Source of the DNA: Amphiscolops sp. MND2022
Taxonomy: Eukaryota
NCBI GenBank assembly: GCA_964187785.1
Contig: OZ076411.1
Coordinates: 20,646,001 to 20,710,000 of the forward strand
Direction: 5' to 3'
DNA: 64,000 nt
This document shows positions 1-64,000 of the stretch, one piece after another. How positions within the stretch are numbered: position 1 is the stretch's first letter; each line of letters opens with the position of its first letter. Made by a program: the position numbers and the translations under genes. Below the pieces are notes generated by a model that saw only the letters and a list, made by a program, of their open reading frames with translations, was not told the DNA's origin and did no database searches.

Positions 1-59
1 ATCATTGTCTCAATTGTACAGAAATGTTTGAATATAGAGCTAGCAGATGGGACAAAAGG

Positions 60-960
60 CTCAAAACAGGACAAATCGTTCCCCTACACAAAAAAGGAAC
101 CAGGAATGATGTCAAAAATTACAGAGTGGTATGCTTGTTGGCCATGGGCAGCAGGATCCTAGCAAAGGTCCTAACAAAAAGCCTACCTTCATGATCAGAG
201 AAGCTTAAAATTCTTGATGTGAGAAGCTTAAAATCAAGGCAGCTTTAGAGGTGGCAGATCAACAGCAGATGCCACTCAGCTGCTAGTGAGAAAAACTGAA
301 GACCCAAAGGACCTGAAAAAAAGGAAAACCTATATCAACCTCCCAGAGGTTGATCCATCAAACCCGGAAGCGAGGCTGCTGGACCTAAGCAAAGCGTACC
401 CCAGGGGAAGCAAACCCGTCTTATCGGAAATTCTACGGAATTATGGGATGAAAGGACCTTTCTAGGACTCCCTCGTAGACCTACATGAGGCAACAAAATG
501 CCAAGAATATTGCTCTACGACATTTTGTTTGTTTAACATTTACCACCAAGAAGTAATGAGGATAGCCTAAAAAGAAAGGAAAACGGTCTCGGACATGAAA
601 CATGGAACCACAGGACTTAAATGGCATTGGGTTCCCTGGCGCACTATCCCCGATCCGAACAAGGTGGAAACGTACTAAAGCGAAGCCGTTACACAGTAGC
701 AGTACTTATGTCTCTTCTTTGGGACGACACCGTAATCAAAGGCGAATGCAAAAAAAAACAGAAAAGCGTACAGATTGTGAAGGATGTAATGTCCCGGTTC
801 GAGGAAAAAACAAAGAAGACAAAGAAGAAGTGGCAGTTTTTGGCACTACGGAGGCAAAAGAAATGAGGTTCCTGGGACGATGACTGGGCCCGAGGAAAAC
901 ATAAAAAACCGCAGTAGGCCATGGTACACGAAGGAGGTAAAATTACTTCAATTTTGGATA
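60..960 (+). mobile_element. Degenerate non-LTR retrotransposon (LINE) reverse transcriptase fragment
   Basis: Manual translation gives LINE RT motifs in the expected order: KGTRNDVKNYRVVCLLAMGSRILAKVL; NQGSFRGGRSTADA; LLDLSKAYPR; CLFNIYHQ; SLLWDDT (FADD position); EMRFLG. Several stops and frameshifts. Confidence 0.85.
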
Positions 961-1014
961 GACAAGTGATACCGCCATATCTGGAGCAATAGAACGGGTT
1001 CATCTCTGATTCAA

Positions 1015-3782
1015 ATGGAAAGTCAGGGTAAAAACATGCAAGACATCAGAAACATCCTCAACGGATTAAATTTAACAATGCACAAATGCCACTTTGGCGC
1101 AACGGAAATTGACTTCATAGGCAGGAAAGTTACCCAGGAAGGAGTAAAACCTCAGAAGAAACGAATCACAACCTTTTGGGAGAAAACCAAATTCTCAAAA
1201 TCCAAAATAGCTTTACAAAGGTACCGTGGGTTCCTCATCTAATACCGAAATTATTTTCCAAGGTTATCTGAAAAGTTAATGTCAATCTCCCAAGGGGCCT
1301 TAAAAGGGACGAGATGGTCCAGGTTACTACAGAACTGTTACGGCAGTTCAACGCAATCAATAAAGACCTTGACAAATGCAGTCAATAGACCTTGAAGCAA
1401 CCTCTGCCAAACAGACAACTAGTCCTAATGACTGATGCAAGTTTCACGGCAGCTGGCTATGCAATATTAACTGAAGAAGAGCCAAATCAGAAGTACACTT
1501 CTGTCAAAAAACCCTATGCGCCAACTGCATATGGATCCAAAACATTTACTGCTTCACAGCTCAAAATGTCAAGATATGCAACATAATTCTTAGCCATATA
1601 TTACGCCTTGAAAGATTTTGGACATAACTTCTGGCGAACAACCGAACCGATTTTATATCTCACAGATACAAATCGGTAACAAGATTCTTCCAGACCAAGA
1701 TAAAACCTCCACCGCTCTGGAACGCTGGCGATTATGTTGTCCAATTTAATTTTATCATAGCCCACATCCCAGGCAAGAACAATACTGTGGCAGACTATCT
1801 GTACCGTATGAAAATGGACACTAAAGAAAAACTGGTCTTAAAAATACAAGAAGATGTCGAAACCAGACCTATCAAAGTTATGTCTATTCAGGCGGAGTGT
1901 CAGAAGAGGAACAAGTGTTCTCCACAGAAGAAGACAATGAGATGGAAGAACAGATTTCGGAACGCAAGAAACTGTCTAAGATTGGACCTAAGGTCGACGA
2001 GACTGTCAAACCAATCGACTGTCATACAAATCGACATATTTCAGAATACTGTTGACAAAGTAACGAGTTTTACTCAAAAGTTACGTCAAACCAATTAAAT
2101 CATATTAGAAAAATCCAAAATCCCAATTTTGCTACAATTGAAAGCAAGGATCTTTTAGGAAAAATACTCACAGGAAGTACTCCAGCATGATATCCAATTA
2201 AAACACTATCTAAATGATTTAGATAGATTAGTCCACAATATAAACACTAAGATGAAACATGACAAGTCAAACACCACCAACCACCAAATTTTACTGCCGA
2301 AACACTTACCGAAAGAACTATTGCTTGCCCTACATGGGACAGCGCATAGAGATCCTGGCATATCAAAATGCTGCAAGATATTCGACAGAAATACTACTAC
2401 CCAGGAAATGCAAAACACATGAAAAGCGAAATCTGCGCCAAAGATATGCGAGTCCGAAATAGTACAATACCGCTTGAAATACTATATTAATTTATAGATT
2501 GGGATGCAGGCCCGGAAGACGCCATGCAAATTGACCTGTTACCAAATCTCACCACTAGTGGTAAATACCACACAAAAATGATCACAATGAAGTGTTTTCA
2601 AGATACATACTCGCCTAACCGTTACTTGAGGCAACAGCCGCCAATACAGTAGAGGTGATAATTGATATAATGACATTCTTATTTGCCGTCAACACTCATC
2701 ACTGGCAAAGGGTCTGCTTTTACATCAACCATCTTTGCGGAAATAACTTGAAAATGGCCTCAGGGGATACCGACGACAATGGCACAAACATCTGCCACTA
2801 ACAGTGCTCAACTATAATGCTACATATCATTCTAGTATTGGATGTGAGCCGAGCAAGGTCTTTCATGGGCGTATTCCCTACAAGGTTGTGAATCAGAAAC
2901 TGGCGATAAATTGAAACGAAAATTTCTTAACAAGGACCGATTTTGCGGAGAGGACTTACAGCAAAGAACGCAAATGCTTATCGATTAAGCGAAGCAAAAT
3001 GTAATGCAGTCTTTTCTGAAGTATAAAGAATAATTAGACAGGAAGACCAAGGCTAAGACGCTCAAAGAAAAAGACTATTGGTTTTTTTACAACCTAAAAC
3101 TGGCAGCCAAAGAACCAAAAGAAAAAATGCCGTTCCGGGCCTACAGGTGGATTGGGCCATATGTCATAGAAATTGTACTGCCAAATGACAACTATATAGT
3201 TCGATGCTTGAATACGAACAAAACGCAAATCCTACACTGTATCAGGCTTCAAAAATGTGTCCACAAAACTCCATTACAGGACAACAACAATGATGAAGAG
3301 TTACAGCCAGACGACGAAAGAGTAAAACCACAAAACGACTTGTATACTATTTCTTGGCAAGTCGATTTTGATTACGAGGTGTTCGAGCGGAGAAAAGATA
3401 ATTGGCCGGATACGGCCATAAGCCTACCGAACGACGATGCAGGCGGCCGAGTAGACTATTACGTCACCGGAGAGAATGAACGCAGCAGCCTAAATGACAA
3501 TGAACGCAGCAGCGAGAAAGGAATGGAAGCGACGGCAGTGAGAAGAAAGTAAAGCTGAGATCGGCCAGCAGCCGAGACGTGACGTCCTCACCAGACGAGT
3601 CGCCTAATGAGGCTGAAAATGAATTAAATGACGCGGAGAACGCTTCAAATGGAGGCTCAGATATTACCGTGCCCCGAATATCAGAAATTGAAAATTCTGA
3701 TGAAGTTTCTAGCCCTAGAGAAGGGAAACACAATCTTCGACCTAAACCAATCTCCAACTTTACTGAAGAATACAGATACTAG
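1015..3782 (+). pseudogene. pol: Gypsy pol remnant (RT C-terminus, RNase H, integrase, GPY/F module)
   Basis: KCHFGATEIDFIGRKVT (RT end); LVLMTDASFTAAGYA...AYGSKTF (RNase H); HIPGKNNTVADYL; QIDLLPNL...VFSRY (integrase core); RWIGPYVI (GPY/F); C-terminus NLRPKPISNFTEEYRY*. Many stops and frameshifts. Confidence 0.9.
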
Positions 3783-3972
3783 TCAGACACTCAAATTGAG
3801 GAGTTCCGTTGCACCTTCTTTTTACACTTTTTTGGGGCCAAACTGACTATACGAACAATGAAACTCAATAACGCAGATACTACCCATTAGATGAAATATA
3901 TACAAATAAAACAAATCAACAACTAAATTACTAACTCAACAAGTCTACAAAGCAAATGTACATTATGTACAT

Positions 3973-6900
3973 TTATTCTTTAGAGGATCCTCGCTGGGGC
4001 TCCTTCACAGAGTCATTTAGCTCGGAAGAGGTCACTTGCCCAAATAAAACCTTGTTTTTGCTCTCACTCGAAGAACGTCCTTTGCGTCTCTCGTCAGAAC
4101 TAGACGACGAAGATCCTATTCGATGGACGGCTGGCATAGAAATGTCCCCAAAGATTTGAATACGGTGATGAGTATCTTGCGGAAATTGCTTTCACGAAAG
4201 AGTCAATATGGGACGAATGGTGACCAGTCACGATGTCACTGCTAAATTGTTCCGCACGTTCATGGAACTCCCTCTGTTATGGAATCCGGAAAATTGGTCA
4301 AATAGGACTGCGCAGCTAAAATAACATATGAAAAGCGACACTTGGGATCATTGCCATCAACCCATTGGAATTTGACTGGTGGTTGCTCAACCGCCTCCTC
4401 GGTAAGACATAGACAACCCAATTGATTAAGTGAAACAGGTTTGCGCATGCGAAGTTCAGGCATCGCTTTGAGGAAGGCCACCTTGTCCTTGAAGACTTCA
4501 GGAGAGTCTTTAAACTCCACGTAGGTGCTGCGGAAATGGTCTAGGAACCCCAGGTATTCGTCGCGAGTATCTTACTCAGGTGATTTGGGCAGCCATCCTC
4601 GAAGGCTAAAACTGTTGTACAAAGCTTGCCATTCCACTGACGATGTCGGCGTTGAGTCTTATGTCCTTTTGTAAAGTCTCCAACAAGAAAACAAAGTAAC
4701 TCCAAGCCTTTTTCACAGAATTTTTGACTATTTGAGTTTTAGATTCCACAATTGAGTTGGCTGACTTCTTGTCGCTCAAATCGCGTGTGGTCTTGACCCG
4801 ACAGGCTCCATCCGAATCAGACAGTAATTTCAAGCGATAAAGGTTTTCTCGGCTCGGTAGCTGCCTTAGCTCTCTGACCCTGTAACTCGAGCATGGCCAT
4901 TCAATCCATTGCTCCAGGGACATGCTTGGGAAATAAGGCCCCGTAGCACAGCTTTCTCACGAAACGATGTAGCTGACCAAAGTTGAGGAAGGCAGAATCC
5001 TTGGGCCCGGGTAGACTCAACATGAAACTCTTTGTATCTAAACAACGAAGGACGGGATTTGGAAGGAGTGGAAGGCTTGTATCAAAGAGTAAAAGGCAAT
5101 AAAGGGCCTAGTGGTCATGGTCAAAATCCCAAAGACAAAAGATACAAGACTAACAGTCACGAATGATTCTGCCAAATAGTTCCAGTTTAACAGGGAAAAG
5201 CTCATCCATGATGATTAGCCATTCAAGATTCTGGGGCTAAAAAGAACAAATCTTATTAACCTATCATATGGAAGTATTGGACATCATATAGTCTGAGCTT
5301 GATTAAAGGGAAAAAAAGTATCTTGTTCCTGACTCCTTGCAAGGGCTGTGTTAGAGTGGTCTTGACTATATAATTCAGCACGACCTTCCAGTTTGTGAGC
5401 AGCTCAGAGCTTATGGCAGGGATTGAACTCAAAGAAAGATCACAGGTTGAGATAGCCTATAACACCTGGGACTGAAAGTCGTCCTGTATAGAACAAAATC
5501 CTAATGAGAAGTAAATTACATACTTGTGAAAGTGCAGGCATTCCTGTGAACTATGGCTGTTCTTGACAGCCATTGGGGATATGAGCGGGAACTTAAGTTG
5601 AGAGAAAAAATCGAATTTCTCAAAAACACCAGCTCCCAGCTGATGCATCAGGACTTCCGGGGACAGAAAACTGAATCTGAAGGGATGATGTATACCCTGT
5701 TGAAATAGTGTGCATCGATCCAATAAGTGGACCACCTCGACTATGCACCCGGACGTCCTTGGTTGAGAAGCGAATACTGAGAGGAGTCGCGAAGTTGTAT
5801 TAAGTATGCCTGTGGCTGGGTCACAAGAAAATTGGTAAGGGATTAAGTTTACTCGAACCAGGGAACTCGCTTTCCAGATGTGGATGTAACTAAACTATAC
5901 AGTCCTTTCTTTTTGAACTCAAAGGAGTAGAAGCTAGATGACGACGAAATCTGATGAGCGATGTCTGCGATAGCGCACAGGAAGATGTGATGGAAATTGG
6001 TCTGAAACCGAAAATCACGAGGGGCACAAGATGTTTAAAGTACCTCAACAAAAACCATTGCGCGATGGAAAGAAACTTACTTTGAGTGCGGTTGCTCCTC
6101 ATAAATAGGTGAGAAAAACTCTTGACGATTGGCAGTCACGCTCACTTGGGGCCAACGGGTTTGTAACAGAAGGATGTTGCCACAACCAGGTACAAATAGC
6201 CCAACGAGAGAGATCTGCATTGAAAGTCGTTTCTCTGAATCATTAGTGAAAGCTCCAACACCAGCTATATATTCATCTTAAAATGGATACTTAATACCAA
6301 TGTCTGCTAATTGCACATTGTCGTAAAACGGTTCTTCTTTCTCGAGATCAGGAATGGTTGAAATGTGACCGTCTTGTCCTCCGACATTGTTGCTCGTCAC
6401 TCTGGTGATCTTGATCACCTTCAATGAATGCTCATTCCTCCTCCGTTGATCCTTGCGGAGATGAGATTCTGACTAGTATTGCCGAATTATTTCTCGAGCA
6501 GCCTTTGAGTATATGGAAACGTTGGTTTTGAAAGTTTGGCAATAGAATTTTTAATTGTTGTGCTCTCGATCTAACGGCCCGGTGACAAAGGTCTTCGTCC
6601 ATTTTATGAATTTGAAATAGGCCTCCTCCTCTACTTTTCCTGGTTTGCTCAGAAGTTTTCGTCTTTCACGTGGGGGACTGGGAATGGTAGGGCTGGTGTC
6701 CACTCACCGCGCTGAGCACTTCTGAAGGGACTTGTGGGTTAGACCGATTCTCAACGGTCTCTTCGCTTGTTGCATGTGTGGCAGCCATTATTTCAGATTC
6801 TGATGCCTTTTGTGGATCGTCCCTTGAGTACCCTTATTCTTCCGATGAGAGAGTCTGCTGAACTGGCGCAAAGTTTGATCCTCTATAGTCGTTATACTCT

Positions 6901-7012
6901 CCAAGGTTCTTTCCACGTCTGCAGTGGGATTTTCCTCAGTAGGTGGATTCATAACATCAAGCAATTGGACTGACGGATTTTCAGGCACATCAATATTCTG
7001 CTTTGACGACAT
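3973..7012 (-). pseudogene. ~1000-codon degenerate antisense accessory ORF of Gypsy A; BED-finger/hAT-transposase-like
   Basis: The frame from ATG 7012 stays continuous through about 6050 with a few stops. It contains KWTKTFVTG...KFYCQTFKTNVSIYSKAAREIIRQY*SESH (decayed C2H2/BED-like finger, ~6455-6610), LLTNWKVVLNY (~5370-5405), NADIVSGMASF, RDEYLGFLDHFR and LGCLCLTE, and ends in a Ser/Lys-rich tail at stop 3973-3975. The family call is pattern recognition only. Confidence 0.6.
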
Positions 7013-7273
7013 GTCTTAGCAAAAAACATCTGTTAACGGCAAATTTCCTGCTTTGAGAAACAAAATGACGCGTTTAAACTCTTCCGGAAGTGACCAAAAC
7101 TGAACACTAGTATTATACAGTGTTTTTGGACCGGAGGTACGTGAATGTGACGAGAGCCCTAATCAAGCTGATTTCCGTTCAAATTTAAAGTTTCGAAACC
7201 TGAGAATTCTAACTTACAATTAACCAGAGAGGAAGAATTTTCCAGACAAAGACTGATTGGCAACGGAGAGGAT

Positions 7274-7592
7274 TGTTGGGGATACTGTGCTATACCCAAT
7301 GAAACGAGGAAACTGATGATCAAACCACAAGACAAAAAGATACGTAGAAGATAGGCGACTGGATGTCAGTCTTCCCATAGATCAACCGAAGATGATAAAG
7401 AGAGATGAAATACTACAAGAGAAATGCAACGGAAAAAACACTAAAGAGGACTCAAAGACTGAGGAACTAAATGAAGATTGAGTACTTGAGAAAACAAAAG
7501 GTTAATATAAATGAACTGAGAATGAAGAATTGACAAATAAAAAAGAATTGACAGAATGTCAGAATTGAAAATTGGTATTCGTGACTATTCTA
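7274..7592 (+). repeat. Probable 3' LTR of Gypsy A (~320 bp)
   Basis: Purine tract GGAGAGGA immediately before TGTTGGGG at 7274; TATAAAT at 7506 and AATAAA at 7536; ends near GACTATTC(T)A. No second copy in the window to confirm it. Confidence 0.5.
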
Positions 7593-7984
7593 TTTGGCGT
7601 CAAAATTCATGATTTTATGGTTTTTTGAAGATTCTGTGATATGTGGATAGAAACTGCGGATAGATATACACTATATACCCTTAAAGATTTTATCAGTTTT
7701 AACTTTTTTTCTATTATTGCAAAATTATTTTATTCTGTTCCATATATGGATTGAAGGCCATGATTGGCCATTTTCCCTGATGAATATCTCGCTGTGATCT
7801 TATTGGTCGACAGTTCAAGGACGAAGATCGCGATCAGCCAGCAACTGACCCATTTGAAAATTTAAGTGGTCGCAGAAGAAGAAAAAAACACTCAGTGGTG
7901 TGAAAATGGTCACTCACCGCCTGAAGGACATCAGAAGTGATAAAAAGTCAACAAAGCGGTGTCGGTTAATCATCAAAGACCTGA

Positions 7985-8277
7985 TTGCGTTGCTTTTGAG
8001 GAATTTTTTGAAGCAAGAATGTAAAAACCCGGGAAAAACCCTAACAAGTTTGGGGGATACCTAGAGAGAAAAAAATAATTCTGATTTTTAGTTTCGCGTC
8101 AGACAGTTCTTATCTTGGAACGTTGCTTTTGCGTTGCCTCTTGCGTTGCTTTTGAGGAATTTTTTGAAGCAAGAATGTAAAACCCCGGGAAAAACCCTAA
8201 CAAGTTTGGGGGATACCTAGAGAGAAAAAAATAATTCTGATTTTTAGTTTCGCGTCAGACAGTTCTTATCTTGGAAC
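7985..8277. repeat. Direct duplication of ~137 bp (period 156 bp)
   Basis: TTGCGTTGCTTTTGAGG...ATCTTGGAAC at 7985-8121 and 8141-8277, near identical; the spacer is made of GCGTTGC-like motifs. Confidence 0.95.
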
Positions 8278-8344
8278 TAGCACTAAATCAATCTTTGCAA
8301 TCAAAACTGTCAGGGTTGCGAAGGAGGCTATCAAAGAAAAATTC

Positions 8345-9151
8345 ATGCCCCAACAATTTCCGCTGGAAATTGAGGATAACCAGACCTCAGTGAGCAGCGT
8401 TATTTCTATCCCAAGTGACGAAGAGGACGCCATGGACTCTACGAGCTCAGCAACAGATGACCTGTCATCATCCGAAGAGGAGTCTGAGGAAATTGTCCTG
8501 ATGGCAAGAGTGCAGAGAGAGACAATTAGCGGACCCTTTTCCATTCCCTAGGCCGAGCTCCAAGGGAGGAGTTATGAGGGTTGTGACAACAAGTCCTGCA
8601 CTACCGCCTCATCCTAATTTTAACCATGCACACTTCTATTTTTGTCGTGGCAACGACCCAGTCCCTAGAGGGCGCAGATTAAAAGTAACCATGCAATCAA
8701 AATATGCAGAAACTTAGTACCATTCGCAGATACTCCGCTGTCCCCACCGCCTGAAGATAGATGGCCGAACTACGTACCAGAAACACCCGAATATGTATGT
8801 GACAAGGCAACGCTTACGGTGGAAACGATCTCTAGCCATTTTGACGAGATTGCTTTGACATAAACTGTGCCCTCGGCAGGATGCTCAGACTGCGTCGTAT
8901 GCGGGAAATCTGTATCGCAGATACAGAGTGAAACAACAGAAGACTACCTTCGCAAAACTGTGACGATTGGCGAAACAGCAGCTCAGAAAGGGAAACGAAG
9001 CAGAGCATTCCTTATCGGAATGGCCTCAAGGACTTTCCTTTTGATGCCAGGGGGATTGTCGCAGGCTGCCGCCTGCGATGGTAGTTGGTACTTTGTGTCG
9101 TACAATTACCATCGCACCCTGCCTGTGATAATCCCTGGACTGAATGGGTAA
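8345..9151 (+). pseudogene. Gypsy 3' accessory ORF (acidic/SIM-like N-terminus, CxxC domain) overlapping PPT and LTR start
   Basis: ORFs 8345-8551 and 8867-9151 are in the same frame, separated by a few stops. The C-terminal 65 aa align ungapped with the accessory ORF of the 24.9-37 kb array. Confidence 0.65.
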
Positions 9152-9440
9152 TTCCCTAATCATAATCTTCAAGGTTATTTTGTTCATGTTGCTAAATTCA
9201 TAGTACTTATGTTGCCGTGCAATTAGAATAATTGTTGCTTTTGTAGATGTAAAATTGTAGAAATTGGACACCAAGGCATACAGGCAAAGAAACGCCTTCA
9301 AATGTTTCCCTGCCTGGCGCGGCGGACATCAAGTCCTATTCAGTATTAACCAATCAGATCTCTCCAATTTAGAATTGATTTCATATATAAACTTGTACTA
9401 ATCAAACGAAGGCCTAGTAGGGCTTAGTGATAAGTTACAG
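9049..9440 (+). repeat. PPT (AGGGGGA) plus start of an LTR (TGTCGC at 9057); right boundary uncertain
   Basis: G-run followed by TGTCGCAG, at the same codon position (GGLS/AGLS) as the TGTCGCG LTR edge proven at 47973. Confidence 0.5.
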
Positions 9441-10139
9441 TAATTATTCATGGTAACTGACCTGTTGCGGCTTTTTTCGCTGAATTCTAAACCGATGCTA
9501 CTAAAAATACGAATTGGTACTCTTAAAAAGTGCACTGTGAAAGAAGCCATTTGCGGGGAAAGACGGAACAGAAACTTGGACGTGGCCTTCTTTAGTTCAT
9601 TTGAAATAATAATTTTGAACGATTTTATTTAGGCATGAACTTATTGTTGAAGACTAAATGTTGTCCATGAAAATAGTATTTCTAATATAAAAACGGACGT
9701 GAAGTCTTCCCACCTTTACTCATTTACCTGTGATTCAGCAAGGACGTATTCGGACCAGTCGGATGTTTGTCCTACATGCCGTATTAGTATACATGTATAC
9801 GTACATGTAGAAAGTTTCATACATGTATATGATTGCTGTCGATACTGTTATGTTCGGAAAGCCTAGCAGGTCATGTAAACAATTGTAGCCGCTAGGCTGT
9901 GATGTTTTTTTCAGAACTATTATTCGTCATTGGGCTAGTAAAGGATTCGATTTTTAGTTATTGTGATCCTATTTATAGCAACATGATGCCCTGAATTTGG
10001 ATATGTCATCCTCCGTGGGGTATATATAGACCGCCCAAGGAGGCTCTGGCACAATTCCGCTAGACAACTTTGAAAATACAAAAGAAAAAGAACAAAAATA
10101 AAAGTCGATAATCAAAATAATACACTCTCGCATACTTTT

Positions 10140-10760
10140 AATGTCATCTACAAGGAGACCAAAAGCAAAAGCAAAAATGTTCAAAGAGATGGACATGATG
10201 TGCGATTTTGACAAAATGGACGAGTGAGTCGGCAGTGGAAATGCAAACCCTATAGAAAGGGAGATAGCAAATATCATTGATGGTTCAGTCAATAACAACG
10301 AAACCAAAGCCTTCTTCCAACAAAGAGGGAATTCCTGACAGGAGAAAGAAAATAGGTTTTTTAGCGGCGAAAGTACTGTCCCTAGACAAGGTCGACTGTT
10401 TGAATCAATGGACATAATCTGAAATGAGATAAAAATGCGTCTCTCGCAGAGATGGACTACGTTGTGCCCTAAATGCAGTCTCAGATCAACACGGCTATAT
10501 AATCCGCAATTAACGATAGAGTCACTCCTGGAATACAAAATGATATGGGTTCACTGTTTTCACGTCAAAGAGACACTGAGTCCGGGACGTCCGGCAATTG
10601 TCAGGAGAACAACGATCAGGCAATAAGGGTTGAATACAAAAATAACAAAGAGGGAACCTAGTTCTTTTGATCTTAGCGACACTGGGGAATCAAGTCCTTA
10701 CACAGAGGATTTGTTTTGCTTGGATAAAAGAAACAATGAGAAATTAGTTTGTTCTAAGAG
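10140..10760 (+). pseudogene. Possible Gypsy gag N-terminal fragment
   Basis: Decayed frame MSSTRRPKAKAKMFKEMDMM...NPIEREIANII...NEIKMRLSQ...MQSQINTAI, a basic start followed by a coiled-coil-like region. Assigned from recollection of similar Gypsy ORF1 N-termini, not verified. Confidence 0.35.
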
Positions 10761-12209
10761 TTTTTTTCTGAGTCTTCTAGTCAGAAAGAACAAACAAACT
10801 TGTAATTTGGTGAAGGAGAAACAGATGTTTTGACTGGACTGCACGAGGCGGGAGAGAGGGGATCTTAGAGAGTACGCTGCGAAAAAGAAACGCGAGACAA
10901 GTCTTTCGAAGATAAAGCGTTGAGCCTTTAATTTGTACAAGAGAGAAGCTTTACCCAATCAACATAGGCAGTGCACTTCATTAGGTCCGAGTAAAATTCG
11001 TCATGGCTTCGGTACATATTTGTTTATGGATCAAGAGGCGGACGGGTCGACTGTTAGTTGGGAGAAATTTTCATCAGCCAGCTTAACGGGTGAATCGTGA
11101 AGGCTAGCCGACGCAATTCTTGAAAGTCCTGCCGAAAAATTTTTTTTCAAGTGGAGGTATTATTCGCGACTAATCAGCTTTTCTTCTAAGGTAGAAAAAC
11201 TCCGCGCACAAGGTGCTTCAAAGATTTCCATCCAGGAACAAATATTAACTCTAGTGGACTCTTGTTAACTTTAAAAAACAAATTTGCGCAATTGGCAAAG
11301 TTATTATTTAAAAAGAGAATCTCGTCTCACAAGTGACGCGCAGCTTTCTGTTTGTTCACTTTTAATTGCTATCAAGCATAGCCGCCGTGGCTTTGAAAAG
11401 TGTGAAGATTGTGCCGATTGATTTCAAATAAACGAAAAAAGTTTTTCTAGCTCCGATACAAACTTCAATTAAAGCTTGTTCTGCAAAATTTTTCAATTTT
11501 TGAACTCGTCTGTAAAAAGGTGATTGGGGTACACAGTTTAAAGGTAATTGCAGTACGTTTCAGATTCTACGTTTCTCAAAGCTTCTGTTAATGACTCATT
11601 AACTCGAATACACAAACTAATTTTCCCAAACTTTTGATATCTTTCTATCTCGTTTGATTTTGTTCACATGGTTTTTGACTTCGATACTGAACCGTTAATT
11701 GACAAATAGAACTTTATGAGCCGTTTATTGGCGCTCCTGACATTAACTTTAATCTTATTGGCGCTCCTGATATTAAAACGATGCTGAATTTACCAACCTA
11801 AAGGTCAAATAAAAGCGTTCCCTACAAACATTTCTCCCTAAATTTGATTCAACATGTGTCCTGAAACATGAACATTTGTCCCCAGTTTTTGAGATCCTGT
11901 TTTGTAAAACTCGTCCATGTATCGTTTTTTTTTACAAAACATGGTATTGGACACCCTTTCTCGGTGGCCACCATTCTTAGTTGCCACCCGCCTCAGCGGA
12001 TGCCACCTCTGAGTGGTAACCCGTCTAAGTGGTAACCCATCAAGCTCGTCATCTGGGAGTGGAAAAAATAACATTTTCCGCTTCTCCTCTCTCTAAAGCT
12101 AAATAATTTTTGGATTGTGCAGAGCAACTTCTGATTGCAGTTCACACTTCACCAATAAAGTTTACAAGCAACCCAACCTAGGCTTAGCGTAACGGCTGTT
12201 TAGGCTATG

Positions 12210-13164
12210 TGTTGGCGCCAGTCAATTGCAAGATCAGAAACTCAAATTTGAACGTGACTGATTAAATTTATAACTCAAAACACTTAGAAAACTTATCTAG
12301 ATTTTAGTTAGAAATTTACAAGTTTCACCAGAAATAAAGCATTGCAAAATGTCCCGCCCCCCCGTCCCGGTGAACCACTCCATCAATCACCTTGAAACTT
12401 AGCACACATATAGTGGTGGTGTTCCCCTAACTTTTCACTCGTAACAAGCTACCCCGTATCTCCCCTGGGTTCAGAGCAATTAACACCCAAAGTGACCTAG
12501 GTCGGACCCCATGAAAACCCAATTTTGATGTATTAATTATTATAAGATTTTCTCATTTGACCTTGAAGGAAATGTAACTCCGTTGACATTTATCATATTT
12601 ACATTATGTAAACATACTTTTTAACCCACCTGACCAACATGCCAGAACTACCACATTCTTTGTTTACATAGCCAATAACTTCATATTATGCTTTAAATGT
12701 CATTTATTTATACAACATATTTTAAAAGATATTTGCTTATATTTACCCGTAGAATTGTAAACCATATGTATACCATTATTAGATAGAGATTTTCTCCACT
12801 GTATAGCTATAGTCAAGTTGGGTCTCAGGACCGCGAGACTAATTAATCAACTTCTCAATCTTCACAACTTTTCGCTAGAGTCAGAGCGACTAAGTAGCTA
12901 CTCTCATAGTTGGAGAGCCGGAGCGCGTGAAGATACCGTGAGGGAAGTGTGTGCAGCATCACATCGGATCCAATTCAGTGCAAGAGGAATCGCTGGAGAT
13001 TCCACGGGTCACATCGGACCCACCAGTCAAAAGATACAGTCCTATAAAACACGAAAACCAGCAATTGTTTAGTGACGGTCCACAGCACTAAGCAACGGAT
13101 CAGGGCGGCGTAACTTAAAAGCTTGTCAAGCCTCAGCGCAGGATAAAGGCAAGCAGCCGTTACA
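12210..13164 (+). repeat. 5' LTR of BEL/Pao element (955 bp)
   Basis: Near-identical to 16680-17628: about 12 substitutions and one 6-bp indel counted by eye. TG...CA termini. Confidence 0.97.
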
Positions 13165-13166
13165 TT

Positions 13167-13182
13167 TGGTCCGCCGACCCGG
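13167..13182 (+). promoter_or_regulatory. Primer binding site TGGTCCGCCGACCCGG (tRNA-Tyr-like variant)
   Basis: Starts with TGG 2 nt after the LTR end and resembles the BEL-type PBS TGGTCCTTCGAGCCGG. Confidence 0.75.
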
Positions 13183-13289
13183 ACAACTCTTTGGTGGACG
13201 ACCCGGACTAGAAGAAGACGACTCGTTGGTGTACAACAGAGAAAATTGCCCAGAAGGAACAAGTGTCTGATTCTTGGAGTCTCTGACTT

Positions 13290-13496
13290 TGTGTCTCCGG
13301 GAGATTGGGCTACTGTGTCTCTGGGAGATTGGGCTACAGTGTCTCTGGGAGATTGGGCTATTGTGTCTCTGGGAGATTGGGCTATTGTGTCTCTGGGAGA
13401 TTGGGCTATTGTGTCTCTCGAAGATTGGGCTTTTGTGTCTCTGGGAGATTGGGCTATTGTGTCTCTGGGAGTTTGGGCTATTGTGACTTTGGGAAC
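13290..13496 (+). repeat. 24-bp minisatellite (TGTGTCTCTGGGAGATTGGGCTAT) x8 plus a partial unit, in the BEL 5' leader
   Basis: Read directly; several frames are open because the unit is a multiple of 3 and lacks stops. Confidence 0.98.
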
Positions 13497-13520
13497 TGAG
13501 TTCAATCGACAAGAGAAGAG

Positions 13521-15062
13521 ATGGCAGAACCAAAACGGTTCGATATCAACAAAATCGAAAACTTTCTGAAGAACTCTGCTGACAAAGCCCAAACGTTGAG
13601 TTATTGGAAGGCAGCTGTTGAACACGGTAAGACTGTTAAAGAAATTGATGAGAACCTAACTAGCAATGTTGACGACAAGCAGATAGCAGCTTTACTGCTA
13701 AGACGAACAGATGCCATAAACAGGAGGGATCGGCTCATTAAGGCAGTCGAAAATGCGATCAAAGTCAAGTATCAACCGCAGATACCCGAAATCTTCTCAA
13801 CAGTGAACAAAGAAATGCAGAGCCGATTGGCTGAGTTGCAGCAGCAAAGCTCTAGCGTTGGAAGGGTACAAATGCTGATGTCAGCATTGCAAGACGAAAA
13901 TCAGATACTAAATTACTTGGATCTTGACGAAAAGAAACGCGCTATTGATAGACTAATGGATAGCAACAAAAAGTTGCGGGAAGATTCAATCGCAAATGGC
14001 AAAGTTGTCGACGAAGAAGATTATGCTGCAGCATGTCAAGAATTGCTGCAGAAACGGTCTGACATTAAAACGAAGATTGAAGATCTGCTGAAGACAGGAG
14101 AAGGAGGAGCCATTTTGCGAAGTCTTGAAGACGCTGAGCAAAGACTGGCAGACGCTCGGGTAAACTCAGCCGCAGACAAATCAAATGGCACTTCACCACA
14201 AAAGGAGCCCGAACCAGACGAGGAGCAGAAAGAAGACAATGGTCATAACGCGGATGACAGCCAAAAGCGAAACAAATGTGCTAGATCATTGCCAATAGAA
14301 GAATTGAGCATACACTCGCGAAGTAAAAGAACCAAAAGCAACAAAACGTCTGTGATTTCAAAAACATCAAGTGCAAGACGAGTTCTCGATTTGGAACTAA
14401 ACGCTTTGAAAGAGCAAGAAGAGTTGCAAAGTCGCCTGGAGAAACTCAGACGCAATGCGGAACAAAATGAAATAGCAGACTTACAAGAAAAGCTGGCCCG
14501 CAAAGCCAAAATAACCGAAAAGGAAATGGAGATGGCGAAAGTTACGAGTAGTTGTGGGTCTAGTTTCCGGAGTATCTCACCAGTCGAGACTCCAGACGAC
14601 AATCTGACGAAAGTCTCAGATTGGATGGACAAGACAGAAGAAGCTGAAAACGTGGCATCGACGACTAACGTGCCATCTGTATACCAGCAAACGTCCGTCT
14701 CAGCTCCAGTAATAACAGCACAATCGATGCATGAAGGACAATGCTCCGCGCTAGTGAGGGACTTGAATCCTCCAGTGAAACCGACTATATCCACCGAAGC
14801 CGCTAGTCGAGGTATTGGAAAGCACAGAACAAAGACTGTCATAGATGCTGTCAGTCAAAGTGCAACAGCACAACCAGAAGTGAAATTCGCCCCATCGAAG
14901 CCGTCGATGACTCTCAGTGCAGACCCGAATCGGTTACCGCCTACGTTTGGAGGCATCCAGAGTGGTGCATTTCAAGTACCACAGCTTGCGAACACACAAA
15001 AACAGTATTTGCCCAGTCAAGGACCAAACTTTGCCTCATCAGATCTAGCTTGCCAAAATTGA
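13521..15062 (+). CDS. gag: BEL/Pao gag N-terminal region (513 aa, coiled-coil and low complexity)
   Basis: Long open ORF starting at ATG downstream of the PBS; continues in the -1 frame into the DUF1759-like region. Confidence 0.8.
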   Translation: MAEPKRFDINKIENFLKNSADKAQTLSYWKAAVEHGKTVKEIDENLTSNVDDKQIAALLLRRTDAINRRDRLIKAVENAIKVKYQPQIPEIFSTVNKEMQSRLAELQQQSSSVGRVQMLMSALQDENQILNYLDLDEKKRAIDRLMDSNKKLREDSIANGKVVDEEDYAAACQELLQKRSDIKTKIEDLLKTGEGGAILRSLEDAEQRLADARVNSAADKSNGTSPQKEPEPDEEQKEDNGHNADDSQKRNKCARSLPIEELSIHSRSKRTKSNKTSVISKTSSARRVLDLELNALKEQEELQSRLEKLRRNAEQNEIADLQEKLARKAKITEKEMEMAKVTSSCGSSFRSISPVETPDDNLTKVSDWMDKTEEAENVASTTNVPSVYQQTSVSAPVITAQSMHEGQCSALVRDLNPPVKPTISTEAASRGIGKHRTKTVIDAVSQSATAQPEVKFAPSKPSMTLSADPNRLPPTFGGIQSGAFQVPQLANTQKQYLPSQGPNFASSDLACQN

Positions 15063-16102
15063 AGTTGGCAGAATTCTCAGGTGACCCATTGGAGTGGCCA
15101 GAGTGGTCACAACTATTCCAAGCAACCGTCCATGCAGCGAACATAGACGACAGTGTAAAAATGAACCACCTGAAAACAATGGTCACGGGTAAAGCGAAAG
15201 AGGCTATTGCTGGTCTGGGTTACCTTGCTGAGATGTACAATGTGGCGTGGAACGTTCTAGTTCGAAATTTTGGAAAACCTCAAATGGTTGTGAACGCGCA
15301 GTTGAAGCGAATCTATTCGTTCCCTCCGATGAAACCGTATGACGGAGCTGCATTGATCAAGTTCGCGAGAATAGTGTCGAGTTGCGTGAATGTCCTGAAA
15401 CAATTCAACTACGTGGGAGACCTAAACTCAGAAGGAGTTCTGGACAGTGCCACAAGGAAGTTAACACTGGACATGAAAACGAAGTGGCTGACTTATGTCA
15501 AGCAACTGAACCTGTATCAACCGGGACTCGCTGTGTTCAGTGAATGGCTCAATGATATAGCAGATGTTCAAGATGAATTGCTATTGTATTCGAACCCAAA
15601 TGCTGATCGGGCAAAGACGAGCTACAAGGAAAAGGCCGACGGCTCTACGTTCGCCTCCTCGACAACAAGCTCGGCAAATGGCAACTCGAATTACCAGCGA
15701 GAGTGTGCGCTGAAAGATGGCAAACATCCAATATGGAAATGTGAGAAGTTCAAGAAGATGAATGTCGAAGAAAAGCAACCAACTCAAATGCAAGCCGTGA
15801 AGTTCGCTGCCAAGACAATAACACTTGAAGAAGGAAAAAGGTGTTTTCAATTGGAAAAAGTTGTTGGATTCGTGAAGGAGTGTCTTCGATACATCGCTTT
15901 TCCTCTTGAACTTCATGGAGGTTCAAGGGGAGTTCCGGTGTACCAGAGACACACCAGCAGTGGTTTGTTGGAATGCTATCAGCCGTCAATAGACAATGCA
16001 AAGATTGGAACAAATGCTGCAAATATGTCATTTTGGAGAAAATATGATGTTGAGTTGAAAGAAAAACTGCAAACGACAGTGAAAATTGTAACAACTGGTT
16101 AG
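15050..16102 (+). CDS. gag: BEL/Pao gag core (DUF1759-like) fused to scraps of pol
   Basis: PKLKLAEFSGDPLEWPEWSQLF...KMNHLKTMVTGKAKEAI...RNFGKP; partial knuckle CALKDGKHPIWKCEKF; the sequence after that is a patchwork. No protease, RT or RNase H motifs found. Confidence 0.85.
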   Translation: MPKLKLAEFSGDPLEWPEWSQLFQATVHAANIDDSVKMNHLKTMVTGKAKEAIAGLGYLAEMYNVAWNVLVRNFGKPQMVVNAQLKRIYSFPPMKPYDGAALIKFARIVSSCVNVLKQFNYVGDLNSEGVLDSATRKLTLDMKTKWLTYVKQLNLYQPGLAVFSEWLNDIADVQDELLLYSNPNADRAKTSYKEKADGSTFASSTTSSANGNSNYQRECALKDGKHPIWKCEKFKKMNVEEKQPTQMQAVKFAAKTITLEEGKRCFQLEKVVGFVKECLRYIAFPLELHGGSRGVPVYQRHTSSGLLECYQPSIDNAKIGTNAANMSFWRKYDVELKEKLQTTVKIVTTG

Positions 16103-16283
16103 GTAATGGAAACTCGGGAATGGATGCAGTGGCACAAGCTAACCCTAACGTGCACACTCAACTGAGCACTGGCCACTGCAAGCAATTCGAGAAACGAGCT
16201 TGGAAGTTTGAACCTATCTCAATTCGATTACATGGAATGAACGAAAGCGCTCAGTTGAATACAATGGCATCCTACATGCAAAT

Positions 16284-16679
16284 ATGAATGCAGATGAATT
16301 TCCAGATGAAATATCGCTAATGGAAACGCGATTGAGTTCTTCAAAAGCACAAACAACAGCAAACTCGGAAAATGGGCCTTTCATAGGGCCGGGTGTATCA
16401 TGGGAAGAAATGATGATGCAACTTCAATCTTTTGGAAAATGGATTAAAGAAGAAGTTAGACAACTGGAAGTCAATGATTTGGTTTGGATAGTAGATGACA
16501 ATGTGAAAAGAGCACACTACAAGATGGGCAAAGAGTTGGAAGTCTATCATGGAAGCGATGGGCGAGTGAGATCAGCGCTGGTGAAAACTGAAGATAGATG
16601 GAAAACTGAAAAGACCAGTAAAGAAACTGGCACCCATGTTCTACGAAAGTGTTTTTCAGGAGAAAAACAAGGCCGGCAA
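16284..16679 (+). pseudogene. BEL/Pao integrase C-terminal region (DUF5641-like) and PPT
   Basis: KWIKEEVRQLEVNDLVWIVDDNVKRAHYKMG...YHGSDGRVRSALVKT; purine tract GGAGAAAAACAAGG just before the 3' LTR. Confidence 0.85.
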
Positions 16680-17628
16680 TGTTGGCGCCAGTCAATTGCA
16701 AGATCAGAAACTCAAATTTGAACGTGACTGATTAAACTTATAACTCAAAACACTTAGAAAACTTATCAAGATTTTAGTTAGAAATTTACAAGTTTCACCA
16801 GAAATAAAGCATTGCAAAATGTGCCACCCCCCCGTCCCGGTGAACCACTCCATCAATCACCTTGAAACTTAGAACACATATAGTGGTGGTGTTCCCCTAA
16901 CTTTTCACTCGTAACAAGCTACCCCGTATCTCCCCTGGGTTCAGAGCAATTAACACCCAAAGTGACCTAGGTCGGACCTCATGAAAACCCAATTTTGATG
17001 TATTAATTATTATAAGATTTTCTCATTTGACCTTGAAGGAAATGTAACTCCGTTGACATTTATCATATTTACATTATGTAAACATACTTTTTAACCCACC
17101 TGACCAACATGCCAGAACTACCACATTCTTTGTTTACATAGCCAATAACTTCATATTATGCTTTAAATGTCATTTTTTTATACAACATATTTTAACAGAT
17201 ATTTGCTTATATTTACCCGTAGAATTGTAAACCATATGTATAACATTATTAGATAGAGATTTTCTCCACTGTATAGCTATAGTCAAGTTGGGTCTCAGGA
17301 CCGCGAGACTAATTAATCAACTTCTCAATCTTCACAACTTTTCGCTAGAGTCAGAGCGACTAAGTAGCTACTCTCATAGTTGGAGAGCCGGAGCGCGTGA
17401 AGATACCGTGAGGGAAGTGTGTGCAGGATCACATCGGATCCAATTCAGTGCAAGAGGAATCGCTGGAGATACCACGGGTCACATCGGACCCACCAGTCAA
17501 AAGATACAGTCCTTTAAAACACGAAAACCAGCAATTGTTTAGTGACGGTCCACAGCACTAAGCAACGGATCAGGGCGGCGTAAAGCTTGTCAAGCCTCAG
17601 CGCAGGATAAAGGCAAGCAGCCGTTACA
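16680..17628 (+). repeat. 3' LTR of BEL/Pao element (949 bp)
   Basis: Copy of 12210-13164, followed by the TSD CTATG. Confidence 0.97.
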
Positions 17629-17877
17629 CTATGATTTTGTGTGTACTCCACGTAAACATTCGATAGGACTTCGGTTTTTAAAGTAAATAGCATAGGAGTA
17701 CAAAAAACCCCACATTCCAATTGGACTTCGCTCATTTTTGACATTTCGGTTCTTCTCAAAAAATACTAAATCGAAAACGCCCGTTCGGCCCGTGGTGAAA
17801 CCTCACCAATGCACTCAACTATCTCCAAAAAACCAACTTATTAAGCAAACTTCTTATTTTCTACCCCTTAATCTCCT

Positions 17878-18580
17878 AGACTGTCATGAGTTATCCTAGT
17901 CTGTTGTGAGTTGTTGACGTGGGCCATCAACACACGGGATTCCTGGCAAAAGGCATGCCCCCATTCTCCTAGTCTGTTTTAAGTTGTTGGCGTTGGCCAT
18001 CAACACACTTGAGTTTGCTGGCAAAAACATCCTCTCAATCTCCTAGTCTGTTGCAAGTTGTTGGCGTGGGCCTTCATTACAGTTGGGTTTGCTGGCAATA
18101 GGCATCCCCCCAATCTCCTAGTCTAATCTGAGTTGTTGGCGTGTATCATCAACGCACTGGGTTTTGCTGGCAAAAGGCAATCCCACAACATCCATCTCGT
18201 GGTGAGTTGTTGGCGTGGTCCATCAACACACTTGGGTCCGCTGGCAATATGCATTCCCGCAGCTTCTTGTCTTTTGAGTTGTTGGTGTGGGCTGTCAACT
18301 ATATTGGGTTTGCCCGCAAAAGGCATTCCCGCACTTCCGTTCCTGCGGTGAGTTGTTGGCGTGAGCCATCAACACAATTGGGTGTGCTGGTAATGGGCAT
18401 TTCCTCAACCTCAATCTCGTGGTGAGTTGTTGGCGTGGGCAATCAACACATTTAGTTTGCCAGCAACTGGCTCTCCCTTAATCTTTTCGTTGTGAGTTGT
18501 TGGCGTGGTCCATCAATACACTTCCTTCTGCATCCGATACACATTCCCTTAATTATTGTTGGCGTGGGCCTTCTTCACTG
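17878..18580. repeat. Diverged ~74-bp minisatellite, 9-10 units, conserved core GAGTTGTTGGCGTGGGCCATCAACAC
   Basis: Core starts at 17908, 17981, 18055, 18130, 18204, 18276, 18350, 18424, 18494 and about 18553. Confidence 0.95.
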
Positions 18581-19429
18581 CGTTTGATCAAATCGCTGAA
18601 AACGATCCTCACAAAAACGACAAACGAATCACCTGCTTGACCAAACAAACTTTCGAGCTGATAAAACAGTTCGGGTGTCAATCAGGCGTTCTCGAGAAAA
18701 TCAACTCAACAGCAAGGACGACCCACTACTCTGTAGTTTACTTTTTGCATAATTTTCACAAAAATTCGACAATTTAGAAGTTGTTCTACGTCAAATGGAT
18801 TCCATAGATTGTCCAGTGTTGATCGCTTTGAGATTTACAGCAGCAGAACTTCAGTCAAAGAAACTCAACTTGTTTCTAGCTTTGAAGAAGCATGAAATGG
18901 AATTCAAAATCACACCAACGCGTTCAATCTCACACTCCAGTGAGAGTAGTCAAGCTCCGAATCAGAATATTCGTCCCCTGTCGGTATAGGAACAAACATA
19001 TACCATCCCCACAAATGTAGTTAGTCTATTTGATCATAGGGCTCGCTTTCGTAGGATTGACCCAATGTCCATAGCTGCAACTTCCCATCCACTTCGAGAA
19101 ATCATCAAATTGGTCCTGACAAACCTCCATCGAATGAACTTGCTTGGCGTGGACTTTCTGCATCCAACCGTATCTCAGTTTCTTGAGACTACTACCGGAA
19201 ACAATACAATTCGTTCAAGGTGCATCACCTCACATCCCACTGAATACGTTGTTCATTGCTAATCCCCCAAACAGATTTCTCAAATCCCAAATCACGAACC
19301 CTGTTACTCACATGGTCCACCCGGTGTACGCTTCAGTTTCGGTAAACTACCTACCTATCCTCCTTCGGTTACCACCACAACAGCTGGCTTGAGCACTTTG
19401 CCTCCTGCTCCAAGAGCTCAAACAAGTCG

Positions 19430-22400
19430 TCAGCTCTCTGAACGTTTTCCTTTTAAACTAACAGACACCAAACGTGACAGCTTTGATGGTAACCCTATGC
19501 TTTGGCCGGATTTTTTTTACGTTCCAATCTGACATCGACGTTACCAAACGACTCAGCGAGTCAAAAAGGTATATATTTTCAAACGTCAGTTTCCGGTTCT
19601 GCCAAAGAAGCTGAAATCTTTTCCGGATGCAATCCTCTCTTCTACAAAACTGCCGTTGAAGAAATGCGCCGTCATTTTGGTAATCCCAAACATGATGTAA
19701 AATCGTTCATCTCCGAACTGCAGAAGTTTCCCGCACCGCATTTATCAAGTCCTCCGTCATTCATAAGTTTGAACGTTTTCCTCCGCAACCTGGTTCAAAC
19801 TTTCGAAAATCTACAGTTTGATTCCATTCTTCGCTCAAGTTTTCTTTTGCAAACCATTGTCGCCAAATTACCAGCTGCTGTTCACATGAAGTGAAATGAG
19901 TACAATATTACAAGCTTCTCGAACGGCGCAATATTCCGCGACTTTTCTGAATGGTTGACAGTGTATGCCAGAGCTTGTGAAGATATGCCTGAGGCTACAA
20001 AACAGAGCGACCGTGAAAATGCCCGTATCAAAGCGACAACTTTCTCGGATGAAAAAGCAAGAAAAAAATGCTTCTGTCAATTGCGCTATTGATAAGGGCA
20101 CGAGAACCATCATTTGAGAAAATTTTCTAATTTTCTGAAAAAGGTTGTCCAAGAAAGGATCAATTTTGTTAGAAGCTCAAACCTATGTTTCAATTGCCTC
20201 TCACCCCGTCATAAGGTTGAAGACTGCACATCGACACTTCGATGTCAAGTCACCAACTGTGGAAAGCGACATCACACTAGCCGTCATCAGGCAAATCAAG
20301 GATCAGCGTTCACGTCCACTAAAACTGGTCATTCTAATCACAAAAAGACTCCGATCCAAAAAACTACCTCAAGCGACACTAAAATTGCCCAAAACAAGGC
20401 CTCATACTTCGAATCAAAAACAGCGTTCGATACAAGTAACATATTCAAGCATCACAAAGCTAGTCAACTTCAAAAGGTTCCCATTTGCGTCCATGGCAAA
20501 CAATGATCTGTGGACTGATACGCTTACCTCGATACATGTAGTACTGCATCTTATATAGTAAATCGCACCGTGAACAAGCTTGGTATTCAACCAAAAAGGA
20601 TAATCGAGTTTCAAGTAACAAGTATATATGAACAGTCACTTCTGCAAGCAGGCTTCGTGTCCCCGAAACTCTGAACCTACAATTTCAAACGACCTTTCTT
20701 CCTTCTGATCTAAGTTCACTCTATAAATCGCAGACCAACGCTAAACGAGACTTTTCAGAAATTCACACACCTCATTCGTGTCAACTTTCCGTGTTTACGT
20801 GACAATTCAGTCCTGCTTTTCTTGGGCATCGACGCATTTCAGAATATCGCAACACGTGAAAGTGAAATACTTACTACAAGATCTCGAAACAGATCCCCTT
20901 CGCTGTCCGACCACTGCTAGGCTGGACCGTCACTGGACCTTTGAGTGTGCGACATTCCTGTTCTTCCTCCCAGACAATTTTTATAGCTCATCACTTCCAT
21001 GGAAACGTCGTTCTTACTCAAATGCTAGAGTTTTTTATTAGCTGACTCAATTGGTACCGAGTCAACTACTCCTTGCAAACACAAATACCTCATTCACTGA
21101 GCAGCTCAAAGCTATATTAAAACATAAAACTCTTGGCAACAAAGATACACTCCTTCCACTCGGACCTTTTCTAGATGACGTTCGTCTTATCCGAGCAACA
21201 AGTCGTCTAACCGAAGCGCCCCTTCCATGGGCTACAAAGCACCCAACTATCTTGAACTCTTACAATCAAATCACGCGCCTCTTCATCCAACATTACCATG
21301 AGGTTTGCATGCATGCAGGCATCCATCATATGCGGAACTTCATTCAACAAACACAATACAATTTCCGATTGAAAACAACACTTCGCTCGCTCACTATCTT
21401 TCACTTGTTCTAAATGTCGCTGCTTCCGGGGTCAACAACTACAACCCTACATGAGCAGTCGGCCTTCCTGCATGTTCCCAGTTGCTGATAATAACTATTA
21501 TTATTTTCGAAGTCTCGGCATTGGTTTGATCGGACCTTTAGAAGTTGTGGAAAAACGAATCACAGCAAAAAAGTATGTTTGCTCTGCACCTGTCTTGTGA
21601 GCAGAGCTGTCTACTTAGAAGTTGCAGATTCCTTGAGTCAAGGCTCGTGCATGTCGGCCATTCCACATTTGTAGCCCGTCGAAGAGATCCAGAAAAATTT
21701 TTTCAGTGACAAGGCAACAAGTGTTTGCGGAACAAAAAGGAAATTCGTCGTCAACCTCTTGTATTCGATGACACGTTTGTAGGCAAAGAACTTGCGCGTC
21801 AAGGCATACAATGGCACCTGAATCCCCCTTATGGACCTCTTTTTGATGCTCGAAACCGATCCCCTTCGCTGTCCGACCACTGCTAGGCTGGACCGTCACT
21901 GGACTTTTGCGTGCGCGACCTACCTGTTCTACCTCCCAGACAAAGTTCGCAGCTCATCACATCCATGAAAACGTCGTTCTTACTCAAATGGTACAGAGTT
22001 TCTTAGTAGCTGACTCTGTTGGTTACGAGTCAACTACTCCTTGCAAAAGCACCCTCGCGGACCAGCAAGCATTGACGTTCATTGGAGAGAACGTGAGGCA
22101 TACAGGGCAGCGATACGAAGTTGGATTGACATGGAAAGAAAACGTTGAGTGGCAAATCAACTATCAATTAGCCAAAGCTCAATTTAAATTACAATCGCGT
22201 TCGTCCAAAGATGAAACCGTGCAAATCAAATACCAAGAAAAACTTTGCAAACAGATTTAGAAAAAAAGTATGTGAAACCAGTGGAGTCTCAAACAGTTTC
22301 GTATTTGCCTCATCACCCACTGTGTAATCCGGAAACGCCTAGGAAAGTTCGGCGTGTGGCAAATTCAGCGTCTTCTTTTCGAGGACAACCGTTGAATGAC

Positions 22401-24915
22401 AACCACTTGTCGAGTCCCGCCTTACTCCAAATTTGTTTCTTCTGCACCGTTTCCGCGAACGACTAATCGCTGTTATAGCAGATATTGGGGCCATTTTTAT
22501 GCAAAGTAGTTTACATAGAAAGACAGAGCCTCACTTTGCTTCCTGTGATTGACTGGAAATTCCATCCGTTAATGCCAGAACACATGTTTGATATTCGGTA
22601 CTGCCTGTTCTCCTACCACCGCTATTTTCGCTCGCAAACGATCAGCAGACGGTTTTGCTGCGGACGCTTTGGTCACAAAACAGTTGATTCACGACGCATT
22701 CTATATGGACGATTTAATTCATTACTTCCTCAAGACGGATTCAAGACTACCAAATTCGTAAGTAACGGCATTAAGTGCCTAGAATGTCCGCCCAAGGATC
22801 ACATTGTTCAGTCCCTCCCCCCACAGCGTGTCGTAAGCCTTCTTTGGGATTTACAAGACGACAAACTTTTCATGAAATTGGATTGAAATAATACAACTGA
22901 TGGAACCAATTTAACCTCACAAAAAATTCTGTCTCTGATTGCTTCCGTTTTCCACCCGTTAGGCTTTGTAGCACCAGCTCTCGTCACATTTAAAATCATT
23001 CTGCAGGAAATTTGGCGAACTGGAATTTCCTGGGACGAACGTTTGACAATCATTTTCCAGAAACGAATACAAAAATTGCTCCCGAGATCTCAAAATGTGA
23101 TCGAGTTTCTCTTCCGTGTTGCATGCAAGTCAACCGATAGAAATAACAGCTTTTTTGTAATGGGACGTTCCAAAATTGCAACCATTAAACAACAGAGCAT
23201 ACCACGTCTTGAACTGGATACTGCTGTTCTCGGCGTACGATTGAGTGATTTCGTTTAGTCAAGTTTACGCATTCTTCTGAGTTCTTTTACTTTCTGGACC
23301 GATAGTACAACAATGCTAACCTGGAATAAATCTGTTTCCAAACAAAAAACGTATGTATCCCATCGCATCGAAGAAAGTCTAGGAAAAAACAAAATCTCAA
23401 AAGTGGCAACACGTACCAGGCGCCGCCGATACAACTGATAAAGCCACTCGCGGCATTAAAACCGAAAACATCGAAAACGTTGGCTTTCACCGCCACCGTT
23501 CCTGCTGCTCCTTCAAAAAGAGTAGGTTTTCGATAACCCTGCGTCACACGAAACGAATGTCACTACTTTGTCCGAAGTCTTCGACTCTTTACATTTAGAA
23601 AACTACTCAACTTGGAGAAGGTTGATGGGCGTTGTTGCAAGGTTGTACCAGGCAATACAAATTTTCAAAGATCGTGCAAAACTAGCCTCAAATGCTGCTC
23701 GTTACGCAGAGGCTAGAATTCATATTTTCCGTTGTTCACAAAAGTCCTCACTCACTGAGCAGCTCGAAGCATTAATACAACGTAGAACTCTTGGCAACAA
23801 AGGCAAACTCCTTCCACTCGGACCTTTCCTAGATGACGTTGGTCTTATCCGAGCAAACGGTCGTCTAACCGAAGCGCCCTTTCCATGGGCTACAAAACAC
23901 CCAACTATCTTGAACTCTTACAATCACATCACGCGCCGCTTCATCCAACATTGCCAGGAGGCTTGCATGCATGCAGGCATCTATCATGTGCGGAATTTTA
24001 TTCAACAAACACAATGCAAATTCCGATTGCGAACAACACTTCGCTCGCTCACTATCTCTTACTTGTTTTAAATATCGCCGTTTCCGCGGTCAATAACTAC
24101 AACCCTACATGAGCAGTCGGCCTTTCCGCAGGTTCCCAGATGCTGATAAAAACCATTATCATTTTCGAAGTCTCGGCATTGGTTTGATCGGTCCTTCCGA
24201 AGTTGTGGAAAAAGGAATCACAGCAAAAAGGTATGTTTGCTTCTGCACCTGTCTTGTGAGCAGAGCTGTCCATTTAGAAGTTGCAGATTCCTTGAGTCAA
24301 GGCTCGTGCATGTCGGCCATTCCACATTTGTAGCATGTCGAAGAGTTCCAGAAATAATTTTTGTTTAGCCATTCAAACGAGCTCTCCTGATTACTCTGGG
24401 GTCCAGCTGCTTACCCCGAGAAGTTTTCGACACCATCACAGATCCAGTCCCTTCTCAACAGCCGAACTTTAACTCTTGTCAGCAGCGACATCAAAGATGC
24501 AACAACCATTACTCCAAATTACTTCTTACTGGGCCAACCTATCCCAGATGTTGCTGCCGCTATTTTCGGGGGAGCAATTCGCCTGCTCAGTCGCCTTGCC
24601 TCTCAGGAACATTTGAATAATATCTTGCAACGCCTGCTACACGAGATTACGCCGCAAAAGATTGGACGTCCGAAATGGAACAATCACAATGCACCGCTGA
24701 AAGAAGAGGATCTTGTGTGGATCCTGAATGACAACTGCCCTCGACGTGTCTGGATATTGGGTATCGTGGAAAAGAGGCACACTGGGTCCGATGGAGTTGT
24801 TCGATCATGCCTAATAAAAACCGCCCTCTGAAAAGTAACTATGACCGCAGTAAGGTTAAGCTTAGTGCACCCAAAACCATTCCTACTCAGGAGAATGTTA
24901 ATGACGCATCGACGT
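19430..24915 (+). mobile_element. Degenerate, rearranged BEL/Pao element(s): gag-PR-[INT]-PR end-RT-RNaseH-INT
   Basis: FDGNPMLWPDF (gag); CFNCLSPRHKVEDC..CQVTNCGKRHH (zinc knuckles); YLDTCSTAS (protease, ~20525); PFAVRPLLGWTVTG; FYMDD (22702); SLIASVFHPLGFVAP, SIPRLEL and FWTDST (Pao RNase H region); VHLEVADSLS (integrase); DLVWILNDNCPRRVWILG...GSDGVVRS (C-terminus). Confidence 0.92.
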
Positions 24916-26291
24916 CTGATTCATTTTGGATTAATGGCTTTGCAGGATGTTTTAGGTCTTTCATTTTTGAAGCTCTCAGATATTAATCGTCGTTTTCAGA
25001 ACCTGAATTTTCGGTGTTAGATGCGCGAACTCCTATAGACTTATCTATTTCGGATCCCGAAGGTTGTGGGTCTTGTATTTCAAAAACCTATGACTTTGAG
25101 TTTGTTACAGTTGATGCAATTTTGTTGGTTTTAATTTCTGTAAGAATGGCTTCAATTTGTTGCCCATCTCTTCTCTCATCTTTTCAATTCTATTGTTGTC
25201 CTTTTCGTCGAATGTCTGAGTCCAGACTTGTATCTCATTGCTACTTTGACTGGGTTCAGTCAAATGATTTCCTGGGTTATTTTTGCCTAAACTTTCTTGG
25301 ACAACAGTAATAAAATTAGTTAAAGTCTCATTACCTGTGTTGGGTGTTTCGACTTGGGTATTGTTTATTTATCGCTCTGGAGGGGATGTTTCTAGTCTCC
25401 TTGACCAATTTCTTTTATCGCCAATCTCACTCGAGAGAAAAAGATTGTTTTCCAAGTCAAGAATTTGAATTAGAACTTGATGTTTGTTAAAGACAAACTG
25501 GAATGATCAAAACTTCAAGGGAGAGAATAGTATTACAGAGGTTTTGAAGATGTTCAGAACAAACTGCATTTTAGGTAGGGCTGTAATTCGTCTGAATGCT
25601 CTCTTGTTTTTCGAAAGTTTCCGAAAGTCAAAAAGGGATGACACGCAATTTTACTGTTATCATTGCTGGAAAATTGAAAATAGCACAACATCAGAATACC
25701 CTCATCTTATTTCTATCTTCTGAGTCACCTTTCCATGACAATCCAAATGCACTCAAAAGGAGTTTAGAGCACTCTGGAATAAAGTTAAACAATGAAATAT
25801 ATAACTTTCCAACTCTATATATTGAAGAATGAAAGCAATACTACAAAATAGCACAAACCCCGGTAAAAAAGTATAGTACCGCATATAGGACACTCTTCGA
25901 AACGCGGGGTGACGAATGATAGCATGAATGGTAAAAGCGTATAGTGACGTATATACGTCACATATCGAGACGCATAGTGACGTATAATGGGTAATGTAAA
26001 ACGCACAATTTTATATAATGGCATTGTAAATGCGCATATTGCTGTATATACCTCATTACTCAAAACGTTCAATACAAAATGAGTTATAAGCACAATGTTA
26101 AAGTTACGGGGGGGGCTAAAATCATCATTAAGACATCTCAAGATAATCAAAATACATTAAGACCTGAGTCTTATGAAGTGAAATTGAAACATAACCGTGA
26201 CTAAACAAAAAGGTTTACAAACAAAGAGATTACATGACTGATCAATAAGTTTCTATTGTTTATTAGTTTGTTGCAGACGTTGTTTATCTTT

Positions 26292-27311
26292 TCACTGGTG
26301 CACTCCGTATCCGTCGCACCTTTGTGGACGCGAAAGTCCTGCAATTTTAAAGATATACAATGCGGCCTCCAGCCTATCGAAGAAGGCCCTTGATCTCACT
26401 GCACGCACTCTGACAGTCTCTCCGTCGTAAACGGTTGCAACAGGATAGTCTCCCGAGGTCTCTAGGGCCACTTGATCAAAAGTGCAACCACACCAGTCAC
26501 AACATCCAGAGACGTTGGGCATAACTGTGCGAAACAGCCGGAAGTTTTGCCTCTTGCTGACTGTCATCAGGAGAACGTTAGTGCTGTGTAGAATGTTAAA
26601 CGGGAACCCGAGTTGGGTAACTTGTTGAGATGGTCAAATAAGGTTGGCTGGGACGTCTACCATACATCTGGGAAGCAAATGTATTCCTATTGGGGTGATG
26701 TCGCTTACAACCAGGTATTGCGATTCTTCTGGTATAAACGGCGTTTGAAGATGTGTGCCTTCTGGCTCATGTGTTGAAAGATTTGTAATTTTCTAGCTAT
26801 TCATTTTAATTGCTCGGACGTGCTGGAAGTTGGATGATTCTTGCGAGAAATCCGGGAGGTATGTTGGTATTGGTCTGACTATTTCGATTGATTGTTGTCT
26901 AGATATCCTTGGTGTGGGTAGTATTTCAGCAATGAGTCGACCATATCTATTTATTTGTATTTCGGATCCTTCGGCACGGACTCTTGGTGACATACTCATT
27001 TCTTCAATTTCGCAATCTATGAAAGACAAAGGGGATTTAGAAGAAGACAACGGATTTTCTTCTATCAGTTCCATGGTATCTCGTTCGATACGGTTACCTG
27101 CAGTGTCGATGGTCCCAATTGATCATCTAAGTTGAAAGAAGGAAACAATGCAGCCGTTGCAGAACCCACAAAAGCTGCTATGATGTTAGATCCCATGGTA
27201 ACAACCCTAAACTTTTCGTCTAGTTGTGTGATGTTACCGGGTTCCTCTTCTCCAGATTCACTGGATATGTCGATTACGTCTAGGGAGATGGGCGAATAGC
27301 AAGAGATTCAT
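26292..27311 (-). pseudogene. Gypsy 3' accessory ORF, array unit 1 (SIM-like N-terminus, CxxC domain, reads into LTR)
   Basis: SPISLDVIDISSESGEEE...SGCCDWCGCTFDQVALETSGDY...GET...RSRAF...AGLSRPQRCDG; stops and frameshifts present. The LTR edge falls at 26335, inside the ORF. Confidence 0.65.
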
Positions 27312-28134
27312 ACTTTTTGAAGATGTAATTAAGAATCACAGATTGGCAAAGGCAAAGTTTTGAGAATAAAGACAAATGATTTACAAATTGATATAGACCA
27401 TATGGTGATGAGTTTTTGTTTTCCTCTCGTCTGTGATGAAAACACGCGGAAAAATTGAGTAGCATGTTCTTTGATTTCCTCTACTCCGTTATAAGGATTT
27501 TGTGGAGACTCATGTCATGGGTTTCATCCACAATGAGTTATAAACAACTTCCATAAAAAGTGTTCCATTTAGCACTTCAACTGATTTTCACCTATCTTAA
27601 TCCTTCACAACATTTCACCAATTATTAAATGACACGTAAACAATCTAACCTAATTTCAAGCAACGAAACAAAATGTTTTGATAAAGGTATTCATTAAAAG
27701 AATCAACACTCGGAATTAAATTCATTTGACTTTACATGACGAGGTTTAAGAAAATTGAAAAATGTTGAAAAAAGTGTTTCGTTCCAGTTTTTGCCACTTT
27801 TAGACTATCCACTATTTTTAGGAAAAACACCTACAATATTCATAGTCCTGCACTTAGAAAGTGTAGGTGGTCCGAAAGACTAACGATCAAGTTTCAGTTT
27901 TGATGATAACTTCATGCAGAAACGTTTTTCAGAATGTGACATCAATTTAATATTCCGTCAACATATTTGTCAAATGAGCATCGGTTGAATATAGTGTATA
28001 TTCGCATTACCATAATCCTTCTTGTGATAGCGAGTATATAGTTTCTTTGGCTGCATTACGTAACATCAGCTTGTTCATTCATTGTATTTGATTCTCGTCG
28101 TTGGAACAATTCTCTGCATGGACATAGTGAATAG

Positions 28135-28405
28135 CGCATACTGCCGCATACTCGTAATTGCTCGAAACATATGCTGCCGCATACTTGTTTGTATTAATTT
28201 CCGCATACTGTCGCATACTCGTCATTGCTCAAAACGTATGATGCCGCATACTTGGTTGTATTGGATTCCGCATACTGCCGCATACTCGTCATTGCTCAAA
28301 ACGTATGATGCCGCATACTTGGTTGTATTGGATTCCGCATACTGCCGCACACTCGTCAATGCTCGATACGTGTGCTGCCGCATATTTGTTTGTTTTGAAT
28401 TCCGC
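28135..28405. repeat. 67-bp tandem repeat rich in CCGCATAC (4 copies in unit 1; 3 copies in units 2 and 3 at ~31910-32125 and ~35790-36000)
   Basis: Unit registers at 28154, 28221, 28288 and 28355. Confidence 0.93.
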
Positions 28406-30238
28406 ATGCCATTGCATGCTTGTTTTCACTCGATGGTTACACATAATTATCTTTTTTTTCAATTAGGCGCTAATTTTCGAGTTGTCAATCAGTTCGTCAA
28501 TCACTCTGGCAGTAGTGACCAACAATTAATTTACCAACCAGCGTTCAGCACAATACGTCCTCTTCGCTTCATTGCATGAATTATATGCTCTTTTGCCTTT
28601 TTTTATTACGCCACACCTTTGCTGTTGCTAATTTTCACTTGTTAATTGACACAGTACTCAACATTTTAGTTGCAGTCGTAGTTTGAATTGCAGTTTTAAA
28701 GTCCCTCTTCCTTCAGCTACATCCTTCTGAGAAAGTAATTGTAAGACTTCATTGTTCAGCTTCCTCATACTTCTAATCGCCCTTTAACTTTGTTTCCATT
28801 TCAATTCAATTATCTTCTACACATTGTTTGAAACTGCCTCTAATTCGTGAATGGAAGAAAGCAACATGGAGTCCGTAGCGAAACGAAGAACCAGCAGGCA
28901 GAGATAAAAAAACCCGCAACAACACAGTGCTTCAAGGGGCTTCATTTCTTGTTTGAGAGCTGCTATCGGTAAGTTCAGCCGACTTTTGTTTTGGAATTTT
29001 GAAGTTTGTCCAACTTATTCATTGGAAGATTGACCTTGAGTTTGTTACAGTTGATGCAATTTTGTTGGTTTTAATTTCTGTAAGAATGGCTTCAATTTGT
29101 TGCCCATCTCTTCTCTCATGTTTTCAATTCTATTGTTGTTCTTTTCGTCGAATGCCTGAGTCCAGACTTGTATCTCATTGCTACTTTGACTGGGTTCAGT
29201 CAAATGATTTCCTGGGTTAATTCCGCCTAAACTTTCTTGGACAACAGTAATAAAATTAGTTAAAGTATCATTACCTGTGTTGTGTGTTTCGACTTGGGTA
29301 TTGTTTATTTGTCGCTCTGGAGGGGATGTTTCTAGTCTCTTTGACCAATTTCTTCTATTGCCAATCTCACTCGAGAGAAAATGATTGTTTTGCAAGTTAA
29401 GAATTTGAATTAGAACTTGATGTTTTTTAAAGACAAGCTGGGACAAGCTCCCCCAAACTTCAAGGGAGAGAATAATATTACAGAGGTTTTGAAGATGTTC
29501 AGAACAAACTGCATTTTAGGTAGGGCTGTAATTCGTCTGAATGCTCTCTTGTTTTTCGAAAGTTTCCGAAAGTCAAAAATGGATGACACGCAATTTTACT
29601 GATATCATTGCTGGAAAATTGAAAATAGCACAACATCAGAATACCGTCATCTTATTCATATCTTCTGAGTCATTTTTCCATGACAATCCAAATGCACTCA
29701 AAAGGAGTTTAGAGCACTCTGGAATGAAGTTAAACAATGAAATATATAACTTTCTAACCCTATATATTGAAGAATGAAAGCAATACTACAAAATAGCACA
29801 AACCCCGGTAAAAAAGTATAGTACCGCATATAGGACACTCTTCGAAACGCAGGGTGACGAATGATAGCATGAATGGTAAAAGCGTATAGTGACGTATATA
29901 CGTCACTTATCGAGACGCATAGTGACGTATAATGGGTAATGTAAAACGCACAATTTTATATAATGGCATTGTAAAAGCGCATAATGCTGTATATACCTCA
30001 TTACTCAAAACATGCAATCCAAAATGAATTATAAGCACAATGTTAAAGTTATTGGGGGGGGGCTAAAATCATCATTAAGACATATCAAGATAATCAAAAT
30101 ACATTAATACCTAAGTCTCATGAAGTCAAATTGAAACATAACCGTGACTAAACAAAAAGGTGTACAAACAAATAGATTACATGACTGATCAATAAATTTC
30201 TATTGTTTATTAGTTTGTTTCAGACGTTGTTTATCTTT

Positions 30239-31258
30239 TCACTGGTGCATTCCGGATCCATCGCACCTTTGTGGACGCGAAAGTCCTGCAATTTTAAAGA
30301 TATACAATGCGGCCTCCAGCCCATCGAAGAAGGCCCTTAACCTCACTGCACGCACTCTGACCGTCTCTCCGTCGTAAACGGTTGCAACAGGATAGTCTCC
30401 CGAGGTCTCTAAGGCGACTTGATCAAAAGTGCAACCACACCAGTCACAACATCCAGAGACGTTGGGTATAACTGTGCGAAACAGTCGGAAATTTTGCCTC
30501 TCGCTGACTGTCATCAGGAGAACGTTAGTGCTGTGGAGAATGTTAAACGGGAACCCGAGTTGGGTAACTTGTCGAGATGGTCAAATAAGGTTGGCTGGGA
30601 CGTCTACCATACATCTGGGAAGCAAATGTATTCCTATTGGGGTGATGTCGCTTACAACCAGGTATTGCGATTCTTCTGGTATAAACGGCGTTTGAAGATG
30701 TGTGCCTTCTGGCTCATGTGTTGAAAGATTTGTAATTTTCTAGCTATTCATTTTAATTGCTCGGACGTGCTGGAAGTTGGATGATTCTTGCGAGAAATCC
30801 GGAAGGTATGTTGGTATTGGTCTGACTATTTCGATTGATTGCTGTCTAGAGATCCTTGGTGTGGGTAGTATTTCAGCAAGGAGTCGACCATATCTATTTA
30901 CTTGTATTTCGGATCCTTCGGCACGGACTCTTGGTGACATACTCATTTCTTCAATTTCGCAATCTATGAAAGACAAAGGGGATTTAGAAGAAGACAACGG
31001 ATTTTCTTCTATCAGTTCCATGGTATCTCGTTCGATACGGTTACCTGCAGTGTCGATGGTCCCAGTTGATCCTCTAAGTTGAAAGAAGGAAACAATGCAG
31101 CCGTTGCAGAACCCACAAAAGCTGCCATGATGTTAGATCCCATGGTAACAACCCTAAACTTTTCGTCTAGTTGTGTGATGTTACCGGGTTCCTCTTCTCC
31201 AGATTCACTGGATATGTCGATTACGTCTAGGGAGATGGGCGAATAGCAAGAGATTCAT
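30239..31258 (-). pseudogene. Gypsy 3' accessory ORF, array unit 2
   Basis: Near-identical to unit 1; LTR edge at 30282. Confidence 0.65.
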
Positions 31259-33946
31259 ACTTTTTGAAGATGTAATTAGGAATCACAGATTGGCAAAGGC
31301 AAAGTTTTGATATTAAAGACAAATGATTTACAAATTGATATAGACCATATGGTGATGAGTTTTTGTTTTCCTCTCGTCTGTGATGAAAACCCGTGGAAAA
31401 ATTGAGTGGCATGTTCTTTGATTTCCTCTACTCCTTATAAGGATTTTGTGGAGACTCATGTCATGGGTTTCATCCACAATGAGTTATAAACAACTTCCAT
31501 AAAAAGTGTTCCATTTAGCACTTCAACTGAATTGAAAAATGTTGAAGAAAGTGTGTCGTTCCAATTTTTGCCACTTCTAGACTATCCACTATTTTTAGGA
31601 AAAACACCTACAATATTCCTAGTCCGGCACTTAAAAAGTGTAGGTGGTCCGAAAGACTAACGATCAAGTTTCAGTTTTGATGATAACTTCGTGCAGAAAC
31701 GTTTTTCAGAATGTGACATCAATTTAATATTCCGTCAACATATTTGTCAAATGAGCATCGGTTGAATATAGTGTATATTCGCATTACCATATTCCTTCTT
31801 GTGATAGCGAGTATATAGTTTCTTTGGCTGCATTACGTAACATCAGCTTGTTCATTCATTTAAATTGATTCTCGTCGTTGGAACAATTCTCTGCATGGAC
31901 ATAGTGAATAGCGCATACTGCCGCATACTCGTTATTGCTCGAAACGTATGCTGCCGCGTACTTTGTTTGTATTAATTTCCGCATACTGTCGCATACTCGT
32001 CAATGCTCAAAACCTATGATGCCGCATACTTGGTTGTATTGGATTCCGCATACTGCCGCACACTCGTCAATGCTCGAAACGTGTGCTGCCGCATACTTGT
32101 TTGTATTGAATTCCGCATGCCATTGCATGCTTGTTTTCACACGACGGTAACACATAATTATCTTTTTCTTTTTTCAATTAGGCGCTAATTTTCGAGTTGT
32201 CAATCAGCTCGTCAATCACTCTGGCAGTAGTGGCCAACAATTAATTTACCAACCAGCGCTCAGCACAATACGTCCTCTTCGCTTCATTGCATGAATTATA
32301 TGCTCTTTTGCCTTTTATTTTTACGCCACACCTTTGCTGTTGCTAATTTTCACTTGTTAATTGACACAGTACTCAACATTTTAGTTTCAGTCGTAGTTTG
32401 AATTGCAGTTTTAAAGTCCCTCTTCCTTCAGCTACATCCTTCTGGGAAAGTAATTGTAAGACTTCAGTGTTCAGCTCCCTCATACTTCTAATTGCCCCTT
32501 AACTTTGTTTCCATTTCAATTCAATTATCTTCTACACATTGTTTGAAACTGCCTCTAATTCGTGAATGGAAGAAAGCAACATGGAGTCCGTAGCGAAACG
32601 AAGAACCAGCAGGCAGAGATAAAAACCCCCAACAACACAGTGCTTCACGGGGCTTCATTTCTTGTTTGAGAGCTGCTATCGCTAAGTTCAGCCGACTTTT
32701 GTTTTGGAATATTGAAGTTTGTCCAACTTATTCATTGGAAGATTGACCTTGAGTTTGTTACAGTTGATGCAATTTTGTTGGTTTTAATTTCTGTAAGAAT
32801 GGCTTCAATTTGTTGTCCATCTCTTCTCTCATCTTTTCAATTCTATTGTTGTTCTTTTCGTCGAATGTCTGAGTCCAGACCTGTATCTCATTGCTATTTT
32901 GACTGGGTTCAGTCAAAGGATTTCCTGGGTTAATTTCGCCTAAACTTTTTTGGACAACAGTATTAAAATTAGTTAAAGTATCATTACCTGTGTTGGGTGT
33001 TTCGACTTGGGTATTGTTTATTTATCGCTCTGGAGGGGATGTTTCTAGTCTCCTTGACCAATTTCTTTTATTGCCAATCTCACTCGAGAGAAAAAGATTG
33101 TTTTGCAAGTTAAGAATTTGATTTAGAACTTGATGTTTGTTAAAGACAAACTGGGATGATCAAAACTTCAAGGGAGAGAATAGTATTACAGAGGTTTTGA
33201 AGATGTTCAGAACAAACTGCATTTTAGGTAGGGCTGTAATTCGTCTGAATGCTCTCTTGTTTTTCGGAAGTTTCCGAAAGTCAAAAAGGGATGACACGCA
33301 ATTTTACTGTTATCATTGCTTGAAAATTGAAAATAGCACAACATCAGAATACCCTCATCTTATTTCTATCTTCTGAGTCACCTTTCCATGACAATCCAAA
33401 TGCACTCAAAAGGAGTTTAGAGCACTCTGGAATAAAGTTAAACAATGAAATATATAACTTTCCAACTCTATATATTGAAGAATGAAAGCAATACTACAAA
33501 ATAGCACAAACCCCGGTAAAAAAGTATAGTACCGCATATAGGACACTCTTCGAAACGCGGGGTGACGAATGATAGCATGAATGGTAAAAGCGTATAGTGA
33601 CGTATATACGTCACATATCGAGACGCATAGTGACGTATAATGGGTAATGTAAAACGCACAATTTTATATAATGGCATTGTAAATGCGCATATTGCTGTAT
33701 ATACCTCATTACTCAAAACGTGCAATACAAAATGAGTTATAAGCACAATGTTAAAGTTACAGCGGGGGGGCTAAAATCATCATTGAGACATCTCAAGATA
33801 ATCAAAATACATTAAGACCTGAGTCTTATGAAGTGAAATTGAAACATAACCGTGACTAAACAAAAAGGTTTACAAACAAATAGATTACATGACTGATCAA
33901 TAAGTTTCTATTGTTTATTAGTTTGTTGCAGACGTTGTTTATCTTT

Positions 33947-34966
33947 TCACTGGTGCATTCCGGATCCATCGCACCTTTGTGGACGCGAAAGTCCTGCAAT
34001 TTTAAAGATATACAATGCAGCCTCCAGCCCATCGAAGAAGGCCCTTAACCTCACTGCACGCACTCTGACCGTCTCTCCGTCGTAAACGGTTGCAACAGGA
34101 TAGTCTCCCGAGGTCTCTAAGGCGACTTGATCAAAAGTGCAACCACACCAGTCACAACATCCAGAGACGTTGGGCATAACTGTGCGAAACAGCCGGAAAT
34201 TTTGCCTCTCTCTGACTGTCATCAGGAGAACGTTAGTGCTGTGGAGAATGTTAAACGGGAACCCGAGTTGGGTAACTTGTTGAGATGGTCAAATAAGGTT
34301 GGCTGGGACGTCTACCATACATCTGGGAAGCAAATGTATTCCTATTGGGGTGATGTCGCTTACAACCAGGTATTGCGATTCTTCTGGTATAAACGGCGTT
34401 TGAAGATGTGTGCCTTCTGGCTCATGTGTTGAAAGATTTGTAATTTTCTAGCTATTCATTTTAATTGCTCGGACGTGCTGGAAGTTGGATGATTCTTGCG
34501 AGAACTCCGGAAGGTATGTTGGTATTGGTCTGACTATTTCGATTGATTGCTGTCTAGAGATCCTTGGTGTGGGTAGTATTTCAGCAAGGAGTCGACCATA
34601 TCTATTTACTTGCATTTCGGATCCTTCGGCACGGACTCTTGGTGACATACTCATTTCTTCAATTTCGCAATCTATGAAAGACAAAGGGGATTTAGAAGAA
34701 GACAACGGATTTTCTTCTATCAGTTCGATGGTATCTCGTTCGATACGGTTACCTGCAGTGTCGATGGTCCCAGTTGATCATCTAAGTTGAAAGAAGGAAA
34801 CAATGCAGCCGTTGCAGAACCCACAAAAGCTGCCATGATGTTAGATCCCATGGTAACAACCCTAAACTTTTCGTCTAGTTGTGTGATGTTACCGGGTTCC
34901 TCTTCTCCAGATTCACTGGATATGTCGATTACGTCTAGGGAGATGGGCGAATAGCAAGAGATTCAT
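33947..34966 (-). pseudogene. Gypsy 3' accessory ORF, array unit 3
   Basis: Near-identical to unit 2; LTR edge at 33990. Confidence 0.65.
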
Positions 34967-36039
34967 ACTTTTTGAAGATGTAATTAGGAATCACAGATTG
35001 GCAAAGGCAAAGTTTTGAGATTAAAGACAAATGATTTACAAATTGATATAGACCATATGGTGATGAGTTTTTGTTTTCCTCTCGTCTGTGATGAAAACCC
35101 GTGGAAAAATTGAGTGGCATGTTCTTTGATTTCCTCTACTCCTTATAAGGATTTTGTGGAGACTCATGTCATGGGTTTCATCCACAATGAGTTATAAACA
35201 ACTTCCATAAAAAGTGTTCCATTTAGCACTTCAACTGATTTTCACTTATCTTAATCCATCACAACATTTCACCGAGTATTAAATGACACGTAAACAATCT
35301 AACCTAATTTCAAGCAACGAAACAAAATGTTTTGATAAAGGTATTCATTAAAAGAATCAACACTCGGAATTAAATTCATTTGACTTTACATGACGAGGTT
35401 TAAGAAAATTGAAAAATGTTGAAAAAAGTGTTTCGTTCCAGTTTTTGCCACTTTTAGACTATCCACTATTTTTAGGAAAAACACCTACAATATTCATAGT
35501 CCTGCACTTAAAAAGTGTAGGTGGTCCGAAAGACTAACGATCAAGTTTCAGTTTTGATGATAACTTCGTGCAGAAACGTTTTTCAGAATGTGACATCAAT
35601 TTAATATTCCGTCAACATATTTGTCAAATGAGCATCGGTTGAATATAGTGTATATTCGCATTACCATATTCCTTCTTGTGATAGCGAGTATATAGTTTCT
35701 TTGGCTGCATTACGTAACATCAGCTTGTTCATTCATTTAAATTGATTCTCGTCGTTGGAACAATTCTCTGCATGGACATAGTGAATAGCGCATACTGCCG
35801 CATACTCGTTATTGCTCGAAACGTATGCTGCCGCATACTTTGTTTGTATTAATTTCCGCATACTGTCGCATACTCGTCAATGCTCAAAACCTATGATGCC
35901 GCATACTTGGTTGTATTGGATTCCGCATACTGCCGCACACTTGTCAATGCTCGAAACGTGTGCTGCCGCATACTTGTTTGTATTGAATTCCGCATGCCAT
36001 TGCATGCTTGTTTTCACTCGATGGTAACACATAATTATC

Positions 36040-36895
36040 TTTTTCTTTTTTCAAATAGGCGCTAATTTTCGAGTTGTCAATCAGCTCGTCAATCACTCTG
36101 GCAGTAGTGGCCAACAATTAATTTACCAACCAGCGTTCAGCACAATACGTCCTCTTCGCTTCATTGCATGAATTATATGCTCTTTTGCCTTATATTATTA
36201 CGCCACACCTTTGCTGTTGCTAATTTTCACTTGTTAATTGACACAGTACTCAACATTTTAGTTTCAGTCGTAGTTTGAATTGCAGTTTTAAAGTCCCTCT
36301 TCCTTCAGCTACATCCTTCTGGGAAAGTAATTGTAAGACTTCATTGTTCAGCTCCCTCATACTTCTAATTGCCCTTTAACTTTGTTTCCATTTCAATTCA
36401 ATTATCTTCTACACATTGTTTGAAACTGCCTCTAATTCGTGAGTGGAAGAAAGCAACATGGAGTCATCTTTTTCTTTTTTCAATTAGGCGCGAATTTTCG
36501 AGTTGTCAATCAGCTCGTCAATCACTCTGGCAGTAGTGGCCAACAATTAATTTACCAACCAGCGTTCAGCACAATACGTCCTCTTCGCTTCATTGCATGA
36601 ATTATATGCTTTTTTGCCTTATATTATTACGCCACACCTTTGCTGTTGCTAATTTTCACTAGTTAATTGACACAGTACTCAACATTTTAGTTTCAGTCGT
36701 AGTTTGAATTGCAGTTTTAAAGTCCCTCTTCCTTCAGCTACATCCTTCTGGGAAAGTAATTGTAAGACTTCATTGTTCAGCTCCCTCATACTTCTAATTG
36801 CCCTTTAACTTTGTTTCCATTTCAATTCAATTATCTTCTACATATTGTTTGAAACTGCCTCTAATTCGTGAGTGGAAGAAAGCAACATGGAGTCC
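36040..36895. repeat. ~429-bp internal tandem duplication in array unit 3
   Basis: CAA(A/T)TAGGCG...GCAACATGGAGTC occurs from 36052 and again from 36481. Confidence 0.95.
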
Positions 36896-38079
36896 GTAGC
36901 GAAACGAAGAACCAGCAGGCAGAGATAAAAACCCCCAACAACACAGTGCTTCACGGGGCTTCCTTTCTTGTTTGAGAGCTGCTATCGGTGAGTTCAGCCG
37001 ACTTTTGTTTTGGAATATTGAAGTTTGTCCAACTTATTCATTGGAAAATTTGAAATAACTACACAGCTGGCCAGGCTGGCAGGAAATTTAGGAAATTTCA
37101 GATTTTTCGAAACGTTTTCGCTTCTGATTTCTCAGCGGTTGTGTTGTCAATTATTTCCTGTTACCGCGTCCGGTAAACGTTGATAATAAACTACATTCGC
37201 TCGAATTCTCATCTGATAAAAGAGCAGCGAACACGAAAGGATTTTCCAGGGAGGGCATTCTATGACCTCGTGAAGATAAAAAAATCCATGGTCTAGCAAT
37301 TCAAGAAGCAAAAACGGTAGCAAAGGAAACCTATCCTATCGCACCTCAATTTGCCGCTTGTCGACCTTTAACTCGGCAGAATTCTGTGCTAATATTGTTG
37401 CTACTACGAGCTCCACTGAAGGGTTCCTTTCACAAATCTCTATCAAAGAAATTGAGTTGAGAACCGGAGGTCACATCAACAGCCTCACTGGGGTTTATGA
37501 TGTACTGATGCGGTTGTCAAATAACAGTCAAATGCCCCCTCTAAATTGGAGCCATCAATGTCTTATCGTAAGTTCCTTTTCGACTTTTTTTGGTCTTGAT
37601 ATTTGTTTACCCCAACCTTCATCCTTTAATTTCACGAGGTCATTAACTAATTCAATCCAATAATTTGTTTTGTTGGCAGGGAATTTTCGTCCATATGTTC
37701 CGACAGCTCTTGAATTAATGTGTGACAACTATTGTCACATCTGGAAGTTACTTTTTGGCGTTTGAACACACCAGCACTAACTCCTTTCTGATCCTTTGTT
37801 TCTGGTCCGGAAAAGTTTTCCATCAAAATTGCCTTGGGACAGCATCTACAGAGATGCTACTCTCAAGAGAAAAACTCACACTGATCTTTTTCTTTCCTTA
37901 GTCTTTTCGAGGTTCCCCTTCCATGTGCTGCATTTGTCGGAGCTGGAGAGAAACTCAGCGTTGGATTATTGTCCTCCCTGCCAGGAGTGAAGACACCCTC
38001 TTCTACTGTCTACACCTTTAGTCGTGAGGAGTTAGAGCGAATTTTAGCCTCCCCAACAACAAAAACTTTTGAACGGCAT

Positions 38080-39060
38080 GATTATTGCATCATTTTTGAC
38101 TGTTTGCTAATGAAACTGCGAACAGCGCGTGACCAGTAATGGCTACAAATACTGCCAATTCTACACAAGTTGACATTTTCTCTTGTTTTATAATACAATT
38201 GATTCGTATTCATTGTTTTATAATTTGTTGTTTTTGCAGTAAGTACACAGCCTCGAATATACACTTGCTGAAGCATCATTCCTCATTGAAAGTCTGTCTG
38301 TCAATTGGAAGCGAGTTCGCGAACACATGACACGGGTTACCCGTCTACCTGCTTATCGTTTTCAAATGAGAGAGGTTGTTTTCATCACATTTTCCAAACC
38401 TTTGTAACCCTACCTTTTCCTAATCGGTTTCATTTTGTTTCAGCCAAAAACGCTCGATCGATGAGTGCTTCCGATTCGATACAGCGTGTCTCGCCAGACT
38501 CTTTATCATCAGGTGCGTCCTTGTCAATTGTTAGTCTCTTCCTTTCATAAGTGTTGTTTGCGGTCACTATAGGCTGGTTGAAAATGTTCCTTGGGCAAAT
38601 CCTCTTGTAGGTTAACTTTCCATGATCATTTTCGAGTTTTCGATTCCATTTATGATTTGTCAGATTTTTTCAAGTAAAAATCAATCAGGCAGCCGCATTC
38701 TTCATTTTTTGATTTTCTAGCACTCGCATACACATACCAGCTATTCAGAACGCTGTATAATTATAGTCCCATAATCTGTACGGCGGTATGCAAGGTGATA
38801 CCTGTTTTCCACATGGTGCCGTATATACGTCGCACCTCGATCCGCATAGTGACGTATAATTACTTCCGTTATCCGAATAGTGGCGTATACTCGTCATGTC
38901 TCGATCCGCATAGTGACGTAAAGTCTCGTCATGGCGCTTTGTTCCGTATAGTAACGTATACTCATCATTTATCAAACCGCATAGAGCCGTATAATTGCCA
39001 TACGCAGTAGTGTGTAAAAATGAGTACTCTCAATCTGCTTTCAGCACAATGGCGTATGTC
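38080..39060 (-). mobile_element. Fragment of another Gypsy LTR/leader (TGACGTA-rich block) and possible gag start
   Basis: CGCATAGTGACGTATA motifs resemble those at 25940-25990 and 47550-47700, but the flanking sequence differs. Downstream is a decayed minus-strand frame PRNIFNQPI...RKRLTIDKD...ESGET...LAET. Confidence 0.4.
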
Positions 39061-39384
39061 ACCTGTTAAAACACTTTCGTAAATGTTGACTCTCTTCTTT
39101 CTACTTGATAAGGTTTACATTTGATGTGATTTCCACTGAAGTAGTGATTTCTAATGATTTGATTTCTGGGACTATTGCATTTGAATGTAAAAGTACTGGC
39201 TCTGTTTACAGGTGGGTGTAATTTCTTTGTTTTTTAAGACAATTCTGTTTCTCCGAGCTTCAAATTCAGGCTAGTGGTAGATTTCGACTGTTTAACCAAT
39301 TTCACAGTCTTCATTTACAGTCAATTTCAAACCATTCTCCTTTTAGGAAGAATTTCAAATTAGGATTACTTTTTACAACTGGAC

Positions 39385-40318
39385 ATGGACGATGCCACAC
39401 TCCCTTTTAAAACTGCTTCAGAATTCATCCTCAATGAGGTTTTCCACCTCCTAGTAATTGCTAGTAAGCTTCCAAGGCCTAACAAAAATTTAGAGCAGTC
39501 CATATCGTTTTGCAAAGCCTTCTGCAAGGACCTGTTAAATCATGAGGTTGTCAAATCTGACTTGGTACGAGGACTATCCTCGTTTGATACAGCCGTGATT
39601 TATGATGGGATGGAAGAACATTATACCAGCGCCATCGATAAACTCACACGCCACTTCACTTCAATTGAAGACAAAGCATTGAACCAATATCAATCTTTCG
39701 TGACAAAATTACGAAGTAATTCGCCACCTGTATCGGTTGATTGGACCCACTATTTGGTCATTATGCAATGCAATGCTGGCCGGAGTTATTCTCGTTGTTC
39801 AAATGTTCGTGCTTGTGTGTTTCTTCGATTTTCACTTTACCACCAATCTTCGAAGTCCCTATCCCAACTTTGAAAACACACAAGTCTTTTTCCGCTCTTG
39901 TGTGAGGAGCCTTCAGCTATCGTACACAACAATTCTCAATGTGTCCAGCTTATACAGAGACTCCAAAACAATTAGACGGGTTAACCGAATGCTTGGACGT
40001 GGTCTTGAATTGTTAGTTGGAGAAAAATTTCATATCTGGACTTCCCTTAAAGGAAGTGGCCCTCGCCGATCCCAGATTCGAAACAAACTGGAAGAGGAGT
40101 ATAAGAAGAAGGTCGTTCAGGGTGAGAGGGCAACTGCAGCCTCCTATGACACTTCCCCCACTTTGAGCAGATCTAGCAGCACAAAAAGTGTGAACTCCCC
40201 GATGTTGCCAGTGGGACGGGTCATTGTTTCTGTTGTTCGTTGTTTAGAAGCTGGGGAGAAGGGACTTCACAAGGTGTCAAAACCGAGACCGGGAAGTCCA
40301 AGAAGAATTATTTCATAG
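39385..40318 (+). pseudogene. C-terminal part of the antisense accessory ORF of Gypsy B (homolog of 3973-7012)
   Basis: KSDLVRGLSSF ~ NADIVSGMASF; ALNQYQSFVTKLR ~ TRDEYLGFLDHFR; LFKCSCLCV (frameshifted) ~ LGCLCLT. Converges on pol with a ~170-bp spacer. The decayed frame probably extends left to about 39100. Confidence 0.65.
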
Positions 40319-40487
40319 TTGACACTTACTGTTTTTCTTTTATTCAATTTATTTCTTTGTATACATTTCAAGTGATTCCCAGTTTTTACTTGGATGGGAT
40401 TGATTGATTGTTTGATAACAGTTCATTCTCAGAAGATGAAAGAGGTGACAGGAGAAGAGAGATAAAGGTTCTTCTGCCATTTTTGTT

Positions 40488-43400
40488 TTAGTATCTGTAT
40501 GAGTCTGAGTAATTTGGGTTGGGGTTAGGTCGTAAGTAGTATTTTTCAACACGGTTATTATGAGTTCTTCTTACAATGGGGTATTTTGAGAATTTTCTGG
40601 GGTTTTTTGAACATCATCTTCTGAAGAATTATTTGTATCTTTTTGAATTTTTTGGGTGTTTTGATCAACTTCACTGATTTGCTGTTGAGTTTCATTTTTG
40701 TGATTTTCATCTGGTTTAGTGGTCTGTTCCACTGAGCGCTCCCACTAGTTTTTGATGATGCTGGGGAGGGTGGGCGGTTATCTTTGGGTATTTGAAAAGC
40801 GATGTATTCGGTGTCCTCAATAATTTGTGGATACTCTGAAGGACCTTCGTCAAAGGGGTTTGAACCAAAGTTCGTGTTCCATGATTGGGCATGTAGTTCA
40901 TCATTTGCTACAGGCATTTCTTCATCGTTTTGACTATCGCTTTCAAGAACAAAAATGTCTGAAAATGGAGCTTGCGGAGTGAATTTTTGCAGACGCATTC
41001 TGTGTCAAAGTTGCATTTTATTAGTTCCAAGTCTCCGGACAAGATTGTTATTGTTAGGTAGCACTTTCTATACTTTATATGGTCCACGCCATCTGAAATC
41101 TCGGAATGGTATTTTTCTTGCTTGTGTATCAGCCTTTGGGTTAAGAATGTAACAATAGTCCGTCGTTTCAAGCGGAGCTCTTTTGCTTTTCTATCATAGT
41201 AAGCTTTATACTTGAGATAAAATTGCATGATGTTCTTTTTTGTTTGATGGAGAAGAAATTTCATTCGTTATATAGATTTTTTCAGCTATGTCCGTTTGTG
41301 GTTGGTATCTTGGGCTTGAATTATATCCAAGTTTATAGTCGAGGATATTGTTGTGGTTTCCGACCATGGAAGACTCGTGAAGGCTCACAACCGAGTGATG
41401 CATGGTATGTGGTGTTGTGATTAAAGGCTTTCAAAGGAAGACATTTCTGCCAATTATCCTAAATTCGCCTGTTGCGGCTTTTAGGTGTGTCTTCGCTGAT
41501 GCATGGGTTCACTCAAGGAGTCCTATTGTTTGGGCATGTTTCAATGTTGCATGTTTCACCTCAATTCCGGGACTGTAGCAATTTCATGGGTAATTTGTGG
41601 ATTGAATTGAGTTCCTTAATCCGTGATTATTGTTGTTGGTAGGTAGGTGTGTTTGCATAGTATATACATGATGACTCTTGACACTGCTGTTGCAGTGATG
41701 CGAGCTACGGGGAAAACAAACAAGTAACTCGAGAAGACATCTATTGCAGTGATGATGTGGCCAAATCCTCACTCGGGGGAAGGTTTGGTAACATATCCAT
41801 CTGTAAGATGTCTTCCGTACCAAGATCCCATTCTGGACAATTAAGGAGTTCTGACCTGAGGAGATCATTGTTGATACGTTTTGTTTGAATACAGATTTGA
41901 CAGTTACTGACCCATTTTTTGATTTATTTAGCTTTAAGTGGCTAGTAATATTTTTGTCTTGCTTCTTGTATCATCTTCGTGAATCCTGGATGGTTTGAAA
42001 TATGACAGTCCAGGGCCTAGAGAAATTCATCTAGAAGTTCGATTGGTAGGCGGATTTGGTAGTGAGATATAGTTCCAGTATCCGTATAATTTTTCCTGGT
42101 AGGAACCTCTTGTTTGATCTCTATTCTGGTAATGTTTTGTAGGTAGTGCTGGTATTGGTAGTCTGATGCTAATTCATTTTCAACGAAAGAGTCGCTTTAA
42201 TTTTCGGCTTTTAGGTTTCTGAGGACTTTGTCATTATTCTGTTCAAGTCGAATTCTTGCATTGTTTTTGAAGTATTGAAGTATTCTGATGATACAGAGAC
42301 CAACTCCGAAGTGGGTTTATGAAAATGTTGTAGTTCAGAGACAACAAATTCTGCGTCATTGTGAGTTTCGTACATTTTGTTTTCCTTCCCGAAGTTGATT
42401 TTTGTCAATTCCATCGTCAGGGAAAACATAGAATTGTTCTTCTTCGACAATGCCAGATGATTGGATATTCTTCACTTCGATTGCCTTTGTGTGAATATCG
42501 TAGCGAATAGTCGTTTCAAGCTTTTCTGTTGTGTCTACTTCTGTTCTGGATAAAAACACTGCTGCTGTGTTCATGGAGCCGGCAACATGGGCGTTTACGA
42601 AACTGTATTGCAATACAATATTGCATGCATTTCAGAGAGCTGGAGGAATCGTTTTCGTTTGGAAAAGTTGTGTTACTGATTGTCGATGAACACGATAACT
42701 GGGAAGGTGCTTCCTCACATGAGGTGCCCAAATTCAACAAATGCGAAATATATGGAAAGGCTATCCTTTGCATATAATGACATTTTCGTCTGTGATGTTT
42801 TGATTTGAAAGTTATTGAGCCAAACGCTATGAGTGCATATGTTTTGCGTTCGGATTGTAGTTTTCGATTCGGGTCATCTTCTATCATAGTTGCATATCCA
42901 GCAGCTGTGAGACTTGCGTCGGACATGACTATGAGTTGCTTAATTTTTAATGGTTTTTTCAAGGCCAACGGCCACAAATTTTCAAGGAGTTTGTTCATGT
43001 CTGTGAAATTTTCCAGCGAATTTGTTGGGACAAAAAAATTGGAAGTGTCTTTGAGGAGTTTGAAAAACGGGGTGGGCCGTTCTGAAAGGCGCGGAATGTA
43101 GTTTTGGTATGAGTTTAAAAGTCCGATAAACCTCTGGATTGTCATTTTTGATTTGGGAAATAGAAGTTCTGAGAGGAAGCCTTTCACTTTGTCGGCTTGA
43201 GGGCCAACTCCATCTGATGTGATTGTACGTCCAGGAAGTCGACTTGTTTAACTCTGAAGTGACACTTTGACATGGAGAGTTTTAATCTCGCATTGCGTAT
43301 GCATTCGAAGGCAGTTCTGATATTTGTACACAATTGTTTTGTGTCGTTGGCTGCTATGCCGATGTCATCGACATATTGGGCACTTTGGTCTGCTTTAATT

Positions 43401-45050
43401 GCTTTATCCAGATACTCTCTCAGGAAGCTCCAGAATGCAGAACGTGATCTGTTGAGACCCTTGGCAAGCCGACGATAAGCAAAGGTTCTGCTTGCAAAAT
43501 CAAAGGCGAGCATTTGAATGGATTGATAATCTGCTATTTGGAAGCAGTGAGTGGTAAACCTGGGAGCAATCCAATTTGCAAAAACGTTTTTTCTCTGCCA
43601 TATGTTGGGCTGCATCCGATAAGGTGGTCACCGGGTGGTTGTTTTTAACATATTCTTCAGTGATGAGATTGTTGATTTTTCGGAGGTCGACGAGAAATCT
43701 GAGATGCCCGCTGGAATTGCGTTGTGCAAAAAAAATTGGGCTACAGTATTTGGAAAAGGGTAGACTTGTAAAGATACCATACTTGTGTAGAAGTGCAAGT
43801 TCTACAGTGATACATTCTTTGAGGTTGATCGGTGTTGGCAGACATTGGCGGTTAGCAGGTCTGTCATCATTGGGATAAAATTTTACTTTGAATTCACGAT
43901 TTTTGCGAATCGATGTCTAGCAAAATTATCGTAAAAACCAATGAGGATCTGTTCAATTTCTTGTCGACCGTCTGGGCTGAGTGTTGTATCAGACCAGTCG
44001 AAGTTTGAAAGAAATTCTGTTCTGGAAGTTTCCTTATCGTCTGGGTTTAGTTTCTCGAGTTGTTTGAGTTCGAGAAGTTCGTTGTTGACACGTTGCTGAA
44101 TTGGGGTGTATGTTGTTGGATCACCTGGTTCTTCAGGGTTAGGGAACCAGTATGTTTCTTGTTCTGAATTATGTTGTGGAACTTTTGGGATACTTTTATG
44201 TAGACCTCCGTTGTTCCTCCATGTTGTATCATGAAGGATAAAAACACTGGATCCACTGGCTGTATTTGTTTGATTTGTTCGGGTGTAAGAATCTTGAAAT
44301 CCGCTAAAAGGGTGTCAAGTGTTATTGTTTATGGTAGTTCAAAAACGTTGATGATTTGGTGTCCGATGGCATTGTTGTTAACAGTACTTAGTGATGCTGT
44401 GATAAAGATGCTGTCGTGATTTTCAAATTGTTAAGACGGAGTGACTATTCCAGTTGCGTCATGATTCATCAAATGTGGCATTTTGCTTGCAACGTCAAGT
44501 GTTTCGCCTGGTCGTAAAGTGTAGGTATTTTCTGCAAACAATGGTGTTGCTGGTTGTATTAATGTTTGGATGTCGGGTTTGAGCTGCATTGAAAGATAGG
44601 AAAAGGTGAAGATTACTTGAGTGACATCAAAAATTGCATTTTTCCTTCACAGGAAGCATAATCCGATAAGTGATTTGGTAGGTTTTTCATGATGATGAAG
44701 TTTTCTGTTAAAATGAAGTCAGACACTTCAAACTCGAGTAATACTGTGCAGATTGGGACATCTAATTGTCCATTGGCCACCATGATTTGTAAGTGTGGTG
44801 GACGACCAGTTTCTTTGGTCGCTTCATTTGAAAGCAACATGATTTTATTGATTTTATTGAGGTCTTGTTCGGAGACTGCTCTTTTGAGGGCTCCGGTGTC
44901 AATAAGACCATCAAGTGTGAGATTTTTGAAGTCCATCGGTATGTAATACATGTGGCGTTTTCGCTTCAATGTCAAAGAGGTTGAAATTGGGAGATATGTT
45001 AAGTTTCGTTCTTTGTCCAATTGTATGTGTTCAGTGAAATCTTCATCCAA
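40488..45050 (-). pseudogene. pol: Gypsy B pol (protease, RT, RNase H, integrase), degenerate
   Basis: LDGLIDTGA (protease); LAFDFASRTFAYRRLAKGL and QYVDD (RT, ~43370); VMSDASLTAAGY (RNase H); RWCGPYKV (GPY/F); C-terminus LRPNPNPNYSDSYRY*. Confidence 0.93.
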
Positions 45051-47040
45051 TAGGGGTTGTTTTTAATCATTGCAAGACGTTTTTATTGTGAAGTGATTTT
45101 TAGTTGAGTGGTGCATTTCTGAGGTTGAATATATTTTGGGGGAGGTTGGTTGTTTTGTAACATAGTTCTCTGGTGCATCGTGTAAGAGTTCATATACGTC
45201 TTCGTGATGAGTTTCTGGGGTTGAATGTTGAAGATTTTGCGTTGTTAGGTCGGTTTCAACTACTGTGGTTTTTGTTGAGTTTGAACTCGGTGTATGCTGC
45301 CAGTCATCTATTGAGTTTTGTTTTTGTGGTGAATTTGTGTAAAGGCGTGGCGATTTTAGTTTAACTCCTTCGAAAAGGATTGTTGTTGTCGTTCAATTTT
45401 CGGTCTAATTGGCTCGTTGGCCTGCTTGTATTCTGCTTGTATTCTTTTGCGCCTCAGTTAGGTTCCATTTAGGTGGCCTATTATCCATAATAGCACCAAA
45501 ATAGCAATATGCTTCGTCATGACACGGGGTTTTGCTGATGGGACATTTAGGTGCTTCCGGGTCTTCTTCAAGTTTACGCCGTTTGGCTAGTTTAGAGCAG
45601 TCAGTCATCGTATGGATGGTCTCTTTGCAATAAGGGACATTGGTCATTCTTACATTTTTAAGTGTTTTATCGACTACCGTTTTCGGCGTTTGTTTTTTGG
45701 TTGTTTCCTTTATTTTTGGTTGAGTTTTTCAGTGTTTTGTTCTTTTTTGGTGACGGTCATTTGAGTTATAACGAGAGGTTCGTCTGCCTCTAGACCGTTA
45801 CGTTCCATCTCTCTTTCGAGATGTTTGACGATTTGATTGTATGTGCCATTTTCAAAGTAGGCTTGATCAATGGACTTTTTGAGGGGGGAGGCATTTTAGC
45901 ATAGAGTAAATTCTCTACCATTTGGTGGGCGTTGTCCCCAAACGCTTTCTCGGCACTTTCTTGGAGTTCTTCAAGGAAATCCGGAAGTTTTCGATTCTCT
46001 CGGTCAAAAAAGAGCCTGTTAAATCAGTTCTTCGCAGATGCACAGGACCCCGGTTTACCTATTTTCTGCGAAAGACCTTTAGAATATATTTCAAGGTCGT
46101 ATTTGGAGTTCTTTGTATGTTTTTGAATGTTTTGAGTGCCAAACCTCTCAGATGTGCTTGAAAATTGTTAATCTTCATTTCTTCTGTTAAGTTTGGTTGC
46201 ATTCGGAGTATTGCGTGCAACAGGTTTTTAAAATATTCGAATTTCTCACTTTTCCCGTTTTTCCCGTTGAAAATGAATGTGTTTTTGGGATGAAATAAAG
46301 ACTCTGGGGGGTTTTTTAGTTCGCCAGTTTTACTATTGCAATTGCAATCTAGTTTACTGGGTCAAGTGGTTTTCCTGTCAAGTTTTGCAAGTTATTGTCT
46401 GCGTGGGATCCTATTGTGTCGTTTAGTTTTTGTGACCTTTGCCTATGGAGTTGTCGGTTGGCTCCTGTCACCATGTGATATTCCTCCTCATCGGATTCTT
46501 CATTTTAGGGTATTGTTACATCCACGACTGATTCATTGTGGAATAATGGTTTTTCAGGATGTTTCAAGTCTTTCATTTTTGAAGCTCTCAGAAGATAATC
46601 ATCGTTTTCAGAATCTGATTTTTCGTTGTTTGATGGGCGAACTCCTCTAGACTTATCTATTTTGGATCCCGAAGGTTGTGGGTCTTGTACTTCAATAACA
46701 TTTGACCTTGCGTTTGTAACCATTGATTGATTTTTGTTGGTTTTAATTTCTCTCAGAATGGGTTCCAATTTGTTGTTCAATTCTTCTCTCATCTTTTCAC
46801 GTCTATCGTTGTTCTTTTTTTCGAATATCTGAGTCCAGACTTGCATCTCATTGCTAATTTGACTGGGTTCAGTCAACTGATTGCTTGGGTTGTTTTTGCC
46901 TAAATTTTCCTGGACTACAGTATTAAAATTACTTAAAGTCTCATTACCTGTGTTGGGTGTTTCGACTTGGGTATTGCCTTTTTCTCTCTCTGTAGAGGGT
47001 GTTTCTAGTTTCCTAGACCTTCTATTTTTTATTGCTCATC
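45051..47040 (-). pseudogene. gag: Gypsy B gag/ORF1, degenerate
   Basis: MSNKK..RRSRKLETP...TEPSQISNEMQVWTQ...; capsid-like FNGKSEKFEYF...EEMKINNF..HLRGLALKTF; Cys/His remnants CPISKTPCHDEAYC. Confidence 0.75.
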
Positions 47041-47973
47041 TCACTCAAATGAAAATGCTTGCTTTGCAGGGTTAAGAATTTGCATTAGATCTTGATGTTT
47101 GTTAGAGACAAACTGGGATGATCAAAATTTCTAGGGAAAGAATAATTTTTTCAAGTTGTGAAGATATTCAGAACAAACTGCATTTTAGGAAGGTTGTATT
47201 TTGTCTAAATGCTCTCTTATTTTCCAAACGTTTCCGAAAATCAAGAATGGATGACACGAAGTTTTACTGACATCATTGCTGGAAAGGTAAAAATAGCAGA
47301 ACGTCAGAATCCCGTCATTTTATTTATAATTTCTGAGTCATCTTTCCATGACGTCAAAATGCACTCAAACGGAGTTTAGAGGACCCTCGAATGACGTTAA
47401 ACAATGAAATATACAACTTTCCAACTCTATATATTGAAGCATGGAAGCAATACTTCAAATTAGCACGAACACTATTAAAACGTATAGTACCGCATATACG
47501 TCACTCCTCGAAACGCAGGGTGACCTATAACAGCATGAATGGTAAAAGCGTATACTGACGTATATACGTCACTTATCGAACCGCATAGTGACGTATAATG
47601 GGTGTTGTAAAGATGCACAATTTTATCAAATGACATTGTAAAAGCGCATAACGCCTTATATACGTCAGTACTCAAAACGTATAGTGACGTATGCAATCTG
47701 CAATGGACAATACAAAATGAGATATAAGAACAATGTTAACGTCATGGGGGGGGGTAAAATCATCATTAAGACCTCTCAAAATAATCAAAATATATCAAGA
47801 CCTTAGTCTTATGAAGTGAACTCAAAACATAACCCTGACTAAACAAAAAGGTGTACAAACAAATGGACTACATGACTGATCAATAAGTTTCTAATGTCTA
47901 TTAGTTTGTTGCAGACGTTGTTTATCTTTTCACTGATGCACTCTAGATCCATCGCACCTTTGTGGACGCGACA
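47041..47973 (-). repeat. 5' LTR plus leader of Gypsy B (outer edge exact, inner edge not resolved)
   Basis: TG start at 47973; diverged homolog of 25400-26335, 29350-30282 and 33070-33990. Confidence 0.8.
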
Positions 47974-49669
47974 GATACTGAACAGTTATTCACGAATAGA
48001 ACTTTATGAGCCGTTTTATTCAGCTTGCGTGGTCATATGTTGGGCTAATAAATAGAAGGTTCGTATTTGGTGTTGTCAATTGTTCCACACAACGTTTATT
48101 GTGACAAAACTTTAATAAATCAAAAAGCAATCAAAACACATTGCTCCTTGCATTTTTAATTAAATCGTATCGTATGCATCGGTTTTGAAAATTATAGCAT
48201 CTAAGTGTTTTCATGTTTGACAAATAACAGCAACAGCTTCAATCTCTATAGTGTAATTGACAATCGAAGTACAACTGAGCTGATTCGTTGGCATTTGTAC
48301 CGGGCGTAAAAGTTCACGTAACTTAGTAAAAACATTCTAACTCGTTTCCCTTTTTGCCTTCGTAATGCTTTCGTTTTTGTTTCAATTCCAATGATTCAAC
48401 AAAAATTAGCATTTCAAAATTGCATTGCCGACAAGCTAATTGTATGATATAAATTTAGAATGGGGAAAGTTTTAGTTTCTGAAACGTATGTAACTCACTA
48501 TGCAGTATTTTGCATATGGTCCCGGAGGTCTTCTCGAAGTATTAGAGGTGTTCCTGGTGCTGCTTTTTGTTATGGTCCAGGGTTTGTGATGCAGCCTGTG
48601 GCAGAATCAATCTTCAGAATTTCTTTGAGTCTCCTGAATTTCCACCATGTCTAATTTGATTTATTCTAGAAAGTTATAGAAATCTTTAGATACCAGTGAG
48701 TCCCATTGGGGAAACCCTTGTTGAGGTTTTTATTAGTGTAGAACGAGAGAAACGTTGCAATTTGACACAAGAATTGTATTCCTTTGCAATTAAGACGAAA
48801 ATAAGATTTTACTTTCTTTAATTTGTGACAGATATTAATAGGCTAGAAATTCATGGTCTGATACGAATTAATAAGCAATAAATACAAAACAACAAGATGA
48901 ACTAACTTTTGAAATCAATGCTGATTCAACTCATATTTATTCTGCTGATGAATTCATTTGTGAAAACAAGTGGTCAACTTTGCTTCAATCGAGTTTAAAA
49001 ACCGCGTGATGGACTTCAAAAAAAATACATGCGTTATACCTGATCTCTCGAAAAGACGACAAAAAAGCGGTAACTAAAATATCGAAGTTGTTTTAACTAA
49101 AGAATATAAGAAAAACTTCGAACAAATTTTCAATCGTCGATGCGAGCTATATCAATCTTTCTGTCTTTTCGAATGGACTCTTGCGCTCAAACAACGACTT
49201 CGATATCGCTTTTTTTATTTGGTTGAACAGAGGACTAGTTTGCGTTATGATTCATTGGCGAGAGAGTTGTGCATTGTGAATCAAATCTTTAATAATTGAT
49301 TGGTAAAAACTTTAATTTTGAATTTTGCGACATCACAGAAACGCATTGACTGAGATTTCGATTGCAGTCATGTACTTCGTAAATATAACATGCTCGCGTT
49401 TAAGCTCTCGGAGCATAGTTGTTCCACACTCTAAAAAGCTGAAGCAATAGGTACAGTGACAATACGTCCTATAAATCTTTAAATTTTGCCGTTTTCAAAT
49501 GCAATTCCGCCACCGTTTCGGTCCTTTCATTTTGGTTTGAAAGGAGTAATCGTCATCAACACCAAGTCTTATCGTCAAAACTCAAGCCAACCGAAACTCT
49601 AGCAGTTAGAGAAAGACGTTTTGCGTTCAATAAACCTGTGGAGAGATAGAAATTGCCTGGAAGCCTCAA

Positions 49670-50150
49670 TTGGTTGAGACGAAACATCGCTGTTTTTGTC
49701 GATGTTCTTGCAAATCGATGAAAGTGATCATAACTGAAAATTTGAAGGAACTCAATTTTGCCCAAGTCAGGCCGCATGAGTTTTTCAGAAAACTTCCTCC
49801 TTCAGGGCAATCAAATTACGAAAAAAATCTTACATGCACTTACAGGGTTTCGGTTTATTATTTTGAGATATCGGGACCTTATAATGGAGCCATCCAGTTG
49901 ATGGTAGATGCTCTAAACAAGTTAGCAATTTCTTGGTAAGAAAAAACATTGAAAACTACTGATTTTTATGCCATAATTTTTTCATCCTTTCAAAATTCGT
50001 CCGACTTTTTGTGTCGTCTGGATGCAACGGTAACAAACTTTTCATAGGCTAATTGAACTATCCGTTGACACTTTTTTAATTGGATAAAATGTGTTTTATG
50101 AACCCCAAATTGCATCGAGGTTCATGTTGCACTATTAACTAGCTTCCCGA
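49670..50150 (+). pseudogene. Heavily decayed Gypsy-integrase-like fragment
   Basis: RVSVYYFEISGPYNGAIQLMVDALNK resembles RVHIDFAGP...LIVVDAFSK, and is followed by SGCNGNKLS at the SDNG position. Weak. Confidence 0.3.
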
Positions 50151-50899
50151 AGGTTCTAGAACTTTGTTGATACCTCCTGAGATTGATTATAATATATTTT
50201 CAATGGAGCCAGCAAAGTGTTTCTAAAAAGTACTTCTGGGACCTCAACCCTCATTCTGACCTGGAGTTGAGTTAGAGGAGAGACATGTCCGTCAGCCCTC
50301 AAGAGAAATTAAAGGCAATCTGTAGAGCTTTAAGGTGACTGTTGAACGTTGAAGAAGCTTTCACTTTAGTTCTCTCCTTTCAGACGTAGCTACATTTGTG
50401 AAACTGCTACAAGTCTAACTTTCCCAGGATGCAGCCTGCGATGGCAATATGTACAGTATTCCAGATGGAACACTCATAGCTAAAGTGTTGCCTCAGGCGA
50501 TCCTTTCAGTATAAAGAAAAAAGTTTTAAAAAACCCTGCATAAAACTGATTATTTTGAATAATGTAAATGCCTGACTTCTTTTTACAACTGTTTATTGAA
50601 TAGCATGAAAACCATTCATGTTAGTTTTTTTTAAGTCATGTGATCTCACGTTTGCAAATTGCAGGAAAATAAATACTTGAAGAAACAAGCAAATTGTGAT
50701 ACGCATGAAACAGCGTTCTTGAGCTAACGACGTGTACCCGTAAATATTATTTTGGATGGTTGTTTGGAGCTTTTGTTTGTTTTCATCTTATTGCCTCCTT
50801 ATTTTTTCATGTTCTAGTTAGTCGAGGAGGTTTGCTACTTGCAGGTGGGTTGCGTGATGGTATTATGCATTCCTAAGGTTGCTCATACGGAAGGTAAGG

Positions 50900-51416
50900 A
50901 TAAAAGGTTTTATTTAGGTGAGGTCATCATCAGTACATACTGTCGATTTAAAGCCGTTTGTATTATTTTTAATACCTTTGATCTCGGTTTCATTGTCAGC
51001 TAATCAATGATTGAGTTCATCAAAAAGTTGTTTGTCCATTTTCACATTTTCATATAAGAGAACAGATAGCCCGAAGGAGTACTGTTAGTGTGTGAACATT
51101 AAGATAAGAGTTTTCAATGGTAACTTCTTCTATTTTAGAGTCACAGAAAACTATTTTCCACTGGTTGACATATTCTTTGATTATAGAGTTGAGATTGAAG
51201 TGGGGTCTAGGGTTTCGGGTTATTAAACAGTTTTGGGCAGCTTCTTCAATTTTCTTCAATATAACTGATGAAAATTGGTCTTCCTTCTTTTGCCCAACAG
51301 AACATGCTGGTCACCATTAGACGGTTTAATGGACATAGATCACGAGAGTCGGAGTCCAGTACAGGACAAGGACGCAATTATCCCATTGATGTTATAGATA
51401 GATTCTGGGCAATCAT
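50900..51416 (-). pseudogene. Decayed ORF of unknown family with upstream TATA-like box
   Basis: ATG at 51416 with TATAAAA about 80 nt upstream (51494-51500). The frame MIAQNL...LMVTSMFCWAKEGRP.../LKKIEEAAQNCLITRNPRPHFNLNSIIKEY has stops and a frameshift. Confidence 0.3.
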
Positions 51417-52100
51417 TTTTCTCTTGTTTTTTGTTTCGTAAAGTTGTCTGTGTTATGAATGTTCTGCATGTTGTTTTAGTAAAGGGTGTTTTCTTTTATA
51501 TGTCTAAGTGGTTGGCCGAGCTCACAACGGTGAAGGAAGCGGTGCTGTCTACTTGTCCCGCCTGGCATACTGAGAATTAGTCGTTCGCTGGGAGATGGGA
51601 GATCACGTGGCTGTAATTAGTTTTCTTCGTAGCCTAAACTGTTTATAAACTCAGGAGGAGGAAACCATTGAGCTCATGCTCTTTATTTAGTATTTTGGTT
51701 ATATATATTTCATTTCGTATTAGTAAAGTTTTTAATTTTGAGCTCCGTATCTTTCTTTTCCTAGTGTTCTGAGTCAGCTAAAAGAGCGTTTTTATTTAGT
51801 TTTTTCATTTGATATAAAACCAGAAGCATTGTTCTTCTTTTCAAATGATTAAGGAATAGCTTGTTCGAGTTCAAGCGGTTGCGACGTTGTCCTCAAAATA
51901 GTAGGTGCACTGATGGGCATAGTAGTCATAGGAAACAACGAATATTGTAGTGATCGAAATTGTCAACATTTGGTGGTCATGAGAAAAAATGTGTAGTCGG
52001 AGAGAGGATTTTTTCCCGTCGAAGCGTTAAGTGAAAACAGAGTTGAATGTTTCTTGAAAATTTTTTCGTTCAGTGGCGAGATGGTAAAAAGCATAACACT

Positions 52101-52726
52101 TAGGGAACATCGTTTTTAGTCGGCGCATTTTCCTTTAAGGAAAAAAGCCCGACTATTACAGTGGCTAGTTTTTTTTTTTCCGTCAGACCACAGAGCTCAT
52201 CGCGTATGTACCACTTTTTACAGAAACTGATAAGTTCACTCAGGCCAAGTTCCACCAATGCAAACTTACTGCAAAGGGTCCCCCCTTTCGTTTTTTACCT
52301 TTTTTACGTAACCTACAAGACCGGAAGACTCCAAAGGGTCCCCCCTTTCAATTTTTTTTCGGCACTGTGCGAATTTTTTTTTCGAAAATTTTCAATTTTT
52401 CAAAAGAGTCCCCCCTTCGGATTTTTTGATATTTTGCAACAGAAAATATGTTAATGAATCCCAAAGGGTCCCCCCTTTTCATTTTTCGGCACTATGCGAC
52501 GTTTTCGAAGTTTTTTTCAAAAATTTTTTTCAAAAAAAATTTTCAAAAATTTTTTTGTTTCCAGTCGAGAAAAGTGATTTTCCAGTCATATCGAGCATGA
52601 AAGGCACACTTTGGGTGTCTCGAAAGTGTTTTCAAAGCTTTTCATGAATACATCCTGGGCATATTTAGAAAACTGAGCTTTTTGAGCCTTAGATATAGCG
52701 CCGACTTTAGACGTTCCCGTCTTGTT
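52101..52726 (+). mobile_element. Non-autonomous Helitron/Helentron-like element ends with internal AAGGGTCCCCCCTT repeats
   Basis: Hairpin AGTCGG...CCGACT (52118-52154) followed 10 nt later by CTAG|T-run; inverted copy GCGCCGACT at 52698-52706 ending in CTTGTT; 4 AAG(G/A)GTCCCCC motifs between them. Confidence 0.45.
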
Positions 52727-52849
52727 TATTGGAGTTTTAACTATTGATTTGTGATTGCACAAGGGTTTTTAAAATCCACTACACTTTGTTATAGGCGTGT
52801 AGTTAACGAATTATTTTGGAAAGCTTTTCCTCTTTAGGAAAATGTCAAG

Positions 52850-53790
52850 TGGTTGCGCCGAGTAACTTTGTCCTTAACTGTTCGGTCGTCATATATTGAA
52901 AAGATTTCCGTGATCATGTGCTTTCGAAATCATTTGACGGCATTTTGATAGGTCGACAAGTAGATATGTTTGAAGTTGTTTTCCTGAGTAATGTCTTTGT
53001 CGGAAAAATGTGGTCTATGCAATCTTTACTTAGATTTGTTGAGTAGCCACTTTTCAGTATGCGCGAGAGATGATAATCAATCGCAATATGTTGAATTGCA
53101 TTGTTTGTTTCTATCACTGATTAGTCCAAGTTTCCAGGTCCAGGGAGTTTTTGGCTTGATCACAAACACTACTTGGTAAGGGGTTAGTCCCTTAGTACAG
53201 TTCCCAATTGTGATAATGGCGGAAGCAAATTGGTGGCAATTGTTACCTGATTCGTTAGAAAGGTTTCTCCAGTAACTTACGAAGTGCTGATTTTGTTCTT
53301 CTAGGGTTCCCTCGGTACATTAAAAATATGTCAATCTTGGAGCAAAAGTTATTCCAAATTCTTCGTTCCAATTGATGAAAATGTTGTTTATCAGGGCTGT
53401 TCTGTCGTCGTGTTTTATCATCTGAGGGATTCCGTAAGATGTGGTCAAGTGCGTTGATAGTTGTTTGTTCGCCAATAACTTTGAATGGGTCTACACCGAT
53501 GAATCGTTAAAACGCGTCAACTGCGACCAAGTCAATATATTAGAATTGCTGTAAGACCTAAGTGGCCCTCTATGGTGGACTGTTTTGAACCGGGTGGTTT
53601 CAAGTTCTCCCCATTGTACTAAGAGAGCTTCATGTAAATCATGGCGTTCCGATTTGTTGGTTTAGCGTTCAATGCAATCTTCTATTAGTAGAACAATCCG
53701 TGTGTAACGTTGTTCGAAAATTTTGATGATCATAGGGTGACCACTTTTGCTCTGTGAATGAGCTAGCCATCAATGTTTCACGTGTTTTGC
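52850..53790 (-). pseudogene. Gypsy integrase fragment (third lineage), degenerate
   Basis: AHSQSKSGH...DCIE (HHCC); QWGELETTRFKTVHHRGPL; VAVDAF*RFIGV; YGIPQMIKHDD; GTLEEQNQH; GLTPYQVVF. Confidence 0.85.
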
Positions 53791-54422
53791 CAGACAGAAG
53801 CTCAAAGGGGATAAAAGGCCTGTTGTTTGATCAAAGTGTAGAAACATCGATAACAGTTGAACCGAATAACTTGGTTCACACTGTCAGGAGATTGAACGCT
53901 TAAAATTAGAAGACGCGACAGACAAAACCAGTGTGCCTAAAAAACCGTCACGAGCAATTTGATGTCTGATTCCGAAATAGTCGTACATTAACTACTGAAA
54001 CGTTTTCAGAACTCAGGGCCCTTCTCTACAAAGAGTTCTCACCATCGCACATCATGATGTCAACTAAGACTACGCTAAAGTCTAGTTGCTTGGAGGTGCC
54101 CCCACCGTCAAAAAGCTGTTTGCATACTCTTTCGACTTTCTTACAGTTTTAGTAGTCGCGATAACGATTTCCGATGTAATGCTGTTGAACGTTTCTCACA
54201 TTAAAATGAGAATTTTCTCTTTTAGACCCAAGGGTTCGGCAATTGCTACTTTGTTTTGCAATTTGTTCGCTAGCTAACAACTCCTAATACAAAACTTAGC
54301 CAGAATCGTCTCTGTTTGCACAGTTTTCATGTCGAAAATGAAAATTATATTGCTTTGATAATGACTTTGCTGTCTTCAAAGCTAATACCGAAAAACTCAT
54401 TTCATGTTTTTTTACCGAGAAG

Positions 54423-57400
54423 AAAATTGAATAAAGTTGAATTGAATGAACATTGATGTTGGCAGAAGATTTCACTTTAGAACATGATCCTTGTTGGCTG
54501 AATTGATTTTGCAGTAAATTCGACTAAGGATTTTTCTGGAAGTTTTCGATTCTTTTTAAACTATTTCGCGAGGCATTAGCTGCTACGGGTAAAAGACGAA
54601 AACGGCATGTTTATTGATTTGTATAAATTCAGTCTAACTCATGGGAAGCGCTCATGTGAAGCGGGGAATTTTTTCGGACATATAAGTAACATCTGTTGTC
54701 TTCCCGCCTAATCTTTTCGTTTTGCTATGTGATGACGACGATGAAGTAGTTAACGCCGTCTTTCCTAGGTCGTTTGCAGATGCGAGCTCCGGAAAATCTT
54801 TCAAATACAGCACGGTTTCACTTTTGTTTCACAAAGAGAGTGAGGAACATTTGTCATCTTCAAAAGCAAAAACATTTTGTTTCTTGTTGCCCACTCGGAC
54901 TTTTTCTCTACTAACTGAGAGCATTGACACTATTGTTAAGTGGAACAGTTTCAGATTGCCAGCGAAGAAACGAAAGCCCACAGTTCTTTATGCAATCAGA
55001 GAGATCATTCAATACGCCTGCACACAAAGAATGGTCCTAAATTAGATTCCTGCGTTACAACGCTTGGAAAAAGAATCTTTTTCGGATCTATCACTGCCGC
55101 AATGTCACGCAGCAATCATTTTTCTTTTGTTTTTTGTTTCGTAAAGTTGTCTGTGTTATGAATGTTCTGCATGTTGTTTTAGTAAAGGTGTTTTCTTTTA
55201 TATGTCTAAGTGGTTGGCCGAGCTCACAAGGGTGAAGGAATAAAATTGAATAAAGTTGAATTGAACGAACATTGATGTTGGCAGAAGATTTCACTTTAGA
55301 ACATGATCCTTGTTGGCTGAATTGAATTTGCAGTAAATTCGACTAAGGATTTTTCTGGAAGTTTTCGATTCTTTTTAAACTATTTCGCGAGGCATTAGCT
55401 GCTACGGGTAAAAGACAAAAACGGCATGTTTATTGATTTGTATAAATTCAGTCTAACTCATGGGAAGCGCTCATGTGAAGCGGGGAATTTCTTCGGACAT
55501 ATAAGTAACATCTGTTGTCTTCCCGCTTAATGTTTTCGTTATGCAATGTGATGACGACAATACAGTAGTTAACGCCGTCTTTCCTAGGTCTTTTGCAGAT
55601 GCGAGCTCCGGAAAATCTTTCAAATACAGCACGGTTTCACTTTTATTTCACAAAGAGAGTGAGGAACATTTGTCATCTTCAAAAGCAAAAACATTTTGTT
55701 TCTTGTTGCCCACTCGGACTTTTTCTCTACTAACTGAGAGCATTGACACTATTGTTAAGTGGAACAGTTTCAGACTGCCAGCGAAGAAACGAAAGCCCAC
55801 AGTCCTTTATGCAATCAGAGAGATCATTCAATACGCCTGCACACAAAGAATGGTCCTAAATTAGATTCCTGCGTTACAACGCTTGGAAAAAGAATCTTTT
55901 CCGGATCTATCACTGCCGCAATGTCACGCGGCAATCATTTTTCTTTTGTTTTTTGTTTCGTAAAGTTGTCTGTGTTATGAATGTTCTGCATGTTGTTTTA
56001 GTAAAGGTGTTTTCTTTTATATGTCTAAGTGGTTGGCCGAGCTCACAAGGGTGAAGGAATAAAATTGAATAAAAATGAATTGAATGAACATTGATGTTGG
56101 CAGAAGATTTCACTTTAGAACATGATCCTTGTTGGCTGAATTGATTTTGCAGTAAATTCGACTCAGGATTTTTCTGGAAGTTTTCGATTCTTTTTAAACT
56201 ATTTCGCGAGGCATTAGCTGCTACGGGTAAAAGACAAAAACGGCTTGTTTATTGATTTGTATAAATTCAGTCTAACTCATGGGAAGCGCTCATGTGAAGC
56301 GGGGAATTTCTTCGGACATATAAGTAACATCTGTTGTCTTCCCGCTTAATGTTTTCGTTATGCAATGTGATGACGACGATACAGTAGTTAACGCCGTCTT
56401 TCCTAGTTCTTTTGCAGATGCGAGCTCCGGAAAATCATTCAAATACAGCACGGTTTCACTTTTGTTTCACAAAGAGAGTGAGGAACATTTGTCATCTTCA
56501 AAAGCAAAAACATTTTGTTTCTTGTTGCCCACTCGGACTTTTTCTCTACTAACTGAGAGCATTGACACTATTGTTAAAAGGAACAGTTTCAGATTGCCAG
56601 CGAAGAAACGAAAGCCCACAGTTCTTTATGCAATCAGAGAGATCATTCAATACGCCTGCACACAAAGAATGGTCCTAAAATAGATCCCTGCGTTACAACG
56701 CTTAGAAAAAGAATCTTTTTCGGATCTATCACTGCCGCCATGTCACGCGGCAATCATTTTTCTTTTGTTTTTTGTTTCGTAAAGTTGTCTGTGTTATGAA
56801 TGTTCTGCATGTTGTTTTAGTAAAGTTGTTTTATTTTATATGTCTAAGTGGTTGGCCGAGCTCACAAGGGTGAAGGAATAAAATTGAATAAAGTTGAATT
56901 GAATGAACATTGATGTTGGCAGAAGATTTCACTTTAGAACATGATCCTTGTTGGCTGAATTGAATTTGCAGTAAAGTCGACCAAGGATTTTTCTAGAAGT
57001 TTTCGATTCTTCTTAAACTATTTCGCGGGGCATTAGCTGCTACGGGTAAAAGACAAAAACGGCATGTTTATTGATTTGTATAAATTCAGTCTAACTCATG
57101 GGAAGCGCTCATGTGAAGCGGGGAATTTCTTCGGACATATAGGTAATATCTGTTGTCTTCCCGCTTAATGTTTTCGTTATGCTATGTGATGACGACAATA
57201 AAGTAGTTAACGCCGTCTTTCCTAGGTCTTTTGCAGATGCGAGCTCCGGAAAATCATTCAAATACAGCACGGTTTCACTTTTGTTTCACAAAGAGAGTGA
57301 GGAACATTTGTCATCTTCAAAAGCAAAAAAAATTTGTTTCTTGTTGCCCACTCGGACTTTTTCTCTACTAACTGAGAGCATTGACACTATTGTTAAGTGG

Positions 57401-60400
57401 AACAGTTTCAGATTGCCAGCGAAGAAACGAAAGCCCACAGTTCTTTATGCAATCAGAGAGATCATTCAATACGCCTGCACACAAAGAATGGTCCTAAATT
57501 AGATTCCTGCGTTACAACGCTTGGAAAAAGAATCTTTTTCGGACCTATCACTGCCGCAATGTCACGCGGCAATCATTTTTCTTTTGTTTTTTGTTTCGTA
57601 AAGTTGTCTGTGTTATGAATGTTCTGCATGTTGTTTTAGTAAAGGTGTTTTCTTTTATATGTCTAAGTGGTTGGCCGAGCTCACAAGGGTGAAGGAATAA
57701 AATTGAATAAAAATGAATTGAATGAACATTGATGTTGGCAGAAGATTTCACTTTAGAACATGATCCTTGTTGGCTGAATTGAATTTGCAGTAAGTTCGAC
57801 TAAGGATTTTTCTGGAAGTTTTCGATTCTTTTTAAACTATTTCGCGAGGCATTAGCTGCTACGGGTAAAAGACAAAAACGGCATGTTTATTGATTTGTAT
57901 AAATTCAGTCTAACTCATGGGAAGCGCTCATGTGAAGCGGGGAATTTCTTCGGACATATAAGTAACATCTGTTGTCTTCCCGCTTAATGTTTTCGTTATG
58001 CAATGTGATGACGACGATACAGTAGTTAACGCCGTCTTTCCTAGTTCTTTTGCAGATGCGAGCTCCGGAAAATCATTCAAATACAGCACGGTTTCACTTT
58101 TGTTTCACAAAGAGAGTGAGGAACATTTGTCATCTTCAAAAGCAAAAACATTTTGTTTCTTGTTGCCCACTCGGACTTTTTCTCTACTAACTGAGAGCAT
58201 TGACACTATTGTTAAAAGGAACAGTTTCAGATTGCCAGCGAAGAAACGAAAGCCCACAGTTCTTTATGCAATCAGAGAGATCATTCAATACGCCTGCACA
58301 CAAAGAATGGTCCTAAAATAGATCCCTGCGTTACAACGCTTAGAAAAAGAATCTTTTTCGGATCTATCACTGCCGCCATGTCACGCGGCAATCATTTTTC
58401 TTTTGTTTTTTGTTTCGTAAAGTTGTCTGTGTTATGAATGTTCTGCATGTTGTTTTAGTAAAGTTGTTTTATTTTATATGTCTAAGTGGTTGGCCGAGCT
58501 CACAAGGGTGAAGGAATAAAATTGAATAAAGTTGAATTGAATTAACATTGATGTTGACAGAAGATTTCACTTTAGAACATGATCCTTGTTGGCTGAATTG
58601 AATTTGCAGTAAAGTCGACCAAGGATTTTTCTAGAAGTTTTCGATTCTTCTTAAACTATTTCGCGGGGCATTAGCTGCTACGGGTAAAAGACAAAAACGG
58701 CATGTTTATTGATTTGTATAAATTCAGTCTAACTCATGGGAAGCGCTCATGTGAAGCGGGGAATTTCTTCGGACATATAAGTAATATCTGTTGTCTTCCC
58801 GCTTAATGTTTTCGTTTTGCTATGTGATGACGACGATGAAGTAGTTAACGCCGTCTTTCCTAGGTCGTTTGCAGATGCGAGCTCCGGAAAATCTTTCAAA
58901 TACAGCACGGTTTCACTTTTGTTTCACAAAGAGAGTGAGGAACATTTGTCATCTTCAAAAGCAAAAAAATTTTGTTTCTTGTTGCCCACTCGGACTTTTT
59001 CTCTACTAACTGAGAGCATTGACACTATTGTTAAGTGGAACAGTTTCAGATTGCCAGCGAAGAAACAAAAGCCCACAGTTCTTCATGCAATCAGAGAGAT
59101 CATTCAATACGCCTACACACAAAGAATGGTCCTAAAATAGATCCCTGCGTTACAACGCTTGGAAAAAGAATCTTTTTCGGATCTATCACTGCCGCAATGT
59201 CACGCGGCAATCACTTTTCTTTTGTTTTTTGTTTCGTAAAGTTGTCTGTGTTATGAATGTTCTGCATGTTGTTTAAGTAAAGGTGTTTTCTTTTATATGT
59301 CTAAGTGGTTGGCCGAGCTCACAAGGGTGAAGGAATAAAATTGAATAAAGTTGAATTGAATGAACATTGATGTTGGCAGAAGATTTCACATTAGAACATG
59401 ATCCTTGTTGGCTGAATTGAATTTGCAGTAAAGTCGACCAAGGATTGTTCTAGAAGTTTTCGATTCTTTTTAAACTATTTCGCGGGGCATTAGCTGCTAC
59501 GGGTAAAAGACAAAAACGGCATGTTTATTGATTTGTATAAATTCAGTCTAACTCATGGGAAGCGCTCATGTGAAGCGGGGAATTTCTTCGGACATATGAG
59601 TAATATCTGTTGTCTTCCCGCTTAATGTTTTCGTTATGCTATGTGATGACGACAATAAAGTAGTTAACGCCGTCTTTCCTAGGTCTTTTGCAGATGCGAG
59701 CTCCGGAAAATCATTCAAATACACCACGGTTTCACTTTTGTTTCACAAAGAGAGTGAGGAACATTTGTCATCTTCAAAAGCAAAAACATTTTGTTTCTTG
59801 TTGCCCACTCGGACTTTTTCTCTACTAACTGAGAGCATTGACACTATTGTTAAGTGGAACAGTTCCAGATTGCCAGCGAAGAAACGAAAGCCCACATTTC
59901 TTTATGCAATCAGAGAGATCATTCAATACGCCTGCACACAAAGAATGGTCCTAAAATAGATCCCTGCGTTACAACGCTTGGAAAAAGAATCTTTTTCGGA
60001 TCTATCACTGCCGCAATGTCACGCGGCAATCATTTTTCTTTTGTTTTTTGTTTCGTAAAGTTGTCTGTGTTATGAATGTTCTGCATGTTGTTTTAGTAAA
60101 GGTGTTTTCTTTTATATGTCTAAGTGGTTGGCCGAGCTCACAAGGGTGAAGGAATAAAATTGAATAAAGTTGAATTGAATGAACATTGATGTTGGCAGAA
60201 GATTTCACTTTAGAACATGATCCTTGTTGGCTGAATTGAATTTGCAGTAAATTCGACTAAGGATTTTTCTGGAAGTTTTCGATTCTTTTTAATATATTTC
60301 GCGAGGCATTAGCTGCTACGGGTAAAAGACAAAAACGGCATGTTTATTGATTTGTATAAATTCAGTCTAACTCATGGGAAGCGCTCATGTGAAGCGGGGA

Positions 60401-63400
60401 ATTTCTTCGGACATATAAGTAATATCTGTTGTCTTCCCGCTTAATGTTTTCGTTATGCTATGTGATGACGACAATAAAGTAGTTAACGCCGTCTTTCCTA
60501 GGTCTTTTGCAGATGCGAGCTCCGGAAAATCATTCAAATACAGCACGGTTTCACTTTTGTTTCACAAAGAGAGTGAGGAACATTTGTCATCTTCAAAAGC
60601 AAAAAAAATTTGTTTCTTGTTGCCCACTCGGACTTTTTCTCTACTAACTGAGAGCATTGACACTATTGTTAAGTGGAACAGTTTCAGATTGCCAGCGAAG
60701 AAACGAAAGCCCACAGTTCTTTATGCAATCAGAGAGATCATTCAATACGCCTGCACACAAAGAATGGTCCTAAATTAGATTCCTGCGTTACAACGCTTGG
60801 AAAAAGAATCTTTTTCGGACCTATCACTGCCGCAATGTCACGCGGCAATCATTTTTCTTTTGTTTTTTGTTTCGTAAAGTTGTCTGTGTTATGAATGTTC
60901 TGCATGTTGTTTTAGTAAAGGTGTTTTCTTTTATATGTCTAAGTGGTTGGCCGAGCTCACAAGGGTGAAGGAATAAAATTGAATAAAAATGAATTGAATG
61001 AACATTGATGTTGGCAGAAGATTTCACTTTAGAACATGATCCTTGTTGGCTGAATTGAATTTGCAGTAAGTTCGACTAAGGATTTTTCTGGAAGTTTTCG
61101 ATTCTTTTTAAACTATTTCGCGAGGCATTAGCTGCTACGGGTAAAAGACAAAAACGGCATGTTTATTGATTTGTATAAATTCAGTCTAACTCATGGGAAG
61201 CGCTCATGTGAAGCGGGGAATTTCTTCGGACATATAAGTAACATCTGTTGTCTTCCCGCTTAATGTTTTCGTTATGCAATGTGATGACGACGATACAGTA
61301 GTTAACGCCGTCTTTCCTAGTTCTTTTGCAGATGCGAGCTCCGGAAAATCATTCAAATACAGCACGGTTTCACTTTTGTTTCACAAAGAGAGTGAGGAAC
61401 ATTTGTCATCTTCAAAAGCAAAAACATTTTGTTTCTTGTTGCCCACTCGGACTTTTTCTCTACTAACTGAGAGCATTGACACTATTGTTAAAAGGAACAG
61501 TTTCAGATTGCCAGCGAAGAAACGAAAGCCCACAGTTCTTTATGCAATCAGAGAGATCATTCAATACGCCTGCACACAAAGAATGGTCCTAAAATAGATC
61601 CCTGCGTTACAACGCTTAGAAAAAGAATCTTTTTCGGATCTATCACTGCCGCCATGTCACGCGGCAATCATTTTTCTTTTGTTTTTTGTTTCGTAAAGTT
61701 GTCTGTGTTATGAATGTTCTGCATGTTGTTTTAGTAAAGTTGTTTTATTTTATATGTCTAAGTGGTTGGCCGAGCTCACAAGGGTGAAGGAATAAAATTG
61801 AATAAAGTTGAATTGAATTAACATTGATGTTGACAGAAGATTTCACTTTAGAACATGATCCTTGTTGGCTGAATTGAATTTGCAGTAAAGTCGACCAAGG
61901 ATTTTTCTAGAAGTTTTCGATTCTTCTTAAACTATTTCGCGGGGCATTAGCTGCTACGGGTAAAAGACAAAAACGGCATGTTTATTGATTTGTATAAATT
62001 CAGTCTAACTCATGGGAAGCGCTCATGTGAAGCGGGGAATTTCTTCGGACATATAAGTAATATCTGTTGTCTTCCCGCTTAATGTTTTCGTTTTGCTATG
62101 TGATGACGACGATGAAGTAGTTAACGCCGTCTTTCCTAGGTCGTTTGCAGATGCGAGCTCCGGAAAATCTTTCAAATACAGCACGGTTTCACTTTTGTTT
62201 CACAAAGAGAGTGAGGAACATTTGTCATCTTCAAAAGCAAAAAAATTTTGTTTCTTGTTGCCCACTCGGACTTTTTCTCTACTAACTGAGAGCATTGACA
62301 CTATTGTTAAGTGGAACAGTTTCAGATTGCCAGCGAAGAAACAAAAGCCCACAGTTCTTCATGCAATCAGAGAGATCATTCAATACGCCTACACACAAAG
62401 AATGGTCCTAAAATAGATCCCTGCGTTACAACGCTTAGAAAAAGAATCTTTTTCGGATCTATCACTGCCGCCATGTCACGCGGCAATCATTTTTCTTTTG
62501 TTTTTTGTTTCGTAAAGTTGTCTGTGTTATGAATGTTCTGCATGTTGTTTTAGTAAAGTTGTTTTATTTTATATGTCTAAGTGGTTGGCCGAGCTCACAA
62601 GGGTGAAGGAATAAAATTGAATAAAGTTGAATTGAATTAACATTGATGTTGACAGAAGATTTCACTTTAGAACATGATCCTTGTTGGCTGAATTGAATTT
62701 GCAGTAAAGTCGACCAAGGATTTTTCTAGAAGTTTTCGATTCTTCTTAAACTATTTCGCGGGGCATTAGCTGCTACGGGTAAAAGACAAAAACGGCATGT
62801 TTATTGATTTGTATAAATTCAGTCTAACTCATGGGAAGCGCTCATGTGAAGCGGGGAATTTCTTCGGACATATAAGTAATATCTGTTGTCTTCCCGCTTA
62901 ATGTTTTCGTTTTGCTATGTGATGACGACGATGAAGTAGTTAACGCCGTCTTTCCTAGGTCGTTTGCAGATGCGAGCTCCGGAAAATCTTTCAAATACAG
63001 CACGGTTTCACTTTTGTTTCACAAAGAGAGTGAGGAACATTTGTCATCTTCAAAAGCAAAAAAATTTTGTTTCTTGTTGCCCACTCGGACTTTTTCTCTA
63101 CTAACTGAGAGCATTGACACTATTGTTAAGTGGAACAGTTTCAGATTGCCAGCGAAGAAACAAAAGCCCACAGTTCTTCATGCAATCAGAGAGATCATTC
63201 AATACGCCTACACACAAAGAATGGTCCTAAAATGGATCCCTGCGTTACAACGCTTGGAAAAAGAATCTTTTTCGGATCTATCACTGCCGCAATGTCACGC
63301 GGCAATCACTTTTCTTTTGTTTTTTGTTTCGTAAAGTTGTCTGTGTTATGAATGTTCTGCATGTTGTTTAAGTAAAGGTGTTTTCTTTTATATGTCTAAG

Positions 63401-64000
63401 TGGTTGGCCGAGCTCACAAGGGTGAAGGAATAAAATTGAATAAAGTTGAATTGAATGAACATTGATGTTGGCAGAAGATTTCACATTAGAACATGATCCT
63501 TGTTGGCTGAATTGAATTTGCAGTAAAGTCGACCAAGGATTTTTCTAGAAGTTTTCGATTCTTTTTAAACTATTTCGCGGGGCATTAGCTGCTACGGGTA
63601 AAAGACAAAAACGGCATGTTTATTGATTTGTATAAATTCAGTCTAACTCATGGGAAGCGCTCATGTGAAGCGGGGAATTTCTTCGGACATATGAGTAATA
63701 TCTGTTGTCTTCCCGCTTAATGTTTTCGTTATGCTATGTGATGACGACAATAAAGTAGTTAACGCCGTCTTTCCTAGGTCTTTTGCAGATGCGAGCTCCG
63801 GAAAATCATTCAAATACACCACGGTTTCACTTTTGTTTCACAAAGAGAGTGAGGAACATTTGTCATCTTCAAAAGCAAAAACATTTTGTTTCTTGTTGCC
63901 CACTCGGACTTTTTCTCTACTAACTGAGAGCATTGACACTATTGTTAAGTGGAACAGTTCCAGATTGCCAGCGAAGAAACGAAAGCCCACATTTCTTTAT
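54423..64000. repeat. 819-bp satellite, at least 11.7 monomers, continuing past the window end
   Basis: The same ORF register recurs at 54722+819n (55541, 56360 ... 62912, 63731); monomers differ by a few percent. Confidence 0.99.

Follow-up and report, generated by a model that had tools for sequence, protein, structure and literature searches.

A spliced antisense gene with a predicted transposase-like fold in two lineages of Gypsy retrotransposons

Two Gypsy elements, A and B, lie in the 64,000-nucleotide stretch of DNA analysed here (the window; positions 20646001-20710000 of contig OZ076411.1, in a 1.07-Gb genome), and in both of them pol is followed by a gene on the opposite strand. The locus raises the questions of whether this gene belongs to the elements, where it came from and what it might do. 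A first-pass annotation had described it as a BED-finger, hAT-transposase-like gene, and much of the layout that it gave holds: pol of A and B ends in the motifs quoted for them, the spacer put at 170-190 bp measures 191 bp in A and 169 bp in B, and the two antisense genes have their three common motif blocks at the places stated. As it had also said, the two genes show no obvious DNA similarity (best blastn match 13 bp, E 0.4; nothing with tblastx). The single long ORF that it had drawn is found in neither copy. The gene is spliced and both copies are decayed, with stops and frameshifts, so that the longest open pieces are 145 amino acids (A) and 204 amino acids (B). The limits given for the gene of B, 39385-40318, were too short, because its finger region and exon 2 lie upstream of 39385 and extend it to at least 37177. 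Family profiles match both window copies with best E-values of 1.5e-30 (A) and 1.5e-48 (B), which puts their common layout far above chance. The features, in positions of the window, are as follows.

3034-3781, plus strand: decayed pol 3' end of element A, encoding the integrase C-terminus; intact relatives have the Gypsy domain order PR-RT-RH-IN
3782-3972: spacer of element A, 191 bp, between convergent stops
3973-5037, minus strand: final exon of the gene in copy A, encoding the helical C-terminal half, in three pieces with six stops; acceptor AG ends at 5038
5158-5455, minus strand: what is left of the small middle exon(s) of A, with the LTNWKVVLNY block; approximate limits, read by eye against intact copies
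5515-6001, minus strand: exon 2 of A, predicted RNase H-like beta sheet (fold taken from a relative); acceptor AG ends at 6002; lower limit approximate
6081-7012, minus strand: exon 1 of A, with low-complexity N-terminus, basic NLS-like motif and decayed CxxC..H..H finger (about 6703-6476); donor GTAAGT at 6080
8669-9148, plus strand: what is left of sense ORF4 of A, continuing into the first part of the 3' LTR (LTR-like pieces at 9057-9316)
33950-34962, minus strand: ORF4 of element B, which recurs at 30242-31254 and 26295-27307
35798-35966, plus strand: CCGCATA motif array upstream of the antisense gene of B
37177-37660, plus strand: finger region, exon 1 of B, broken; beyond the coordinates first annotated
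37680-38172, plus strand: exon 2 of B, two pieces with stops
38250-38529, plus strand: exons 3 and 4 of B; limits approximate, read by eye against an intact copy; donor-like GTTAGT at 38530
38842-38977, plus strand: CCGCATA motif array in the last intron of B
39249-40318, plus strand: last exon of the antisense gene, copy B, in four pieces
40319-40487: spacer of element B, 169 bp
40488-41000, minus strand: pol 3' end of element B
46314-47974, minus strand: 5' LTR region of B; motif copies at 47490 and 47581

Between 24907 and 36900 there are three repeats, each a unit of 3.7-3.9 kb, of the 3' end of element B (ORF4, part of the LTR and motif arrays). Elsewhere in the window are decayed Bel/Pao-like elements (DUF1759, DUF5641) at 13500-16721 and 19493-24831, and a tandem array at 54419-64000 of at least 12 units of 819 bp that are 95-98% identical, each with a 119-codon open frame without a Pfam match. 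Bel/Pao elements occur mainly in metazoans, and it is on this basis that the host is called probably animal below.

Searches with short pieces of A and B gave at least 150 scored matches each, out of 3,606 and 1,251 first-look candidates; these figures are not copy numbers. Many family matches have open frames of 370-410 amino acids, and 20 elements with open frames were examined. They consist of LTR, gag (~570 amino acids), pol, about 180 bp of spacer, antisense gene, sense ORF4 and LTR, and the exons of the antisense gene are open in young elements. TG..CA LTRs, TGG-starting PBS-like sites, purine tracts and, in intact relatives, a pol order of PR-RT-RH-IN (by Pfam) identify them as Ty3/Gypsy. 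LTR pairs, seen in 18 of the 20, are 94-100% identical, and a 5-bp target-site duplication (TSD) flanks each of the seven elements with both outer ends in view; hence the family was recently active. The seven duplications have no common sequence.

The elements have further features of their own. The sense ORF4 between the antisense gene and the 3' LTR, overlooked in the first annotation, encodes about 300-370 amino acids with an acidic N-terminus and a conserved CxxC near the C-terminus, and its stop lies inside the 3' LTR (L020:7260-8156, L036:7794-8891). It was present in 19/20 A and 15/15 B loci picked by integrase and had no significant Pfam match. A dUTPase-like domain lies between protease and RT in lineage A pol (L019:6764-10000, L027:6734-10000); it scored above the Pfam cut-off in both of these and below it in L021, and was not detected in the four B pols searched. 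The gag ORF begins within the LTR, some 570 bp in and ahead of the PBS-like site (L021:3940-5661 and 5091-6800), so each 3' LTR repeats the start of gag. We rejected the reading of the antisense gene as an env gene, given its orientation and the lack of an env Pfam match.

To count the gene independently of its own sequence, we sampled the 150 listed integrase matches of each lineage at fixed intervals, every 7th row starting at row 10 and every 10th starting at row 5. All 35 loci sampled in this way (20/20 A and 15/15 B) carried the gene, with the three tested exon blocks in antisense orientation; this count covers lineages A and B, more distant Gypsy lineages having been left out. Retention in both lineages, as first proposed, is thereby confirmed, and no member lacking the gene turned up. 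The decay of both window copies could suggest an independent nested hAT insertion or neutral passenger DNA, and such a reading has to face this constant presence as well as the open exons of young elements. A nested insertion should also be flanked by terminal inverted repeats (TIRs) and an 8-bp TSD, and no 11-bp inverted repeat with an 8-bp TSD was found around the gene in any of 15 elements or in either window copy. Together with dN/dS values well below 1 (see below), these results largely refute the reading, to which we give hardly any credence.

The antisense gene has four to five exons. Exon 1 has a phase-0 donor at its end, and all 17 first introns examined, 75-146 nt long, were bounded by GT..AG. 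An AG precedes exon 2 wherever this exon was found (18/18; it was not found in 2 of 20 elements) and the last exon in 20/20 elements; between these, inspection by eye placed one or two small exons. The acceptors of exon 2 and of the last exon are at equivalent positions and in the same phase in both lineages, so that splice sites are common to lineages whose proteins are about 22% identical (RT 81%), and intron-exon splice sites are still present in the decayed copy A of the window. Since the gene is antisense on the sense genomic RNA, its introns would not be removed from that RNA and could thus persist through reverse transcription. For the last exon, 4 of 66 pairs were usable and gave dN/dS of 0.06-0.20; for exon 2, 5 of 66 gave 0.04-0.31; and for the finger region, 1 of 51 gave 0.20. 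The other pairs were saturated; the range is thus 0.04-0.31 in 10 unsaturated of 183 pairs. The antisense gene is under purifying selection. It is a real and unusual gene of the element, and almost certainly one that is kept by selection.

Purifying selection goes along with rapid change. Between lineages A and B the RT is 81% identical and the last exon 22%; within lineages the values are 95-96% and 60-65%. The deep divergence of the protein is thus a mark of fast evolution and gives no date for the capture, which had been proposed to be old. Some closely related elements differ mainly in this gene: L016 and L024 have 94-97% identity over LTR, gag, pol and ORF4 and about 55% over the antisense gene, and L101 and L102 are 95-99% identical to L020 in integrase and ORF4, with a last exon that cannot be aligned. 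The gene thus moves as an exchangeable cassette between elements that are otherwise 94–99% identical. Trees of RT and last exon have 2 of 13 splits in common (2 of 18 elements were dropped for a short RT), and the A/B split is the only one for which co-phylogeny of RT and antisense gene is established. Fast evolution and cassette swapping fit an arms race.

What kind of protein does the gene encode? The order is a low-complexity N-terminus, a basic NLS-like motif and a CxxC-x16-H-x5-H finger, followed by the parts encoded in exon 2, the middle exons and the last exon. The cysteines and histidines of the finger are conserved in 132-135 of 135 rows, and the finger with its flanking residues is the best-conserved part across both lineages. 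The sequence comparisons proposed earlier, against zf-BED, DUF4371 and Dimer_Tnp_hAT, gave no Pfam match in any of 22 or of 73 proteins, the only hit being a sub-threshold C2H2 match; PF04195 (TRP28) was likewise unmatched in these 22 and 73 proteins. No match came from an HMM search against the genome's own hAT ORFs, nothing meaningful from a PDB sequence search with exon profiles, and no usable match from the ESM Atlas. A search of the same genome for DUF4371 and for a hAT C-terminal motif gave no match either, a result that is uninformative. With hhalign, in local and global mode, neither exon 2 nor the last exon matched the Tip-type profile (111 sequences) or the Ac-type profile (16 sequences); the control of Ac versus Tip profile gave P 99.4. 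The finger gave a weak match to that of the Tip type (P 6%; score 18, the best shuffle reaching 9) and is slightly closer to this Tip/ZMYM1-type finger than to the BED finger originally named. A profile of the last exon collected 756 clusters at 50% identity (E<=0.001), and the ten that we checked were all unnamed ENA proteins.

Because no spliced full-length protein occurred among 120 listed matches, of which the longest were intron read-throughs, there is no full-length fold, and exon 2 and the last exon were modelled separately. All structural scores given here lie under the tools' trust marks. The exon 2 model (pLDDT 69) has the order helix-b1-b2-b3-a-b4-a-b5, followed by helices, and the last exon model (pLDDT 66) is all helical. 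An RNase H-like core is predicted in exon 2 from this model. In Foldseek, the matches of exon 2 to integrases and Hermes had E-values between 2.5e-3 and 7e-3, so that none reached 1e-3; Hermes 8sjd_B had the best TM-score among the listed rows (TMq 0.34, E 6.6e-3), with integrases ranking higher, and a Pandoravirus hAT protein appeared in BFVD at rank 27 (TMq 0.31, rmsd 3.6). VIA aligned exon 2 with Hermes 158-265 (Z 5.8, rmsd 3.2, 99 aligned residues, rank 23), behind kinases and uS11; the IS256-type ISCth4 scored above Hermes (Z 6.9). For the last exon, Foldseek and its VIA second look found nothing, and VIA placed it on Hermes 367-599 (Z 4.9, rmsd 7.0, 175 aligned, rank 23), the only row spanning the whole model, with helical bundles ranking higher. 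By eye, no PDB chain other than Hermes 8edg_A ranks among the first 50 for both models (entry 9evs is in both with different chains). The two Hermes ranges are collinear, and the gap between them fits the unmodelled middle exons. The structural comparison with Hermes that had been proposed thus yields a consistent order and a chain found in both lists, at weak scores.

The catalytic residues do not seem to have survived. With positions judged from model strands and hAT motifs rather than from a residue-level alignment, at most 18 of 129 sequences are acidic at the end of b1, the position after b4 has G73/D35/N21 of 137, and no acidic column lies around the CLCL block. A conserved D-D-E triad is thus predicted to be absent. 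By the defining features tested, the protein is not a hAT transposase, and we rejected a hAT transposon proper, for which DDE, profile match and TIRs with an 8-bp TSD are all missing. Descent is a separate matter. The gene could have been captured from a host or virus, in which case its finger would be of C2H2 type and its sheet a generic one of RNase H/actin-like form, or it could be a degenerate duplicate of the integrase; every sequence test against hAT was negative, and the top structural matches of exon 2 are kinases, uS11 and integrases. We consider such an origin unlikely, since two separate models match Hermes collinearly with a gap that suits the middle exons, the long all-helical stretch after b5 is unlike integrase, and the finger match to the Tip type stands above the shuffle maximum. 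The DNA-transposase ancestry first proposed thus draws on a weak likeness in structure and, for the core, finds no counterpart in a hAT sequence profile. We regard descent from a transposase of some DDE type as likely, and descent from a hAT transposase in particular as favoured with less confidence.

Clues to a function come from short motifs in lineage B. CCGCATA clusters occur in 25/25 B loci (9-23 copies in 10/10 elements, 4-24 in the 15/15 loci picked by integrase), where 0.5-1.0 copies per locus are expected, with a strand bias of 207 versus 5 in those 15 loci and spacings of about 10 and 33 bp. The arrays occupy three non-coding sites: the last intron, the zone upstream of the gene and the LTR. 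Lineage A has 0-2 copies in 28/28 loci (8 + 20), and no other motif array was found in the 8 lineage A elements searched, so the argument from binding sites covers lineage B only. Between the antisense gene and ORF4 we noted by eye non-coding blocks that are conserved, among them a CCAAT-like box, and, upstream of the ATG, donor-like sites (L016:6150-7250, L024:6260-7350, L026:6180-7300); together these suggest a divergent promoter and a 5' UTR intron. CpG observed/expected ratios were 0.72-1.03, and transversions were raised as much as transitions in 8 pairs (one being overlapping DNA that added no changes); with no clear CpG hypermutability, these data do not support a target of the DNA-methylation type.

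We infer from these observations that the gene is transcribed, that its product binds the arrays and that it has a regulatory role. An ancestor of both Gypsy lineages would have acquired a cut-and-paste transposase gene, most likely of hAT type, in reverse orientation; its ends and catalytic triad would have been lost and the gene kept as an accessory. It would probably be transcribed from an internal promoter between itself and ORF4 and then spliced. Summed exon lengths give a product of about 1,050-1,250 amino acids. This protein may be nuclear and bind DNA at the motif clusters in the LTR, upstream zone and intron of its own element, so as to promote transcription or, like VANC, to resist host silencing. 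This whole mechanism, of a dead, spliced and nuclear transposase derivative acting as a putative DNA-binding self-regulator, is our tentative proposal, with a little less than an even chance of being right. Its most specific form is more doubtful: a swappable, family-specific self-regulator derived from a dead hAT transposase that binds tandem motifs in LTR, promoter and intron, amounting to a VANC-like system in a probably animal genome, with a Class II enzyme inside a Class I element.

Other functions would also suit such a protein. It might be an integration or nuclear-import cofactor that holds the integrase-cDNA complex at particular chromatin. The CGCATA arrays would then be unrelated sites for a host transcription factor; they resemble the GCM site RCCCGCAT. 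The NLS-like motif, finger and transposase-like scaffold would serve this purpose, and lineage A retains the gene without arrays. Cassette swaps on a 94-99% identical pol and integrase, however, sit badly with a tight integrase partner, the absence of a common sequence in the seven target-site duplications also speaks against this function, and we hold a cofactor to be improbable. Alternatively, the protein could serve counter-defence by binding other proteins, acting on those of host silencing as a decoy or an inhibitor, with the dead transposase as a mere scaffold and recognition of the element's own DNA not its job. The very fast divergence, the 756 clusters and the cassette exchange would agree with this, and accessory TE proteins of Arabidopsis are reported to have higher dN/dS and more predicted host contacts (PMC13547354). 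That the finger and its flanks are the best-conserved part in both lineages speaks against it, and it too appears unlikely, if slightly less so. Many young copies, cassette swaps on a common pol background and a candidate binding motif make the function of the gene directly testable.

We found no description of such an element in the literature searched; Repbase, Dfam, subscription papers and supplements were outside its scope. Its parts have known counterparts. As in hAT transposases (Hermes) and their host derivatives (CGGBPs, ZBED and ZMYM1-like proteins), the protein would have, in this order, a finger, a predicted RNase H-like sheet, a helical insertion and C-terminal helices. hAT N-terminal domains are reported to bind short subterminal repeats (PMC10368747), and CGGBPs to escape Pfam and to have motifs that often contain CGG/CGC (PMC8097297); the lineage B motif contains GCGG on its other strand. 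Unlike hAT transposases and host derivatives, the antisense gene has no detectable core homology, no conserved DDE and no TIR or TSD, and its domesticator would be a retrotransposon rather than the host, as for CGGBPs, ZBED and ZMYM1-like proteins.

Plant and fungal Gypsy elements carry antisense ORFs (aORFs) whose origin and function are described as unknown in two papers, which report no similarity to other TEs and argue against a nested-TE origin (PMC7264820, PMC11963269). As in plant Retand, Grande and RIRE2 and fungal Boty (TRP28, PF04195), a conserved antisense gene lies between pol and the 3' LTR, and tandem arrays occur in the same region, here in lineage B (PMC7264820, PMC11963269). 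Gene23 of Grande is reported there to have its own promoter and a nuclear product (PMC7264820, PMC11963269). In contrast to the aORFs, the gene studied here has four to five exons, splice sites common across lineages, a finger and a predicted DDE-type fold, lacks a PF04195 match and is accompanied by a second, sense ORF, ORF4. The family is a case in which a nested-transposon origin of the antisense gene is plausible. Another parallel in arrangement is VANC of the Mutator-like VANDAL elements of Arabidopsis, a TE-encoded, intron-containing and fast-evolving accessory gene with tandem motif arrays in an intron and other non-coding regions, here in lineage B only (PMC5735166). VANC21 is reported to bind motifs in introns, intergenic and terminal non-coding regions of VANDAL21 (PMC5735166), and by analogy the array sites of lineage B match these binding places; sites for a host factor would explain them equally well. 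VANC differs in residing in a DNA transposon and in being traced to MAIN-like proteins (PMC13547354), and it acts on DNA methylation; no homology to VANC emerged from the general searches made with the antisense gene. If the antisense protein is an anti-silencer as well, it would provide a sequence-specific counter-defence in a probably animal retroelement.

Follow-up and report, generated by a model that had tools for sequence, protein, structure and literature searches.

In the window, as the whole 64,000-nucleotide stretch analysed here is called, a sense frame ahead of a 3' LTR appears to run through the polypurine tract (PPT) into U3. The locus raises the question of whether this frame is the remnant of a protein-coding gene kept by selection or a trace of DNA or RNA constraint near the LTR end and, if it is a gene, what its product might do. 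The original prediction proposed an uncharacterised accessory family of LTR retrotransposons, with a CxxC domain and an N-terminus resembling SUMO-interacting motifs (SIMs), possibly directed against the SUMO pathway or silencing. Transposon-encoded counter-defence proteins are scarce in animals. SUMO is described as central to transposon silencing in flies and mammals in the part of the literature drawn on here (bioRxiv 10.1101/533091).

Decayed copies in the window

The window holds decayed copies only, and continuity of the frame is seen only in intact copies elsewhere in the genome. The frame at 8345-9151 belongs to a clade-A element with the following recognisable parts:

1045..3781, plus strand: pol of the same clade-A element, decayed (RT, RNase H, integrase)
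4196..6640, minus strand: antisense gene, decayed exons (matches 6640-6113, 5995-5577 and 5041-4196), head-to-head with the accessory gene
8345..9151, plus strand: clade-A copy of the sense accessory gene, decayed, with five internal stops
8399..8428, plus strand: N-terminal SIM-like motif (hydrophobic core plus Ser/acidic residues)
8483..8503, plus strand: second SIM-like motif, in reverse orientation (acidic, then hydrophobic)
8690..8761, plus strand: middle conserved block, H-x-I-x-x-C ... D/E-S/T-P-x-S-P-P
8891..9082, plus strand: C-terminal domain, 64 residues, gap-free (CxxCG, two predicted helices, then G-[V/L]-S...C-D-G)
9049..9055, plus strand: polypurine tract, coding Pro-Gly-Gly; LTR pairs fix its place beside the LTR start
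9057..10702, plus strand: 3' LTR, TG...CA, holding the first part of gag from 10141
9058..9079, plus strand: hairpin at the beginning of U3; its compensatory changes fall on synonymous positions

The internal stops lie at 8549, 8615, 8621, 8666 and 8861, and the terminal stop (9149-9151) is 95 bases into the 3' LTR. The frame retains 45% identity to the intact protein P0001 over 251 columns. The TG at 9057-9058, which provides bases 2-3 of a Leu codon after the purine tract, is the LTR start: the cognate 5' LTR (L027:6319) starts with the same bases. This 5' LTR (L027:6319-7868) lies a short way before the window, and its identity with the 3' LTR has fallen to 76-78%, which marks the clade-A insertion as old. 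The forward SIM pattern has been lost from the 8399..8428 motif of the decayed copy; intact relatives do fit it. The type of middle block found at 8690..8761 is common to clades A and C and to members outside them, and is absent in clade B.

The second set of copies, on the minus strand, is not a separate family. The 3.7-3.9 kb array (24907-34953) is a tandem triplication of the 3' end of a single clade-B element, comprising accessory gene and 3' LTR, and all its accessory copies are frameshifted. The parts of this element are:

46489..47973, minus strand: 5' LTR (46489 marks where the match stops rather than the LTR boundary)
47029-45359, minus strand: gag
45380-40780, minus strand: pol
37183-40201, plus strand: antisense exons
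33947..34953, minus strand: decayed accessory copy, first of the three tandem units (gene with 3' LTR)
30239..31245, minus strand: decayed accessory copy, second tandem copy
26292..27298, minus strand: decayed accessory copy, third tandem copy

The 65-residue block at 8891-9085 aligns without gaps to the array copies at 26501, 30448 and 34156 (minus strand), as had been noticed at the outset. The 26 identities first given mix different copies, single copies giving 24, 25 and 25 of 65, against a mean of 4.1 and a maximum of 15 in 10,000 shuffles. Eighteen of the identities lie upstream of the junction hairpin codons. DNA identity between the two blocks is 32-33, 34 and 13 of 65 at codon positions 1, 2 and 3, with third positions at background, a signature of protein-level conservation. 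The placement of the LTR-initial TG within the Gly-Leu-Ser codons was correct for the window copy and wrong for the three array copies themselves, from which this TG is absent; it is kept in the cognate clade-B 5' LTR (47973) and in intact clade-B copies. Similarly, the predicted N-terminal motifs are present (8399; 27280, 31227 and 34935), but within the window they do not share an open frame with the CxxC block.

Intact copies and element layout

Genome searches found intact frames in number. Using the window block and the array block as queries, 150 of 150 scored matches were obtained in each case, as in one further search, and a third type, P0071, gave 141 of 141, all these counts being lower bounds. 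Most matches listed sit in open frames of about 290-370 codons. The full-length accessory frame was recovered from 91 locus records, 28 of them distinct at 92%. The intact protein comprises about 260-350 residues and is present in numerous copies of at least three clades, its frames of 260-350 codons staying open across clades that are 30-40% identical.

Eleven elements were examined on both sides, three of which are uninformative or rearranged. The LTR starts within the G-[V/L]-S codons in 8/11, so that all informative elements agree, and a clean 5-bp target-site duplication flanks six of the eleven, all among the eight whose LTR pair starts at TG. The LTR pairs are 99-100% identical with TG...CA ends, and the primer-binding site (PBS) after the 5' LTR starts with TGG. 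The accessory frame crosses the PPT and ends 14 codons (clade B) to 29-30 codons (clades A and C) inside U3. All three clades share the same layout: LTR with the start of gag, PBS, gag, pol, antisense gene, spacer, sense accessory gene and LTR. The LTRs measure 1.5-1.75 kb and the non-coding spacer about 1.2-1.7 kb. A Pfam search recognised capsid and zinc knuckle in gag, and pol follows the order protease, (dUTPase), RT, RNase H and integrase. By these sequence features, the accessory gene belongs to a Ty3/gypsy-type (Metaviridae-like) LTR retrotransposon lineage.

Several details of these elements can be added. Clades A and C carry the dUTPase between protease and RT (L034:5300-7999, L122:4524-8834); it was not detected in the one clade-B pol tested. 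In all three clades gag starts about 180-200 codons inside the LTR (window 10141-10702; L002:2685-3227), so every 3' LTR bears a truncated gag frame; an arrangement with the accessory gene upstream of gag was dropped, the gag start being inside the LTR. In clade B the tract before the LTR (L055, L047, L070) contains no clean purine run and codes K-N-A-G, in recent elements with 99% LTR identity. In one clade-A copy (L030:8684-9457), the end of the accessory frame is changed by about 700 additional bases, which are flanked by a duplicated 38-base stretch of the LTR-start hairpin.

At E<=0.001, a profile search with the domain retrieved 391 cluster representatives, of which many are probably decayed copies belonging to the same host. 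For two members, P0066 and P0247, the scored genome matches include no close copy (best 56% and 41%). In addition, two metagenome contigs contain long open relatives, 36-40% identical and with the same junction, one of them without a DNA match to this genome beyond the hairpin. On this sequence evidence, the family therefore occurs in at least one other host. Among viral contigs, 15 pattern matches were obtained and none was confirmed.

Selection on the protein and the junction hairpin

When all pairs of natural intact copies are taken together, pS is 0.73-0.77 and pN 0.21-0.30; synonymous sites have reached saturation, which leaves JC-corrected dN/dS over these pairs undefined. Estimates were thus made on the unsaturated pairs, 4/36 in clade A, 2/36 in clade B and 4/21 in clade C. 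For the 50-codon core, which lies wholly upstream of the PPT, pN/pS is 0.08 (A), 0.06 (B) and 0.09 (C), where DNA constraint alone would give a ratio of about 1. The N-terminal 60 codons give 0.13-0.23, and the tail within U3 gives 0.11 (A) and 0.22 (C).

A different signal is found at the PPT/U3 junction. Here 14 codons show pS lowered to 0.20 (A), 0.37 (C) and 0.57 (B), versus 0.73-0.87 elsewhere, and they form a covarying hairpin at the LTR start with folding z from -3.1 to -0.5. In 29 distinct junctions, the third positions of the Ser and Cys codons pair as G-C 22 times, as A-T four times and as G-T twice, with one mismatch. These data would favour the view that no protein is made and that the similarity reflects DNA or RNA constraint near the PPT and LTR end. 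Elsewhere, however, amino acids are conserved though synonymous sites are saturated, third positions agree at only 13/65 between clades and the long frames stay open; such an explanation is refuted for the core, true for the junction codons only and, for the gene as a whole, scarcely credible. Nucleic-acid constraint is limited to the 14 junction codons, and the core is conserved as protein. Accordingly, the conservation of the GLS...CDG tail, first taken as that of a protein, is so in part, the hairpin dictating some of it. Selection on protein and on hairpin is superimposed on the same codons at this junction. The accessory gene almost certainly encodes a selected protein.

A short match to the LTR-start motif at 50419-50460 of the window is probably the start of another degraded LTR. 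An Rfam search of 6600-10800 found nothing near threshold.

Anatomy of the accessory protein

The 64-residue C-terminal domain is gap-free in 32/32 sequences, with invariant Cys 0, Cys 3, Gly 4, Glu 27, Ser 56, Cys 61, Asp 62 and Gly 63; P0184, which is without CxxCG, was left out of the domain tree. The predicted structure of P0001 contains two confident helices (residues 197-211 and 219-235, pLDDT >80) and disorder elsewhere. A fourth Cys/His metal ligand common to all clades was not found in the 32 sequences, where only the three Cys (0, 3 and 61) are invariant. The predicted CxxC domain thus stands as regards its single CxxC, but not as a recognisable zinc finger, with only one distant further Cys invariant. 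A three-Cys or shared metal site is conceivable.

Hydropathy analysis of 16 members revealed no transmembrane segment, the highest 19-residue value being 0.8-1.5 in 15 of them and the exception lying upstream of the probable start. The first 70 residues carry a net charge of -7 to -21 in 15/16 members, and that of the C-terminal domain ranges from -4 to +2, neutral to acidic. No basic NLS is conserved; 6/16 members have a cluster of basic residues. Lysine accounts for only 1.6% of the protein (0.9% before the CxxC) versus 4.5-8.2% in the other frames of the element; lysine depletion is a trait of proteins working near ubiquitin or SUMO ligases.

The region upstream of the CxxC was searched for SIM patterns known from the literature. 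They occur in 21/24 diverse members (17 forward, eight reverse), versus 3.6 +/- 1.7 in block shuffles, and in none of ten gag or antisense control frames. The members are related, so that these are not 24 independent trials, and three of the 24 have neither pattern. The SIM-like N-terminus proposed at the outset is hence conserved far beyond chance. Its form varies: clade C has a reverse-type SIM instead of the forward core, and P0247 carries the motif at another position. A pattern written after the sequences had been seen fits 12 of 22 within the first 60 residues. Only S-S-[D/E]-[D/E/S], a generic acidic phospho-patch, is common to all clades. The region is predicted to be disordered. Judging from these patterns, the N-terminal motif probably binds SUMO, a view held with some reserve. 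The host genome has a SUMO gene, whose nearest named relatives are those of two acoels (80-83%), which makes an acoel the probable host. In Drosophila, SUMO and SIMs are reported to recruit SetDB1/Wde in transposon silencing, in the portion of the study considered (bioRxiv 10.1101/533091).

Relationship to known systems

The accessory protein found no match in Pfam (one sub-threshold, P0163), PHROGs or NCBIfam (two sub-threshold), and no usable match in the ESM Atlas. Solved-structure sequences gave a 15-residue C2H2 match only (E 0.0065), taken as that of the CxxCG alone. A low-confidence model of the domain (mean pLDDT 57.6) reached a best Z of 3.6 among 48,161 chains in a fold search and had no match to viral folds at E<=0.001, results that speak for neither a new nor a shared fold. 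No known domain explains the protein in these searches. The prediction of an uncharacterised LTR-retrotransposon accessory family is borne out, with intact copies, purifying selection and a frame through the PPT into U3. A search of mostly open-access literature found no description of the family; Repbase-type annotations and supplements to acoel genome papers may already list the elements.

Genes overlapping the PPT and U3 are known in retroviruses, namely HIV/SIV nef, MMTV sag and foamy-virus bel2/bet. As in these, the frame described here crosses the PPT and ends in U3, and its product is, like theirs, a small, partly disordered and putatively host-interacting protein. However, no sequence homology to them was found in Pfam or among solved-structure sequences, the protein has neither a myristoylation Gly nor a transmembrane anchor, and the element, which has no env, is not a retrovirus. 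The gene seems to work like a retroviral U3-overlapping gene without belonging, by the searches run, to any of those families. SIM-bearing viral antagonists of SUMO/PML silencing, such as HSV ICP0, and the transposon anti-silencing protein VANC of VANDAL resemble it, by analogy, in the proposed mode of action and in acidic Ser-rich SIMs on a disordered arm, whereas no RING or VANC domain and no homology is found here.

Extra ORFs between pol and the 3' LTR have been described, in the parts of the reports drawn on, for the plant Ty3/gypsy elements Grande (gene23), RIRE2 and Retand (TRP28), for Athila/Bagy2 (env-like) and for Boty of Botrytis (PMC7264820; PMC11963269). Boty also has an antisense ORF (PMC7264820). 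The present family differs from these in its animal host, in having no Transposase_28, SMC or env match, and in combining a sense gene with a five-exon antisense gene; moreover, its sense gene overlaps the PPT and U3, which the consulted sections do not describe for the others (PMC7264820; PMC11963269). In bdelloid rotifer LTR retrotransposons, the ORF3 types given in the portion of the paper used are env, GDSL, DEDDy, coiled-coil and TM (PMC5408684). Those elements are likewise invertebrate and Ty3/gypsy-like, with a dUTPase in pol and a non-env third ORF; in contrast, no enzyme, coiled-coil or TM match is found here, and their description, as far as it was covered, includes neither SIM nor U3 overlap (PMC5408684).

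The antisense neighbour and modular recombination

Between pol and the accessory gene lie three long antisense frames, which are exons of a single spliced gene. As reconstructed from five clade-A copies, it has five coding exons, delimited by GT/AG sites and in agreeing phase, about 1,200 codons in all, and it is intact in L021, L023, L025, L026, L029, L064-L069 and L122-L123. All exons tested are under purifying selection (pN 0.16-0.60 versus pS of about 0.8). Exon 1 contains an NLS-like motif and, by eye, a BED-like C2H2 finger, and the last exon resembles hAT dimerisation and GTF2IRD2-like clusters by language-model features only (0.92). Neither Pfam nor a profile search using 99 frames of ten host hAT loci supported a hAT origin. 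The antisense gene may be as interesting as the accessory gene itself.

All three clades have the two genes in head-to-head orientation. Short non-coding blocks of the spacer are conserved within clade A. A search ahead of the accessory start codon revealed no conserved splice acceptor shared by the clades. Comparison of L021, L023, L025 and L026 shows modular recombination, in which pol, the antisense gene and the accessory gene with its LTR differ in their nearest relatives. L021 and L023 share 99% in the accessory gene, 75% in the integrase and 40-46% in the antisense exons, while L023 and L025 share 95% in the integrase and 64% in the accessory gene.

Proposed function

The best reading, put forward tentatively, is that the accessory protein may be a nuclear SUMO-binding adaptor or decoy set against host silencing; an anti-silencing purpose is suggested with equal caution. 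The accessory transcript would arise from an internal promoter, located in the spacer and also serving the antisense gene, and would end in the 3' LTR. Its product would act in the nucleus as an adaptor or decoy, with one or more phosphorylatable SIMs binding host SUMO on silencing factors and the C-terminal domain binding a second partner, which may be the antisense finger protein or a host factor. This would weaken the SUMO-dependent repression exerted on the LTR of the element. Several points speak against this: the generic acidic phospho-patch would also suit an acidic activation domain, there is no conserved basic NLS, and the joint movement of gene and LTR among pol lineages is accounted for no less well by an LTR-specific regulator.

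Such a regulator, cognate to the LTR and acting on transcription or RNA fate, is the main rival, though a rather unlikely one; the acidic arm would be its activation domain and an Arg-bearing second helix would bind the LTR or the U3 hairpin, with foamy-virus Tas/Bet and HTLV Tax/Rex as comparators. The strongly acidic arm (15/16 members), the movement of gene and LTR as a unit between pol lineages (L021/L023/L025) and the conserved hairpin at the U3 start are consistent with it. Nevertheless, a neutral to acidic C-terminal domain is poor for nucleic-acid binding, physical overlap alone explains the linkage to the LTR, and an activation domain needs no ordered hydrophobic core of the SIM pattern. 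An env-like protein for cell-to-cell spread is highly improbable: the gene has the env position and sense, between pol and the 3' LTR, but a signal peptide with transmembrane anchor was not found, hydropathy is low, and the protein is mostly predicted to be disordered and unmatched among viral folds.

The head-to-head arrangement, with both genes under purifying selection, and an antisense product with an NLS-like motif and BED-like finger would suit a two-protein module with the antisense finger protein, or a particle or integration cofactor steering integration to SUMO-marked or open chromatin. A precedent is the human BED/hAT protein ZBED1, reported in the part of the paper drawn on as a SUMO ligase relieving Mi2-alpha repression (PMC7471704). 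The two genes recombine freely, which argues against tight co-evolution, and the hAT relationship comes from one feature-based search and was not seen by profile search; this module or cofactor is regarded as unlikely, and roles other than those listed here are given a similarly small share. Returning to the SUMO-binding adaptor or decoy, it could be extended to a two-gene counter-silencing cassette, in which the accessory protein and an antisense finger gene possibly derived from hAT would jointly neutralise SUMO-dependent silencing, a proposal that is speculative and more doubtful than not.

If true, the cassette would help to explain the LTR-element load of these genomes, the sequenced genomes of the host group being about half LTR elements in the portion of the source used (PMC9911081). 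The accessory family itself is compact, strongly selected and unannotated, and SIM-SUMO binding is the specific prediction for it. It belongs to an env-less invertebrate element of retrovirus-like complexity, with a U3-overlapping gene, a spliced antisense gene and a gag start within the LTR.

Other features of the window

A further decayed LTR element occupies 12210-24900. It has a direct repeat of 955 bp (12210-13164, 16680-17628), a gag-like frame with DUF1759 at 14807-16102 (Pfam) and, by eye, a Bel/Pao-like integrase end near 24391-24900. Finally, an 819-bp unit is repeated in tandem at 54419-64000; the units are 96-98% identical and each contains an open frame of 119 codons.
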